Part shown: positions 1 to 64,000 of the stretch, in pieces
Position numbering within the stretch: the first letter of the stretch is position 1
Layout: the number at the start of each line of letters is the position of its first letter
NCBI GenBank assembly: GCA_964016885.1
Contig: OZ024742.1
Span: 243,598,001 to 243,662,000 of the forward strand
Source of the DNA: Eledone cirrhosa
Lineage: Eukaryota
Direction: 5' to 3'
Length of the DNA: 64,000 nt
Made by a program: the position numbers and the translations under genes
Notes under the pieces: generated by a model
Told to the model about the DNA's origin: nothing
The model's database searches: none
Seen by the model: only the letters and a program-made list of their open reading frames with translations

Positions 1-83
1 TCCAAGCCTGCTTTTTGGCCTTAATTGACCCCTCCACCTTACTGTTCCACCACCATCTATATATATAATATATATATATATAT

Positions 84-114
<31 letters not shown>

Positions 115-298
115 ATATATATATATATATAATATATATATAATATATATATATATATAATATATATATATATATAATATATATATATATATAATATATA
201 TATATATATAATATATATATATATATATAATATATATATATATATAATATATATATATAGATATAAAATATATATATATAGATATAAAATATATATAT

Positions 299-332
<34 letters not shown>

Positions 333-389
333 ATATATATATATAGATATAATATATATATATATAGATATAAATATATATATATATAG

Positions 390-496
<107 letters not shown>

Positions 497-509
497 TATA
501 TATATAAAT

Positions 510-542
<33 letters not shown>

Positions 543-674
543 AATATATATATATAAATATAAATATATATATATAAATATATATATATAAATATATATA
601 TATAAATATATATATATAAATATATATATATAAATATATATATATAAATATATATATATAAATATATATATATA

Positions 675-752
<78 letters not shown>

Positions 753-840
753 TATATATATATAAATATATATAAATATATATATATATAAATATATATA
801 TATATAAATATATATAAATATATAAATATATATATAAATA

Positions 841-1007
841 TGTAAATGTGGTTGGTGTTAGGAAGGGCATCCAACTGTAGAAAACCCGCCAGACAGTCCT
901 ATGCGAGCAAGACAACCACTCTTGCCTCAAGTGGGAAAACCCCCGTCCAAACCCATGCAAGCGTGGAACACGGACGCTAAACCTGATGATGATGATGATG
1001 ATGATGA
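841..1007 (+). mobile_element. 3' tail fragment of RTE-clade LINE ending in (GAT)n
   Basis: GTTAGGAAGGGCATCC...CCCATGCAAGCGTGGAACACGGACG-(GAT)n; the same sequence lies downstream of the RTE ORF at 4953-5351 (- strand). Confidence 0.85.
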
Positions 1008-1036
1008 TATATATATATAAATATATATATATATAA

Positions 1037-1069
<33 letters not shown>

Positions 1070-1070
1070 A

Positions 1071-1149
<79 letters not shown>

Positions 1150-1160
1150 AATATATATAT

Positions 1161-1192
<32 letters not shown>

Positions 1193-1252
1193 ATATATAT
1201 AAATATATATATATATAAATATATATATATATAAATATATATATATATAAAT

Positions 1253-1287
<35 letters not shown>

Positions 1288-1306
1288 AATATATATATAT
1301 ATAAAT

Positions 1307-1337
<31 letters not shown>

Positions 1338-1356
1338 AATATATATATATATAAAT

Positions 1357-1393
<37 letters not shown>

Positions 1394-1402
1394 AATATAT
1401 AT

Positions 1403-1435
<33 letters not shown>

Positions 1436-1438
1436 TAA

Positions 1439-1491
<53 letters not shown>

Positions 1492-1526
1492 TATATAAAT
1501 ATATATATATATATAAATATATAAAT

Positions 1527-1577
<51 letters not shown>

Positions 1578-1614
1578 TATATATATAAATATATAAATAT
1601 ATATATATATAAAT

Positions 1615-1645
<31 letters not shown>

Positions 1646-1680
1646 AATATATATATATATAAATATATATATATATAAAT

Positions 1681-1717
<37 letters not shown>

Positions 1718-1726
1718 AATATATAT

Positions 1727-1823
<97 letters not shown>

Positions 1824-1894
1824 TATATAAATATATATAAATATATATATATATATAAATATATAAATATATATATATATATAAATATATAAAT

Positions 1895-1945
<51 letters not shown>

Positions 1946-2054
1946 TATATATATAAATATAAATATATATATATATAAATATATATATATAAATCTAAAT
2001 ATATATATATATAAATATATATATATAAATATATATAAATATATATATATATAT

Positions 2055-2378
2055 GGCACATGGCTTAGTGGTTAGAGCATTGGCCTTGCAATCGAAAGGT
2101 TGTGAGTTCAATTCTCAGACCGGGTGATGTGTTGTTTCCTTGAGCAAGGCACTTTATTTCACATTGCTCCAGTTTACTCAGCTGTAGAAATGAGATGATA
2201 GGGACTGATCATTCCACTGCAAAGTGGTCGTTGAGGTGCCACGGCAAAAAAGCACCCAGCACTCACTGTAAATGAGGTTGGTGTTAGGAAGGGCATCCAG
2301 CTGTAGAAATCAAGCCAGAATCAGTTCCCGTCCCACCCTTGCAAGCAGGGAAACGTGGACGTAAAATGAAATGATGAT
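2055..2378 (+). mobile_element. tRNA-derived SINE with CORE/V-like body and RTE-derived 3' tail
   Basis: A-box TGGCTTAGTGG, B-box GAGTTCAATTC, central CCTTGAGCAAGGCACTT, 3' part matching the RTE tail, ends in ATGATGAT. Confidence 0.85.
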
Positions 2379-2414
2379 ATATATATATATATATATATAT
2401 AAATATATATATAA

Positions 2415-2447
<33 letters not shown>

Positions 2448-2449
<2 letters not shown>

Positions 2450-2796
2450 TCGTTTCTGAATTTGTTTAGCAAGATTCTTTATCTGAAATCGTGTGTTGAA
2501 ACCGATATTGTTATACTTTGGAAGGGTCATGTTGCCAATAAGAAACACACGTAGGACAGAAGAAAGGAAAGGCACAGAAACAAAGAAAGGAATCCCCAGT
2601 CACTGAAGAGGTCACAGAGTGTGTGACGAAAGGACTATGACTATATATAAACAACTATCTGGTTGTGGAACCAACCAACCAGAAATTTATAAGTTTGTAG
2701 ATTTGTAAATTTATAAATTTATAAATATATAATAAATTGAAGTGAAAGCAACTGGTGCGTGTGTTTCTTATTGGCAACATGATCCTCCCAAAGTAT

Positions 2797-2801
<5 letters not shown>
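2448..2801. mobile_element. Penelope-like (PLE) inverted pLTR remnant, family A copy 1
   Basis: Inverted arms (about 2487-2552 vs 2758-2801), about 50 nt extra tail on one arm only, hammerhead inside, (TA)n on both sides. Confidence 0.75.
2598..2642 (+). ncRNA. Minimal type I hammerhead ribozyme
   Basis: AGTCA-CTGAAGA-g-GTCACA gagtg TGTGAC-GAAA-ggac-TA-TGACT: stem I, intact core, 6-bp stem II, minimal stem III, CUA cleavage triplet. Confidence 0.8.
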
Positions 2802-2849
<48 letters not shown>

Positions 2850-3049
2850 TATAAATATATATATATATATAAATATATATAAATATATATAAATATATAA
2901 ATATATATAAATATATATAAATATAAATATATATATAAATATATATATAAATATATATATATATACATAAATATATATATATATATATATATAAATATAT
3001 ATATATAAATATATATATATAAATATATATATATAAATATATATATATA

Positions 3050-3089
<40 letters not shown>

Positions 3090-3228
3090 AATATATATAT
3101 ATAAATATATATATATAAATATATATAAATAAATATATATATATATATAAATATATATATAAATATATATATATAAATATATATATATAAATATATATAT
3201 AAATATATATATATAAATATATATATAA

Positions 3229-3263
<35 letters not shown>

Positions 3264-3264
3264 A

Positions 3265-3301
<37 letters not shown>

Positions 3302-3302
3302 A

Positions 3303-3349
<47 letters not shown>

Positions 3350-3350
<1 letters not shown>

Positions 3351-4043
3351 ATTGTTATACTTTGGAAGGGTCATGTTGCCAATAAGAAACACACGCACCA
3401 GTTGCTTTCACTTCAATTTATTATATATTTATAAATTTACAAATCTACAAACTTATAAATTTCTGGTTGGTTGGTTCCACAACCAGATAGTTGTTTATAT
3501 ATATAGTCATAGTCCTTTCGTCACACACTCTGTGACCTCTTCAGTGACTGGGGATTCCTTTCTTCGTTTCTGTGCCTTTTCTTTCTTCTATCCTACGCCA
3601 TTTTGTTTCTGTGTGTGTGTTGTGTGCTCAGTTTGCGCATGTGCCACATCCGGGTGTCTGTGTGTGTTTGTGTTCATTTTTCTATTTGTTTATTTATTTA
3701 TTGTTGGTTGGTTGTTTGTTCTATGTGTGTGTGTGTTTTCATTTTGTCCTGTGTGTGTTTTCATTTTGTGTGTGTTTTCAATTGTAAGTTGTTTGTTCTA
3801 TGTGTGTGTGTGTTTTCATTTTGTCCTTAATTGTAAGTTGTGATGTTGCTGTTCCACTCATATTTTCTATTTAATTTTGGTTTTAATTCTTTTATGCTTA
3901 CTGCCTCTATATAATAAATTGAAGTGAAAGCAACTGGTGCGTGTGTTTCTTATTGGCAACATGACCCTTCCAAAGTATAACAATATCGGTTTCAACACAC
4001 GATTTCAGATAAAGAATCTTGCTAAACAAATTCAGAAACGAAA
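3350..4043. mobile_element. PLE inverted pLTR remnant, family A copy 2 (opposite orientation to copy 1)
   Basis: 3350-3600 is the reverse complement of about 2555-2801. 3908-4043 is the tail-bearing arm. GT-rich spacer between; (TA)n flanks. Confidence 0.75.
3505..3549 (-). ncRNA. Minimal hammerhead ribozyme (reverse copy of 2598-2642)
   Basis: Reverse complement of the 2598-2642 motif. Confidence 0.8.
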
Positions 4044-4056
4044 TATATATAAATAT

Positions 4057-4087
<31 letters not shown>

Positions 4088-4104
4088 AATATATATATAA
4101 ATAT

Positions 4105-4139
<35 letters not shown>

Positions 4140-4146
4140 AATATAT

Positions 4147-4185
<39 letters not shown>

Positions 4186-4192
4186 AATATAT

Positions 4193-4231
<39 letters not shown>

Positions 4232-4284
4232 AATATATATATATAAATATATATATATATAAATATATATATATAAATATATAT

Positions 4285-4317
<33 letters not shown>

Positions 4318-4467
4318 AATATATATATATAAATATATATATATAAATATATATATATAAATATATATATATATAAATATATATATAAATATATATATAT
4401 AAATATATATATATAAATATATAAATATAAATATATATATATAAATATATATATAAATATATATATA

Positions 4468-4501
<34 letters not shown>

Positions 4502-4512
4502 ATATATATATA

Positions 4513-4546
<34 letters not shown>

Positions 4547-4614
4547 ATATATATATAAATATATATATAAATATATATATATATAAATATATATATAAAT
4601 ATATATATATATAA

Positions 4615-4645
<31 letters not shown>

Positions 4646-4725
4646 ATATATATATAAATATATATATAAATATATATATATATAAATATATATATAAATA
4701 TATATATAAATATATATATATATAA

Positions 4726-4762
<37 letters not shown>

Positions 4763-4838
4763 AATATATATATAAATATATATATAAATATATATATATA
4801 TAAATATATATATAAATATATATATAAATATATATATA

Positions 4839-4894
<56 letters not shown>

Positions 4895-4952
4895 TATAAA
4901 TATATATATAAATATATATATATATAAATATATATATATAAATATATATATA

Positions 4953-6092
4953 TCATCATCATCATCATCATCAACGTTTAACGTCCGTGTTCCACGCTTG
5001 CATGGGTTTGGACGGGGGTAGTCCCACTTGAGGCAAGAGTGATTGTCTTGCTCGCATAGGACTGTCTGGCAGGTTTTCTACAGTTGGATGCCCTTCCTAA
5101 CACCAACCACATTTACAGTGTGGGTCTGGGAGGTTTTTACCGTGTTGCCTACACGGCCACATTACAGCGTGGACTGTGTGTTTTTTTGTCGTGACACCTA
5201 CACGATCTCATTTGTTTCGGCCTCGATGGCGCGGCACCAACATAACTTTACATAGAACGGGGTGGTGTGGATCGGGTGGGGGTGGGGGGGGGTGGGACGG
5301 GGTGTATTTTGTTAGAGATGCCTACTGGCTGGAGTAGGTTTTACTATATATTTAGGTAAGGCGGGTCTTCTCTGTTACTGAGTACCGCCAAAGGTCTCGG
5401 TCCAGTGACATTGTCTTGGAGAGGTGTAAGTGTGTGATGTCGGAGTTTATCAGCTCGTCCCAGGTTTTTCTAGGTCTGCCTATTCCGTGACTACCGTCTA
5501 TCTTTATTGCCCTGCACTTTGTTATACAGCTATCGACTTTCATGCGCATCACGTGTCCATACCAACGTAGCCTTCTCTCGAGTAAACAACATCTGATCCC
5601 TCTTATCTCTAATTTATTCCTTAGTTCGTTTATGCTTTGCCGTTCACGTATATTACTGTTACACATCCAGCGGAGCATGCAAGCTTCGTTCCTCTCTAGT
5701 CTGCGTATATCCTCTGCACACAATGCCCAGGTCTCACTGCCATGCAGCATTGCTGTTCGTATGCAGGCATCGTACAACCTGCCTTTCATTTTTAGTGAGA
5801 ACCCTTTAGCAGCTAATAGTGGTATAAGCTCTCTGAACTTTTTCCAACCAGTTCTGACTCTAGCTACAGTACTTTCAGAGCACCCTCCCCCACTGCTGAT
5901 TTTATCGCCCAGGTAACGGAAGCTGTCCACTATTTCTATAGAACCCTCTGCGCAATTGAAAGAGCTAGTAGTTTGTGGGCACTTGCTGCTACTTATTGCA
6001 CCAGAGCACCGGCCACATGTAAAATCTATGTTCTTAGTTAGCTTACCTGTGATCCCACTACATCTTTTATGCACCCATACTTTGCATTTAGG
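4953..6092 (-). mobile_element. 5'-truncated RTE-clade LINE: ORF2 C-terminal part (5352-6074), 3'UTR, (GAT)n tail
   Basis: Protein motifs FRYLG, LYDACIRTAMLHGSETW, RRLRWYGHVMR and GRPRKTW are typical of the RTE C-terminus; Cys-rich HKRC...CGRC at the N-terminal end. Confidence 0.92.
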
Positions 6093-6107
6093 ACATAAAA
6101 TATATAT

Positions 6108-6140
<33 letters not shown>

Positions 6141-6320
6141 AATATATATATATAAATATATGTAGATAAATCTACCAAGAGTTTACGGTAGTGTCCAATC
6201 CGTATGAAGAACTCAATGTATTCCGGATATCATGGAAAGAAGAGATGTAATGAAAATCCACTTTCGGTGAAAGATAAACGGTATACAGAGTCAAGATATA
6301 TAAATATATATATATATATA

Positions 6321-6352
<32 letters not shown>

Positions 6353-6460
6353 AATATATATATATAAATATATATATATATAAATATATATATATATAAA
6401 TATATATATATATAAATATATATATATATAAATATATATATATATAAATATATATATATA

Positions 6461-6496
<36 letters not shown>

Positions 6497-6497
6497 A

Positions 6498-6644
<147 letters not shown>

Positions 6645-6664
6645 AATATATATATATAAATATA

Positions 6665-6764
<100 letters not shown>

Positions 6765-6785
6765 ATTATATATATATATATAAAT

Positions 6786-6844
<59 letters not shown>

Positions 6845-6850
6845 ATAAAT

Positions 6851-6884
<34 letters not shown>

Positions 6885-6897
6885 AATATAAATAAAT

Positions 6898-7034
<137 letters not shown>

Positions 7035-7035
7035 A

Positions 7036-7104
<69 letters not shown>

Positions 7105-7141
7105 AATGTATATATATATAAATATATATATATATATAAAT

Positions 7142-7234
<93 letters not shown>

Positions 7235-7243
7235 AATATATAT

Positions 7244-7394
<151 letters not shown>

Positions 7395-7403
7395 AGTATA
7401 TAT

Positions 7404-7486
<83 letters not shown>

Positions 7487-7518
7487 AATATATATATATA
7501 AATATATTATATATATAT

Positions 7519-7575
<57 letters not shown>

Positions 7576-7817
7576 AATATATATAAATATATATATATAT
7601 AAATATATATATAAATAAATATATATATATATATATATAAATATATATAAATATATATATAATATATAAATAAATATATATATATATATATATAAATATA
7701 TATATATAAATAAATATATATATAAATATATATATATATAAATATATATATATAAATATATATATATAAATATATATATATATAAATATATATATATAAA
7801 TATATATATATAAATAA

Positions 7818-7850
<33 letters not shown>

Positions 7851-7881
7851 AATATATAAATAAATATATATATATATAAAT

Positions 7882-7914
<33 letters not shown>

Positions 7915-8043
7915 AATATATATATATAAATATATATATATAAATATATATAAATATATAATATATATATAAATATATATATATAAATATATATATATAA
8001 ATATATATAAATATATAATATATATATAAATATATATATAAAT

Positions 8044-8098
<55 letters not shown>

Positions 8099-8196
8099 TA
8101 TATATATAAATATATAAATATATATATATAAATATATAAATATATACATATAAATATATATATATAAATATATAAATATATATATATAAATATATA

Positions 8197-8330
<134 letters not shown>

Positions 8331-8425
8331 AATATATATATATAAATATATATGTATATATAAATATAGAAATATATATATATATATATAAATATAGAAA
8401 TATATATATATATATATAAATATAG

Positions 8426-8466
<41 letters not shown>

Positions 8467-8481
8467 TATATATATATAAAT

Positions 8482-8582
<101 letters not shown>

Positions 8583-8622
8583 AGAGAAAGAGAGAGAGAG
8601 AGAGCATGGGAAAATGGTCGTA

Positions 8623-8672
<50 letters not shown>

Positions 8673-8677
<5 letters not shown>

Positions 8678-8768
8678 GTCCCCAAAGAATGTATATACAC
8701 TTCAAACACCATTCTAATAAATATTGCCTGTACAGGTAATCAACGCGTGTATACATTTTGGGGGGACA
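8673..8768. mobile_element. Tiny Tc1/mariner-type MITE remnant
   Basis: Imperfect TIRs TGTCCCCAAAGAATGTATATACAC / GTGTATACATTTTGGGGGGACA next to (TA)n. Confidence 0.5.
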
Positions 8769-9699
8769 AAATTTCTACTTGTATTTTTCATATATTATCC
8801 AATTCTTATTGAGGAAAATATTAAATGATATCTCCGGACGATGAATGTTATGATTAATAATAACAATTGAAATGACAGTAGCTAATGTATCTGCCAACAG
8901 TAATTGAGATATGCATTAAGTTTTGAAATAAAAGAGAATGAAGACAGTCAATTTCTTTTTTTTTTTTAAACAATTCCAATTATGATTATATAAAATTAGA
9001 TATGCATTTCCTTCCCCTTTTTTTTTCTTTGTCAATGTAATTAAACTAATAAAATCGATTAATATAAAGCCACACTATTATGCAGTTTACCCAATATAGC
9101 TTTACACACACACAAACTTATTTTGGTTTAATGGGAAATATTGAAAATTTAGGTTAAAAACATGACACGTTGATGAATCCACACTGTCCATATCAATAGT
9201 GATCGTTATTAGCAATATGCAATATTGTCAGTCGGCACTATTACCAATGACAAGTCAACGAAGAAGTTTCTACGCAGCCATTCAACGTGCTAAAAATAGC
9301 AGCCCATTTCATTCATATCTCTCCCTGCTTTCGTCAGATAATATAGCCCCATATATACTCCGCCCAAAAAGTGCAAAAGACAGAAGAGTACAGCTGAAAC
9401 AGTTTGGATTGTTAATCAGCACAGTCAGAACTAACCTGAGGTTAATAAGAACAAACAATATAAAGCATTGGCAGAGAGCTCCTATTTGTTCGTTTGGCCT
9501 GCTACAAATAGCAGCCAAATGTCCCCTCCCCGACTTAAAAAATAAAGACGGATACATTGGATATAATAGTTCTAACTAGCTGTTCTTGAAAAAAACGGGA
9601 TATTCATGGCTGGAATGCTTTTGCTCATAAACATACTCGTTTAGGGTTGACCTGCAGTTAAAAATCAAATACCCGGCATGAAATGTTTGTATGTGTGTT

Positions 9700-9840
<141 letters not shown>

Positions 9841-10232
9841 CAGATGGGGTTGTAAATATTGAGGTAATAAAATCGGATGAGAATGTGGAACGGTCGGAAG
9901 CAACACGCTAACCTAAAAAGGTTTTCTCCGGTACTCCCCAAGGTTACCCACATATCCCTTGAAAAGTTATATATATCCGAGATATATCGGAATTAATAAA
10001 TATTAGCAAAGTAACAATCTCTGGCTTTTCATTTTTCTTTCCTTTCCTTTGCACTCAATCCCAGCCGTCTTCATTGTAGAGGCTTTCAAAACACCCACTT
10101 TTCAATTCCACAATGCTTCAGGCAAACTACAACACATTCATAATGTGTTTGCATGTATGTATGTGTGTGTGTGTATATATAGATATAGATATATAGATAT
10201 AGATATATAGATATATATATATATATATATAA

Positions 10233-10265
<33 letters not shown>

Positions 10266-10390
10266 AATATATATAAATATATATATATATATATAAATAT
10301 ATATATATATAAATATATATAAATATATATAAATATATATATATATAAATATATATAAATATATATATATATAAATATATATATATATAA

Positions 10391-10555
<165 letters not shown>

Positions 10556-10868
10556 AATATATATATAAATATATATATATAAATATATATATAAATATAT
10601 ATATATAAATATATATATATATAAATATATAAATATATATATATATAAATATATAAATATATATATATATATAAATATATATATAAATATATATATAAAT
10701 ATATATATAAATATATATATAAATATATATATAAATATAAATATATATATAAATATATATATAAATATATATATAAATATATATATAAATATATATATAA
10801 ATATATATATAAATATATATATAAATATATATATATATAAATATATATATAAATATATATATATATAA

Positions 10869-10903
<35 letters not shown>

Positions 10904-10962
10904 AATATATATATATATAAATATATATATATATAAATATATATATAAATATATATATATAA

Positions 10963-10995
<33 letters not shown>

Positions 10996-11020
10996 AATAT
11001 ATATATAAATATATATATAA

Positions 11021-11107
<87 letters not shown>

Positions 11108-11172
11108 TATATATAAATATATATATATATAAATATATATATAAATATATATATATATAAATATATATATAA

Positions 11173-11235
<63 letters not shown>

Positions 11236-11272
11236 TATATATAAATATATATATATATAAATATATATATAA

Positions 11273-11321
<49 letters not shown>

Positions 11322-11340
11322 TATATATATATAAATATAT

Positions 11341-11703
11341 ATATTGTTATATTTGGGGAGGGTCATATTTGCGTAATATTGCCAGAATTAATAACAGAAC
11401 ACACTCACTGTTTGGTTGGTTTTCGCTTCTCGCTGTCTTTTATATATATATATCTGCGATCTAGCTTACTCGGTCCTCAATGTTGCCATTGACTGACCGG
11501 CGGTCAGTCAATGGCAACATTGAGGACCGAGTAAGCTAGATCGCAGATATATATATATAAAAGACAGCGAGAAGCGAAAACCAACCAAACAGTGAGTGTG
11601 TTCTGTTATTAATTCTGGCAATATTACGCAAATATGACCCTCCCCAAATATAACAATATCTGTTTCGACACACGATTTCATATAAAAAACCTCGCAAAAC
11701 TAA
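11341..11703. mobile_element. Perfect palindrome (about 159-bp arms, centre 11500) from a PLE-like terminus, with one-sided tail
   Basis: 11341-11499 is the reverse complement of 11501-11659 with a 1-nt spacer. Tail 11660-11703 is homologous to the family A tail. Embedded in (TA)n. Confidence 0.75.
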
Positions 11704-11838
11704 ATATATATATATATAAATATATATATATATAAATATATATATATAAATATATATATATAAATATATATATATAAATATATATATATAAATATATATA
11801 TATAAATATATATAAATATATATATATAAATATATATA

Positions 11839-11874
<36 letters not shown>

Positions 11875-12072
11875 AATATATATATATATAAATATATATA
11901 TATAAATATATATATATAAATATATATAAATATATATATATATAAATATATATATATAAATATATATATATAAATATATATAAATATATATATATAAATA
12001 TATATATATAAATACATATATATAAATATATAAATATATATAAATATAAATATATAAATATATATAAATATA

Positions 12073-12112
<40 letters not shown>

Positions 12113-12129
12113 AATATATATATATATAA

Positions 12130-12164
<35 letters not shown>

Positions 12165-12174
12165 AATATATATA

Positions 12175-12226
<52 letters not shown>

Positions 12227-12236
12227 AATATATATA

Positions 12237-12270
<34 letters not shown>

Positions 12271-12280
12271 AATATATATA

Positions 12281-12336
<56 letters not shown>

Positions 12337-13193
12337 AATATATATATATAAATATATATAAATAAATATATATAAATATATATATATAAATATATATAAA
12401 TATATATATATAAATATATATATATAAATATATATAAATATATATATATAAATATATATATATAAATATATATATATAAATATATATAAATAAATATATA
12501 TAAATATATATATATATAAATAAATATATATATATATAAATAAATATATATATATATAAATAAATATATATATATATAAATAAATATATATATATATATA
12601 TAAATAAATATATATATATATAAATAAATATATATATATATAAATAAATATATATATAAATAAATATATATATATATAAATAAATATATATATATATAAA
12701 TAAATATATATATATAAATAAATATATATATATATAAATAAATATTTATATATATAAATAAATATATATATATATATATATATATATTAATATATATATA
12801 TAAATAAATATATATATATAAATAAATATATATATATAAATAAATATATATATATTTAACTGCTCGGAAATGCCCCTTTCTTGGAGCTGATTAATTGTAA
12901 ACGACTGAGAGTTTAATCTCAAAATATAATATAGTATAGAGAGAGAGAGAGATGTAAAATCCCGATCGCATATATATATATAAGTACATATATACATGCA
13001 TATGAACTCCTTTTTTTCTTTCATCTGAGAGTAAATCTACTAACATTAATTGATTTGTATCTGTGTTTGACTTTTTCAATATATATATATATTAAATTGT
13101 TAAACAATATTCAATGATTATGTCAAAGAATGAGTATATATATAGAGAGAGATAAATATACACGGGTGTGTAGGATTGTGTATAGAAGATTAT

Positions 13194-13568
13194 ATTAATA
13201 AAGGGAATTCCAACTTTGTCTGATTTACTCGTTTTATTTACAATCCTTTAAAATTTATAATGGTATTAGAATGAAATAGTATGGTAAAATATTAAATGTT
13301 AATTGAACAAGTACTTTCATGCTTTCGCAATCTTCAGGTTCATATTGTGTGGTGACAGTCAAGTTTGCAATTTTCACAGTTGAAAATTGCAAACTTGACT
13401 GTCACCACACAATATGAACCTGAAGATTGCGAAAGCATGAAAGTACTTGTTCAATTAACACTTAACATTTAATATTCTACCATACTATTTCATTCTAATA
13501 CCATTATAAATTTTAAAGGATTGTAAATAAAACGAGAAAATCAGACAAAGTTGGAATTTCTTTTATTA

Positions 13569-13570
<2 letters not shown>
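13194..13570. mobile_element. Near-perfect palindrome (about 185-bp arms, spacer 13377-13380) with a hammerhead on each arm; PLE-like
   Basis: TTTGCAATTTTCA-cagt-TGAAAATTGCAAA centre; arms differ by a few substitutions and a short indel. Confidence 0.78.
13415..13453 (+). ncRNA. Minimal hammerhead ribozyme (mirror copy at 13304-13342, - strand)
   Basis: TGAAC-CTGAAGA-t-TGC gaaa GCA-t-GAAA-gtac-TT-GTTCA; GNRA-capped stem II, self-complementary stem III region AAGTACTT. Confidence 0.85.
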
Positions 13571-13605
<35 letters not shown>

Positions 13606-13680
13606 TTGGGGAAATAATTTACTACCACTACAGGAATTGAAGATTCAAAACCTTAGGGGTATGTCCTATAACCAATCTCA

Positions 13681-13743
13681 TATTTTATCTGATGAAAACG
13701 TACTGAGACACCATTGTACCTTTGAAATATGTATAATAAAATA
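13681..13743 (+). ncRNA. Hammerhead ribozyme motif in PLE-like family B
   Basis: TATTTTAT-CTGATGA-stem II (GTAC/GTAC)-GAAA-tatgta-TA-ATAAAATA. Confidence 0.7.
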
Positions 13744-13864
13744 TATACTTTGGTTATGATAATATTTCTCATTTATTAATATTTTGAATATTATATATAT
13801 ACACATATATATATATATATATACACACATATATATATATATATACACATATATATATATATAT

Positions 13865-13910
<46 letters not shown>

Positions 13911-13915
<5 letters not shown>

Positions 13916-14182
13916 TTCAAAATATTAATAAATATAGACATTCAACGTAATCAAAACATTTTATTATATATATTTTGGAGGTACTGTGCTGTTTTTTGAG
14001 TACGTCCTCATCAGATAAAATATATAAACCATCAGCACAGTTGAGGTATGTCATACATCAATTTATATATTTTATCTGATGAGGACGTACTGAAAAAACA
14101 ACACAGTACCTCCAAAATATATATAATAAAATATATTTTGATTACGTTGAATGTCTATATTTATTAATATTTTGAATCAATA
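13911..14182. mobile_element. Inverted PLE-like family B remnant with two mutated hammerheads (GAAA>AAAA)
   Basis: About 13912-14026 is the reverse complement of about 14065-14180; CTGATGAGGACGTACT core; homologous to 50037-50180. Confidence 0.7.
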
Positions 14183-14280
14183 TTAATAACTCCAGAAAAC
14201 TTTTACAGTTGAGTGCTTCTAATCTATTGTAAAACTATATTCATTGATTAATCAATGAACCTTGTTTAACTTTTGGTTAT

Positions 14281-14346
<66 letters not shown>

Positions 14347-14748
14347 CAAAGAGAGTGGGGGGTAATATCTCGATCGTAACCTCTTAGAAAGGGGAGGGGT
14401 GACGATGTCGATTTTTTCCCCATCAGTTTAAACCAAGACCAGATCTTAATGAAATCAAGACGAAATTTATTAATCGCGCATGCTACTTAAAATCGAATAC
14501 ATCAGAGAAGTGAAAAAAATCTCATATATAAGAAGATTAAGTATTCTGACATTGAGTTATAAGTTTAGATAAATGTAAACAAATTCGTTTTTGTTTGTTG
14601 TTTTTTCTGCACACACACACATGCATACCTATATATATATATATATGATGATTTTAATTAGGACTTAGTAGGACCTTTATTCAAACTAGTATTCCATACT
14701 TTAAGCAAATTAGAGTATAGATATTTTAAAACTTGCAAGACCTACACG

Positions 14749-14794
<46 letters not shown>

Positions 14795-15699
14795 GTGTGT
14801 GTGTGTGTAAAACGGTTATTATATATATATATATATATGAATCAAAAATACATTCACTGATTTAAATGCTATACTATCTGGGAAAAAACAAAAATAATGA
14901 CAGCAGCCGTAGGGAAATTTTTTTTGTAATAACAATCACAAGATGCACATATGGTAAGTCAATAAAAACAGTATCGTTCTGGTCCAATTTTTATTGTGAC
15001 CACACCTATTTTTTAAATATATATATAAATATAATAAATGTTCTAAAACGGATAAAGTAGTAAATGAAATCATTCAGGACCTAGTCAGCTGAGAATAAAA
15101 CAGAATGACTTTCTATATGTCAACGTGGAAGATAGAGCTCTGATTTAACACAATCAGTAATTTATTTGTTTTATTATTAAAACATGTGGGATATCAAAGG
15201 TTTTTCTTCTTTTCTATTTTTGCTTATCTCCATATAAATTTAGAAATAAAAACGGTAATTAAATACCATAGAAGTATTAAAATGTAAAAATTGAGATTTG
15301 TTTTTAAAACTAACGGGCGACCTGTTGGCTTTGGCAGTTCATTTTCACACACCTACACGTATAACAACAAACGGATAGAGATGTAGACATAACATACTTA
15401 CCTGATAGGCGATTTTCCCCAGTATTAATATATTGCTTTATCTCTAGTTATATAATTATCGTTCCCTTTTACTTGTGTAAAATTAAAAGTTTGCCAATAT
15501 TGAACTTCTAGTTTGTATTTGTTTAATAAAAGACGGAGAGAGAAAACGGTGTTGTCAGCTGGGATAAACTAGCAGCTTCCCCCCCAAACGCGAAAATTTA
15601 AATAAAATAAAATAAATGGGAAAGCAATTAATGCTCTCAGGAAAATTCCGACGAGTTTACAGATAAAATATAGCAGTCATTTTAGGCTAGATATGTTAA

Positions 15700-15810
15700 A
15701 TGTACCGCAATGATAATATTGTCGGTACGGCAGCCATATTGTCTCTACTGCTACGTGGGCTACGCAAGCGTACTGACGACGGAAGTGATTTAGTACATGA
15801 GAGGTAAATT
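15700..15810. promoter_or_regulatory. Possible host core promoter / first-exon region, possibly bidirectional
   Basis: Locally CpG-rich unique DNA; YY1-like GCAGCCATATT (AATATGGCTGCC on -), ETS-like CGGAAGTG, + donor-like AG|GTAAAT at about 15804, strong - donor CAG|GTAAGTAT at about 15394-15404. Confidence 0.35.
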
Positions 15811-16762
15811 TATTTCGCCAAAAAACAATATACAATATGCCTCATCATGCAGATTGTTGTTAATTTTGTTTTTCATTTTAATTTTTCAAATTTTTATTCA
15901 GAATTATTCCATATTTCAATCTATATTGACATTCGATAAAATTATTTGTTTACTGTAAACATTTTAAACACCGTTATACTATGCACAATTCGACATGATT
16001 AGATAAGCGAGTTTTCTCCCTTTATCTATTGTTTTTGTCAAATAGCTGGGAGTTTATTTTCTTTCAAGTATTGACAAAATATACGCCAGACATAAACCGC
16101 TATTTTGGCAATCGCCTCTATAGAGTATTGTTGCTGAATACGAGACCCATGTTTTTGTTGCTTTACGAACAATAAAACAACTCCTAAAGGGAATAAATAT
16201 GCATAACAAAGGAATGAATTTATTTTATTTTTTTTGCTTTGATTGTATATTTTTGTGTATTATATTTATACGGTTCCTAGCAATAATAAGTAATTGATTA
16301 TATGTATGTACTTCTATTTAATATTATATATTTCTTATACAATGATAAAACTGCTTTTTCCGTCGAATAGTTCACTCACTCACACCATATAAAATAATAG
16401 CAAATAATATCCAAATCAGAAGCACCCAAAAATACTAATGCTCAGCATCGTTCTCCGTGGAATAAATAGGGTAGGGTTTCCCATGGGAAAAAATTGAAAT
16501 ATTTGTTTGTCAATTTCACACTGTTCCCACTACTGACTAATTTCAGAAGACCTATAAAGGTCATGGCCACTAACCTGCACCCTCTGACTATCTTATGAAA
16601 TCGATGATGATGATGATGACATATTTATATATATATATATATACACACACACATATATATATACACACACACACATATATATATATATATACACACACAC
16701 GTGTGTGTGTGTATGTACGATGTGTATGTATAATATGTGTATATGTGTGTGTGTATGTATAA

Positions 16763-16763
16763 T

Positions 16764-16794
<31 letters not shown>

Positions 16795-17630
16795 GGTTTA
16801 GCGTCCGTGTTCCACGCTTGCATGGGTTTGGGCGGGGGTTTTCCCACTTGAGGCAAGAGTGGTTGTCTTGCTCGCATAGGACTGTCTGGCGGGTTTTCTA
16901 CAGTTGGATGCCCTTCCTAACACCAACCACATTTACAGTGTGGGGCTGGGAGGTTTTTACCGTGTTGCCTACACGGCCACATTACAGCGTGGACTGTCTG
17001 GCGGGTTTTCTACAGTTGGATGCCCTTCCTAACACCAACCACATTTACAGTGTGGACTGGGAGGTTTTTACCGTGTTGCCTCCACGGCCACATTACAGCG
17101 TGGACTGTCTGGCGGGTTTTCTACAGCTGGATGCCTTTCCTAACACCAACCACATTTACAGTGTGGGGCTGGGAGGTTTTTACCGTGTTGCCTCCACGGC
17201 CACATTACAGCGTGGACTGTCTGGCGGGTTTTCTACAGCTGGATGCCTTTCCTAACACCAACCACATTTACAGTGTGGGGCTGGGAGGTTTTTACCGTGT
17301 TGCCTCCACGGCCACATTACAGCGTGGACTGTCTGGCGGGTTTTCTACAGCTGGATGCCTTTCCTAACACCAACCACATTTACAGTGTGGGGCTGGGAGG
17401 TTTTTACCGTGTTGCCTACACGGCCACATTTACAGCGTGGACTGTGTGTTTTTTTGTCGTGACACCTACACGATCTCATTTGTTTCGGCCTGGATGTTGT
17501 GGGACCAACATAACTTTACATTGAAGGGGCGGTGTGGATGGGGTGGAGGTGGTGGGACGGGGGTGTGTTTTGATAGAGATGCCTACTGACTGTAGTAGGT
17601 TTTTACTTTGTATTTAGGTAAGGCGGGTCT
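16763..17630 (-). mobile_element. RTE LINE 3' end with internally amplified 3'UTR unit
   Basis: Collinear with about 4953-5370 (stop region, 3'UTR, (GAT)n tail) but has five copies of an internal unit. Confidence 0.9.
16881..17440. repeat. Five tandem copies of a 111-113 bp unit
   Basis: Units start at 16881, 16993, 17104, 17216 and 17328, each beginning ACTGTCTGGCGGG. Confidence 0.95.
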
Positions 17631-17651
17631 TATAATATATATATATATATA

Positions 17652-17729
17652 CAGAGTGGGGCATAAAGATGTCCCACATTTTCAAGGTATATAAAAAAAG
17701 AATATGAGAGGTCTTTATGCCCCACCCTG
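17652..17729. mobile_element. 78-bp Tc1/mariner-type MITE with TA target duplication
   Basis: TA|CAGAGTGGGGCATAAAGA ... TCTTTATGCCCCACCCTG|TA; 18-bp TIR with one mismatch. Confidence 0.75.
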
Positions 17730-17754
17730 TATATATATAATCATCATCATCGTT

Positions 17755-18628
17755 AGTAAAGAATTTAGCATGCATGTAGGTGTCTATCATGGCTCCATCC
17801 TTTGCTCTCTCCTGCTTATTATTGCCCTGCAGACTATAACAGAAGATTTTAAGATTGGCTGCCCATGGGAACTTATGTATGCAGATGATCTAACCCCTCA
17901 TAGTGAAATCTATGGCAGAATTAGAGAAGGAATTCCAAACCTGAAAGCATGGCATAGAATCAAAAGGTCTTAAAGGTAACTTGTCAAAGACTAAAGTCCT
18001 AGTATGTAGAAAGGAAAACAGGGCCCAGATTCCTTCGGGTAAATGGCCTTGCTCAGTGTGCAGGAAAGGAGTAGGTAGAAATTCCATCCTATGTCACAAA
18101 TGCAAGCTATGGATACATAAAAGATGTAGTGAGATCACAGGCAGGCCATCAAAGAACGTAGGTTTTATATGCAGTCGATGCACAGGTGCAGTAAGTAGCA
18201 AGTGCCCACAGGATACTAGAAATAGTCAACAGTTTCCATTACCTGGATGACCAAATTGGCAGTGGAGGAGGGTATTCCAAGGGAGCTACTACCACTGTTA
18301 GCAATAAAAGATTCAATGATGCATGTATACAAACAGCAATGTTATATGGTAGTGAGACCTGGGCACTGTGTGCAGACGACCTGCAAAGATTGAAAAGAAA
18401 TAAAGCCTGCATGCTCCAATGGATGTGTAATAGTAATATACACAAACAGCTAAGCATAAATGGACAGAGAGAAATTAAGCATAAGTCAGATCAGATGGAA
18501 GGGCATCCAACCGTAGAAACCAAGTTCTATATAAGCTATACACGGTCACCTGACCCGACTTGCTTCAAACAAGACAACCCATCTAACCCATGCTAGTGTG
18601 GAAAATAGACATTAAACGATGATGATGA
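17755..18628 (+). pseudogene. Decayed RTE LINE: RT fragment, PHD-like finger, C-terminus, (GAT)n tail
   Basis: GVYHGSILCSLL and ELMYADDL; WPCSVC...CHKCKLWIHKRC...CSRC; LYGSETW; several frameshifts. Confidence 0.88.
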
Positions 18629-18699
18629 TATATATATATTTATATTATATTATTTATGTTCGTACATGGAACAAAAGTGTTATCTAAGGTTTCAAGGCC

Positions 18700-19170
18700 C
18701 AATATTGACCATATCTCTAGAAATGTAAGAGGGATTAAAATTGAGACCTATAAAATACTGTTAAAAGTAATCCGTGCTAAAAATGCTAGTTTATGAATAA
18801 CGTATTATAACAAAGAAGAATAGACCTTATGTTCCACTCCAATAGAACCCTCCTGTTTAGTAACATAATACTTAGGTAAAAAAATCTGAAGCTGATGATT
18901 CTTTTGATGTCTCCATGGGGTCCTATGACATTGCTGATGTTTGTAATCTTATTGTCTTATATATTCTTCTGATGCTAAAGTCTAAATTCCCCAACCACTC
19001 CTTTGATTTATACCATGCTGATGGTCTTTCATTTTCACATGATTGTAATGGACACACTCTGGACATATTCCGTAAAAATATAATTGACACCTTTTGTACA
19101 CTAGGACTTAAAATTACAGTTGATACTAATCTTACTAATGCAAATTTTCTTGATGTAAAGACTTAGTTAT
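18700..19170 (+). pseudogene. Penelope-like reverse transcriptase fragment
   Basis: FDVSMGSYDIADVC.LI.LYIL, LYHADGL (degenerate YRDDG), GLKITVDTNL...NFLDV resemble PLE RT motifs. Confidence 0.8.
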
Positions 19171-19669
19171 GTGGACTTTTTTAAATCTATCTTATAATAA
19201 ACATTACACAACCCAGTCTGTCTTCTTCTATTCTCCCTTCTTACCTTTTCTACACTTCAGTGTCATTCCTCTTAGTCTACATGCTGAACTACAATTCTTA
19301 TTATTCTCTTCTGTTTTATTATTCCTCTCCTTTACCTAAGCCCTTGTACACCATTCTCTTCCTTCTTTGTCAGTTGACACACTTGAGATACTTTTTCTTC
19401 TATATTTGTGTAATTTGCCTAAAGGTATAACTTTTGCTATGTCCCAATATGCACTGGAATGAATGATAACAACTTTAATGTACCAAAACCATAGTGATTT
19501 CCAGAGGTCGACTAAGGAAATGGATTGTCTGTCTTTCTGTTGCTTTTTCCATTGTCTTTGTCCTGTGTGCCCCGTATTTTAATATTATATGTATTTGCTC
19601 TACGGTTTTTATATATATATAATCCCTATCGAGCCCTCTTCAGATTTTAGTGTTCGCATTTATTATTAT

Positions 19670-19704
<35 letters not shown>

Positions 19705-19707
<3 letters not shown>

Positions 19708-19900
19708 TCATCATCTTCATTGTTTAACGTACATTTTCCATGCTTGCATGAGTTAGACAGGTGGTCACATTATGAGACAAATCAGGTCAGGAGACTATAT
19801 CTTGCTCATACAGATCTGTATTTTGGCTTGTTTCTACAGATGGATGCCCTTCCTAACACCAACCACATTACAGTGTGGACTTTGTGCTTTTTATCATGGC
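19705..19900 (-). mobile_element. RTE-tail fragment
   Basis: (CAT)n-GTTTAACGT...TTCCATGCTTGCATG and GATGCCCTTCCTAACACCAACCAC. Confidence 0.75.
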
Positions 19901-19919
19901 AGCATATATCGTCATCATC

Positions 19920-19953
<34 letters not shown>

Positions 19954-20003
19954 TATCGATGTTTCCTACTTAGATCTAAATGAAATCAATTATTGACAGC
20001 TAA

Positions 20004-20285
20004 CACGTGGCCTAGTAGTAAGGGTGTTGGACTTATGATCATAATGTTGTGGGTTCGATTCTTGGGTTGTGTGTTGTGTTCTTGAGCAAAACACTTCATT
20101 GCATATTGCTTCAGTATACTCAGCTGAAAATGAGTACCAGCAATAGCTGGAGGTTTAACCCTGCGATGGACTGGTGTCTTGTCCAGGGGGCAGTCTTGTG
20201 CTGTCAGTCGCATCATGCCATGAAACTGGGATAAGCACCGGCCAAATGAGCCTTCTGGCTTAAGACAGACTTCAGACTTAATAAT
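20004..20285 (+). mobile_element. tRNA-derived SINE, CORE/V-like body
   Basis: TGGCCTAGTAG A-box, GGTTCGATTC B-box, GTTCTTGAGCAAAACACTT body similar to 2055-2200. Confidence 0.75.
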
Positions 20286-21271
20286 GTCTTCCTCATAGAA
20301 ACAATGCAACATACTGATAGCAGGTTATGAACCCATTCTGCTGGTTATCCTATACATACTAGTGTCTGAGAAAACTAGTTGTGGTCTACCCAATAAAATA
20401 TTATTTCACAACATACAACTTTACCCAAGTGTAAGAACTTCTCTACCAAATTCTTTACTGATTTGACCATCCAAAGTTTCTTTTATTATATCTTTATTTA
20501 CTGTTATGGAAATAGCCTCTACACTTTTGAATATTTTAGTTATTCAGGGCCTTCAAGACTGATGGAAGAGAAATATCCTCAAACTGGAGATCTGGCTGAA
20601 GGGCCAAGTGGTGGTTTTAAACCAAGTGATAGATTAAGTCTACAACCCAAGAAATCAGACTATAAAGAGCCAAAATAAATACTATAAAGCATCCCATTCA
20701 AGTAGGTCATAATAGGATCTGAACTTAGAATGCAAAGAGCCAGAATAAATACTGCAAAGCACTCTATCTGACACTTTAATAACTCAACCAATCCACTTCT
20801 TGTAGTTTTTTTATAGGATAGAGAAAGGCTTGAAATTCTCAACAGTTTATCATTTATATCAATGCCTACCATTCAGTACTTGCATGTTTGTATCTTTATT
20901 AGCTAACCCACCTGTAATCATTCAACCTGCTCAGAGCAGTAGCAGCAATATCTTCTTCAAGAAATTCCCTTACATCTTAAAATATGGATCATGTATTTGA
21001 AGTCCTAAATCTGAGGACAACATGGTGACAATAAAATAGAATGATCACAGTAGAAGATGCTGGTCAAATGTCTGTTATATATATGCTGAAACAGTATTCA
21101 CAAGGGTTTACATACAACAATATAAACCTCTCACGGTTATCTTTATCTCTGCATAAAAACTGGCTTGTGTGAGTGAGAGAAAGACAAATAGTGTGTGTGT
21201 GCATGAGAGTGAGAAATAGTGTGTATGTGAGAAAGAGAGTGAGAGTGTGTGTGCTTGAGAGAGAAATAGTA

Positions 21272-21316
<45 letters not shown>

Positions 21317-22574
21317 GTGTGAGAGAGTGAGAAAAATAGTGTGTGTGTCTGAGAGAGAGAGAGAGAGAGAGAGTGGGGGGGGGATAGTATGTGTGAAAGA
21401 GAGATAGTGAGTGCGTGAGAAAGAAACAGTAAGAGAAAGAGAGATGGTGGACAGTATAAATATAATGACTAACGTTGGAGTTTTCTCCCTTACATACGAT
21501 TTGTAAAAGTGACTGCTATAATTAATTTTGTATTGTATTAGATCGAGAGGTTTCTTCAATCAAGTTTGACTTGAGACTTACACAAGAATAATAACAGCTC
21601 ACACACTGATTGTACTTTGAGCCAATGAGGGAATCTTTATTCGGTAGTTCCTAAACTATCTTTACTTACGATGCACTTTAGAACAAGTAAAAATATGTTG
21701 ATGTACTTTGTACCTAAATTCAAAAATGTATTCAAAAAAGATATTTATACATATTAGCATAGAATAAAGTAGAAATATAGAAAAAGTATATGTACTTCTG
21801 TCTTTAGTCAAAAAATGGGGCAGAGTACTCGATGAGAAACGTAATTTGGTGTTTTTTTTAGCAATGTTCATTTTTAGTTTAGTTGTCTCCCCACTTTGAC
21901 AGTTATATATGAACGAGGAATTTCGAGCGATTTAGTAATATAACTAACTTTCAGGCAGTACACCAGCACAACCGCAGTCTCTAGAAAAAAATATCGTTAG
22001 TGCATCGAACCAAATTTCAAGCAGTATTTAGTTACGAATTTTTACATTATGAGTTCAAGTCCTGTGGTGGTAAAATTTACCTTTCATCCTTCCATCGTTT
22101 CCGACGATGAGTGCTCCAAGTGATTCAATCAAGTGAACTGCCTGTTCGTGAAATTAACGTGTAAGTGGCTGAGCATTCCACAGACATGTGCATCCTTAAC
22201 ATAGTTCTTAGGGAGATTCATCGTGACAAGGCTGGCAGGTACAACTGGGGCAACGTGAAATGAAGTGTTTTGCTGAAGGACACAATACGCCGCCTAGTCG
22301 AGAAATGAAAACTTGCGACCTTATCAGCTGAATATTTTAACCACTAAGACACGCTTTCATAAGTACTGGTGTCGATTTATAGTCCTTTAGTGCATTTTAG
22401 ATATGAATGGAATTATTATATAAGACAAGAATGTTCTTGAAGGGTTTCTGATAGTGATGATTTCTTTTTCTCTAAAAATTCTTGCGAGTCGAAGTATGAA
22501 TCAAATCAGTTTGTATCGTATAATAACAGTGTACCTGCGTGTATATGCCTGTCTGATGAACTAAGGTAGTAAGA

Positions 22575-22878
22575 CATGGGGAAACCATGACATACGGAGG
22601 TTCTAAGGCATTTTAAAACCTGGCAGAACCCAACCTCGCCGGGTCTGAATACAGCCAATTTCTTCCAGAGAAGGATAGGATGTGAGAGAATGGAAGTAAG
22701 AAAGTGATGTAGAGGAAGAATTGACTCCAGTACTTGACAGGTACTTTTTATTTATCGACCTGATATGGATGAAAGGCAAAGTTGACCTCGGCGGGATTTG
22801 AACTCAGAGAGCAGAGAGCCGAAACGAATACCACAAAGCGTTCTGTCCGACGTTCTGACGATTCTGACAATTCGCCGC
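22575..22878 (-). mobile_element. tRNA-derived SINE with alternative 3' tail, flanked by 14-bp TSD
   Basis: Direct repeat CTAAGGTAGTAAGA at 22561-22574 and 22879-22892; head and body match the ATT-tailed SINE family. Confidence 0.8.
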
Positions 22879-23071
22879 CTAAGGTAGTAAGAGATCAACC
22901 CCAAGCCTATTATAGAATATTTGCCTTACATTATTTGCTATGCATAGTTTCTGCTTCATGAATTAAAATTATAAAATTGTTGTCATTTTTAGGTATTTAC
23001 TTAGTTTGATACTTCACGGTTCTGTCTTCATATTTCATTAAAACTAACTTTTCACACATTTTCCAAATAAC

Positions 23072-23352
23072 AATTGTTGTTATATTTGGGGATAGTCATC
23101 TTACCAATTTTGTCAATAAAAACACACGCATTCTACGAGTTTCACTTCAGCTTTATTTATTATTTATTAGTTAATTCGTCAAATCTCTTTCGTCACACAT
23201 TCTGTGACATCCTCAATACCATTTATTCTTTTATGTGCCTCCTCTTCTTTTGGGTTTTAATCCGTTTACTCCATCTAGCCAAAATGACCAGCCCCAAATA
23301 TAACAATATCTGATTCAACATTAAGAATCTAGCAAAACAAATACATAAACGT
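23072..23352. mobile_element. Diverged PLE family A inverted remnant
   Basis: TTGTTATATTTGGGG...CCCCAAATATAACAA arms, one-sided tail, degenerate hammerhead on - strand (GTCACA/TGTGAC-GAAA). Confidence 0.65.
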
Positions 23353-23617
23353 ATATATAACGGAATACTCCTATGTTTTACCAGCGAAGATTCGAAACCG
23401 AATCTGAGCTTTCTCACCTCTGGGACAATCTATCGTTGGAAGTTCTCATCATTGTCCTGCCAAGACAACGATGATAAATGTACATTCCATTTGACCTGTG
23501 ACCCCAACCCCTTGGGAGATGCTAACCACAAGTCAGATCATAAATCAACCTCATATATCCATCCTTCTAACTTTAGCACTTATTATAAATATAAATACAA
23601 GGAATTAAGGAACCAAA

Positions 23618-23850
23618 GGGTCAGACGCGAAGCAACAGTCAACAAGATAACGATGTAGCATCAGTAGAACTGTCACTCTGTCTTTCTCCTGGTCCTTACT
23701 GGCTTACCCTCTCGGCCACTGACACAGCCAGACAAGTCAGACGCGAAGCGGCAGTCAACAAGATAACGATGTAACATCAGTAGACATTTCACTCTATCTT
23801 TCTCCTGGTCCTTACTGGCTTATCTCCTCGGCTACCGAAACAGCCAGCCA
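23618..23850. repeat. Two tandem copies of an approximately 117-bp unit in an LTR-like segment
   Basis: GTCAGACGCGAAGC...GACACAGCCAG is repeated; TATA-like upstream, AATAAA downstream. Confidence 0.8.
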
Positions 23851-24042
23851 GCCAACCATGCCTGCCTGACAGATTAACCATTACTACTATGAGAATAAAA
23901 TATTCTAAGAATAGGCACACACACACACACGCATAGTAAGTTCATATTGTTATCTTATACTCTCATCATATTCTTCCTGCCATATTGTATCAGCAAGACA
24001 CAACACAACTCATACTATATAGTCTTCTCTGATACATGGATT

Positions 24043-24812
24043 TGTAGCGAAATCTGTCCACGCCTTGAACCTTGGATGACACCTAAAGGTCAAACTCTAG
24101 GTCACCACCCTTTTGGTGTAAACGGGTTTATGCGTGAGCTATCCCCTCAAGGTGGAAGACAGAAAGCGACAGGTATATAAAGCCTGTATATTCCCACCTT
24201 AGATACAGAGAGATCGGAGCACCACGATACAGACAAGCTGTGAGAGATTCACCGCTACCTTCAGGCCCCAGAGGTATACAGACATACAGAGCGATCGGAG
24301 CAGTACGCTATTACAAGCTTTGTGAAAGATTTACCGCTATCTACAGGCCACAGTGGTCTACAGTCAACTACAGACCATTCAGAGGTATACAGACCATTAC
24401 TCTCTCTCTCTCTCACTATGGTCTCAGACTACAACAGTCTCATGAACCAACAACAAAAATAACATTGTCAACCTTCGCAACTCGTGGTAACTTGTTTATT
24501 GTTCTTTTTGACTCAAGTGAAGTAAACCTTTATATATTAAGTAAATCGGCCATTCTTGTTATTTCATCTAATAAGCATGTTAATCCCATCTAACAAATAT
24601 TACTAATACCCTTCGTTAAAGATTCACGTTGGCTCGTAGAGCTAACAGTTTAATGTAGCGACGGTTCGTGTCATAAATTTTATTACTCAGTGTTCAAATC
24701 GAATATTGTTATTATAAAATAAACATTGTTAACAACTCAATCATGGCATTATTCTTTTCATTCAAACCATCATACCAAGAACACAACTTATCCACTACAA
24801 TTGGTGACCCCG
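24043..24812 (+). mobile_element. LTR (24043-24799) with primer-binding site, probably Gypsy-like; no internal coding region found
   Basis: Inverted termini TGTAGCG...CACTACA, TATATAAA at about 24174, AATAAA at about 24718, then AT-TGGTGACCCCG complementary to the tRNA-Trp 3' end. Confidence 0.72.
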
Positions 24813-25755
24813 TGAAAGGAACACACAGCTTTCTCAAATATCCGCTACATTCTATGCTTCACCTATTCTTTCGTCTCTGTCATATTATATCCGCTACATA
24901 TATAATATACTGTGTTTTAGTTCAGTCACAGTTCGTAACCTACATGCGATTACCAACTGCAAACAGTTGTCCTCGCTAACGCTTTTGATGCCCTTGCATC
25001 AAGAAGTTCCTATTTTCACTTGCCAAAAAAATATCAGGTTTCACCCCTATCTAAAGAACAATTAACCCAAACACACCGTTATCCTCTCCACTCCCCAGAT
25101 AGCAATCAAAAGAAGAGGGTGAATTATTATTTTGGTCCAGTGATGCTAATAACTTCTGGTTGTGTTGCTTAGCGAAGGAGAACAAAAACTACTTTGTTGA
25201 TGGCATGAATATCAACTCACACACGTACTACAACGTAAATAAAAACAACGAATGAATGGATGAATACACGTACACACACCAGCTATCCTTCTAGATATAG
25301 ACATACCCTTTCAGAATAATACGTAAGATATGTAGCAATTAGTTTTATTGAATACAATTATCTTTTTTCCCAACACTTCTATCCCAGTGTTACACGCTCG
25401 AGTGCCTATGTCTATGAAAAAATACAGATTCGGATCAATACTATAGTTAGTGCTATATTGCAGGTAATTTATGTTATATTTTTAATTAAAAAACTTAAAA
25501 GCAAATCTAAACACAGATCACAAGTTAAGCGTTGTTCAAAAGAAAGCTAGACTTCCTATAAATAGGAGTTGGAGAAATGGGAACGAAGAGATAAGTGATG
25601 CTTTTAATACTGTATAAATTATGTTAGATACACTTTATCAATACTTGTATGAACATGAATATGTTGACGCTATATTCCCTTTAATTTTCTATATATGTGT
25701 TAAATAAAAGTATATCATATATATATATATATATATATGATATATATAAAAGTAT

Positions 25756-25811
<56 letters not shown>

Positions 25812-26019
25812 TATGCAAACTACATACACACACATACTCAAATACACACAAACGAACGTACGTATTCACTTACGTAGATAAACCCAAAATCACCCTGACC
25901 TCCACCTGACGAGGTGGGATTCTGATGTCTAATTGTATGTGTGTACGTGTGTATCTGTGTGTGTGTGTGTGTGTATGTATATGTGTGTGTATGTATGATG
26001 CATGTGTGTGTGTGTGTAC

Positions 26020-26655
26020 ATGAGGTGCATCTTGGAGCGATGTCTAACCCCTCAGAGGCTAAGGCTACCAGAACAATTAAAGAGCCCAAATGTGACAAGG
26101 CCGCTGGGGAAGATGACATCCAGTCCGAAGTGTTAAAAGCCTTAAATAGAGAACGTATTCTCTAAATGTCTGGCAAAGAGATATAGGGATATTGTTGAAT
26201 TCAAGCTAGCTGACGAACTGTGTGGTTTTCACCCTTCCCGCAGCATAGCCGACCAAATATTCACACTGTAGCAAGTCTTCGACAAATCATGGGAGTATTG
26301 CCGAGAGATGTTTACTTGTTTCATAAACTTCGAAAAGGAGATCAGAGAGTCGTTCCAAGTAGAGCTGTTACTTCTTCGAATCGAGAGATCACAGCTGCAA
26401 TATTATGGACATGTGATTAGAATGTCTTAAGAAAAATCGCTGGACAGATTTTATGGGCAAAACCAACTGGCAGGAGACCCTGGGGTAGATCCCGAACAAG
26501 ATGGTGGATAAAATCGATGAGCTCGGCTGGTCTCGCTTGGGGATCCAATCGGATCAATTGGAGACGGTGGCTTCTGACAGGACCTGCTAGAATGCGTGCT
26601 TAAGGACTCTACCCCACCGATCCTCCCAGGAATAATAATAATAATAATAATAATA
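26020..26655 (+). pseudogene. Heavily deleted RTE-like LINE remnant ending at (AAT)n
   Basis: KAAGEDDIQSEVLK motif and decayed RT segments. Confidence 0.6.
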
Positions 26656-27250
26656 ATTGTTTCTACTTTTGGCACAAGGCCAGCAATTACCCAGTGCATT
26701 ACTGGTACTTTATTTTATCGACCCCGTAAGGATGAAAGGCAAAATTAACCTCGGCGGGATTTGAACTCAGATCGTAAAGGGACGTAACTATGCTGGAAAG
26801 CATGGCGTTCGACCCTCTACCGATACTGCCAATCCACCGCCCTTTCGATACAATAATTGTTTCTACTTTAGGCACAAGGCCAGCAATTACCCAGTGCATT
26901 ACTGGTACTTTATTTTATCGACCCCGTAAGGATGAAAGGCAAAGTCAACCTCGGCGGGATTTGAACTCAGATCGTAAAGGGACGTAACTATGCTGGAAAG
27001 CATGGCGTCCGACCCTCTACCGATACTGCCAATAATAATGGTTTCTTATATAGGTACAAGGCCAGTAATTTGGGGGGAAGGGAAAGTCGATTAAATCGAT
27101 CCCAGTGCGTGACTGGTACTTTATTATATCGACCCCGTAAGGATGAAAGGCAAAGCTAACCTCGGCTGGATTTGAATTCAGAACATAAAGGGCCGTAACT
27201 CTATGTGGTAAAAAATGTTGTCCGATACCCTTAATTGCGCCAAATGTTAA
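26640..27250 (-). mobile_element. Head-to-tail trimer of the ATT-tailed tRNA SINE
   Basis: Three units (about 27250-27033, 27030-26852, 26843-26640), each with a B-box GA(G/A)TTCAAATCC, body GCCTTTCATCCTTACGGGGTCGAT and tail GGCCTTGT(G/A)CC...AGAAAC(A/C)ATTATT. Confidence 0.9.
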
Positions 27251-27964
27251 AGCTGTCATGGTTCACTGAAGGTGTCTAGTGACAGTCCAAATGATGGCTC
27301 TGTAAATTCAATATATGTTAAGTGGTAGAATGAACAAAATTTCAAAATGTGTATGTAGGCATAAGCTTTTGTCCTCTACTACGTCCGTGCGTTAGAGCCA
27401 TGTGAGAGAAAGTCATAATTGCGCCGAAAATTATCAAATAGCAGAATGAACAAAAATTGCATGTGTATGTGAGAGAGAGAATAGTTGTTAGTGAATGCAC
27501 CTTGTTTAGGTTTATTCAGTCGTGGTTCGTATTTTTATTTATTCGTGTTTGATCTGTGATATTGTCTGAACAAAGGTAAAGTGGGAAGACTTGGAATTTG
27601 AGTGACTTATATGTTGCACATAATTCCAGATGTCCACAGAGTGGAATCTGTCTGGTATTTGTTGACGATGAATAATCATCTTGTTTCTGAGAGTAAATTT
27701 TGTTTGACCTCATTGCATCCTTTACATTTAATAGCACATATATGCGCACATGGTCGTGCATATTATTTAAGAAAATAATTACGTAATTAATACAGGCAAT
27801 TGATAATAATTAGTGCTACTTCATTAGAAAATTCTGGTCGAAAGTTATAACAGACTATCTATTTACACACTTACAAACAATAAGTCTCTTAAACTACACC
27901 CTCCCATCACAAAAAGGGGCACATAGGACAATGTGGTCCGAGATATGCACAAAGATGGGAATAT

Positions 27965-29812
27965 CTTTATAATAATGAATAATGAAATTATTGTGTACAG
28001 TGCTCAGGTGCACTACAACTCATCAAAGGTGCATGTATAGTACATAGAATAATATACAAATGTCAGGGAAGTGAATAGTGTATGAGTCATGATATACATG
28101 TGTGCGTGTGTATGGAGGGGAAATATTAGGTGTAGTGTTGGCGAATCACAGGAAGCATGGAGGTTTTAAAGGACGCAGTGTCTCGATAGCTAATAACTGA
28201 TGCCGGGAGTCTGTTCCATGCTTCAGCAACTCTGAGCGTGAAAAAATGTTTCCGAATCATGGGAGCTGTGCTGTTTTCTGACTTTGTGTGTTAGACACAT
28301 GGAAATCAAAAAGGTACTCAGGGTTATTGTTGGCAAGATGGTTGTTACCAAGTCAGTTGCCAGACGTGGGAGCTTCAATGAATCCATGCCCAGGGAAGCA
28401 AGACGTTCAGAGTATGGTAGATGCCTGATGGAGGGTATTCGCTTGGTTGCACGTCTCTGAACAGTTTCCAAGCGGTCTCTTCTGAGCAAGATAGGGGTTC
28501 CAGACTGGTGATGCAAATTCTAAGTGTGGCCGCACCATAGCTATATACAGCTTTAAATAGATAGCTGGAGAGCGGCTGACAAAGTTCTTGCTGAGTGATG
28601 CTAAGATACCCTCGGCCTTCTTGACAATTTTAGAGGCGTGCTTCGTCCAACGCAAATCGCTGCTGACCGTAATGCCCAGGTCACGTTCACAAGAAGACTT
28701 CTTGATATTAGTGTTGTGGAGGGAGTATGTGGACGCTGGGTTTTTACTCACAAAATGCATGGTGGTACACGTGTCCACAGCCAGCTTGAGTTGCCAGTCT
28801 GTGATCCATTGTTGCATTGTGTCCAGCTCAGATTGCAAGCAAGATCTATAGTGTTCAGGATCTGTCCTTTTTATCTCAAGGTACAGCTTGATGTCATCTG
28901 CATATTTCAGTACTGTGGTATTCTTTAAGTTGGCATCTATGTCATTAATATATGCCACAAACAAAAGGGGGCCAAGAACAGATCCCTGTGGTACACCAGA
29001 TGACATTTCATATGGTGAGGAATGCTGTCCTAGAACCGTGACTACCTCTCTTCGACTGAGAATGAAGGACTTCAACCAGTTAAAAAGATTATCCTTCACA
29101 CCCATTGCAGAGAGTTTTGCCATAAGTCTTTTTTGTGGCACAGAATTGAAAGCTTTAGCAAAGTCAAGGTAAACAACATCCACCCATGAGCCGCCATCAG
29201 TGATCCGGGTGATGTATTCAAGAAACTCGATAAGTTGATCACAGCAGCTGGAGTTAGGGATAAATCCAAATTGCGAGGGCCGGATAAGACTGTGAGCGTT
29301 CCAGAAGTTCCATAGTGTTTCTCTGACACAGGATTCCATCAGTTTGGCAATGCAGCTAGTAAGACTGACTGGACGATAGTTCACTTGTGATGTGCGGTCA
29401 CCCTTTTTGAACAGAGGAATGACACTGGCAGTTTTCCACTGTTCTGGAGTAGCACCGTTGTTCAGTCAGAATTGGAAGAAGCATGATAGCTGGTGCAGAA
29501 TGAAGTACCCACCACGTTTGAGAAGCAGGTACGTAACACCATCAAGATCAGGAGAGGCATGGTTGCGTTTATTTTTAAGGTGACGTCGCAGTATTGCAGG
29601 TGTAAATTCCATAGTTGTAATAGAATCCGATGTCAGAGGTGGTGGAGACGGTACACTCTGGTCTTCAATAGTGAAAATGCTTGCATAGCATTCAACAATG
29701 AGTTCTGCGCATTGCTTGAAGTCGTCAGTAACCTGGCTTGTGTGGGGATTGCGAAGAGGACCAACAAGAGAGTGAGGCCTCTGCTTTGAGTGAACATACT
29801 TCCAGAACACCT
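27965..29812 (-). mobile_element. 5'-truncated CR1-group LINE (RT domain, frameshifted) with 3'UTR
   Basis: NYRPVSLTSC, QFGF, VVYLDFAKAFNSV, SGVPQGSVLGPLLF, YADD, ERDLGI, VRPHLEFASPVWNP, LETVQRRATK. Confidence 0.92.
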
Positions 29813-29947
29813 TACAGCATAAGTCTGCTTGATCAGAGTTGACTTGGGGTTAAAACAATAAATATAAAGAACATTTGGATAAATCAAATCACATAGCCTG
29901 ATGAAACGAGGGTATGGTGGAGGGGGATAGAAAGAGAGAGAGTGAGC

Positions 29948-30131
29948 AAAGAAAGAGTTCAGTGTTGTAAATCTTTCATAACCTAACTTCGTTGTTCCAG
30001 CAACACTTATGTAACCAATTATGTATATATATATACATAATTGGTTACATAAGTGTTGCTGGAACAACGAAGTTAGGTTATGAAAGATTTACAACACTGA
30101 ACTCTTTCTTTGCTCGTGTTGCTGGAACAAC

Positions 30132-30135
<4 letters not shown>
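29948..30135. mobile_element. Palindromic PLE-like remnant centred on a short (TA)n
   Basis: About 29946-30025 mirrors about 30035-30115. Degenerate hammerhead GTGTTG-CTG...GAAA-gatt-TA-CAACAC at 30053-30097. Confidence 0.6.
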
Positions 30136-30217
<82 letters not shown>

Positions 30218-30325
30218 TATTTTCCGTTGTGTTGTAATATAAATATTACACACAGTAGATTATCAGCTCACGTAGAGTTTGCTCGACGGTTCCAGTTGTA
30301 GTTCCAAAAGTAATCCGGAGAAAAA

Positions 30326-31065
30326 TAGAAAGATTTGAATGGATACAGTTTAGTTGAAAGGAATTTATTGACACGTGTTTCTATAACAGTTACATAACCT
30401 AAAACAGCTATCTACAAACTTTTAGTTATGCAGACATTCAATATTTCAATGTTATTATTTACTGTCATTTCATCAGAATAATATTACTGAGGACCTATTT
30501 AGTTTTTATAGAGAATATTAGGAGGGAGGGGTGAAGTTGTTAGAAGAATAGTTGAAGGAGTGGTTTTTCGATAGCAGTGAGAATTCTTGGTGGCAGTGAG
30601 TAATTAGATTCCCATCTGTTGTTTTGACATTTTTTATGGAATATATTATTGGTTATTTTTCTAAATCTATAGAAGGATTAGAGATAGTAAAGATATGCGT
30701 GGTTGGTTTTGTGTTTGCACTTAACATTCAGACTTAAATTTTTCTTTCAAGTGTACGTATTCTTTCACCCACGCATTCACACAAATATATTTGCACACCT
30801 CTACAAAATACATATACTCACAATTCACATATTCATACTTACATATATATACACATGCATACACATATATATACACACATGTATTCATGTACATACATAC
30901 GCGCTCATGTGTATACATTTTCATACTCAACTTATCTTTATATATACACACGTATAGACACACACATATATACATACATACTCTAGTCCATGTGTACACA
31001 CATACGCATACATACACATCCACATACACATACATACATACACATATATATATATATATATACAT

Positions 31066-31122
<57 letters not shown>

Positions 31123-31759
31123 CCCACACACACACATATACACATACACACATATATATATATATATATATAAGCACTTTAATACATGAATACACTTACA
31201 TCTAACTATACACATCAAACATATATATATATTTACTTATTTATATACATTTTCACATATATATACATACTTATGGACGTTTTTAGACACATTCATTATC
31301 GCATATTTGTACCTATTCTCATCAGCATATCTTTTCATTATTAGTATGGTAATTTAAGGTTATTAATATATGTTGAGAAGAGATTGTTTTTATATTTTTC
31401 TAACTAGATTAAGGTTTATATAGTTGGGGGATGTCCCTCTTTTATGTAATATTCGGCTTGTAGTGGGAAAAAAGGGTTTTAGTTCTGTGACGGCAGAATA
31501 ATGTTCGTTCAATTCTGTTATTCAGCAGTTTCTTCTTGTGTGTGATTATGTAACTTCACCCCTCCCTCCTAATATTCTCTATAAAAACTAAATAGGTCCT
31601 CAGTAATATTATTCTGATGAAATGACAGTAAATAATAACATTGAAATATTGAATGTCTGCATAACTAAAAGTTTGTAGATAGCTGTTTTAGGTTATGTAA
31701 CTGTTATAGAAACACGTGTCAATAAATTCCTTTCAACTAAACTGTATCCATTCAAATCT

Positions 31760-31765
<6 letters not shown>
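30326..31765. mobile_element. Approximately 205-bp inverted repeats (30326-30530 / 31559-31765) around a microsatellite-rich spacer; PLE-like
   Basis: The arms are reverse complements; CTGATGA-AATG...CATT-GAAA core at about 31614-31650; (TA)n outside the right arm. Confidence 0.65.
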
Positions 31766-31811
<46 letters not shown>

Positions 31812-31885
31812 TGACGGACGGGCCAGGTTGCCCAATGGGAAGTGGGCCCACAGTAGCATTGCAGGTTCACCACTGCAGAATTTTA

Positions 31886-32112
31886 GCGGTCAATACTTTG
31901 CTTTCAAAAAGCAACTTTAAAAATAAGTCAAAGAGAAAGAATAATTTTTTTTTTAAATAAACAAAGCAAAGCATTTGGTCAAACAATTCCCTAGGGAATT
32001 AAAGGGAATTGTTTGACCAAATGCTTTGTTTATTTGTTTATTTAAAAAAAAAATTATTCTTTCTCTTAGACTTATTTTTAAAGATGCTTTTTGAAAGCAA
32101 AGTATTGACCGC
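31886..32112. repeat. Imperfect palindrome, about 105-bp arms
   Basis: GCGGTCAATACTTTGCTTTCAAAAAGCA ... TGCTTTTTGAAAGCAAAGTATTGACCGC with centre CAATTCCC...GGGAATTG. Confidence 0.85.
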
Positions 32113-32519
32113 TCATAATAAAATTACACATACAAACGAGCTGCTGGCCAAATAACATTTGAATCAATGGGTTAAAGACATGTAAAAGCAATTAGTGTTC
32201 AGTTCTTCAGTCTAAAGTCCCTAGGGAGAATAAGTCGCCAAATAATTTTTGTACAAGTTCAAAACATGTATGTATATGTATGTATACATATATATAAATC
32301 TATATATACACATGTACATGTATATGTACACACATACACACACTCCCAACTGAATATATTGAGTAAGTGTGAAAAACCAAAGGTCATTATTGAAAGTCTC
32401 TGGATGTGTATATTTCACGAGGTACTTTATATTTTTTTTATTGGAGAAAGTAACAACGATCACTTGCATACTCTACTCTAAATAACAGTAGGAAAAGATA
32501 TTTAACGTTTTGGACGTCA

Positions 32520-32822
32520 GTCCTTCATCGCCAAGTCCTTCCTTATTAATGCTAGTGAGTGCAGATTCTGTTGTTGTTTTTTTGTATTTGTTGTGCAGTT
32601 CATGGCGTATAAAGTTATTGTATGTATTAAGGCTCATGGTGTATACGTTTGATGTTTTGTCCGCTTTTACTATAATACCGTTGGTGTTACGTAGTTTGTT
32701 GTGATGTGTCCGTTTTTTTAATTTGGTTCCATTTATCATGTTAATGAGGTCGAGTTCGAAGGCATCGAGCTGGGGGTTATTCGGTGGATTTTTTCAGGAT
32801 TTGAATCCGTATTTTTCCCTAG
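32520..32822 (-). pseudogene. Penelope-like ORF fragment (region N-terminal to RT)
   Basis: EKYGFKS*KNPP...LDAFELDLINMI and IIVKADKTSNVYTM resemble the PLE pre-RT 'ADK' region. Confidence 0.7.
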
Positions 32823-33054
32823 TAAATTCCACCACTATCATATTCTGTACTTATTGCTCTCACTTAACCTTATTTCTTTATATTTCTATTATTTTGCCAT
32901 TTTCTTACTTTTTTACTGTATCTTTTTTCTTATCTTTTACTTTTTACATCTGTAACTTCTTTACCTATTTATCATATATATTTTATTATTGATGTTATTG
33001 TTTTGATTATACGCTATTTCTCTATATATATCTTGCCTTGTATGAATTACTTTT

Positions 33055-33163
33055 GTATTCTGAGGATTTGATCAGAGGTAGATGATGTAATGGAGATCGA
33101 GTGACGCAACCTCGAGCGATTAGACCTCTAGACTCACCTGATCAATGAAACAATTGTTAATAC
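33055..33163 (+). ncRNA. Hammerhead ribozyme with long branched stem II (PLE pLTR type)
   Basis: GTATT-CTGAGGA-t-TTGATCAG...CTGATCAA-t-GAAA-caattg-TT-AATAC, followed by AATAAA. Confidence 0.78.
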
Positions 33164-33423
33164 CTGAAATAAAGCCCCTTGTTGTACAGCCAACCATGTT
33201 ACTCTTCATTTCACTATTATTACTCCAAGTATAACCTACATAGGAATTACCGCAAACTCGCTGCCTAACTATGGAAACATCTTGTTGAGTCAAACAAAGC
33301 CGTACGTTAAAACTATCAACGGCGTAGAGTACTCACAACCTCTAACTGGATTACCTATAACGATAACTTGTTACCCCATATATATATAATCCTACGGGTT
33401 CATTCTGTCATTACCACAGCAGA

Positions 33424-33508
33424 AGTCCGATGAGTTCTTGATTCCAGAGTCGGGCTAGATCGATACAGATCGAACCTTGAGCTGATCAATAGCGAAACGC
33501 GCATCACT
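33424..33508 (+). ncRNA. Second, mutated hammerhead motif
   Basis: AGT-CCGATGA (U4>C)...GAAA-cgcgca-TC-ACT, followed by AATAAA. Confidence 0.5.
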
Positions 33509-33569
33509 ACTCAATAAACGTAATGAAGACATAACAAATCGTCCTTTTATTAATATTAGTACTATATAC

Positions 33570-35749
33570 CAAGGGGGATATAATCGATAATTTCAGGCCC
33601 ATAACCCTGCTAAACGCAGAGTTCAAGATTTTGGCCAAGGTGTTAGCAACGAGGTTGGCGCTTGTCGTCAAGGGTCTGGTGGGAGAGGCGCAGACATGCG
33701 CCATTCCGGACAGATCCATACACGACAACCTCCACCTCATGCGATACATCATAGAGAGGGTGGTTAAGGAACCTGGCACGGGTGGGGCCCTGATCAACTT
33801 GGATCAATCCAAAGCATTCGATAGGGTCGACCATCGGTACCTGGTGGCGGTCCTCGAGGCAGCCGGTTTCGGGCCCGTTTTCAGGGGTTGGATCGCAGCA
33901 ATGTACAGCGACATCTGCTCAGTTGTGAGGGTGAACGGTCACCTGTCGCAGCCGTTCAGCATCATGCGCTCAGTCCGCCAGGGTTGTCCCCTCTCGTCCC
34001 TCTTGTACGTATTGGCTCTCGAGCCGTTACTGCACAAACTGGGGGCGATGAGGGGCGTCCCACGCGAACTAGGATGCGGGAAATCCGAGTCGGCTTACGC
34101 TGACGACGTCACCGTGGTGGTGTCGAGCACCAGACACGTCCAGATGCTCGGCACCGCTCTCAAGGAATACGAAGCGGTGACAGGAGCAAAGATAAACCAG
34201 GAAAAGTCGGTGGGCTTGCAGCTCGGCACCTGGAGAGGCAAGTCCATGTCGTCCGACAGCGTCGTGGGGCGTTGGACGGACGGACCGGTTAAATTGCTCG
34301 GGGTCTGGTTCGGACCGGACCTCCAGATGGAGAAAAACTGGAACGAGGTGACGAGCAAGGTGGCCTCCCTCACCCAGAAATGGGCCGAGAGGAAGCTGTC
34401 CCTGAAAGGCCGGGCGGAGGTGGCGAATGCGAACATCGCATCTGTCATCTGCTACCGCCTCACCGTCGTCCCTTGCTCCAGCCCAACTCTCACCAAAATG
34501 GAGCGCCTCCTCCTCCGCTTTTTGTGGAAGGGACGCGCTCCCATGGTCAGACGATCCATCTGCTGTCAACACCCGTTGCGTGGAGGACTGGGCAATCCAT
34601 GGCTGATGATGCGCAAACATGCGCTGAGGCTGCGACATCTCTGGTGCTTCCTTGATGGTGAACAGGTGTGGTCGCCGTTCGCCAGGCACGTTTTCCCACA
34701 GCTCGTCTCCTTGACGGAGCTGCAGTTCTGGGTCAGAAAAAGACGGAGGGATGGCGCTTGGAAACTGGAATGTCTCCAGGCGCTCACTGCCCTCTGCCAG
34801 CTGGGCACCAGTATCGGTGGAACATCCACCTCGGCGTTCTATAGAGGACTAGTGGAGGGGAAGAGCGACAACATTCTCGGAGAGATCCTGGGCGTCGAAG
34901 AAGATCAGCTGTTTGTTCTCTTCCGGAGAACTTTCAGCCCGGGGCCTATGGATAACTTCCAAAAATCTCTGGCCTGGCAGTGCTACCGGAGAGCGCTGCC
35001 GGTTCGAGATAAGCTCTACAGGCACGGAAGTGCCGTCAGCCGAGCCTGTCCGAGATGCGCGCAGAGCGACGAAACCGTCGTGCACGCACTCGTTCAGTGC
35101 CCGAGCATTGCTGACTTGTGGAGCTGTCGAACAGTTGCTGTCGCGTGTAGGACTGATCCGGTTGTCGACTGAGTCCATTGTGCAGATGGTCTCGCCGTCT
35201 TCCTTCGAGGAGGAAGGGCAGGCGGTTTTCATCTGCCTGGTGGCCATGGCGAAAGAGATTGTATGGTGGACAAGGTTGAAAGGGTTAAAGACAGACACTT
35301 TCCTCTTCGGCGAATCCCTAATTAACTTTTTCAAGTTTCACTTGAAGAGGAACATCAGGGTGGAGAGGCAAGTGCTGCTTTCTAGCAAGTTTGTTGAAAG
35401 GTGGGTGAATATAGCGAGAATGGTCCGAGTGAACGGGACCGCTCTGAATATATGTCTGTAGTTTGAGAGATGGAAAAATTGAGAGAGGGCGCTTGCCCTG
35501 GTGGTCAGGGTGGCTGTGGTCTTTTGTGTGGTTTTCGCCACGAGTAACCCTCGGAGGTTTCCCCCCTATTGGGGAATTTTTCATTGTTTCAATTTTCATT
35601 TTTATTGTTTATATTTATGTTTCTATGTCCTTTTTTTTCTTTTCTTATATAAATAATAAAAATATTTACACGCACAAAACCCACATCGTACCGTCCTGTG
35701 CCGTCTGTAATGTTTTTCTTGATGTCAGCCCTTGTGGCCAATAAAGAAA

Positions 35750-35781
<32 letters not shown>
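33570..35781 (+). mobile_element. Tx1/L1-clade LINE copy 1: 5'-truncated, ORF2 frameshifted near 35125, (ATT)n tail
   Basis: Starts inside RT (NFRPITLLN); QGCPLS, YADD, CPRC...H...C finger; stop at 35461; AATAAA then (ATT)10. More divergent than copies 2 and 3 are from each other. Confidence 0.95.
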
Positions 35782-35990
35782 GGCGACCTACGTAGTAAAT
35801 CGTATCATCGTGAGCTCCGCAAAGGTTTGTTATTTCCGTTTGTTAAAAATTGCCATTTATGGAAAATTTTATTGTTAACTGTTTATAAGCATACATACAT
35901 TGTTTTCCGAAAAGGACACCCAAAAAGATTGGGGCCTTGTGCCCAAAATTTTAACTTTTATTATTATCAAAAAATTTCTTTTAAAAAAAA

Positions 35991-37983
35991 ATGGCTAATT
36001 CACCTCTGCAACAAGCAGCTGAAAGCCTTCCTCACAAATTAACACCTCACACCGACACCACCATTGTAAATGTTACTACGTTTGCCAACACAAAAAAAAA
36101 ATATAAGCAGTAGCAATATTTTAAATTTGTCTCAGGCAGACATTTATTTCCCGCCATTACCAATGACTGCAGGTGTTAAAGCCTCCACCACCACCACCAC
36201 CGCGACAACCACCACCCCCACCACCACCGCGACAACAGAAACAAAAGAAGAAGAAAATAAATTAACTCGTGATGTCGAAATGAAATCAAGCAAAATGGAC
36301 TCTTCCGCACCAAAGACGACTGACGTCACCACCACCACAACTGAAACTAAAATTAATATTAACGATAGCAACAACAACAACAATGACATTATAAAACCGA
36401 CCCTCAGTTTCGCCAGAGTAGCAAAACAATTCGAAGCTTGTACGGTAACTCAGGAGGATTTAGAAAATGCCAAACAAATGGTAAAGAAAGATGGGTACAG
36501 GGTCAGCCTCACCCCCCCCCCCCTACCTAATAAAATGGAGCATCGGCGCCTATGCACAGTGTCGTATAGAACAATAAATGTAAAATCGCGCCGAGTGGAA
36601 CAGGCATCCGAGTCCCAAATCCAAAAAGCTTTGGGACATGTGTGGGGAAGAAAAACCCACATTAGACGTGGGCAAAAGTATGGAACCGTGGACGTGTTCT
36701 TTGAAACACCAGAGGAGGCTAGAGAACACTCCATGGCCCCATTAAAAAGTGACGACTTCACACTCGTCCCAAGCTATTGTGGCCAGAGACTCGTAAAGAT
36801 CAGGGTGACCCACGTTCCACCGGCCATCGAAATTCCCTGGCTAATAGCGGCCGTCCTCGCCGGCATCGAAGCCAACACGAAAATAATAGCAGTAGCAAAA
36901 GAAAAGCAGGAAAACTAGTCCGGATCTGGGATGGAGCTCCTGATCCAAGCGGACCAAAAAAGCATTGAGGAGATCCCAGAGGTAATAGACCTCACTGACG
37001 GCAGCCACCTCACGGTAATTGTCGAGGGCAGAAGACCTAGGTGTGTCGTTTGTGGTGAAGGAACCCACCTAAGGGCTTTCTGCCCTCAGGCTAAAAGGTT
37101 GAGGCCACCTCTACTACCCACCCCAGTGACACAACCATCAACACCACCAGTAGCAGAGATGGCAGCAACAACTGTAGCAGCAACAACAGAAGCAACTATA
37201 ACAGTAACAACCCCAGCAACAGTAGCAAAACCAACACCACTACCACCACCAGCAAAACCAACACCACCACCACCCAACGCTTCAGAACTAGCACCAGCGC
37301 CTACACCATCCACCACACCACAACCAAAACTAACGGCTGTGGAGGATTTTCCACTCCCCGGCCTATCACAACTGGAGACAGATTGTGACGACGAGGAGTG
37401 GGAAACGATATCCGGAAATAAAAAAAGAAACCAAAAAAGAAAAAATTCTCTTCCTTCCCCCTCCAAAAACAAAATACAGAGGGAAACAAATAAACTAAGA
37501 AACAAAAAAGTTAGGACAGATATGCCACCATCCACACCAGCATCACCAACCCCATCAACCCAAACACCAACACCATCACCATCATTATCCCCAGCACCAC
37601 CATCACCTACACCACAAAAGTCACCAAAATGCGAAACAGAAACAAACCCACAACAAACGCAAACAAAACAAAACAACCAAAACGATACACACTACACAGC
37701 ATTAAATTTGAACAACAAGCAATTATTACACTACATCCAACACAACACCAGCATCACAGAAAAAGACTACACAACAACCCCAAAATTCACACCACCTCCA
37801 CACATACAAATCACTCGCATCACACAGAAAACGTACATGACACTAAAACAAAAATTCCCCAAAGACATCGGAGACTTCCGACAAGCACTCTCCAGGAGGA
37901 TTTATAAGGACATCCTTCCTGAGGAGGCCACAAGCAGTGAAAAGGATGGAAAAGCCGTCCTTCCCCTACGAGAAGTAAGGTAA
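35991..37983 (+). pseudogene. ORF1 of copy 2 (RRM-like, CCHC knuckle, Pro/Thr-rich), disrupted
   Basis: Inferred start ATGGCT at 35991, shift in the A-run at about 36092-36101, TAG at 36916-36918 (Trp in copy 3), KYGTVDVFF, CVVCGEGTHLRAFC (CX2CX4HX4C). Confidence 0.85.
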
Positions 37984-38017
37984 GTGGTCTTTCCCATCTT
38001 TTCCACTCCTTTTCAAC

Positions 38018-41000
38018 ATGGCCTCACTCAGAATAGGCAGCATAAATGCGCGTGGCTTGGGGTCGTCATGGAAGCAGGGTCACCTGCTCAACGACCTCAG
38101 GTCACTAAACATAGATGTAGTGGCCATCAGCGAGACCAGAATCTCCGAAGCACAGGCTTTCGCACCGATCTTCGGCGGCTACGATGTGTACGCATCTCCC
38201 AGCCGTCCGGGATCGGGGGGAGGAGTTGCTGTGCTTTTTCGAAGAGGTTTGGATCTTGCCATACGGGCCATCTTCCTGGACCCAGAAGGTAAGTTGGTGG
38301 TGCTGGACGTGACCAGCGGAGACGGGCAAGCTTTCAGGTTAGTGGCCGTCTATGCCCCGACAGGAGCAGGGCGGCCTGATTTCTTCCGGCGTCTGGAGAC
38401 CTTTCTTGGAACGTCCCGCTCTTTAGTGTTAGTGGGCGACTGGAACGGGATCTTAGATGCACGCTGGGATTGTGTGGGATTAGTGGATAGGGAAGGAGGG
38501 TGCAAGAGTCTCACCAACCTGCTCAGACGTTTTGAACTGTCTGACAGGTACCGAATGGATTTCCCGAATGTACCAATGTGGACTTGGACAAATCGCATAG
38601 GGTCATCCAGATCATATCTAGATAGAGTATTTTGTAGGGAAATAGATAGGTCTAGCATAGGCTGTCCACAATTCAAGATAGTCAGCTACACGGACCACAA
38701 ATTCGTGATCTGTGTGCTTGACTTAGATAGGCTTCATAGACGAAGACCCGGCTACTGGAAGTTAAACGCGTCCTTACCAGCGCGCAAGGCCTACAGAGAC
38801 CGGATTAGCGAGCTAGTTAAGCGGGCGTTGACGGGGGCCATCGTCAACAACAAGTGGTGGTTTGCTCTGAAAAGAGCAATTAGAATAGAGTCCATTAGGT
38901 TTAGTAAGACTTTAGCAATAGAGAAAAATAGAGCAGAGGGAGAATTAGTTAGAAAATTAGATGAGGCGCTTAGCAAAGGCATCGCGACCGACGTACTTGC
39001 GGCGAAATTGGCCCTTGGCCAATTCTTCAATGCAAAGCACGAAGGCTGCGTTGTCAGAGCTAGGGTGCGTGCTCTCAGACACGAGGGGACGAAAGCCGTT
39101 CAATGGGCCCGAGTGGCGGAGGCGCGTCGTGGCAACAAAGCCACGATCCGGTCTTTGGTGGACCACGACGGGCGCATGCTACTCGATCCCGGGCAAATGT
39201 GTGAAGCTTTTCAGCGACACTTCGCTCAACTGTTCGGGGGCAGTGGCGGGCCGGATCGAGGGATGGACTTTAGTGTCTACCTCGACGGACTGCCGCGGCT
39301 TTCGGCCACTGAGGTGGAGTGTTGCGAAAAGCCGATAACAACCGCTGAAGTACGGGATGCAATGACTAGTTGCACAAGGGGTAAATCGCCTGGTTTGGAT
39401 GGTCTGCCCTATGAACTTTACGTACAAATGCCAAACTTGTTCGGAGGCCTCTTGGCGGACGTCTACTGCAACTGGCAACAGAACGGGAGAATTCCCAGTT
39501 CTGTGAGCCGAGGAGCGGTGGCGCTGCTGAGAAAGGATCCGAACAAGGGGGATAACATAGATAATTTTAGGCCCATAACTCTGCTAAACACAGAGTTCAA
39601 GATTTTGGCCAAGGTGGTAGCAAAGAGGTTGGCGCTTGTCGTTGGTGGTCTGGTGGGAGAGGCACAGACATGCGCCATTCCCGACAGATCCATCCACGAC
39701 AACCTCCACCTCATGCGATACATCGTAGAGAGGGTAGCTAGGGAACCTGGCACGGGTGGGTCTTTGATCAATTTAGATCAGTCGAAAGCCTTCGATAGGG
39801 TCGACCATCGTTACCTAGCGGCAGTCCTGCGGGCGGCTGGCTTTGGGCCCGTCTTCAGAGGCTGGATCGCTGCCATGCACAGCGACATCTGCTCTGTAGT
39901 GAGAGTGAACGGTCACCTTTCGGAACCGTTCAACATCATGCGCTCGGTCCGCCAAGGATGTCCCCTCTCGTCCCTAATGTACGTATTGACTCTCGAGCCA
40001 TTACTGCACAAACTGGAGACGTTGAGGGGGGTCCCGCGCGAACTAGGATGCGGAAGATCCGTGTCAGCATATGCCGACGATGTCACCGTAGTGGTGTCGA
40101 ACGCCAAACACATCGAGGCGATCGGCACTACACTAAGAGAATACGAAGCGGTGACAGGAGCAATGATCAACCAGGAAAAGTCAGTGGGCCTGCAGCTCGG
40201 CACCTGGAGAGGCAGGTCCATGCTGTCCAACAGCGTCGTCGGGCGCTGGACGGACGGACCGGTTAAATTGCTAGGGGTCTGGTTCGGTCCAGACCTCCAG
40301 ACGGACAAAAACTGGGACGAGGTGACGAGCAGGGTGGCTTCTCTCACCCAGAAATGGGCCGAGAGGAAGCTATCCCTGAAAGGTCTAGCGGAGGGGGCTA
40401 ACGCGTACATCGCGTCCGTCATCTACTACCGCCTGACCGTCGTACCTTATCCTAAGCCCCGCCAGACTGCGCTGGAGCGTTTGCTCTTTCGCCTTTTGTG
40501 GAAGGGACGCGCTCCGATGGTCAGGCAGTCCATCTGCTGTCAACACCCGCTACGTGGAGAGCTGGGAATGCCGTGGCTGATGATGCGCAGACACGCGCTC
40601 ATGCTACGACATCTCCACCTCTTCCTCGACGTTGACCAGGTGTGGTCGCCATTTGCTAGACGCGTCTTTCCCCAGCTCGTCTCCTTGACGAAGCTACAGT
40701 CCTGGGTCAAGCGAAGACCGAGAGGGAGCGCTTGGAGACTGGAATGTCTTCAGGCGCTCACAGCCCTCGACCAATCGGGCAATGTGATCGGTGGAAACTC
40801 CACCTTGGCGTTCTATAGAGGATTAGTGGAGGGGAAGAGCGACGACGTATTTGGGGAAACTCTAGGCGTCGACGAAAATCAACTAGCCAATCTCTTCGGA
40901 AGAAATTTCGGGCCGGGGCCTATGGACAACTTCCAGAAACCCCTGGCCTGGCAGTGCTACCGAGGAGCTTTGCCAGTTCGGGATAAACTCTACAGGCATG

Positions 41001-41443
41001 GAGGTGCCGTCGGCCGGGCATGTCCGAGATGCGCGCAGGGCGACGAAACCGTCCTGCACGCACTCGTCCAGTGTCCGAGTATTGCTGACTTGTGGGTTTA
41101 TGTCGAACACCTGCTGTCGCGTGTAGGACGGATCCAGCTATCAGCTGAGTCCATCGTGAGGATTGCCCCGCCCTCTTCCTTTAGCCGGGAAGGGCAGGCA
41201 GTTTTTATCTGTCTCGTGGTGGCCATGGCGAAAGAGATAGTATGGTGGACACGTTTGAAAGGGCTGAAGACGAGCATTTACCTCTTCGGTGATGCCCTGA
41301 TTAACATTTTTAAATTTATTTCATTTGAAAAGGAAAATCAGGGTAGAGGGGAAGTGCTCTCTTCCCAGCATTTTGCTGAAAGATGGGTGAGAGAGGCAAG
41401 AATGGCCCGAGTGAATGGGCCTTCTCTGAGTATGTGTCTGTAA
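38018..41443 (+). CDS. ORF2 of copy 2: AP endonuclease, reverse transcriptase, C-terminal zinc finger
   Basis: SINARGL, AISET, GDWN, YLDR, TDH (APE); KSPGLDG, FRPITLLN, KAFDRV, QGCPLS, YADD; CPRC-X8-H-X4-C. Compensating indels near 41315-41350. Confidence 0.95.
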   Translation: MASLRIGSINARGLGSSWKQGHLLNDLRSLNIDVVAISETRISEAQAFAPIFGGYDVYASPSRPGSGGGVAVLFRRGLDLAIRAIFLDPEGKLVVLDVTSGDGQAFRLVAVYAPTGAGRPDFFRRLETFLGTSRSLVLVGDWNGILDARWDCVGLVDREGGCKSLTNLLRRFELSDRYRMDFPNVPMWTWTNRIGSSRSYLDRVFCREIDRSSIGCPQFKIVSYTDHKFVICVLDLDRLHRRRPGYWKLNASLPARKAYRDRISELVKRALTGAIVNNKWWFALKRAIRIESIRFSKTLAIEKNRAEGELVRKLDEALSKGIATDVLAAKLALGQFFNAKHEGCVVRARVRALRHEGTKAVQWARVAEARRGNKATIRSLVDHDGRMLLDPGQMCEAFQRHFAQLFGGSGGPDRGMDFSVYLDGLPRLSATEVECCEKPITTAEVRDAMTSCTRGKSPGLDGLPYELYVQMPNLFGGLLADVYCNWQQNGRIPSSVSRGAVALLRKDPNKGDNIDNFRPITLLNTEFKILAKVVAKRLALVVGGLVGEAQTCAIPDRSIHDNLHLMRYIVERVAREPGTGGSLINLDQSKAFDRVDHRYLAAVLRAAGFGPVFRGWIAAMHSDICSVVRVNGHLSEPFNIMRSVRQGCPLSSLMYVLTLEPLLHKLETLRGVPRELGCGRSVSAYADDVTVVVSNAKHIEAIGTTLREYEAVTGAMINQEKSVGLQLGTWRGRSMLSNSVVGRWTDGPVKLLGVWFGPDLQTDKNWDEVTSRVASLTQKWAERKLSLKGLAEGANAYIASVIYYRLTVVPYPKPRQTALERLLFRLLWKGRAPMVRQSICCQHPLRGELGMPWLMMRRHALMLRHLHLFLDVDQVWSPFARRVFPQLVSLTKLQSWVKRRPRGSAWRLECLQALTALDQSGNVIGGNSTLAFYRGLVEGKSDDVFGETLGVDENQLANLFGRNFGPGPMDNFQKPLAWQCYRGALPVRDKLYRHGGAVGRACPRCAQGDETVLHALVQCPSIADLWVYVEHLLSRVGRIQLSAESIVRIAPPSSFSREGQAVFICLVVAMAKEIVWWTRLKGLKTSIYLFGDALINIFKFISFEKENQGRGEVLSSQHFAERWVREARMARVNGPSLSMCL

Positions 41444-41933
41444 ATTAAAGGTGGAAAACTGGGAGAGGGCACTTGCCCTAGTGGTCAGGGTCACTGTGGC
41501 TTTTTAATGGGCTTTCTCCACGAATGTCTCTTGGAGGTCTCCCCCCATATTGGGGAATTTTTTCATTGTTCTATTATTACATCCTCTGTTTCTTGTTTTT
41601 TTTTACACGCAGAAATGCCCTTTTGTACCCTCCTGTATTGTCCTGTACTGTCCTTAATGTCTACTTTATGTAAACCCTTGTGGTTAATAAAGAAAACATT
41701 ATTATTATTATTATTATTGAATGCCATGGTTGACGGAGGCTCGGCTCTGTAAGGTATAGTAATTTTTAACCGTTAAAACAATTGTAAATTGTTTAAAACT
41801 TGAACCAAATTGTTGATAAAGACACCCTCCTCCTCGTGAGAGGGGTCTTTCTGTCCGTTATTTGGCCCTTCGGGGTTAAATAACCAGTTATTGGGGTTTT
41901 GTACCCAAAATTTCATTTTAAACAAAAAACAAC

Positions 41934-44039
41934 ATGGCTACGAAAAAGAAATTTCATACGTCACTCCCACTCATTCCGTCTTCTTCTTCCTCAATCATCA
42001 CTACAGCAGAGAGAAGATTGTCTCTCTCCCTCCCTTCTTTAAATGTGTCTCTCTCCCTCCCTTCTCTTTCGCAAGTGACGAAAGAAAAGAAAAGTCTCGT
42101 GCAAAGCGTGCAAGGTTTCTCTACGACGACAGCGACGAAACAGGTGTGCGGGAAATACGAAAACCCAGTTCATTCGTCTGACGTCAGGAATAATAGCAGT
42201 AGCAGCCGTAATAACAACAGCAACAGTGACAATGAAAACAACAGTAGCAGCCGCAACAGCATCACCAGCAGCATAAACAACAACAGCATTAGCAGCAGCA
42301 ACACCAACAACAACCACAGCAACAGCGGCGGAGGCAGTAGTCGTAGTACCTGCAGCAACAACAAAAGTACCAGCAGCTCTGACGACAACAACAACAGCAG
42401 AGAAAAACCAATCTCATTTGCAGGTATTGCGAAAAACTTGGAAACAATCCTCATAACAAATGAGGAATTAGAGGAAGCGAAGAAGATGGTGACAAAGAAC
42501 GGACACCGAGCAATCTGCAAGGCAGCGGAAAAATTTTTCGAAACCCAAGAGCACTGTACGGTCACGTACCGTACAGTAAGTACAAAATCCCGTAGGGTGG
42601 AAAGAGCCACAGAGGCCCAAATACAAAAAGCCTTGGGGTCTGTGTGGCAGCGGAAAACGCACATCACCCGAGGCAAAAAATATGCCACCGTAGACGTACT
42701 TTTTGCCACACCCCAGGAGGCAAAGGCCCAATCAGTAGTGACCCTAAGGAGCGAGGAAATGGTGTTGGTGCCCTCCTACTGCGGGCAAAAAATTGTGAGG
42801 GTCAAACTGACCCACGTCCCCCCCCCCCCCCCCCCCCCCCCCCGGAATGACCCCTTCTTGGCTGGCCGCGTCTGTCCTCGTCGGAATCGAGGACAAAACA
42901 ACTGTACTGCAAGTACAGAAAAAAGTAAGAGAAGATTGGGTCGGCTCCTCCATTGAGATGCTAATCCAAACCAACCAGGAGTGCATCGAAGCTATCCCGG
43001 ATGTGATAGACTTCGATAACGGCACTCAACTGCCCATAAGTGTTGAGGGCAAACGCCCGAAATGCTTTCGCTGTGGATCGAAGACTCACCTCAGGGCCTT
43101 CTGCAACGAGAAGACCCTGAGAAAGGAGAAAACCCCCCTCCTTCCGAATCCGGCTCCACGGCTACCAGCAACAGGACAAGCGGCAACCAGGAACGATAGG
43201 TCCGTGGCACCCATACCCACTCCACGGAAATCAAAAACAGCAGCAGTGGAAATATTAACAACAACAACAGCAATACCAAATGCAGCTGCAACAGAGACTC
43301 CAGTAAAACATCACCAACAACAACAAGTGAAAGAGTGGAGCTGGTACCCCTCCCCGACCTCACAGAATCAGACATGGAGTGTGAGGTGGGAGAGGGATGG
43401 CAAAAGGTCGCAAGAAGGCACAAACGCAGAAGCAGCGCATCGTCGCCTTTGAAAAGGGAGGAAAGAAATGAGAAAAGGGTAAAGTCTACTGCAAAGAGAC
43501 CCACAGCAGCAACACTACCAACACCATCACCACCCACACCAGCACCACCATCACCACCGGCGACAACCCCACCGCCAACAACACCTTCAACACCACCACC
43601 ACAAGCACCAACATCGCAAACACAACAACAAAACACACACACCCAGCAACAACGACAAGAAAATAGCAGAACCACACCCCACCCCCAGAAAAACAAATGC
43701 ACGGCAATAAACACACACAACAAGAAACTAATGACTTACATAATTGAACACACAGACATTTCACAACAGGACTACATAATACCAGCACCAATCAAAACGC
43801 CAACTAACATAAGACTGCTAAAAATAGCACAGAAACAATACACAAACATTAAAACGAAATTCCCCAACGCAGTTGGTGATTTCAGGGACCTAGGAGGAAC
43901 CATCAATCGAAGAGTATATTCAGACATTCTCTTAGAAGAGCCGACGACCAGCCGAAGGGACGATTCAACGGTCCCTTCACCAGACGATCAAGTGAAAAGG
44001 GATGTAAAAACCATCCCTCCTCTACCAAAAGTACGGTAA
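41934..44039 (+). pseudogene. ORF1 of copy 3 (Ser/Asn-rich N-terminus, RRM-like, CCHC knuckle, Pro/Thr-rich) in three frames
   Basis: Frameshifts at the poly-C run (about 42818-42843, possibly a sequencing error) and near 43310-43340; KYATVDVLF, CFRCGSKTHLRAFC. Confidence 0.85.
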
Positions 44040-44074
44040 GTGGTCTTTCCCATCTTTTCCACTCTATTTTAAAC

Positions 44075-47000
44075 ATGACCTCACTCAGAATAGGCAGCAT
44101 AAATGCGCGTGGCTTGGGGTCGTCATGGAAGCAGGGTCACCTGCTCAACGACCTCAGGTCACTAAACATAGATGTAGTGGCCATCAGCGAGACCAGAATC
44201 TCCGAAGCACGGGCCTTCGCACCGATCTTCGGCGGCTACGATGTGTACGCATCTCCCAGCCGTCCGGGATCGGGAGGAGGAGTTGCTGTGCTTTTTCGGA
44301 GAGGTTTGGATCTCGCCATACGGGCCATCTTCCTGGACCCAGAGGGTAAGCTGGTGGTGCTGGACGTGACCAGCGGAGACGGGCAAGCTTTCAGGCTAGT
44401 GGCCGTCTATGCCCCGACAGGAGCAGGGCGGCCTGATTTCTTCCGGCGTCTGGAGACCTTTCTTGGAACGTCCCGCTCTTTAGTGTTAGTGGGCGACTGG
44501 AACGGGATCTTAGATGCACGCTGGGACTGTGTGGGATTAGCGGATAGGGGTGGAGGGTGCAAGAGCCTCACCAACCTGCTCAGGCGTTTTGAACTGTCTG
44601 ACAGGTACCGATTGGATTTCCCGAATGTGCCAATGTGGACTTGGACAAACCGTATAGGGTCATCCAGATCATATCTAGATAGAGTATTTTGTAGGGAAAT
44701 AGATAGGTCTAGCATAGGCTGTCCACAATTCAAGATAGTCAGCTACACGGACCACAAATTCGTGACCTGTGTGCTTGACTTAGATAGGCTTCATAGACGA
44801 GGACCCGGCTACTGGAAGCTAAACGCGTCCTTACCAGCGCGCAAGGCCTACAGAGACCGGATTAGCGAACTAGTTAAGCGGGCGTTGACGGGGGCCATCG
44901 TCAACAACAAGTGGTGGTTTGCTCTGAAAAGAGCGATTAGAATAGAATCGATTAGGTTTAGTAAGGCTTTAGCAATAGAGAAAAATAGAGCAGAGGGAGA
45001 ACTAGTTAGAAAATTAGACGAGGCGCTTAGCAAAGGCATTGCGACCGACGTGCTTGCGGCGAAATTGGCCCTTGACCAATTCTTCAATGCAAAGCACGAA
45101 GGCTGCGTTGTCAGAGCTAGGGTGCGTGCTCTCAGACACGAGGGGACGAAAGCCGTTCAATGGGCCCGAGTGGCGGAGGCGCGTCGTGGCAACAAAGCCA
45201 CGATCCGGTCTTTGGTGGACCACGACGAGCGCATGCTACTCGATCCCGGGCAAATGTGTGAAGCTTTTCAGCGACACTTTGCTCAGCTGTTCGGGGGCAG
45301 CGGGGGGCCGGGTAGAGGGATGGACTTTAGTGTCTACCTCGACGGACTGCCGCGGCTCTCGGCCACTGAGGCGAAGTGTTGCGAAAAGCCGATAACAGCC
45401 GCTGAAGTAAGGGAGGCAATGACTGGCTGCACAAGGGGTAAATCGCCTGGTTTGGATGGTCTGCCCTATGAACTTTACGTACAGATGCCAGACTTGTTCG
45501 GAGGCCTCTTGGCGGACGTCTACTGCAACTGGCAACAGAACGGGAGAATTCCCAGTTCTGTGAGCCGAGGAGCGGTGGCACTGCTGAGAAAGAATCCGAA
45601 CAAGGGGGATAACATAGATAATTTTAGGCCCATAACTCTGCTAAACACAGAGTTCAAGATTTTGGCCAAGGTGCTAGCAAAGAGGTTGGCGCTTGTCGTT
45701 GGTGGTCTGGTGGGAGAGGCGCAGACATGCGCCATTCCCGAGAGATCCATCCACGACAACCTCCACCTCATGCGATACATCATAGAGAGGGTAGCTAAGG
45801 AACCTGGCACGGGTGGGTCCTTGATCAATTTAGATCAATCGAAAGCTTTCGATAGGGTCGACCATCGTTACCTAGCGGCAGTCCTGAGGGCGGCTGGCTT
45901 TGGGCCCGTCTTCAGAGGCTGGATCGCTGCCATGCACAGCGACATCTGCTCTGTGGTGAGAGTGAACGGTCACCTGTCGGAACCGTTCAACATCATGCGC
46001 TCGGTCCGCCAAGGATGTCCCCTCTCGTCCCTCTTGTACGTATTGACTCTCGAGCCATTACTGCACAAACTGGAGACGTTGAGGGGAGTCCCGCGCGAAC
46101 TAGGATGCGGAAGATCCGTGTCAGCATATGCGGACGATGTCACCGTAGTGGTGTCGAACGCCAAACACATCGAGGCGATCGGCACTACACTAAGAGAATA
46201 CGAAGCGGTGACAGGAGCAATGATCAACCAGGAAAAGTCGGTGGGCCTGCAGCTCGGCACCTGGAGAGGCAGGTCCATGCCGTCCAACAGCGTCGTCGGG
46301 CGCTGGACGGACGGACCGGTTAAATTGCTCGGGGTCTGGTTCGGTCTGGACCTCCAGACGGACAAAAACTGGGACGAGGTGACGAGCAGGGTGGCTTCTC
46401 TCACCCAGAGATGGGCCGAGAGGAAGCTATCCCTGAAAGGTCGAGCGGAGGTGGCTAACGCGTACATCGCGTCTGTCATCTGCTACCGCCTAACCGTCGT
46501 ACCTTGTCCTAAGCCTCGCCTGACTGCGCTGGAGCGTTTGCTCTTTCGCTTTTTGTGGAAGGGACGTGCTCCGATGGTCAGGCGGTCCATCTGTTGTCAA
46601 CACCCGCTACGTGGAGGGCTGGGCATGCCGTGGCTGATGATGCGCAGGCACGCGCTCAGGCTACGACATCTCCACCTCTTCCTCGACGGTGATCAGGTGT
46701 GGTCGCCGTTTGCTAGACGCGTTTTTCCCCAGCTCGTTTCCTTGACGGAGCTGCAGTCCTGGGTCAAGCGAAGACCGAGAGGGAGCGCCTGGAGACTGGA
46801 ATGTTTTCAGGCGCTCACAGTCCTCGACCAATCGGGCAATGTGATCGGTGGAAACTCCACCTCGGCGTTCTATAGAGGATTAGTGGAGGGGAAGAGCGAC
46901 GACGTACTTGGGGAAACTCTAGGCGTCGACGAAAATCAACTAGCCAAACTCTTCGGAAGAACTTTCGGGCCAGGGCCTATGGACAACTTCCAGAAATCTC

Positions 47001-47494
47001 TGGCCTGGCAGTGCTACCGAGGAGCCTTGCCAGTTCGGGATAAACTCTACAGGCATGGAGGTGCCGTCAGCCGGGCATGTCCGAGATGCGCGCAGGGCGA
47101 CGAAACCGTCCTGCACGCACTCGTCCAGTGTCCGAAAATTGCTGACTTGTGGGTTTATGTCGAAAACCTGCTGTCGCGTTTAGGACGGATCCGGCTATCA
47201 TCTGAGTCCATCGTGAGGATTGCCCCGCCCTCCTCCTTTAGCCGGGAAGGGCAGGCAGTTTTTATCTGCCTGGTGGCCATGGTGAAAGAGATAGTATGGT
47301 GGACACGTTTGAAAGGGCTGAAGACGAGCACTTACCTCTTCGGTGATGCTCTGATTGACTTTTTCAAATTTCATTTGAAAAGGAAAATCAGAGTAGAGAG
47401 GGAAGTGCTCTCTTCCCAGCATTTTGTTGAAAGATGGGTGAGAGAAGCAAGAATGGCCCGAGTGAATGGGCCTACTCTGAGTATATATCTGTAA
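44075..47494 (+). CDS. ORF2 of copy 3: intact APE-RT-ZnF, 1139 aa
   Basis: All motifs listed for copy 2 are present, with no disruptions. Confidence 0.96.
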   Translation: MTSLRIGSINARGLGSSWKQGHLLNDLRSLNIDVVAISETRISEARAFAPIFGGYDVYASPSRPGSGGGVAVLFRRGLDLAIRAIFLDPEGKLVVLDVTSGDGQAFRLVAVYAPTGAGRPDFFRRLETFLGTSRSLVLVGDWNGILDARWDCVGLADRGGGCKSLTNLLRRFELSDRYRLDFPNVPMWTWTNRIGSSRSYLDRVFCREIDRSSIGCPQFKIVSYTDHKFVTCVLDLDRLHRRGPGYWKLNASLPARKAYRDRISELVKRALTGAIVNNKWWFALKRAIRIESIRFSKALAIEKNRAEGELVRKLDEALSKGIATDVLAAKLALDQFFNAKHEGCVVRARVRALRHEGTKAVQWARVAEARRGNKATIRSLVDHDERMLLDPGQMCEAFQRHFAQLFGGSGGPGRGMDFSVYLDGLPRLSATEAKCCEKPITAAEVREAMTGCTRGKSPGLDGLPYELYVQMPDLFGGLLADVYCNWQQNGRIPSSVSRGAVALLRKNPNKGDNIDNFRPITLLNTEFKILAKVLAKRLALVVGGLVGEAQTCAIPERSIHDNLHLMRYIIERVAKEPGTGGSLINLDQSKAFDRVDHRYLAAVLRAAGFGPVFRGWIAAMHSDICSVVRVNGHLSEPFNIMRSVRQGCPLSSLLYVLTLEPLLHKLETLRGVPRELGCGRSVSAYADDVTVVVSNAKHIEAIGTTLREYEAVTGAMINQEKSVGLQLGTWRGRSMPSNSVVGRWTDGPVKLLGVWFGLDLQTDKNWDEVTSRVASLTQRWAERKLSLKGRAEVANAYIASVICYRLTVVPCPKPRLTALERLLFRFLWKGRAPMVRRSICCQHPLRGGLGMPWLMMRRHALRLRHLHLFLDGDQVWSPFARRVFPQLVSLTELQSWVKRRPRGSAWRLECFQALTVLDQSGNVIGGNSTSAFYRGLVEGKSDDVLGETLGVDENQLAKLFGRTFGPGPMDNFQKSLAWQCYRGALPVRDKLYRHGGAVSRACPRCAQGDETVLHALVQCPKIADLWVYVENLLSRLGRIRLSSESIVRIAPPSSFSREGQAVFICLVAMVKEIVWWTRLKGLKTSTYLFGDALIDFFKFHLKRKIRVEREVLSSQHFVERWVREARMARVNGPTLSIYL

Positions 47495-47742
47495 ATTAAA
47501 GGTGGAAAACTGGGAGAGGGCACTTGCCTTGGTGGTCAGGGTCATTGTGGCTTTTTACTGGGCTTTCTCCACAAATGTCCCTCCGAAGTCTGCCCCCTAT
47601 TAGGGAATTTTTCATTGTTATTTTTTGTTACATCCTCTGTTTTTGTTTTTTACACGCAGAAATGCCCATTTGTACCGTCCTGCATTGTCCTGCACTGTCC
47701 TTAATGTCTACTTTATGTAAACCCTTGTGGTTAATAAAGAAA

Positions 47743-47780
<38 letters not shown>

Positions 47781-47782
47781 AA

Positions 47783-47976
47783 GAGCGGTGGATTGGTAGT
47801 ATCAGTAGCGCGTCAGACACCATGCTTTGCAGCATAGAGTTATGGCTCTTTAATTCTAAGTTCAAATCCCGCCGAGGTTAACTTTGCCTTTCATCCTTAC
47901 GGGGTCGATAAAATAAAGTACCAGTAATGCACTGGGTAATTGCTGGCCTTGTGCCAAATATAGAAACAATTATTAT
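47783..47976 (+). mobile_element. ATT-tailed tRNA SINE a few bases after the tail of LINE copy 3
   Basis: A-box TGGTAGTATCAG, B-box GTTCAAATCC, body GCCTTTCATCCTTACGGGGTCGATAAAATAAAGTACCAG, tail TGGCCTTGTGCCA...AGAAACAATTATT. Confidence 0.9.
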
Positions 47977-47983
47977 CATAGTA

Positions 47984-48195
47984 TCTATACATATATATAA
48001 AACTGAAATTGTATTTGTGTGTGTGTGTGTATGTGTGTGTGTGTCATATTTTTTGCAAAGTCTATTCAAATCTACATTTCTACTCCGATTGACTTCAAAC
48101 TTGCATTTATATATTCCTTGCGGTCTAAAGATATTAACTGCAGCTTTTATTTTTCAATTTTCTGTTGTTAAAGGCATGTTAGGCGCCGGTTAGCG
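47984..48195 (+). mobile_element. Probable Helitron 5' fragment
   Basis: A|TCTATACATATATATAAAA start, (GT)n, CCGATTGACTTCAAACTTG motif resembling non-autonomous Helitron 5' regions. Confidence 0.45.
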
Positions 48196-48270
48196 ATCTC
48201 TCTCTCTCTCTCTCTTTCTTGGTCTGTCTTTTTAAATAGATACATAGCTATAACGTCGCGCCCTTATAAT

Positions 48271-48449
48271 TGTTTCTACTTTAGGCACAAGGCCAGCAAT
48301 TATCCAGTGCATTACTGGTATTTTATTTTATCGACCCCGTAAGGATGAAAGGCAAAGTCAACCTCGGCGGGATTTGAACTCAGATCGTAAAGGGACGTAA
48401 CTATGCTGGAAAGCATGGCGTCCGACCCTCTACCGATACTCCCAATCCA
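48271..48449 (-). mobile_element. ATT-tailed tRNA SINE with 9-bp TSD
   Basis: CCTTATAAT at 48262-48270 and 48450-48458; near-identical to the units at 26640-27030. Confidence 0.88.
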
Positions 48450-48682
48450 CCTTATAATATATGTCTGCATTACGACATCATGAAAACATTGTTCTCATTG
48501 CTGACGTATTATCTTCGCTATTTTCCGTTCATTGCCAGGAACGTCTTCACGAACCAAAGTATCGTCTTCCTGTTTTCCTTCGGTTGCAACGTTTTTCGAT
48601 TGATTTTTTTAGTTTCAGAAGATGTCGTTAAGGGTGAAAGCAGCGATTCTTTGCTTAAACTTTAATCTGTTGTTTTAATATA

Positions 48683-49601
48683 TCTATATATATAATTATA
48701 TATTCGTGTACAGATATTTCTGCATACACAAAAACAAAATATAAACAAACATATTTATTTCACGAAAGCACAGACGACTTATCGTCATTGTTACTGCCGA
48801 TATGCCACCCAAAAAGTCCCACTACTTTTGGCACAAGGCTAGCAATTACATAGTCAACCGTTCGGAAATCACATGCATCACTGACGAGTTTACTCCTTAC
48901 TCTACCAGTTAATCTTAGTGTACCTCGTCCTGCTTTTAGGTCATGCCTCGAAGGAAGAGATACTCCATTGGCCGAAATACTGCGAAAGCGGCAAGAAAAA
49001 GAACAAGGCGGGCAAACGAATCGTCAGTGGAATCTGCTATTCGGCGGTCGCAAGATGCTGAACGTACTGCCACTAGAAGAGCACTTGAAACAGACAACCA
49101 ACGAACCATTCGCCGAACCGTATCAGCTTTGCAATGTCTATCAACAAATCCCAGGATCAGACCCTAGCTGTTGCTGGTCTTCTTTTGGAAGAGTCATGTT
49201 TTTCACACGGGCAACTATACGTTGGCTGCTCAAATCTATTTGCATATGCCCGACACGGAAGAACAAGGAACATTGTGTACAAGGAGGTGCTACAATCATT
49301 GTTTAGGTATACGAGGCAGAAGGGGATATACACGATTGGCTGAAGAAGGACGAGACTGTGTTAGTAGTACAACCAATGGCTGCTATCATACCAACAGCAG
49401 CAAAAACAACAACAAAAGAGAGAGGGAACGCAAGTATATGCTTTTGAAAAATCTTAATGGAAAATTATTTGCCCAAGCACAAAATGTAGACACCATCCCC
49501 AGACCGAGGTATTCCGTACTCCTCTGTACTGTTTCAGAAAGGAGGGATAAACATGCCAATCTATGTTTAGAAGCCCGAAGAGCGCCGGGCCATTCTGCTA
49601 G
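48683..49601 (+). mobile_element. Internally deleted non-autonomous Helitron
   Basis: 5' A|TCTATATATATAA; 3' hairpin GCCCG...CGGGC then CTAG|T. Contains a Rep N-terminus-like MPRRKR...RRSQDAER fused to PIF1 helicase motifs AMSINKSQDQTL, CFSHGQLYVGCS and NIVYKEVL. Confidence 0.88.
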
Positions 49602-49687
<86 letters not shown>

Positions 49688-49716
49688 AGTAGTAACACAA
49701 CAGTTAGTTCACCATA

Positions 49717-49757
49717 CCGAGAACAATTGTTTCACCTTACGCGGATCTTCAGCTCGG
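49717..49757 (-). ncRNA. Minimal hammerhead ribozyme in a 116-bp inverted-repeat island (49683-49798)
   Basis: CCGAG-CTGAAGA-t-CC gcgtaa GG-t-GAAA-caattg-TT-CTCGG; island ends GTAGAAGTAGTAACACAA / TTGTGTTACTACTTCTAC. Confidence 0.78.
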
Positions 49758-49861
49758 ACAGTCCGGGCTGAAGATCCGCGTTGTGTTACTACTTCTACCA
49801 AACTCGTCCCATGGACTGAGTGCTCTACCACTACGGATATTACCTTCCAGTGTTCTATCTA

Positions 49862-49963
<102 letters not shown>

Positions 49964-50080
49964 AAAAGAGTCAGGACCCCGACGGCTGAGCTCCGGCCGT
50001 TTCGACAGCTATATATATATATATGTGTGTATATATTACTTCAAAATATTAATAAATATAGACATTCATGTGATCAAATA

Positions 50081-50146
50081 TATTTTATTATATATATTTC
50101 AGAGGTACTGAGCTGTTTCATCAATACGTCCTCATCAGATAAAATA
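50081..50146 (-). ncRNA. Hammerhead ribozyme, PLE-like family B
   Basis: On -: TATTTTAT-CTGATGA-GGACGTATTGA...TCAGTACCTCT-GAAA-tatata-TA-ATAAAA. Confidence 0.72.
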
Positions 50147-50304
50147 AATTGATGTCTGACATACCTCAACTGTGCTGATGGTTCAATTCCAGTTTTGGTA
50201 GTATATATATATGTATATATATATATATATATCAAGTGTTAACCTAATATATCCCTTTCATATACTGTACCGATTGTGTTGTTATTTCTGTTTACCTTTT
50301 ACAT

Positions 50305-50341
<37 letters not shown>

Positions 50342-50588
50342 CAGCTATATATGTATGTATGTGTGTGTGTGTGTGTGTGTGTGGTTGACCTAAGAAGGAT
50401 CGCATACATTTGAAATACGAAATGTATGAAAAATCTTAATGGAAAATTATTTGCCTAAGCACATAATACTAGTCGATCATAATAATAGTCGATCACTATA
50501 AATAATTGTTTCTACTTTAAGCCTCCTACCTTAATGGTCGCTATATTTATGGTACGTCAAAATTATTTATAAAACTGGTTATATATTG

Positions 50589-50654
50589 TATTTTATCTGA
50601 CGAAGGCATGCCATATTCTTAATATGGTATCCCTGAAATATGTATAATGAAATA
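50589..50654 (+). ncRNA. Hammerhead ribozyme related to family B, different stem II
   Basis: TATTTTAT-CTGACGA-aggc-ATGCCATATT ctt AATATGGTAT-ccct-GAAA-tatgta-TA-ATGAAATA. Confidence 0.72.
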
Positions 50655-50803
50655 AATATGGTTTTATAAATATAGTTTCCATTTGTTTAATATCGTATAT
50701 ATATATATATATATATAACAAAGGAATTGTGGTAAGGAACCAGATGGACCATAACACACCAGAGTGCTCAATACTTAGGGTAGTAGAGTGGGAAATAGGA
50801 AAA

Positions 50804-50947
50804 AGGATTACCCCCGACGGCAGAGCTCAAGCCGTTTCGACGGCTATTTCTGGACTAGTCCAGAAATAGCCGTCGAAACGGCTTGAGCTCTGCCGTCGGG
50901 GTCATCCTAGCCGTCGAAACAGCTTGAGCTCTGCCGTCGGGGTCATC

Positions 50948-50950
<3 letters not shown>
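50804..50950. mobile_element. Spacerless palindrome (centre 50856/50857) plus a tandem 40-bp duplication; contains the 3' half of a hammerhead
   Basis: GAAA-CGGC ttgagctct GCCG-TC-GGGG; related sequence at about 49975-50010 (-). Confidence 0.6.
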
Positions 50951-51005
<55 letters not shown>

Positions 51006-51074
51006 GTATATATATACGAGTATTTATGATTACATGCGGACGGGTGGATTAGAGAGCGAGAGAGAGAGAGAGAG

Positions 51075-51199
<125 letters not shown>

Positions 51200-51503
51200 A
51201 GTTTGTTTCAATTGTTTTCCGACGTTCTCTTTTCTATTTAAACAATCAGTAATTTGTTTTAATAATAACACTGTTTAAAGATATGATAATACACGTAGGT
51301 TTTGATTGAGTTGACCAAGTTTCAGAATAAAAGTGTGGTCGATATCAATTTGCTTGTTGGTTGTTAAAAATACATAAAAGCGTCACTAGATAAGCATGCG
51401 TCTGTTTATATATAGGTGCTTGGGTGTGCGCGCGCGTACGTGTATGTGTGTGCGCGTGTGTATGTATGTGTGTGGTTTATATATATGTATGTGTGTGCGT
51501 GTT

Positions 51504-51557
<54 letters not shown>

Positions 51558-53762
51558 GTGTGTGTGTGCGTGTGGTTTATATATATATATACGTGTATGT
51601 GTGTATGTGGTTTATATATATGTGTGTGTCTGTGTCTGCGTGTGCGTGTATATAAGTTTGTAGAAAACAACTGCTACTTACAGGTTAATATAACCAAGTG
51701 GACTGTTAAACGAAGTCTCAGCGCGATTAAAGTCCATGTTAGGATCCAGTACTAAGAGACAACGTAGATGAAAATGTTCGAAAGTATGGTTCCAATAAAG
51801 ACAAAGGACGGAATAAACGTCATGTCTTTGTGTGTGTGTAATGTTACTTTCCCTGTTTAGTTCGGTGTCTAAGTTTGGATCTTCGTCTTCTTTAGTGGTT
51901 GGCAGCTTATCGTTGCCAAATTTCAACACTGTATACATACATACATGTGCAACTTGCTCCAACGAAAGTTACCAAAGCTCTCTCATGTACATCTCTCTCT
52001 AACACGCACACACACATACATCACCCTCACTCCGCCTCACTCTCACTCTCTCTCTCTCTCTCAGCATGCATGTACTGAGGTTGTAAACGTTAGTCTTCTA
52101 CTCATCCCACTACTGAAAAAAAAAAGTATTTCAGCAGCACCGTAGATAAAAAGAAACGTATAGAGGAAATATTGACATTAACAATAAGGATTGTAAGCCA
52201 GTATAGTTTCTTCTGTTAGAAAAGTGCTCTAATGTAGTCTGATAAATTAGCTGAGTTTCGATGTTGGGTAAACTTTTTTTTAGAATGATTGACGTCCACT
52301 GCTTAAATGTTAAAGATGTTGGTGATTTTGTTATACATGGAAAATGGTTTTTCAGGCTTGAGATTTAATTTTTTTTTTTTTTTCCTACAAATTGTTTATT
52401 ATTTAATTATAAAGATATTCTCATCATTAGTGTTAAAACCACTTTCATCTGTACAGCACACGCATGTACAAAAACAATACTTATATGTTGTTTACTCCAG
52501 GTCAGCGCTGATCACGCAGGCCTATGACTAAAGACGTTCCATCATCTCATTTATTTTATATTTATTTATTTATTTAGACATAGTCTATCTTGGACTAAAT
52601 TATCCAATGTGTCCTTTCTGTTTTAAATGTTAAGTGATTTGAAGAAGATTTGACAGATACCGAAATAAACGAGGTACATGAAATTATTAATTGCGTAAAA
52701 GTTCCCTTCCCTGGTTCGCTCAGTGTTTTTTAGCTCCAGGTCAGCCCAAATAGAGTAAAATCTATGATTATAAGCCTTCAAGTCATTACCAGCCCTTCTT
52801 GTTTTTCTGCTATTTAGGACTACATTAGACATCATCTTTGATTATTATTAGTATTTTAGACTAGCGATATTTCGCTACTATTTCTAGCAGACATGATGAT
52901 TTCTTTTGAATGAAACAGTTCTGGTCCTGTAGAAGCCATTTCTATATTAAACTTGATGTTTACACTCTACTCGTGTATTGAGTACCTTACTAATTGTGAT
53001 TACCCCCGATTGAACCCGGGATTCACACACACATATATATTTATTTATTTATTTATATATGTATATATAGTTCAAGGAGACAACAAACAGGTACAAGAAG
53101 TCTTATTAGTTTACTTTACTCATAGACCTCGAATATTTGAATTTTTATTAAATATATGTGTGTGTGTGCACACACATACATATATTTATATATATGTTAG
53201 TAGAGTAGGTTGAGTGTACAAAGTACTACTACCTCTAAGAAAGAGAGAACTCAATACAATCGTAGAGTAAACTGTATTCTTGATATTTGAATGTTTCAAA
53301 GTTCACAATCACTAGTAGTATTTTCACATCTCACCAGGAATCTTCAAACTATATTTATTTATTTGGCTGCGGCTGTTTGGTGTTGCTTAGAAATTCATAT
53401 TGAATTTTTAATTATTAAGTTATGATTATATTTTGATACATGAAAATAATGTTGTTTATTACAACCATTTGATATTGGTATTGCCAACTGTAAGTATTGA
53501 CATCAGATAAAATATTCAGTAACAGCTTTTTATTTCAATAGTGTATAGCTAATAAGCTTCACATATTCTTAAATACATTGACAATAATTCCCATACACTC
53601 TCGCATATTTGTAACTATAAATAGACGGATGTTTGCAAGCACACGTTTATAGTAACACAACCACTAACACATTTTGTTGATGTGTTTTCTTATGATAAAC
53701 ACTTGATATCATAATTAGATACATTTAACCATGCCAACAACAAAACTCTCAGAGGTTCTTTA

Positions 53763-55043
53763 CACAAGGGTGGACTGAAAAGTTCCTAGGCTGAATATGA
53801 AACAGTGAGGCTAAAGCTCTGAAATTTTACATGCATTCATTTCAACTATTCTAATAACTGCATTGTTTCTTTCCAGGTAAACTGACATCTGACTGTTCAA
53901 AGAAGACTTCAAAGGTAACGTCTCTTGAAAATGGACAAAATTTGGCATCATGGTGTTATCAAGTACCTGCAGATAAAAGGTTAAGCCCCCAAGGACATTC
54001 ATGCTGACTTGGTTGCTACATTATGGGATGACACTCCAGCTTCATCAACTGTGCAAAAGTGGGCAGCTGAATTTAGGAAAGGAAGGGAGAGTCTTGAAAA
54101 TAACCCATGTTCTGGATGTCCTGCAACTTCCACCACAAAGGAAAACATTGATTGTGTTCACTATATGATGGTGGATGACAGGTAGTTGACTATAAATCAA
54201 ATAGCCAATACTATTACCAGATCCCATGAGAGAGTTGAGAATATTCTGCACAATGAACTTGGCATGATGAAGATTTCTGCTCGGTGGGTGCCATGTCTTC
54301 TGACACCTGATCAAAAGCACACCAGGCTGATCACATCACAGGAAAACCTGACATTGTCTGAGGCAGATCCAGCTGGTTTCTTTGAACAGTTCCTAATCCA
54401 GGATGAGTGTTGGGTTCATCACTTTGAGCTAGAGACAAAGAGACAATCCATGCAGTGGAAACACACCACCTCAGCTGCTCCAAAGAAGACCAGAGTCATT
54501 GCATCTGCAGGGAAAGTGATGGCCTCAGTTTTGGGGGATGCAAAAGACATTGTGTTTATTAACAATCTTCAAAAGGGCCACACCATCAAGGAAGAGTACT
54601 ATGCCAACTTACCGAGGCAGTTACAAAAGGCTATCAAGACCAAACATCCAGGAAAACTGATGAAAGGAGTTTTGTTTCATCAGGACACTGCTCCTTGGTT
54701 TCAATGGCTACTGTGTGTGATTGTGGCTTTGAACTGGTTGATCACCCTCTTTATTCTCCTTATTTTTCCCTATCTGGTTATCATCTGTTCCTCAACATGA
54801 AAAAACATTTGATTTGTAACCAGTATCGCAGTGATAATGAGGTCATATCTGCTTTTGATGACTTTTTTTACCTTTTACCAACAGGATGAAAGCTTCTCCA
54901 CCAATGGGATCCAAGCATTTCAACACCAATGAAAGATGTGTGTGGACCAGAAATGGCAGGGGGGCAATGTTGATAAATAAATATTGGTCACATTACATGA
55001 AAGTATCTTGGTCAGCCTATGTTGTTTTCAGCCTATCCTCTTA
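53763..55043 (+). mobile_element. Decayed mariner transposon, about 1.28 kb; transposase pseudogene from 53931
   Basis: HTH region (STVQKWAAEFRKGRESLE), WVPCLLT, DECWV, FHQD, YSPYFSLSGYHLF (degenerate YSPDLAP.D); stops and frameshifts; degenerate TIRs ...CTGAAAA...TAGGCTGA. Confidence 0.92.
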
Positions 55044-56305
55044 AGTTTCTGTGAGTTAGGGAATATAGTAGATTTGAAAAGTTTGATTCATAACATTTGC
55101 TGTGATGATTTACTGTATATTTTCGAATGTAACTTGACCCCGTTTTATGTCTAAGAAATAGACAAAAATCCAAACCCCATTTATAAGCCAAGGCAGGTAA
55201 TCAACACATTATGTTTAGATGGTGCAGTTTTGAAATTCTTGTGAGTGGAGAATATATTTATGAAGTTTTGATATTCAAAATATTTCAAGTGTTGTTTAAA
55301 ATATAGTTTGTGTTTCTCAACTCTATTATGTAATGATATTTCCAATGCGAAATACGAATTTCACGTCGAAAGGGAAACCAGTGTAATATTCACCTTCAAA
55401 GCAAAAATATTTTACTACCTCATTTACATAGAATTTTGAAGTAGGGGAAAATCAATGAAATATCGAGCTTGAATATAAATCAACACCCCTTCTCATTTTA
55501 TCATTGATTTTTTTGGTCACATATTTTTCGGCTTATATACAAATATAGATGGTACTTGTGACACATTCATTACTGACAGAACCAGTAATGCAATAGTCAT
55601 CTTCAGTACCTTTGTTTCATTTTACTAAACAACAAACCACACTTGTTAGAGACCCAATTCTTACTTCTAATTTCTAAATTATTAAGCTTGAGCATATAGA
55701 TATTTTCTTTACTCCCTGCTTCCCACTAGTCACGGTGGCCACAAAAAGTGTCCTGGGCACTGCCTTTCCCTTCCAATTGTACAGTAAAAAAAAATCACAA
55801 GTCTTATATATTATCCAAGTAGACATGAAACTTAAAAGTTTTATAATCATTTTATTATTTACATATTTTTACATTCTGATTTCGAATCCCTTATTGTGGT
55901 CGATATAATTGACTATACCTCTCCAAATAGTACACCTTGTGCCTAAATTAAGAATTAATATTTTAGTAATTTCTTTGGTTCTCTTAAAGCTGGTCCTGTT
56001 GAATGAAAAACTCATTTATTAAAGGCAATATTTATCTTCAAACACTCATACATAATACTGAAGACTTTACTAAAGAATAAAGACATTAGTAAATGTCTTT
56101 ATATAAAACTTGAGATTTAAGGAATGCATTAACAATATCATCACCAGCTAAAATAGTTTTTTTTTCTTCAACTTCAGGACAAATCTTCCAAAACATATTT
56201 TTTACTCTTTTACTTGTTCCAGCCATCCGGCTGAGGCCATGCTGGGGCACTGCCCTTGGAATATCTTTCTGAAATTGAAAAAAAATGATAATAATTTGAT
56301 GGCTA

Positions 56306-56497
56306 ATAATAATTGTTTCTACTTTTGGCACAAGGCCAGCAATTATATCCCAGTGTATTACTGGTACTTTATTTTATCGACCCCGTAAGGATGAAAGGCA
56401 AAGTTAACCTTGGCGCGATTTGAACTCAGAATGGAAAGGGCCATAACTCTATGCGTCAAAGCATGGCGTCCGACCCTCTACCGCTACTGCAATCCAA
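56306..56497 (-). mobile_element. ATT-tailed tRNA SINE
   Basis: Same head, body and tail; flanked by ATTATT on both sides on the - strand. Confidence 0.88.
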
Positions 56498-58109
56498 TAA
56501 TAATGAAATATATTTCCCCTCTCCACTACTCATGAAATAAATTCTGTAGAATGATGCTTCGAACTATATTAGTTACTTACTAAGGAAAAATTAGAATCAT
56601 TTTAGAAACAATTTTTTTTTAATATCTATAATATTGGTAAGAGTTATATGGTATAAGAAATTGAAAAGTTATCTCCCCTTAGCATGGCTAACTAAATTGA
56701 GCCTTGCTTTAAATAACAACAATAATAATTCAAAAGTGACCTCTCCTTAACGTTATAACATTTTACCATTCAATCGACCCAGGATTAGTGCTTTATTTAT
56801 CGGCCTTGAAAAGATGTAAGCCAAAATTGACCTCAGTGAGATTTGAACTTAGACTGCAGAGCACCGAATTAAATACAGAGAAAAGATTAAAGGGTTGTTA
56901 ATGCAGCTCAATTTTTTTTTCTCGAGAAAGACTGTAGTTTACCACTATTGACTAAGGTGGTAATTCACAAGGGGAAGGCATAGCTTTACGATAAAGTTCA
57001 CATCACAGCCACTTGTTTTCAAGCACGATGTATCTATATTTTTCAATAATTTCCAACTGTTTTTTTTTTAACCGGTGGTGGGGTTTGAAGGAGATTTTAG
57101 TTGCTATTTCTAGTAGATCGAGTAACCTTAGCCTCCCTCGCTGGCTCATATTTCATTGTGTTGACAAGAAAGGGGAAGTGACAGATATAGTAGAGAGATA
57201 TGCTAAAGACATTATAGTTATTTCCCTTTATGTTCTGAATTCAAATTTCAGAGTGGTTGACTTTGCCTTTCATGCCTCCATGGATGATTAATAAAATAGG
57301 AAGAGACTATGTAGCCGGTAAGAGTGTGAGACACCATGAGTTGCGGCCCGAGTTAAGACAATTTGAAATCTTTTCCACCATCAACTGTTAAAAAACAAGT
57401 TAAAATCATTTAGTCACCCATTCATTGCGTACGTTACGCTTTAGTTAATACACACAGATCTACACGTAAATACATAAACAGATACAGACAACAGAAGGAA
57501 GGGGCTGGTGAAACGCTATAGCGATGTGTGTTGCATCCCTTTAGGTTTACGGGCTTCATAACTCCAATAATGGGGGAAATTATTATCAAAATGGTTGTTC
57601 TAAGTTTAAGGATCTTCTTCCACATCGACCAGTCAATCTCAAAATTTAAGTATATTGGATTAAGGAAATAGAGAATTTTTCAGAAAAAAAACACTCATTA
57701 AGTCTAAAAACAATATTTACCTCATCTACCGAAGGTTAGGAGTAGAAGATCCCATGTAAACCTTAAGGTCATTTGCTGTACCTTTAATCAATTTACAGGG
57801 AATGCTTTTCTCCTGTAAATTTTTGTAAGCTTCAAATCTGTGACAACCACCAAATGAATAATAATAGTTTCCACCTTCTGATCCTGTGATCCACAAAACA
57901 TCAATAGGGGGTACAAGGTCCCTGGTATCAGGATTCTATAATGATAAAAAAAGATGTATGAATGTATGTATATATGATAGCAGCTATATATAAATATATA
58001 TATAGTGAGTAATAATAAATATTACCCAGTTACAAGTATGAAAATAGCTCAATGTAAAATAACAAGTATACTACAGAACTGAAATACAATGTAAATGACA
58101 ATCAAAGAG

Positions 58110-58490
58110 TGTTTTAGAACATTTAATCACTTACGATCGTTTCATCCTAGCACAAGGCTGATATCATTGGAGTAGATAACAAAGGTCAAACACAAATATA
58201 ATATTAAAACTTTGTCACTAGAATATTAGGAGGATACATAATATGGGAGGCTAGATAAGCATAAGTATCAACATTTATATAAGATAACAGAGGTGGTGGA
58301 AGCATATGAAGAATAGGAGCATATAAATACAATAAAAATTATGAGCCGATAAAAGCATTAAAAATTAAAAATTAAAAAACATACTGTTATAATGATATTG
58401 ATATAGAAATTTATGTTGACCTTTGTTATCTACTCGGATGATCCGGCCTTGTGCTAGGATGAAACGATCGTAAGTGATTAAATGTTTTAA
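58110..58490. mobile_element. Inverted PLE-like remnant with mutated hammerheads
   Basis: About 58110-58190 mirrors about 58416-58490; TACT-CGGATGA-TCC...GGAT-GAAA-cgatcg-TA-AGTG at 58431-58476. Confidence 0.62.
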
Positions 58491-58574
58491 ACCCTCCTTG
58501 ATTGTTATTTACATTGTATGTATATATGTATGAAAATAAAATGGCCAAAGACCAAAAAAGCTGCTTGCAAGTGA

Positions 58575-58928
58575 GAGAAAGTAGACCCAGCAGTTCCTCA
58601 ATTTGTTTGCCATAAGTGTGGCCAAATATGCCTGTCAAACGCAGGACTCCAAAGCCACCTCAGGAGTCACATAGACAACCCACCAACAGACTATGCCAAG
58701 TTCATAATTGCAGACCCACTTTCTAGTGATGTATACGGCAACATTTACAAGAGCCACTCTGGACTTACTTGTGATGTATGTGACAAAATTTGCAAGAGCC
58801 ACTCTGGACTCACAAAACACTTAAAGACCCATAAGGATCTTTCAATTGAGAGGCCTAACCTTCAGGTTGTAAATATAGATTTAGATTTAGTTTGTGGAAA
58901 ATTCTGTATGTCTCTCAGTGGCTTCTAA
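58575..58928 (+). pseudogene. Tandem C2H2 zinc-finger fragment, not in ORF track; probably an RTE ORF2 C-terminus
   Basis: Frame from 58581 reads FVCHKCGQICLSNAGLQSHLRSH ... LTCDVCDKICKSHSGLTKHLKTH ... VCGKFCMSLSGF*SH; no start codon, in-frame TGA at 58572. Confidence 0.7.
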
Positions 58929-59633
58929 AGTCATTGCCAATATATAGAGAGAGGGGTGGGGAGAAAGAAAGGAAGATAGATAGATTTTGGAAATAAAAAA
59001 GATGTGTATATGTATGAATATGAGAGAGGGGACAGTGATTGAATGTGTGTGCACAGACAGACAGACTGACAGATAGATAGAGGGAGATTGAAAATATATA
59101 TATATACACAGAGAAAGAGGGAGAGATTGAGAAATATATATATATATAGAGAGAGAGAGAGGGAGAGAGAAAGAGACTGATGGGAAAACAGATAGATAAA
59201 GAGATTGACAGATTACTATTTATATATTAATATTCAATATGGTTTTAGCCATCTAGGACTTTTTAACATCTATCTAATATAGACTTTATGCCACCTGCAA
59301 CCTCCCTTCCTTTCCCCTACCTCTACTTTTGTCTCACTCTCTTGCCTCCTTCTGACTCTACATATTCCTCTCCCTTTCACATCCTTGACTGTCCGCCTTC
59401 TTCATTCTGTCTGCCGGGGCCATGGGACGGCCAGCACGTGGGCACCCATTTGCTCATAATACAGAGAGATGGGGAGGGCGAGAGAGATGGAGGCGATGAC
59501 AGTGGGAGTTCAGCTCTTCTGTGTTCGGACCTGGTGTGCAGTGTCAGTTATCCGAAGGGGGGTAGTGATTTGTACTTAGCGAAGGTTTTTAGAACCTTGT
59601 GTTTGTGATTCCTGTGTGTATTATTATATATTA

Positions 59634-59828
59634 GGGCGGTGAATTGGCAGTATCGGTAGAGGGTTGGATGCCATGCTTTGATGCATAGAGTTACGGCCCT
59701 TGCCATTCTGAGTTCAAATCCCGCCGAGGTTAACTTTGCCTTTCATCCTTACGGGGTCGATAAAATAAAGTACCAGTAATGCACTGGGTAATTGCTGGCC
59801 TTGTGCCAAAAGTAGAAACAATTATTAT
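59634..59828 (+). mobile_element. ATT-tailed tRNA SINE
   Basis: GGCGGTGAATTGGCAGTATCGG head ... TGGCCTTGTGCCAAAAGTAGAAACAATTATT. Confidence 0.9.
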
Positions 59829-60019
59829 ATATTTGGGTTCAAAGTAAAATCATAGTCTATATATAAATATATATCATCTGGTTATAAATCACATCCACTA
59901 CACCCTGTAAAGTGGTTGATGATAGGGAGGGCACCTAGCCATACAAATCTTGCCAGCAGGCAAATGTGTGGAGAAATTATATAATATATGTTGGCTCTGT
60001 ATACAATCTAGAGTGCTCT

Positions 60020-62480
60020 TTAGGCCCCAGCTCTTTCTGTAGTTGGATGTGTCACTATTCATCGGATAGGTAACAATGATGGGGTAGGTGAAGTAAGCCT
60101 ACTGTTAGCTGAGAAATGGATAAATGAAATAACTGAGGTAGCCAAACTTAGACTAGTCCGATGCAATAGAATAACTACTGTTATCTTAGTCTATGAGAAA
60201 TGAGCAAGTATCATTTCTTTAAGATCTTGTGGATCATCTTAATAACAAGTAACAGTGACTTCATTATTGTGGCTAGTGACTTTAATAGATATGTTTGACA
60301 ATACCTGGATGGCTACTCTTGAGTATATGGTAGCTGTAGGTATGACTCAAGGAAAGAAGAAAGGTCAAGACTTCCAGCAGGTCTGTGAATCAAATGATCT
60401 AATCATCTGCAACATTATTCTGGGACCCAAGTTTTTCAACCTCCTCGCAATGGACCCTGAAAACTGACCATCATCATCATCATCGTTTAACATCCATCTT
60501 CCATGCTAGCATGGGTTAATCTCTTATCTCAATCAGGTGAATGACAACAACATGAGACCAACTCATGCACAAGAAGAAGAACATGAAATCAATCAGCCAC
60601 ATAATCACCTACCAATTAGGATGGTGACATGGTGGTGGAATAGTACAATAGATAGAGCCATAACAGCTGAAAGGAAAGTCTGAAAGATTAAAATAGAGGG
60701 CAGCAAAGGGCCATATCAAGACACTAGATATCAGATTTACATAGCACAAAGAGAAACTGTTAACAAGTGGATTTCTAGTGTTCTGCATTGACAGGATTAG
60801 AGGCATGAGATATCCCCAGATGTTGTTGGGAAAAAGTGTATTCAGAATAACAGTGGAGCACTTAGCCTACTTGATGCTTAGAAAAAAAGAGTCCTAGAAA
60901 TGTCATTATGGGAGGGGGGGGGGGGGGTACTGAATGTGGAGAATATGTAAGGAAGAAAGGAACTACTCCCAGTAGATCTAACAGAGAGATTAGCTATCAA
61001 GGTCAAGACTGATATAGTTGAGGAGGATATAAAGAAGGGAAAAGCTGCTAAACATTCATGGATAGTCAGTGGGGTGCTGAAAATATCCAGCAAATTAGGA
61101 CCCTAGGTAGCCACTTGCATAATAACTAAGAAGTACATGATGATGTCATACCTGATGACTAGTGTATCAGTATCGTTAGTAGTTGTAACAAGTGTGTGTG
61201 GGGGGGGGGGGGCAGAATTGGTAGAGCATCAGATAAAATACCTCTGCAATCTTTGTTCTGGTTCTTTACATTCGGGGTTCAAATTCCACCATTGTCAACT
61301 TTGTCTTTAATCCTTCCAATGTCGATAAAATAAAGTACCAATCAAGTACTGTAGGAAGACCCCAGCATCATTTAGCAAGAAGAAAAAGAATCAAGTACTG
61401 GGTTGATTTAATCAACTTTATACTTCCTCCAAATTTGCTGGCTCCGGACTTAATTAGAAATCAATAATAATGATTTCTAGTATAGGCACAAAGCCAGTAA
61501 TTTGGGGAGAGGGGAAAATCGATTAAATCGACCCAGTACATTACTGGTGCTTTATTTTATCGACCCCATAAGGATGAAAAGCAAAGTTAACCTCGACAGG
61601 ATTTAAACTCAGATCATAATGGAACGTAACTCTATGCCACAAAGCATGGCGTCAGACCCTCTACTGATACTGCCAATCCACCACAATAATAATACTGATT
61701 TCTAATAGAGAATTTTTAAGAGGGTGATGGATTGGCAGTTGTTAGAGTACTGACCAAATGTATAGCAGTATTTTTCTGGCTCTACATTCTAAGTTCAAAT
61801 CTTGCCAAAGTCAGCTTTGCTTTTCATCCTTCTGGTATCAATGAAATAAAGTTCCAGTAAAGTACTGGAGCTGATACAATCGACTTTTCCCTCTCCACAA
61901 ATTATTTAACCTTATACATGTAGTTGTCACGGTAAAAAGTACCCAGCACACACTGTAAATGTGGTTGGCGTTAGGAAGGGCATCCAACCGTAGAAAACCA
62001 GCCAGAAACTCTGCTATATGAGCGAGACACGATCACCCAACCCAACTTGCCTCTAATTGGGACAAACCCGTCTAACCCATGCTACCCTGGTATATAGACG
62101 TTAATGGAGAATGATGATGATGATGATGATATACCTAAATTTAAAAATTCATTATTAATTGCTACAAGGTCAAAGGTAATGCTCAAGAAAAGAGCACCTG
62201 CAAAGACATCAGACTGATGGATCAAGTTATGAAAGTAGCAGAATTTTATTAGCTCTATTGATTTGAAATAAAATTAGGTGAGATGAGATGTTGTTTGGAT
62301 TTGTGCCAAGATGAAGAACCACTGATGTCCTCTTTTAGTGAGACGACTGCAAGATAAATTTCTAGCTAACAGTAAGCAACTATATTTAGCTTTTGTTGAT
62401 CTGGAGAATGCCTTTGACAGAATACCAGGATTTGTATTATGGTGGTTTTTGAGGAAATTACATGTAGATCAACTGCTGGT
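60020..62480 (+). pseudogene. Old fragmented RTE LINE (APE and RT remnants) interrupted by SINEs
   Basis: LLLAEKWI (APE region); FGFVP, TTDVLF, LYLAFVDLENAFDRIP (RT) at about 62280-62460. Confidence 0.65.
61208..62130. mobile_element. SINE cluster: + SINE (about 61208-61470) tail-to-tail with - SINE (about 61464-61685), another + SINE (about 61722-61915) and an RTE-tail fragment (about 61925-62130)
   Basis: Repeated B-box GTTCAAAT, GC(C/T)TTTCATCCTT-type bodies, shared AAT/ATT junction at about 61463-61471, final (GAT)n. Confidence 0.8.
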
Positions 62481-63058
62481 GGTGGTGGTTCTGGTTGTGT
62501 GGGTTTGATGATGATGACAATAAGGAGGAGAAAGAATACTGTGTAAACATCTATATGTATACTTAAAAATATACATATATAGTCATTTTAAAATATACAT
62601 CTTAGCTAACAACAATGTACAGTGTTGGTGAGAGGTGGGGCATGGTGATGGTGGTGGAAGTTGGTGTGTGGGGGGGGGGGGGGCATGGTTATGGTTGTGG
62701 TGTAAGGATATGAAATGTGCACTCTTCAGTTTGTACTTCACCACACTACCAATTTCCTAAGTAGTGACTCACTGTCAAGGAGTATATACACATTAATTTA
62801 TATTCATATTTTTATTAGAATTTAATATCAAAAACAAATTATATATTAATCATGGTGAATGGATATCGTGAAATATCCATTTTATTCTAATATCTGAGTA
62901 TCAGTGAATTTCATATACCATTAGTTAATAATTGACATTCTTCATTTAAGGTATCTTGAGCCTGACAACCTGGCAGAAGCCACCCTTCTGCTAGTTCTAC
63001 AGACAGGTGGAGTTAAAATCAACATTGAAAGCTGGCAAAATACTTGTCAGTCGTACAA

Positions 63059-63193
63059 CATTGCTGTCATAGAAACACTGATCTGTGAGTCATGCTGTCA
63101 TGTAGAAACACTGATCTGTGAGTCATGCTGTCATAGAAACACTGATCTGTGAGTCATGCTGTCGTGTAGAAACACTGATCTGTGAATCATGCT
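63059..63193. repeat. Minisatellite, about 4.4 copies of a 29-31 bp unit, followed by a (CAA/CAG)n tract at about 63253-63338
   Basis: Unit GCTGTCA(TG)TAGAAACACTGATCTGTGAGTCAT. Confidence 0.9.
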
Positions 63194-64000
63194 TAGTCAT
63201 TTCACCAACCAACAGTTGCATGTACACAGGACTACTCAATCAAAACTGACCTCAACAACAACAGCAGCAACAACAACAACAGCAGCAGCAGCAACAACAA
63301 TAACGATGATGATAACAACAACGAAAACAACAACAACAGTTATCTACTGTTGTCTATACTAATCAGCAAGACATAATTACTGACAGTAGATTGAGTACAT
63401 TGCAATGCCAGTAAGTAGATTTAATCCTTTAGCATTTAAACCAGCTGTATCCGGCCAGAATTCTCTCACCTTTTTCTGTTCAAACCTGCCAGAACTGGCC
63501 ACTCATACTGATGTTAAGCTATTGTTCTCAAAATAAATAATATCAAAATCTCATAGATTCGATATTATGTGAGATAATTATGTGAGGTAAAGCCTTTACC
63601 ATGAAAATACAATAGTATATATAGAGTAATGTAAATTCTAATGGGTTAAACCTATCATCATAAGGCTAGTTGTTTGATACTCTTTCAACTCCCTTATTTG
63701 CTAAGTATACTTGAAAAATAAAATCTCATAACATAGATTTATTCATAAAAGCCTTTTTAACATTTTCATTCAGTGTCAGATTTATAGTTCAGGGGTTTGG
63801 GGTCAAAGGTATATAAAACTTGATAAAACTTTACACCAAAAGGTTTCGCAAAAATTGAAAACATATGGCTTTCAATTATTTTGAATCACCTTCTGATTAT
63901 GTGACCCCAAGTTGTACTTTGATTAGCTTATACCTGAATTCAGCATTGTTGCTGTTATATTAAAAATAATTTATATGATCTAAATCAATATATTATAGAA

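Follow-up and report, generated by a model that had tools for sequence, protein, structure and literature searches.

Three LINE copies lie head to tail on the + strand of the window (the whole stretch of 64,000 nucleotides that was analysed), at about 33570-35781, 35782-41718 and 41719-47780, and are followed by a SINE. Every unit begins on the (ATT)n tail of the preceding one, the three LINEs and the SINE being joined at ATT runs; this stacking on (ATT)n, the basis for a target specificity, is seen at four junctions only. The features of the array are as follows:

~33570-35781, + strand: copy 1, a 5'-truncated LINE
35728-35738, + strand: 3' hairpin of copy 1, GCC-CUUGU-GGC
35782-35990, + strand: 5'UTR of copy 2, beginning immediately 3' of the (ATT)n tail of copy 1
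35991-37983, + strand: ORF1 of copy 2, with an inferred start codon, an A-run frameshift near 36100, a stop at 36916-36918 and a CCHC zinc knuckle
38018-41443, + strand: ORF2 of copy 2, with endonuclease, reverse transcriptase and zinc-binding end; 94% amino acid identity to copy 3
41673-41685, + strand: 3' hairpin of copy 2, AACC-CUUGU-GGUU, then AATAAA, GAAA and (ATT)n
41719-41933, + strand: 5'UTR of copy 3
41934-44039, + strand: ORF1 of copy 3, frameshifted, with an inferred start codon and a core of about 54% amino acid identity to copy 2
44075-47494, + strand: ORF2 of copy 3, intact, 1139 amino acids
47720-47732, + strand: 3' hairpin of copy 3
47781-47979, + strand: SINE on the (ATT)n tail of copy 3, ending in UGGC-CUUGU-GCCA, GAAA and ATT repeats

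The host element is a LINE of the L1 clade (L1/Tx1-like), having two ORFs, with ORF2 nearest to L1 ORF2p: its Pfam domains are Exo_endo_phos, RVT_1 and zf-RVT, and among solved structures the best match is human L1 ORF2p (E 1e-50), with R2 at 1e-21. One short protein match bears the name Octopus sinensis, a lead towards an octopus host. For ORF1, the search in the Atlas returned only leads below 0.9. Copies 2 and 3 are 94-95% alike over ORF2 and the 3'UTR, with 509 of 546 fourfold sites identical in ORF2, while their ORF1s are deeply diverged and saturated at such sites (9/51 identical). Module exchange is visible in this pattern, as the 5'UTR and ORF1 stretches 35782-37935 and 41719-43990 are saturated and similarity starts just 5' of ORF2. 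Elsewhere in the window there are a 229-bp palindrome (31885-32113), a perfect pair of 214-bp inverted repeats about 1 kb apart (30325-30538 and 31552-31765) and, in positions 1-13000, kilobases of near-pure A/T simple repeat.

The 3' signal of the LINEs and SINEs

Ten hand-picked termini of the window (3 LINE, 7 SINE) align without gaps, and in these alignments three of the four stem pairs change on both sides, whereas the closing C-G pair is present in 10/10 and the loop CUUGU in 9/10. The LINE and SINE ends have in common the 3' hairpin with its covarying stems, the spacer, GAAA and the ATT tail, all in exact register; the SINE tails are found at 47948, 59800, 56334, 48291, 26878, 26678 and 61492. 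The same hairpin is kept in a lineage at 41% ORF2 identity, which came from a genome scan giving 46 loci, 41 of them from the assembly CAXXMW01. This assembly is labelled a bacterial MAG; many of its contigs (loci L073-L116) consist of intact LINEs arrayed in tandem over long stretches, their ORF1s and leaders being of several types, and are likely host contamination. All 35 distinct tails recovered there, by anchoring on an upstream 12-mer that left loop and closing pair free, read GGC-CUHGU-GCC (19 CUUGU, 14 CUCGU and 2 CUAGU), these being closely related copies and not 35 independent events. Taking the 3' ends together, the closing C-G pair is found in 45/45, a CUHGU loop in 44/45, the loop base C1 in 44/45 and U5 in 45/45. 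Judged from these alignments, the 3' signal is an old one, with loop and closing pair fixed and stem free.

Such a hairpin, with a fixed loop and a covarying stem common to LINE and SINE, resembles those of ZfL2-1, ZfL2-2, UnaL2 and the monocot and algal L1 lineages. In the stringent LINEs of zebrafish, as shown experimentally (PMC4176376), it is the loop that is read, and the stems can be swapped; the corresponding part of PMC3747384 gives stringent-type cases in L1 for monocots and an alga only. The sequences of the window suggest that an animal LINE of the L1 clade uses stringent-type recognition, and this LINE would be the likely partner of the SINE.

A block common to the two leaders

As noted in the first-pass annotation, a similar 18-mer hairpin sequence stands before ORF1 in copies 2 and 3, 44 and 25 nt ahead of the inferred ATGs at 35991 and 41934. 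Both 18-mers were found where they had been placed, within a shared stretch of 24 nt. The resemblance of copy 2 to a 3' end continues past the hairpin into the spacer and the ATT repeats, a feature missed earlier:

35928-35951, + strand: conserved block of copy 2, holding the hairpin 35929-35946, with inner stem GGGC/GCCC and loop CUUGU at 35936-35940
41890-41913, + strand: conserved block of copy 3, holding 41891-41908 and differing from copy 2 only at 41897, 41898 and 41903
35925-35967, + strand: segment of copy 2 resembling a 3' terminus, whose hairpin, spacer and ATT repeats all fall in register with those of the SINE

The two blocks, located 147-172 nt into the leader, are identical at 21/24 positions, and their local score of 33 is matched by 0.1-0.2% of dinucleotide shuffles (p ~0.001-0.002). 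A degenerate pattern, which matches both sites by construction since it was built from them, occurs at these two places only in the window at up to three mismatches, with 0 expected, and shuffling the two UTRs yields a YUUGU loop on four Watson-Crick pairs at rates of 1.3% and 0.9%, two frequencies that are not independent, since the UTRs are homologous. The leaders had been described as otherwise unalignable, which did not hold: further upstream, some 80 nt can be aligned with about 63% identity, at p 0.006-0.07 in three scoring schemes. Should the remaining UTR really be 60-65% identical, 21/24 is unremarkable over all windows. The search of Rfam over 35400-48500 gave eight hits, all far under the gathering scores, so that no known ribozyme or leader family is matched, and an HDV-like ribozyme reading of the first hairpin of copy 3 did not stand up to inspection by eye.

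In the two blocks, all 17 stem and flank bases are the same, and the three changes, namely both bases of the closing pair and the loop base C1, fall within the 7-nt core of closing pair and loop, for which the chance is 0.017, calculated post hoc and from two sequences. The closing pair is C-G in copy 2 and U-A in copy 3, the swap already reported, which is compensatory (chance ~0.065). The outer stem is without covariation and equally fits a DNA element. In addition, the block outlasts the synonymous saturation of ORF1.

The letter identity of arms and flanks (17/17) around a variable centre is also what would be seen if the block were a DNA element of an internal promoter, near-palindromic TTGGG-N8-CCCAA with fixed flanks, the hairpin being incidental. 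To our knowledge, no factor has this spacing, and the sole double change, being compensatory, speaks against such a reading. Short L1 5'UTRs do retain promoter-type motifs across divergent families, as described in the part of PMC5381506 covered, but the conserved motifs published there sit at the 5' extremity, in contrast to a block 147-172 nt into the leader. The same text describes an 8-mer, GAGCTCCG, shared by all frog L1 5'UTRs about 40 bp from their start, and this 8-mer is present in copy 2 at 35812-35819, which agrees with a promoter function of the leader. On the whole, the promoter reading is clearly unlikely. As an observation on its own, GAGCTCCG lies 31 nt into the copy-2 leader, with no variant among the substitutions listed over 35790-35831.

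Regarding the likeness to a 3' terminus, the stretch 35933-35967 of copy 2 agrees with the local SINE end at 28/35 positions without gaps, compared to a maximum of 24 in 5000 shuffles, and with the element's own tail at 22/35, less than with the SINE end. The kinship with the 3' hairpin is borne out for copy 2, which carries, letter for letter, the GGC-CUUGU-GCC present in the SINE tail and at the 3' ends of the distant lineage (chance 1.5e-4, from shuffles). In the covariance model of the ten termini, the copy-2 site gives a full-length alignment of 21 bits, the best match of the window that is not a terminus, with an E of 0.11 window-wide and 4e-4 within the UTR. In the scan of the 5'UTRs with this model, as had been proposed, the copy-3 site scores 8.5 bits (E 0.25); each site is the top model match in its own UTR, while true termini score 45-69 bits. 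Copy 3 agrees with a SINE-type terminus at 16-17/35 positions, which is not significant (p 0.72), the core alone being kept, and on this evidence it is tied to the 3' signal solely through copy 2. The first-pass annotation had also equated the YUUGU loop with the 3' loop, an identification that does not hold in this form: the 3' consensus is CUHGU on C-G, from which the UUUGU on U-A of copy 3 departs at three positions that are invariant or nearly so.

The match of copy 2 is 24-43 nt long and nearer to the SINE or an ancestral end than to the present tail of the element. As for a donor of the leader, the upstream UTR matches neither the body of the local SINE nor any 3'UTR beyond the hairpin. 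Had the ATT repeats of copy 2 been neutral and present since the two leaders split, they should have decayed, so a later exchange is possible.

Variation, related lineages and folding

Contigs of four sequencing runs (four coded organisms from three studies) were placed on 35690-36250, with the copy-2 leader, at 80% likeness. The variation data cover this leader from 35790, with 35690-35789 skipped, so that they offer no like-for-like comparison with the 3' tail. The copy-2 leader was found in all four runs; its motif is a family feature and not an accident of one copy. Among 40 of the 42 substitutions, at least 22 fall in 35790-35990, none of them in the stems and one in the block, where the loop base 35940 changes from T to A (loop CUUGA). 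For X1 (42 contigs), this variant makes up 32% of the depth, for X5 (one contig) 14%, and it is absent from X6 and X7, run depth not being equal to copy number. That the stems carry no substitution is within chance expectation (P 0.21, and 0.23 for the whole block). All four runs have A as the majority base at 35952, which brings the sequence one step nearer to the SINE end, and X6 and X7 have extra short contigs over about 35933-35966, seen from depth and not from their letters, as would be expected if termini elsewhere match the segment. Among the loose ends listed (262 more lie outside the listing), none supports a stop at the ATT repeats. The idea that the 5'UTR is a free-standing short element was left unsupported, as an X7 contig spans 35790-36202 into ORF1.

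Comparing these variants with the 3' ends, the 5' motif, including its U5 variant, changes at four positions that are fixed there and at none that are free, and the loop bases U2 and G4 are retained in all 5' variants seen.

For the distant lineage of CAXXMW01, 45 intergenic segments were collected and four were dropped, the called ORF not being the start of ORF1, leaving 41 UTRs of 14 types. Having the same 3' hairpin, this lineage shows a 5' copy in 0/41 UTRs when a GC-containing hairpin with a NUNGN loop is sought; there is one AT-rich match of four pairs. For the refuting condition that the motif be absent from other full-length copies, the outcome is divided, the motif being present in the copy-2 family and missing from this relative. 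Homology of the window's leaders to these 5'UTRs was not accepted, as 4/56 comparisons reached p <0.03 and were weak and AT-rich. Among more remote sequences, no viral contig showed the protein, an alignment or the motif. Metagenomes gave 72 loci of distant relatives, mostly 23-33% identical, and in these and five distant genome loci the search for GC-rich YUNGU hairpins returned two isolated matches of unclear meaning; the covariance-model scan of the distant loci is uninformative, as nearly all their true 3' hairpins were also missed. The hairpin 11-mer GGCCTTGTGCC also recurs in every unit of a tandem repeat of about 286 bp (L119:5760 and 6046), in a context unrelated to LINE tails.

The leaders of the distant lineage have other features as well. 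A splice-donor-like GTAAG[T/A] motif is present in 13 of the 14 leader types (e.g., L074:6277-6737 and L076:6670-6989), one group also carrying a pyrimidine-rich CAG acceptor-like site, and AAG|GT is found at positions that correspond in the alignment of the two window leaders (close to 35824 and 41753); from these motifs, a leader intron is possible. Short upstream ORFs occur in the leaders of the window at 35859-35888 (9 codons), 41721-41759 (12) and 41726-41752 (8).

The folding predictions, which are protein-free and could be shifted by a bound protein, differ between the two copies, and they bring in three further hairpins:

35914-35936, + strand: rival hairpin CCCAA/TTGGG using the same G-run, with predicted pairing of 0.14-0.65 depending on context and temperature
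41815-41855, + strand: predicted hairpin in the copy-3 5'UTR
41857-41884, + strand: predicted hairpin in the copy-3 5'UTR with a cUUCGg tetraloop

The copy-2 hairpin has a predicted pairing probability of 0.36-0.71 in the context of its UTR, where it competes with the upstream CCCAA/TTGGG hairpin, in which a 35920 C>T variant would retain a U-G pair. In copy 3, the register with a 5-nt loop is predicted at 0.01-0.09, an 8-nt loop or another hairpin being preferred. The stem as first drawn has 7 versus 6 bases, with an unpaired G. The segment 41815-41933 folds with a z of -3.25, none of 200 shuffles being as stable; for the copy-2 segment, the predicted fold is not more stable than those of its shuffles (z 0.5). 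The second copy-3 hairpin, with 12 predicted pairs, is absent from copy 2, and a long C-rich/G-rich hairpin resembling that of 41815-41855 recurs in the L073-L116 leaders. In 12 of the 14 5'UTR types of this lineage, a stem is predicted to end immediately 5' of the AUG, its paired bases differing from type to type.

With these data, the 5' hairpin can be weighed as a second, weaker binding site of ORF2p, serving feedback on ORF1 translation, cis-loading, a decoy function or completion of the 5' end. The exact 11-mer of the SINE and distant LINE hairpins with its spacer and ATT repeats in copy 2, the retained U2 and G4, the compensatory closing pair and the rank of each site as the best model match in its UTR agree with it, and for Bombyx mori R2, the available part of PMC12503042 describes a protein that binds a 5' RNA motif plus the 3'UTR. 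On the opposite side, copy 3 alters the closing pair and C1, which are invariant or nearly so in 3' ends, U5 is changed in X1 and X5, the loop register of copy 3 is hardly predicted to form, the lineage with the same 3' hairpin lacks a 5' copy and both sites score far below true termini. The inverted constraint, together with the folding, weakens recognition of the loop by ORF2p, and the claim that the motif is kept for this purpose is not supported on these grounds, to which the U5 variant and the related lineage without the motif add. The inverted constraint has its own counterpoints, given that it comes from two sequences only, that U2 and G4 are kept throughout and that the closing-pair change is compensatory. 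Overall, a second ORF2p site is rather unlikely. A related version, in which the captured mimic of the whole 3' signal acts as a deliberately weakened ORF2p site that throttles ORF1 translation or tethers the 5' end, is unlikely; if true, it would amount to autoregulation from a duplicated 3' signal.

The block could also be functionless, being either a captured terminus of the copy-2 lineage that reached the other subfamily in a fairly recent event of template switching or conversion over a short stretch, or a part-chance match on a homologous background. The family does exchange modules, as the similar ORF2 and 3'UTR behind saturated ORF1s indicate, three differences in 24 are of the same order as the 7% fourfold divergence of ORF2, the invariance within the family is not significant and the related lineage has no such motif. 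Nevertheless, such an exchange would have to be confined to this one hairpin, and the differences are concentrated at its centre, a compensatory pair among them. An absence of function is quite unlikely.

Proposed capture of a 3' terminus and comparison with known systems

The reading preferred here, tentatively and at somewhat less than even confidence, is that the motif derives from a captured 3' terminus and was retained in the leader as a stem that likely tunes the translation of ORF1 rather than serving as an ORF2p site. Its first part, that an ancestral 5'UTR captured the 3' end of a retroelement, of which the block is what remains, is likely, based on the 28/35 match to a terminus, the full-length model alignment, the short contigs of X6 and X7 and the junctions at ATT runs. 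A family targeting (ATT)n would put truncated copies right behind the terminus of another element. Thus, a copy truncated just before the start of ORF1 could have landed on the tail of another element, and read-through transcription with the upstream DNA would have made this terminus part of the leader; alternatively, a short terminus could have inserted into the leader, which would look identical. Presumably there was a single capture, which preceded the split of the two 5' modules. That the stem was then kept is suggested by the changes, which hit the closing pair and loop, fixed in true 3' ends, while stem and flanks are unchanged, and by the survival of the block where the synonymous sites of ORF1 are saturated. 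Selection may act on a G-C stem 25-44 nt before the AUG that would tune ORF1 initiation, and this stem may be the counterpart of the pre-AUG stem of the related lineage.

The elements of the L1 type replace their 5'UTRs, and the source of the new leader sequence is rarely visible. A piece of leader whose source is recognisable as the 3' end of a retroelement, in a family inserting on such ends, would provide a concrete route of replacement. Binding of the 5' copy by ORF2p would, if real, represent a rare instance of a LINE regulating itself via a duplicated 3' signal; as the sequence evidence leans against this binding and the motif is lineage-restricted, the impact is moderate. In the running text of the literature covered (figures, supplements and Repbase being outside this scope), no case is described in which the leader of a LINE carries a copy of a 3' recognition hairpin, and the parts of PMC5786205, PMC4758252, PMC4824008 and PMC9115989 covered present no matching case.

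Comparing the block with known systems, the 3' hairpin of stringent-type LINEs has a fixed loop and a free stem, whereas the 5'UTR copy described here has a fixed stem and flanks and a variable loop. The Drosophila element TART, judging from the part of PMC1636488 covered, is similarly a tandem non-LTR element with sequence common to its 5'UTR and 3'UTR, for which read-through or a template jump has been proposed as the source of the extra 5' sequence; its 5'/3' direct repeats are also mentioned in the corresponding part of PMC5537684. It differs in that its repeats are long, derive from the element itself and are linked to transcription starts, compared to 24-43 nt nearer to a SINE or ancestral end. 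The structured 5' RNA of Bombyx mori R2, bound by its own protein, is the precedent for an ORF2p site; however, R2 is an element with a single ORF and a restriction-like endonuclease, its 5' motif, which overlaps this ORF, is said to be unconserved in other R2s, and the motif is not described as a copy of the 3' signal in the portion of PMC12503042 covered. The Tx1 families Kibi and Koshi insert into simple repeats, similar to the (ATT)n stacking at the four junctions, and microsatellite targeting and template switching are described for Tx1 in the same available part of PMC4494074. Lastly, the replacement of L1 5'UTRs shares with the present locus the modular 5' exchange and the short conserved leader motifs, which are sites of the transcription-factor type at the 5' extremity, unlike the block, within the extent of PMC5381506 covered.

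Follow-up and report, generated by a model that had tools for sequence, protein, structure and literature searches.

How do two neighbouring LINEs come to have nearly the same ORF2 behind very different ORF1s? This question is raised by an array in Eledone cirrhosa, analysed here in a window of 64,000 nucleotides (assembly GCA_964016885.1, contig OZ024742.1, positions 243,598,001 to 243,662,000 of the forward strand); coordinates below are positions within the window. The original prediction explained the pattern by recombination that places different 5'UTR-ORF1 modules before a single RT module, a reading supported by the divergence we measured in the two ORFs (dS of about 5.3 in ORF1 vs 0.071 in ORF2).

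Three LINE copies in a head-to-tail array

Three LINE copies lie head-to-tail on the forward strand, each ending in AATAAA and an (ATT)n tail: copy 1 at 33570-35781, copy 2 at 35782-41718 and copy 3 at 41719-47779. Copy 1 is truncated at its 5' end inside the RT, has no ORF1, and consists of RT, zf-RVT, 3'UTR and an (ATT)10 tail; at 82% nucleotide identity to copies 2 and 3, it served as the ORF2 outgroup. The 5' ends of copies 2 and 3 directly abut (ATT)n, with copy 2 beginning right behind the tail of copy 1, and the 5' flank of copy 1 is loosely ATT-like. No clean target-site duplication was found around the copies in this array.

Copy 2 begins with a 5'UTR of 209 nt (35782-35990), followed by ORF1 (35991-37983), whose stop lies within a GGTAAGT splice-donor-like motif that leads into a pyrimidine-rich spacer (37979-38017). 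Its ORF2 (38018-41443) encodes 1141 aa with APE endonuclease, RT and zf-RVT domains and contains a short frameshifted patch at about 41306-41348; the 3'UTR, AATAAA and (ATT)n tail follow (41444-41718). Copy 3 has the same layout, with a 5'UTR of 215 nt (41719-41933), ORF1 (41934-44039), the GGTAAGT motif, stop and spacer (44035-44074), an intact ORF2 of 1139 aa (44075-47494), and a 3'UTR with (ATT)n tail (47495-47779). The copy 2 ORF1 comprises an N-terminus, an RRM-RRM-CCHC core (about 36406-37089), a Pro/Thr linker and a conserved C-terminal block, and copy 3 has the same core. Each ORF1 has only two breaks: a frameshift at an A10 run (36092-36101) and a TAG at 36916 in copy 2, and frameshifts at a C26 run (42818-42843) and between about 43300 and 43335 in copy 3.

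The elements are bicistronic, with a simple-repeat 3' tail and, in copy 1, 5' truncation. PF03372, PF00078 and PF13966 scored above the Pfam cut-off in the ORF2s of copies 2 and 3. The best solved-structure match of ORF2 is human L1 ORF2p (E 1e-50, residues 5-854) vs 1e-21 for R2, in a PDB that holds no full ORF2s of most other clades. In ORF1 the CCHC knuckle was matched, and no Pfam ORF1 family scored above cut-off. The ORF1 structure model (pLDDT 88) has tandem-RRM proteins as its top Foldseek matches (E 2.5e-5); the first predicted domain aligns with La/FIR RRMs (VIA-align Z 8.0-8.4, rmsd 2.4-3.3, 80-82 aligned), and the second resembles ferredoxin-like folds generally. With one RRM or more immediately upstream of a CCHC knuckle, this is a type I ORF1 in the sense of Khazina and Weichenrieder (cited after PMC4120745). 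The elements are likely L1-group, Tx1-like LINEs; all rows of the RT tree are unnamed or uncharacterised, and none is labelled Tx1.

An exhaustive search with the ORF1 core returned 342 representatives at E<=0.001; a word-seeded search gave no match among 2332 candidates. None of the 150 ORF1 matches listed also matched ORF2, that is, no fused ORF1-ORF2 protein was found among them, and cluster look-ups linked no ORF1 match to an ORF2 match. No relative, and no third ORF1 linked to an ORF2, turned up when bacterial and archaeal genome contigs were scanned.

A young ORF2 module behind two anciently diverged ORF1 modules

Copies 2 and 3 have a single young module in common (the last 14-15 codons of ORF1, the spacer, ORF2 and the 3'UTR), which stands behind two anciently diverged 5'UTR-ORF1 modules. 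As predicted, the ORF2s are near-identical and the 3'UTRs similar: 37936-41718 and 43991-47765 align at 95.4% identity over 3788 columns (BLAST), the ORF2 proteins agree at 1071 of 1139 aligned residues, and the 3'UTRs at 229 of 256 positions (89%). The 68 residue differences include the frameshifted patch of about 11 residues in copy 2, and 50 of them fall within the first 1061 positions, which fits the earlier manual count of roughly 55 residues plus one patch.

The ORF2 dS between copies 2 and 3 is 0.071 (ML codon model; 0.05 and 0.10 rejected). Between the RTs of copies 1 and 3, the same kind of model gives a dS of 0.48, so silent sites in ORF2 are free to diverge. The differences bear the mark of purifying selection (Sd 62.5/800 vs Nd 51.5/2383, p=1e-11; dN/dS 0.27-0.33). 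They are scattered along the whole gene, the longest identical tract (152 nt) being what chance predicts, and with copy 1 as reference 34 changes are private to copy 2 and 13 to copy 3. A tract of 132 identical nucleotides at the start of ORF2 gives no indication of a recent crossover (P=0.61).

Upstream, the picture is reversed. The 5'UTRs are identical at 129 of 234 positions, and a single pre-ATG motif common to both copies beats shuffles (0/1000); a SINE origin for the copy 2 5'UTR is weak (12/1000 shuffles). The ORF1 cores are identical at 119 of 224 residues, or 100 of 170 in the ungapped core (53-59%). The N-terminal regions are Thr-rich in copy 2 and Ser/Asn-rich in copy 3, as described originally. 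The accompanying claim that the ORF1s share only blocks does not hold: they are colinear homologues, with two RRM-like folds, the CCHC knuckle and the conserved C-terminal block. Their cores have a dN of 0.29 and a dS of 5.3 (ML codon model), with a profile that rejects 2.0 (2dlnL 6.6) and accepts 3 to 20. They are saturated at silent sites, with a lower bound on dS above 2. The ORF1 lineages are thus old by divergence, as proposed, but they are not fossils, given an omega of 0.055 in the core and two breaks in each.

Third codon positions are identical in 71 of 170 ORF1 core codons vs 1001 of 1061 in ORF2 (Fisher p=4e-57), so the contrast is not due to chance. Quick trees of the two regions place copies 2 and 3 at 0.76 changes per column in the ORF1 core and 0.039 in the RT. 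In the ORF1 tree (101 rows; 99 of 149 database matches were long enough to enter), the two are sisters (SH-aLRT 95). The original prediction had proposed comparing dS in both ORFs, with similar values expected if only the protein evolved fast; the two values are far from similar, and fast protein evolution is excluded as the cause of the ORF1 contrast.

The seam at the end of ORF1

Where does one module give way to the other? High identity had been thought to begin abruptly at 37975/44031, with the switch at the ORF1 stop. We found instead a stepped onset, with a 43-nt shoulder containing 9 differences (37936-37978) followed by a 29-nt identical tract (37979-38007). Third-position identity towards the seam runs 32/62, then 4/14, then 13/14 in the last 14 codons, so silent sites are saturated right up to the seam. 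The seam therefore lies at about 37936/43992, 14-15 codons upstream of the ORF1 stop.

In copy 3, a 14-codon terminal unit is present in two versions. The first (u1, 43950-43991) is the old unit, colinear with copy 3's ORF1; the second (u2, 43992-44036) is the young unit matching that of copy 2 (37936-37980), which forms the first part of the common module. The seam would fall at the 5' edge of u2, with CAAG before it and TGAAAAGG after it. Third positions are identical to those of the copy 2 unit in 7 of 14 codons for u1 and 12-13 of 14 for u2, and u1 and u2 resemble each other at 20 of 42 positions (shuffle mean 11, P=0.0024). The C-terminal tail of copy 3 is 17 residues longer than that of copy 2: behind the FP..[VI]G block it measures 59 aa, vs 42 in copy 2 and 32-42 in six of the seven homologues having this block (the seventh, P0087, also has 59). 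The DQ at the end of u1 stands at the place where homologues P0093 and P0090 terminate in DQGK and EGKS. The 9 of 43 nucleotides at which u2 differs from the copy 2 unit, mostly first and second codon positions, exceed the expectation from the ORF2 rate (p=2e-5 at 3.6%, 0.006 at 8%). One event does not account for this excess, which calls for a second crossover or rapid local change.

A hairpin is predicted in the same register in each unit: a 6-bp core in copy 2 (arms 37942-37947 and 37957-37962), a perfect 8-bp stem in u1 (43954-43961/43971-43978) and a perfect 7-bp stem in u2 (43998-44004/44012-44018). The 6-bp core is paired in 18 of 18 cells, against 28-56% in slid controls, and both partners are substituted in two of the pairs. 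Against random-mutation nulls it gives P=0.0025 (u1) and 0.03 (u2), values from post hoc tests that conserved codons confound, and a shuffle control over the three rows was not significant (98/500). ORF2 itself folds better than shuffles in many places (9 of 38 copy 2 windows below z -3), so the stem at the ORF1 end is energetically unexceptional. A longer 31-pair stem spanning the copy 2 stop (z -2.9) was rejected as a conserved element in favour of the local hairpin, being unexceptional for this LINE and outranked by another fold in copy 3. An Rfam scan of 33000-48600 gave three matches, all far below the gathering score.

Origin of the mosaic and relation to other LINEs

The best reading of the seam is that a whole foreign 5'UTR-ORF1 was joined out of register onto the ORF2 module. 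Because the ORF2s of copies 2 and 3 diverged under purifying selection, the swap was not between these two neighbours. With one young module behind two anciently diverged ORF1 modules, one of the two copies is a recombinant. We consider it somewhat probable that this is the copy 3 lineage, and that it was made by a template switch of the ORF2 RT, at the hairpin of the ORF1 end, to RNA from a related family active at the same time; with two full copies compared, parsimony is the basis for both direction and family status. The RT would have copied the 3'UTR, ORF2, the spacer and its own terminal unit (u2), and then jumped via a short AG-type microhomology to the donor ORF1 end, just past the donor's u1 and one unit out of register. 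The product would have gained a whole foreign promoter and ORF1, with the stop supplied by the recipient, and could have been viable given that L1 tolerates functional exchange of ORF1 and ORF2. From then on, the two ORF2 lineages would have been propagated independently, diverging by about 7% at silent sites, and both would later have inserted into (ATT)n tails of the array. Template switching was also the mechanism originally proposed; the junction is compatible with it but also with splicing or a DNA-level join, so here it is something we infer.

Splicing is an unlikely but concrete alternative, in which a read-through transcript of the tandem array was spliced from a donor at an upstream ORF1 end to a cryptic AG acceptor within a downstream ORF1 end and then reverse transcribed. 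The elements are arranged head to tail, and the donor part of copy 3 stops 43 nt past the unit start, at CAAG, within 1 nt of the position of the copy 2 cut site between AG and GTAAGT (44 nt). The DQGK and EGKS endings of the homologues are compatible with GGTAAG at this point, although the GT behind u1 in the donor is itself inferred. The copy 2 base that corresponds to the first one of the common part comes after CAG, but purines dominate this acceptor context, whose last 15 nt contain several AGs, and the same AG could equally be template-switch microhomology. Trans-splicing has been proposed for some L1 chimeras (10.1101/2025.02.02.635956).

A join at the DNA level, which we also think improbable, could have come about by insertion of a 5'-truncated young copy at an older element's ORF1 end, or by a deletion between tandem neighbours that fused ORF1 to the next ORF2. 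Such a route has been proposed for CR1/L2 ORF1 shuffling (PMC4120745), tandem arrays are present at this locus, and an out-of-register junction with a doubled unit is expected from insertion or microhomology deletion. However, the seam falls exactly where both ORFs remain whole and has no ATT run, while the target looks like (ATT)n. Both ORF1s are close to intact (of their four breaks, three are frameshifts within or beside homopolymer runs), which points to active donors, and this route has been discounted for rodent L1 (PMC3600994).

Slightly more doubtful is a broader form of the splicing scenario, in which octopod Tx1-like LINEs would have, as a built-in module joint, a conserved ORF1-end hairpin and 5' splice-donor motif; read-through from (ATT)n-stacked arrays would be spliced into the downstream element, giving rise to novel ORF1-ORF2 pairings that are viable, with copy 3 as a product. 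In both copies, removal of a 52-53 nt segment from the GTAAGT donor would fuse ORF1 to ORF2 in frame. If true, the spliceosome would thereby drive both the shuffling of LINE modules and the expression of ORF2.

It is quite unlikely that the direction was the reverse, with the u1-u2 duplication old and native to the ORF2 lineage and the copy 2 ORF1 recruited at u2. Long tails do occur (P0087), but two events are required instead of one, the copy 2 tail length is the family norm, and of the 31-pair stem that unit and spacer form in copy 2, copy 3 breaks five pairs and changes two more with pairing kept. That there was no swap, ORF2 having been homogenised in place by gene conversion or assembly, or ORF1 simply evolving fast, is very improbable: the copies are adjacent and the homopolymer frameshifts suggest long-read errors, but in-place copying followed by decay predicts a dN/dS of about 1 rather than 0.27-0.33, the chance-like spread of differences and the private changes in both ORF2s argue against it, and a roughly 30-fold or greater rise in dS is impossible through fast protein evolution.

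ORF1 recombination is known in L1 and in CR1/L2 (PMC3600994, PMC4120745), and ORF1 swaps in particular from rodent L1; the present case is unusually deep, likely with its seam still visible. In the mouse recombinant families L1MdTf and L1MdGf, breakpoints lie near the ORF2 5' end (Sookdeo et al., 2013; PMC3600994), and RT strand switching is among the routes proposed. As there, a young ORF2-3'UTR is joined to another family's 5'UTR-ORF1 near the ORF1/ORF2 border, with discordant divergence across the breakpoint, here switching at 37936/43992. However, no more than a few million years separate the amplification of the mouse parents, whereas the ORF1s here are silent-site saturated; the mouse breakpoints described are inside ORF2 (PMC3600994), whereas this seam is in the ORF1 end with a doubled terminal unit; and the mouse ORF1 is coiled coil-RRM-CTD rather than RRM-RRM-CCHC. 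As in CR1/L2 (Metcalfe and Casane, 2014; PMC4120745), whole type I ORF1s move among lineages while ORF2 evolves tree-like, but that study compares clades from Repbase entries, whereas these are L1-group neighbours at 95% ORF2 identity with a seam readable to a few bases.

The Tx1 elements Kibi and Koshi and their crocodilian relatives (Kojima, 2015; PMC4494074) are likewise animal L1-group LINEs inserting in simple repeats, where sequential insertion gives tandem copies. Their targets are (TC)n, (TTC)n, (TTCC)n or (TTTC)n, unlike the (ATT)n here, which is also the element's own tail; ORF1 does not occur as a term in the main text of that paper. [quoted passage not shown] Our literature search found no description of this octopod element or junction, and Tx1 does not occur in the available text of an octopus LINE paper (PMC9115989); the family may already be catalogued in Repbase, Dfam or supplements, which lay outside the search.

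Human-mouse ORF1/ORF2 chimeras are able to retrotranspose (PMC3091869), and this locus offers a natural case of a LINE ORF2 machinery running behind two ORF1s saturated at silent sites, supporting the modularity of ORF1 and ORF2 beyond mammals. It is also a warning that family trees and ages taken from the RT can misdescribe half of the element. Both parents are probably still present in the genome, and with a seam defined to a few bases it becomes possible to test the three routes that have long been proposed for mosaic LINEs (DNA join, RNA/DNA heteroduplex and RT strand switch), as well as the splice route. As read from the sequence, the predicted hairpin and donor motif at the ORF1 end may also provide a concrete handle on ORF2 expression from a bicistronic RNA.

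Three LINE copies and their surroundings

The window consists of AT-rich animal DNA that contains microsatellites and SINEs, and within it self-comparison revealed three copies of one LINE type arranged head to tail. Copy 1 (33570-35781) is truncated in the RT and matches the others at ~82%; copies 2 (35782-41718) and 3 (41719-47779) end, as does copy 1, in AATAAA and (ATT)n. ORF2 encodes an APE endonuclease, an RT and a zf-RVT domain; among solved structures, its best match is human L1 ORF2p (E 1e-50; R2 at 1e-21). By its architecture and simple-repeat junctions, the LINE may be Tx1-like. The nearest named ORF2 matches belong to Argonauta and O. bimaculoides (58-60%), excluding one 68% identical ORF2 fragment (database homologue P0241), whose source labels it a bacterial MAG protein, probably through host contamination of that assembly. 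All nine organism-named ORF1 homologues, among 15 distinct ones looked up, come from Octopus sinensis, O. vulgaris, O. bimaculoides or Argonauta hians, which, with the ORF2 matches, makes an octopod the likely source. The ORF1 core model (pLDDT 88) contains two beta-alpha-beta-beta-alpha-beta domains (VIA-align Z about 8 for the first) and a CCHC knuckle, with tandem-RRM proteins as top Foldseek matches; on this model, ORF1 is type I as defined in PMC4120745. ORF1-family pieces also occur fused into predicted host proteins (homologues P0096, P0105, P0134 and P0205; e.g. after an astacin-like domain), as either gene-model artefacts or exonisation.

Directly after copy 3's tail lies an abundant SINE-like repeat of ~196 nt (47780-47975, +) that likewise ends in (ATT)n; its relatives lie at 26651-27225, 48266-48451, 56307-56496, 59633-59827 and 61531-61682. 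The final 25 nt of the repeat are similar to the 3' end of the LINE: in an end-anchored test, the 59633 copy was matched by 0/2000 shuffles against copy 1 and 87/2000 against copy 3, while unanchored tests were not significant. The repeat may be a SINE partner of this LINE group. The window also holds a decayed, 5'-truncated LINE with an ATT-like tail (~27975-29850, -; RT match PF00078), apparently CR1/L2-like by its motifs; a Mariner/Tc1-type transposase fragment (54186-54800, +; PF01359, E 7e-16); a perfect 214-nt inverted repeat ~1 kb apart (30325-30538 and 31552-31765), which may be a young MITE or DNA transposon; ~5 tandem copies of a 112-nt unit (16879-17448, 98%), with dispersed relatives at 19674-19901 and 61925-62133; and several kb of almost GC-free simple repeat of the (TA)n/ATAT type (58-12855).

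Silent divergence of ORF1 and ORF2

Between copies 2 and 3, the ORF2 proteins share 1071/1139 residues, with 113 differences in 3179 nucleotides (ML dS 0.071, omega 0.33), and the 3'UTRs are identical at 229/256 positions. The ungapped ORF1 core, in contrast, retains 100/170 identical residues and 71/170 identical third positions, with a dS of 5.3 (2.0 rejected) and omega of 0.055. Silent sites in ORF2 are not frozen, since copies 1 and 3 differ by a dS of 0.48 in the RT and C-terminal region. Quick trees gave a copy 2-3 distance of 0.039 for the RT (87 rows) vs 0.76 for the ORF1 core (101 rows). A silent-divergence gap of ~30-fold or more within one transcript requires recombination, bearing out the original prediction that different 5'UTR-ORF1 modules had been placed on one RT module; the similar dS expected under fast protein evolution was not found. 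As copies 2 and 3 are each other's nearest ORF1s among 50%-identity representatives, the donor was probably a related family rather than an alien one.

Conversion or assembly collapse between neighbours, the latter raised as an alternative from the outset, fits poorly, judging by the bias of ORF2 differences towards silent positions (62.5/800 vs 51.5/2383, p=1e-11), which indicates that part of the divergence between the ORF2s accumulated while they were replicating. Polarised by copy 1, private changes number 34 in copy 2 (14 silent, 20 replacement) and 13 in copy 3 (6 silent, 7 replacement), with 11 unpolarised; this excess (p=0.003) is consistent with copy 2 having inserted earlier. The silent bias is weak in private changes alone (p=0.04 and 0.10). 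Both ORF1s look recently functional, as each has only two breaks; of these four, three are frameshifts at or close to homopolymer runs and could be sequencing errors.

The seam and its origin

Towards the end of ORF1, third positions agree in 32/62 codons of the C-terminal block, then in 4/14 codons and finally in 13/14, so the shared module, which includes these last 14 codons, begins at ~37936/43992. A rise in identity late in ORF1 had been noted at the outset and stands, although its first position (about 37975/44031) does not. At this seam, copy 3 has two 42-nt units and copy 2 one. The first (u1, 43950-43991) continues copy 3's own upstream ORF1 colinearly and agrees with copy 2's unit at only 21/42 positions; the second (u2, from 43992) matches copy 2's unit at 30/42 in frame, rising to 34/43 when one indel is allowed. 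The ORF1 tail that follows the conserved FP..[VI]G block measures 42 aa in copy 2 and 59 in both copy 3 and homologue P0087, vs 32-42 aa in 6/7 block-bearing homologues (149 examined). Most simply, the lineage of copy 3 would have acquired a complete foreign 5'UTR-ORF1 that included its own terminal unit, with the recipient's unit, stop, spacer and ORF2 attached behind it, one unit out of register. The 9/43 differences between u2 and copy 2's unit, mostly at first and second codon positions, exceed the ORF2 rate; in this comparison of two sequences, they could reflect either another crossover, later and slightly further downstream, or rapid evolution of a dispensable tail constrained by RNA structure.

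Each of the three units can form a hairpin at an equivalent codon register, with pairing in 18/18 cells and two base pairs in which both partners have changed. Such a stem occurs in 8/3898 windows of the two ORF1s, while a three-row shuffle control was not significant (98/500); these tests were post hoc. ORF2 RNA is predicted to fold more stably than dinucleotide shuffles along its length (mean z -1.3 to -1.8; 38018-41443, 44075-47494 and 33571-35460), with 9 of 37-38 windows below z -3 in copies 2 and 3, an excess absent from the ORF1s and from the other RT in the window. A TTGGGG...CCCAAAATTT motif and an A-rich run immediately upstream of the ORF1 ATG are conserved between the 5'UTRs of copies 2 and 3 (35927-35973 and 41889-41929; 0/1000 shuffles).

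Across the junction, copy 3 has CAAG|TGAAAAGG, and copy 2 has GCAG|TGAAAAGG at the equivalent place. With its short AG microhomology next to a hairpin, the junction would suit an RT template switch, the route that PMC3600994 favours for co-active mouse L1 families; with copy 3's lineage as the chimera, we rate this explanation somewhat better than even. Template switching, as originally predicted, suits the junction, but splicing and a DNA-level join fit it too.

The ORF1 stop of both copies falls inside G|GTAAGT, a splice-donor consensus. Splicing of a read-through transcript could have made the chimera, with the donor part in copy 3 ending 43 nt past the unit start vs 44 nt for copy 2's GTAAGT cut site, and ORF1 ending in GK or GKS in two homologues; however, the acceptor lies in an unfavourable context and the GT of the donor is a presumed one, and we consider this route unlikely. 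In both copies, the donor-like motif over the stop is followed by a pyrimidine tract and CTCAG (37980-38031 and 44036-44088). Removing this predicted GT-AG segment (52-53 nt, from GTAAGT to CTCAG in ORF2 codons 4-5) would, if spliced, fuse ORF1 and ORF2 in frame, an agreement with a one-in-three chance expectation. A DNA-level join, as proposed in PMC4120745 for CR1/L2 ORF1 shuffling, is likewise improbable. The reverse direction, in place of copy 3's lineage as the chimera, is very improbable.

Precedents in other LINEs

Recruitment of new 5' modules, as invoked in the original prediction, is established for rodent L1 (PMC3600994), as is ORF1 transfer for CR1/L2 (PMC4120745). In fish and frog L1, PMC5381506 reported no replacement of the 5'UTR, and human-mouse ORF swaps function in culture according to PMC3091869. 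The octopod element was not described in the literature searched (Repbase, Dfam and supplements lay outside its coverage). The mosaic is real, and while the process is already known, the octopod case is a fresh variant of it. What distinguishes it is the depth of the ORF1 split together with a likely seam, which makes the mechanism testable.

Follow-up and report, generated by a model that had tools for sequence, protein, structure and literature searches.

Does the LINE that forms an array in this stretch of the Eledone cirrhosa genome mobilize the abundant SINE lying beside it, and does a short hairpin at the 3' ends of both elements serve in that process? The stretch analyzed (the window) is 64,000 nt long and belongs to a genome of 3.0 Gb (GCA_964016885.1, contig OZ024742.1, positions 243,598,001 to 243,662,000). 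The original prediction, made from these letters, was that the two elements are partners. The LINE and the SINE have an oriented ATT target and a duplication register in common, and we consider a partnership at the level of the LINE lineage, with or without the hairpin, to be very probable.

LINE array in the window

Three LINE copies lie head to tail at 33570-47777, because these LINEs insert into one another's tails. The features of the array, all on the forward strand, are as follows.

33570-35751 (+), LINE copy 1, 5' truncated, from the RT to the 3'UTR; ~84% identical to copy 3 over the aligned part
35728-35738 (+), GCC-CTTGT-GGC, the 3' hairpin of copy 1; AATAAA and GAAA come next
35752-35781 (+), (ATT)10 tract, the end of copy 1 and the 5' flank (target) of copy 2
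35782-41697 (+), LINE copy 2, full length, 5'UTR type 2
35932-35944 (+), 5'UTR hairpin of copy 2, GGGC-CTTGT-GCCC, and downstream of it a spacer and a short run of ATT, in the same register as in the SINE tail
35991 (+), ATG of ORF1 of copy 2, its frame interrupted by one frameshift and one stop codon; CCHC knuckle at 37042
38018-41443 (+), ORF2 of copy 2, open, with APE, RT, and zf-RVT
41673-41685 (+), 3' hairpin of copy 2, AACC-CTTGT-GGTT
41698-41718 (+), (ATT)7 tract between copies 2 and 3
41719-47744 (+), LINE copy 3, full length, 5'UTR type 3
41894-41906 (+), 5'UTR hairpin of copy 3, GGGT-TTTGT-ACCC, homologous to that of copy 2
41934 (+), ATG of ORF1 of copy 3, split over three frames by frameshifts; CCHC knuckle at 43063
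44075-47494 (+), ORF2 of copy 3, open, 1139 aa
47720-47732 (+), 3' hairpin of copy 3, AACC-CTTGT-GGTT; AATAAA at 47733-47738, GAAA end at 47742
47745-47777 (+), (ATT)11 tract between copy 3 and a SINE

Elsewhere, the window holds an RTE-like fragment (5352-6182, -) with a PHD finger ahead of a C-terminal RT part and with no ATT end in the 350 nt viewed, a fragment that we take to be of a Mariner-like transposase (54186-54800, -), and TA-rich repeats of 8- to 10-nt units extending over several kilobases (57-12890).

Identity, age, and lineages of the LINE

A domain search of ORF2 found an N-terminal APE, an RT, and a C-terminal zinc finger (zf-RVT). The closest solved structure is human L1 ORF2p (E value, 1e-50), with R2 reaching only 1e-21, and the element is an L1-group non-LTR retrotransposon, as had been predicted for its RT. 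Copies show 5' truncation and target duplications of 10 to 20 bp, which are readable in two copies and masked elsewhere by pure ATT tracts. A CCHC knuckle motif is present in ORF1 of both full-length copies, although both ORF1s are broken; no relevant Pfam family was found in the ORF1 pieces. A CCHC zinc knuckle in ORF1 is a feature of the Tx1 clade, and together with the target preference it makes a Tx1-type element likely. The 45 homologues retrieved bore no informative clade names.

The family is large and young. There are 58,852 first-look candidates genome-wide, and the best 150 of these copy-3-type matches have ~99% protein identity, with ORF2 open in many of them; exact LINE tails with an 8-nt spacer number 10,040. 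Sampled LINE ends are 83 to 99.6% identical to their nearest neighbors. Sister lineages, with ORF2 60 to 69% identical, end in and insert into (TATC)n but have kept the same hairpin, and by eye (TATC)n adjoined all six full-length 5' ends of sister families in eight stretches. Sister lineages targeting (TATC)n or (TAAC)n-like repeats form arrays of their own (L078, L131-L142, and L308-L315), and some ~45-nt copies comprise little beyond the hairpin region (L056 and L199). The repeat content of the window is reminiscent of octopod cephalopods. For Octopus vulgaris, the text of the annotation lists 13 L1-Tx1 families with recent activity and a SINE share of 11.6% and does not name partners (PMC13282606).

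SINE family

The first SINE in the list below directly follows the (ATT)11 tract of the array, and further copies are scattered through the window.

47783-47968 (+), SINE with an A-box-like (47794-47805) and a B-box-like (47860-47868) sequence and a central body
47944-47956 (+), hairpin of that SINE, TGGC-CTTGT-GCCA; GAAA end at 47966
59633-59820 (+), SINE, flanking duplication beginning ATTAT; hairpin TGGC/GCCA at 59796-59808
56306-56496 (-), SINE, hairpin TGGC/GCCA at 56338-56326
48266-48451 (-), SINE of a subfamily with T.T as the fourth pair
26647-27225 (-), three SINEs head to tail with ATT runs at the joints; hairpin TGGC/GCCA at 26682-26670
61464-61682 (-), SINE of an older type, end GAAATC-ATT, loop TTTGT

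The SINE is ~190 bp long and noncoding, with A and B boxes (recognized by the general consensus of such boxes), target duplications, and a high copy number. It had been called abundant, and exact tails of the main type indeed number 141,068 genome-wide. Judging from the tRNA-type promoter boxes, the SINE is of the tRNA-derived type; ARAGORN found no tRNA. Its central body presumably resembles that of MetaSINEs. Older SINE central bodies occur on unrelated tails (L055, L056, L058, L061, and L067), which suggests that there were other partners earlier. At G000:C1:141006933-141007554, five SINE-tail matches ~70 bp apart form a tandem array derived from the SINE 3' end.

The SINE was also held to be dedicated to the ORF2 at 44075-47494. 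This is not supported, as the hairpin occurs in at least three ATT lineages and in the TATC sisters and the SINE is on average more diverged than the family of copy 3. Its median identity to the column majority is 93.5%, with 10% of copies at 98% or above; it looks older than the family of copy 3 and appears to overlap better with older ATT families. Because the TATC sisters have the same hairpin, the module belongs to the lineage as a whole; what points to the ATT families is the ATTAT register. The partner of the SINE was probably the ATT lineage over time, mostly through families older than copy 3.

Target sites of the LINE and the SINE

A tract of (ATT)≥4 adjoins the 5' end in 29 of 30 full-length LINE copies taken in genome order, the remaining copy having three ATT units in an interrupted tract, and in all 16 full-length 5' ends found in a second set (20 stretches tried). 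Truncated copies likewise lie at ATT (5 of 6, and 15 to 16 of 21 in a second family, by eye). The LINE inserts into (ATT)n tracts in one orientation. A recurrent repeat follows many LINE tails (3' flanks of L008-L010, L026, L029, L118, L121, and L126); we assume that it may be the reverse strand of a (TAA)n-tailed element, e.g., Dong/R4.

For the SINE, the sampled stretches and the flanks define the counts: an unbiased sample of 120 stretches of 10 kb at round coordinates (1.2 Mb, 0.04% of the genome) was used, the tail set comprises 136 tails (195 cores less 59 without a tail by pattern), and the flank analysis comprises 131 SINEs, after 5 further copies without flanks were dropped. Duplications scoring at least 10 were present in 64 of the 131 SINEs versus 3.1 ± 1.6 with shuffled flanks, and most were 12 to 20 bp long. 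Although starts up to +17 were allowed, 58 of the 64 have their start no more than 4 nt from GAAA, at ATTAT. The duplication starts with ATTAT two bases past GAAA; therefore, GAAA-NN is the end of the SINE proper, and the short ATT “tail” consists for the most part of duplicated target. Since 122 of the 131 copies end in 0 to 2 ATT units, the (ATT)n tail that had been ascribed to the SINE does not hold generally. The base before ATTAT was C or T in 37 of 46 cases, A in 9, and G in none (by eye, offsets 1 and 2), a signal that is in part a product of the offset rule. Upstream (ATT)≥3 was found in 18 of 131 SINEs versus a background of 0.4%, and (ATT)≥4 was found in just 7. The preference of the SINE for ATT is real but much looser than that of the LINE.

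A comparison of duplications between the two elements had been proposed with the original prediction. Readable LINE duplications were sought where the target is not pure ATT, and in L115 (18 bp) and L119 (16 bp) the duplication starts directly after GAAATC, at the same register as in the SINE; two further candidates had no duplication. No ATT units were gained at L115, whose tail is therefore target sequence. In addition, a same-strand SINE followed 18 of 81 scored LINE ends within 20 nt, whereas an opposite-strand SINE followed none of the 81 (chance, ~0.2% each; 85 loci less 4 without a scored end). This difference indicates an oriented target common to both elements, whichever inserted first.

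Hairpin-GAAA module at the 3' ends

The LINE and SINE 3' ends were said to share CCTTGTG-N8-AGAAA, and this motif occurs nine times in the window (3 LINE and 6 SINE ends) versus 0.008 times expected from base composition, the nine representing about three lineages and hence being nonindependent. The hairpin sites with stems GCC/GGC, AACC/GGTT, and TGGC/GCCA were all found where they had been placed. In the SINE at 61464-61500 (-), the end AGAAATCATTATTATT is, as predicted, that of LINE copies 1 and 3, but the loop is TTTGT. Because the motif is short and its effective lineages in the window number three, we considered whether unrelated elements had converged by chance in AT-rich sequence. This explanation is largely refuted and seems to us highly improbable, as only ~48 non-SINE, nonanchored positions among 2.4 million exceeded 11 bits on the SINE-tail matrix, several of them SINE or LINE fragments, and the oriented target and register are common to LINE and SINE.

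When LINE ends in the 1.2-Mb sample were anchored on ORF2 instead of on the motif, 21 of 25 reached a recognizable terminus, where by eye the three pairs were kept in 18, shifted in register in 2, and broken in 1. The loop, which was supposed to be constant, has five variants among LINE lineages (CTTGT, CTGGT, CTAGT, CTCGT, and CCTGT; consensus, C-Y-N-G-U). The supposedly fixed distance to GAAA is constant in 125 of 136 SINE tails but is 8 to 10 nt across LINE lineages, i.e., 0 to 2 nt longer in several of them. Nor is a 4-bp stem the rule: the outer T-A (fourth) pair is T.T in 46 of 125 SINE tails, and 5 of 12 lineage representatives have no pairing there. Three base pairs of the stem are conserved.

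The predicted covariation is seen in two changes between lineages and not inside the SINE. In 12 hand-chosen lineage representatives, the three core pairs are paired in all 36 cells, with a double change at two pairs, G-C to A-U in the family of copies 2 and 3 and C-G to G-C between LINE and SINE. These are only two independent compensatory events; the shuffle control for covariation ignores kinship, and the tree of 250-nt pieces, some of them out of register, served solely to count G-C to A-U as one event. Among the 100 matches listed of the 10,040 LINE tails, the outer core pair was A-U or G-C in 99, G-U in 1, and A.C in none. Within the SINE, which has a single stem type with subfamily variation outside the 11-nt core, no compensatory subfamily was found. 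At the middle pair of its stem, there are 275 double changes as against 141,068 intact tails, close to the number expected from single-site decay and thus consistent with neutral decay.

Across eight lineage 3'UTRs, 14 of the last 30 columns are invariant versus 22 of 308 elsewhere, and 6 of the 14 belong to AATAAA; conservation in the 3'UTR is highest at the terminus, in part through AATAAA. Predicted pairing of the hairpin is 0.65 to 0.9 in LINE 3'UTRs. In whole SINE RNA it is 0.15 for two window SINEs and has a median of 0.04 for 80 others, with a competing predicted hairpin covering the loop, and the SINE tail folds no better than shuffles (z, -0.2 to -0.3). This poor predicted folding in SINE RNA is the main evidence against a required structure. 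A longer stem between upstream bases and AAUAAAGAAA is predicted in LINE copies 1 to 3 (z, -1.7 to -1.8) and is absent from the SINE.

The same LINE lineage could mobilize the SINE with a dispensable hairpin, by linear recognition of UUGUG/GAAA or by AUU priming alone, the hairpin of the LINE serving 3'-end processing. The weak 3-bp stem with its low predicted pairing in SINE RNA and the absence of covariation within the SINE would fit such a scheme, as would the position of the hairpin, which abuts AATAAA in all LINE ends while the SINE has no AATAAA. However, the SINE hairpin and the G-C type LINE hairpin differ at exactly both partners of one pair, and SINE subfamily polymorphisms all spare the 11-nt core. 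We regard a dispensable hairpin as unlikely and hairpin-dependent stringent recognition, by analogy with known stringent LINEs, as moderately probable.

On a SINE-tail weight matrix, the three LINE copies score 12.7 to 18.9 bits, and 8 of the 25 ORF2-anchored ends exceed 11 bits; by eye, the SINE tail matches copy 1 at 16 to 17 and copy 3 at 14 of 24 nt. The SINE might still owe its spread to a different LINE with an ATT end or an ATT target, either the CR1-like element at 27985-29465 (-) or an extinct or unsampled one. The CR1-like family likewise has (ATT)n ends, its age is similar (94 to 98% among top matches), the specificity and age of the SINE do not match those of the youngest L1-type family, and the sample covers a small fraction of the genome. 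Yet the CR1-like tail scores -4.5 bits on the same matrix, 19 displayed CR1-like 5' junctions had neither (ATT)≥3 nor a tail-initiated duplication (by eye), and recognizable ends of other LINEs in the sample never outscored L1-type ends. On balance, another LINE as the source is quite improbable. The CR1-like element has a small hairpin of its own, and the L1-type LINE inserts into its tails (L027, L097, L294, and L295).

Hairpin ahead of ORF1

Copies 2 and 3 have ORF2s that are 95% identical, yet their 5'UTR-ORF1 DNA cannot be aligned by blastn (35782-37935 versus 41719-43990); this may reflect 5' module exchange or fast divergence, and there are at least five 5' types. In both copies, a hairpin lies 27 to 46 nt ahead of the ORF1 ATG. 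Its pattern has 3,574 matches, and in the 100 matches listed the closing pair is C-G, U-A, or U-G, with no C.A; the pattern was not found in TATC families. Three more 5'UTR types have longer stems and other U-rich loops. With copies 2 and 3 and loci L305, L307, L318, and L322, the hairpin is conserved in at least five 5'UTR types, with the stem kept and the loop variable. Type 3 also has a 12-bp stem with a UUCG loop (41857-41884) and a neighboring hairpin with CTCCTCGTG (~41819-41850), which to us is reminiscent of an HDV-like ribozyme loop. An Rfam scan of 33000-49000 gave nothing near a gathering score, so that a known ribozyme is absent from these 5'UTRs.

The type 2 hairpin has the stem and loop of the SINE, including its G-C middle pair, and its score of 20.4 bits exceeds that of every LINE 3' end. 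It is identical to the SINE tail at 18 to 19 of 24 nt (by eye), and the ATT run that comes after it is in register. The SINE tail may derive from this hairpin; alternatively, the hairpin may be a second site for binding, or the likeness may reflect convergence. If the hairpin is the source, the SINE tail would come from the 5'UTR and not from the LINE 3' end and would work by mimicking the 3' module. The SINE-type stem was found at none of 147 LINE 3' ends, in keeping with such an origin. On the other hand, the remaining 5'UTR types have the stem without this loop, no short retrocopy was found to end at the mimic (805 copies run on, and 9 of 9 variants continue into ORF1), and older SINE subfamilies end in GAAATC, as does the LINE 3' end. 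We therefore view a 5'UTR origin of the tail as rather doubtful.

Proposed mechanism

The reading that we favor, and consider reasonably probable, is that an L1-group LINE that inserts one way into (ATT)n and shares the hairpin-GAAA end and register with the SINE mobilizes the SINE in trans. By analogy, the process is most likely target-primed reverse transcription by an L1/Tx1-type ORF2p. The protein would hold the 3-bp hairpin with its C-Y-N-G-U loop and the GAAA, and its endonuclease would nick the bottom strand, leaving a primer that ends in ...AAT-3'. This primer would pair with the AUU after GAAA-NN and so set the start of reverse transcription, and a second-strand cut ~12 to 20 bp further on would produce the duplication. 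The LINE RNA may be cleaved after AAUAAA within a read-through (AUU)n, which would favor long tracts, whereas short ATTAT sites would suffice for a SINE RNA that has only AUUAU(U). The general mechanism of L1 retrotransposition underlies these steps. Binding, nick position, and RNA ends are modeled on it and on the L2 elements as described in PMC4176376.

A bolder and only tentative proposal is that the 3-bp hairpin with GAAA acts as a ruler for the priming site, the repeat tail coming from the target, and that the module was kept across a switch from (ATT)n to (TATC)n. The mimic ahead of ORF1 in one family would then be a second ORF2p site, for translation control or packaging, as well as the source of the tail of the 140,000-copy SINE.

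Comparison with known SINE-LINE pairs

No description of this pair was found in the literature searched, with Repbase, Dfam, subscription papers, and some supplements and figures lying outside its reach. Hairpin-sharing SINE partners have rarely been described for animal L1/Tx1-type elements; Table 1 of PMC3747384 has 3 L1-clade tail-sharing SINEs among 58 pairs and no animal L1/Tx1 pair. In maize and sorghum, ZmSINE2 and ZmSINE3 share the conserved last ~45 nt of the L1-clade LINE1-1_ZM (PMC3472496, PMC3747384). As described there, the plant LINE has a hairpin with a conserved loop, a variable stem, and compensatory changes and shares it with tRNA SINEs, which resembles the Eledone pair. In contrast, its lineage is that of plants, its hairpins have energies of -11 to -18 kcal/mol, and its ends are poly(A) or poly(T), whereas the Eledone pair combines an animal element, a 3-bp stem, and a microsatellite target.

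In crocodilians, a Tx1-type LINE, Tx1-Mar, was assigned as the partner of SINEU via a shared target (PMC4494074). There, too, the SINE is less specific than the LINE, but SINEU combines snRNA heads with poly(A) tails, and the account in that paper does not name a shared 3' structure. Microsatellite targeting is known in Tx1 from Kibi, Koshi, and the crocodilian (TTCC)n and (TTTC)n families; the same account names neither (ATT)n nor (TATC)n as a target. The model for recognition is provided by UnaL2/UnaSINE and by ZfL2-1 and ZfL2-2, in which ORF2p recognizes a 3' stem-loop whose loop gives specificity (PMC4176376). Those elements belong to the L2 clade, and for them recognition was shown by assay and the binding region is placed between EN and RT, whereas the Eledone pair is known from sequence. 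The SINE itself is like the MetaSINE superfamily in its tRNA-type head, central domain, and exchangeable tails (PMC4824008), but the partners reported for MetaSINEs in that text and for bivalves (PMC11481361) are unknown, Nimb, or CR1-Zenon, with Tx1 not named.

The pair is an animal case that is young and high in copy number, with ORF2 open in many copies and an 11-nt hairpin. Since its sister lineages combine one RNA signal with different targets, RNA recognition could be studied separately from target choice, and the system is relevant to the question whether the L1 group was ancestrally stringent in its recognition. An RT that targets (ATT)n in one orientation is also of interest as a site-selective integrator. 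Each part of the system is known from elsewhere, and what we describe is a new combination, not a new class: by analogy, the Eledone pair would work like ZmSINE/LINE1-1_ZM and SINEU/Tx1-Mar combined.
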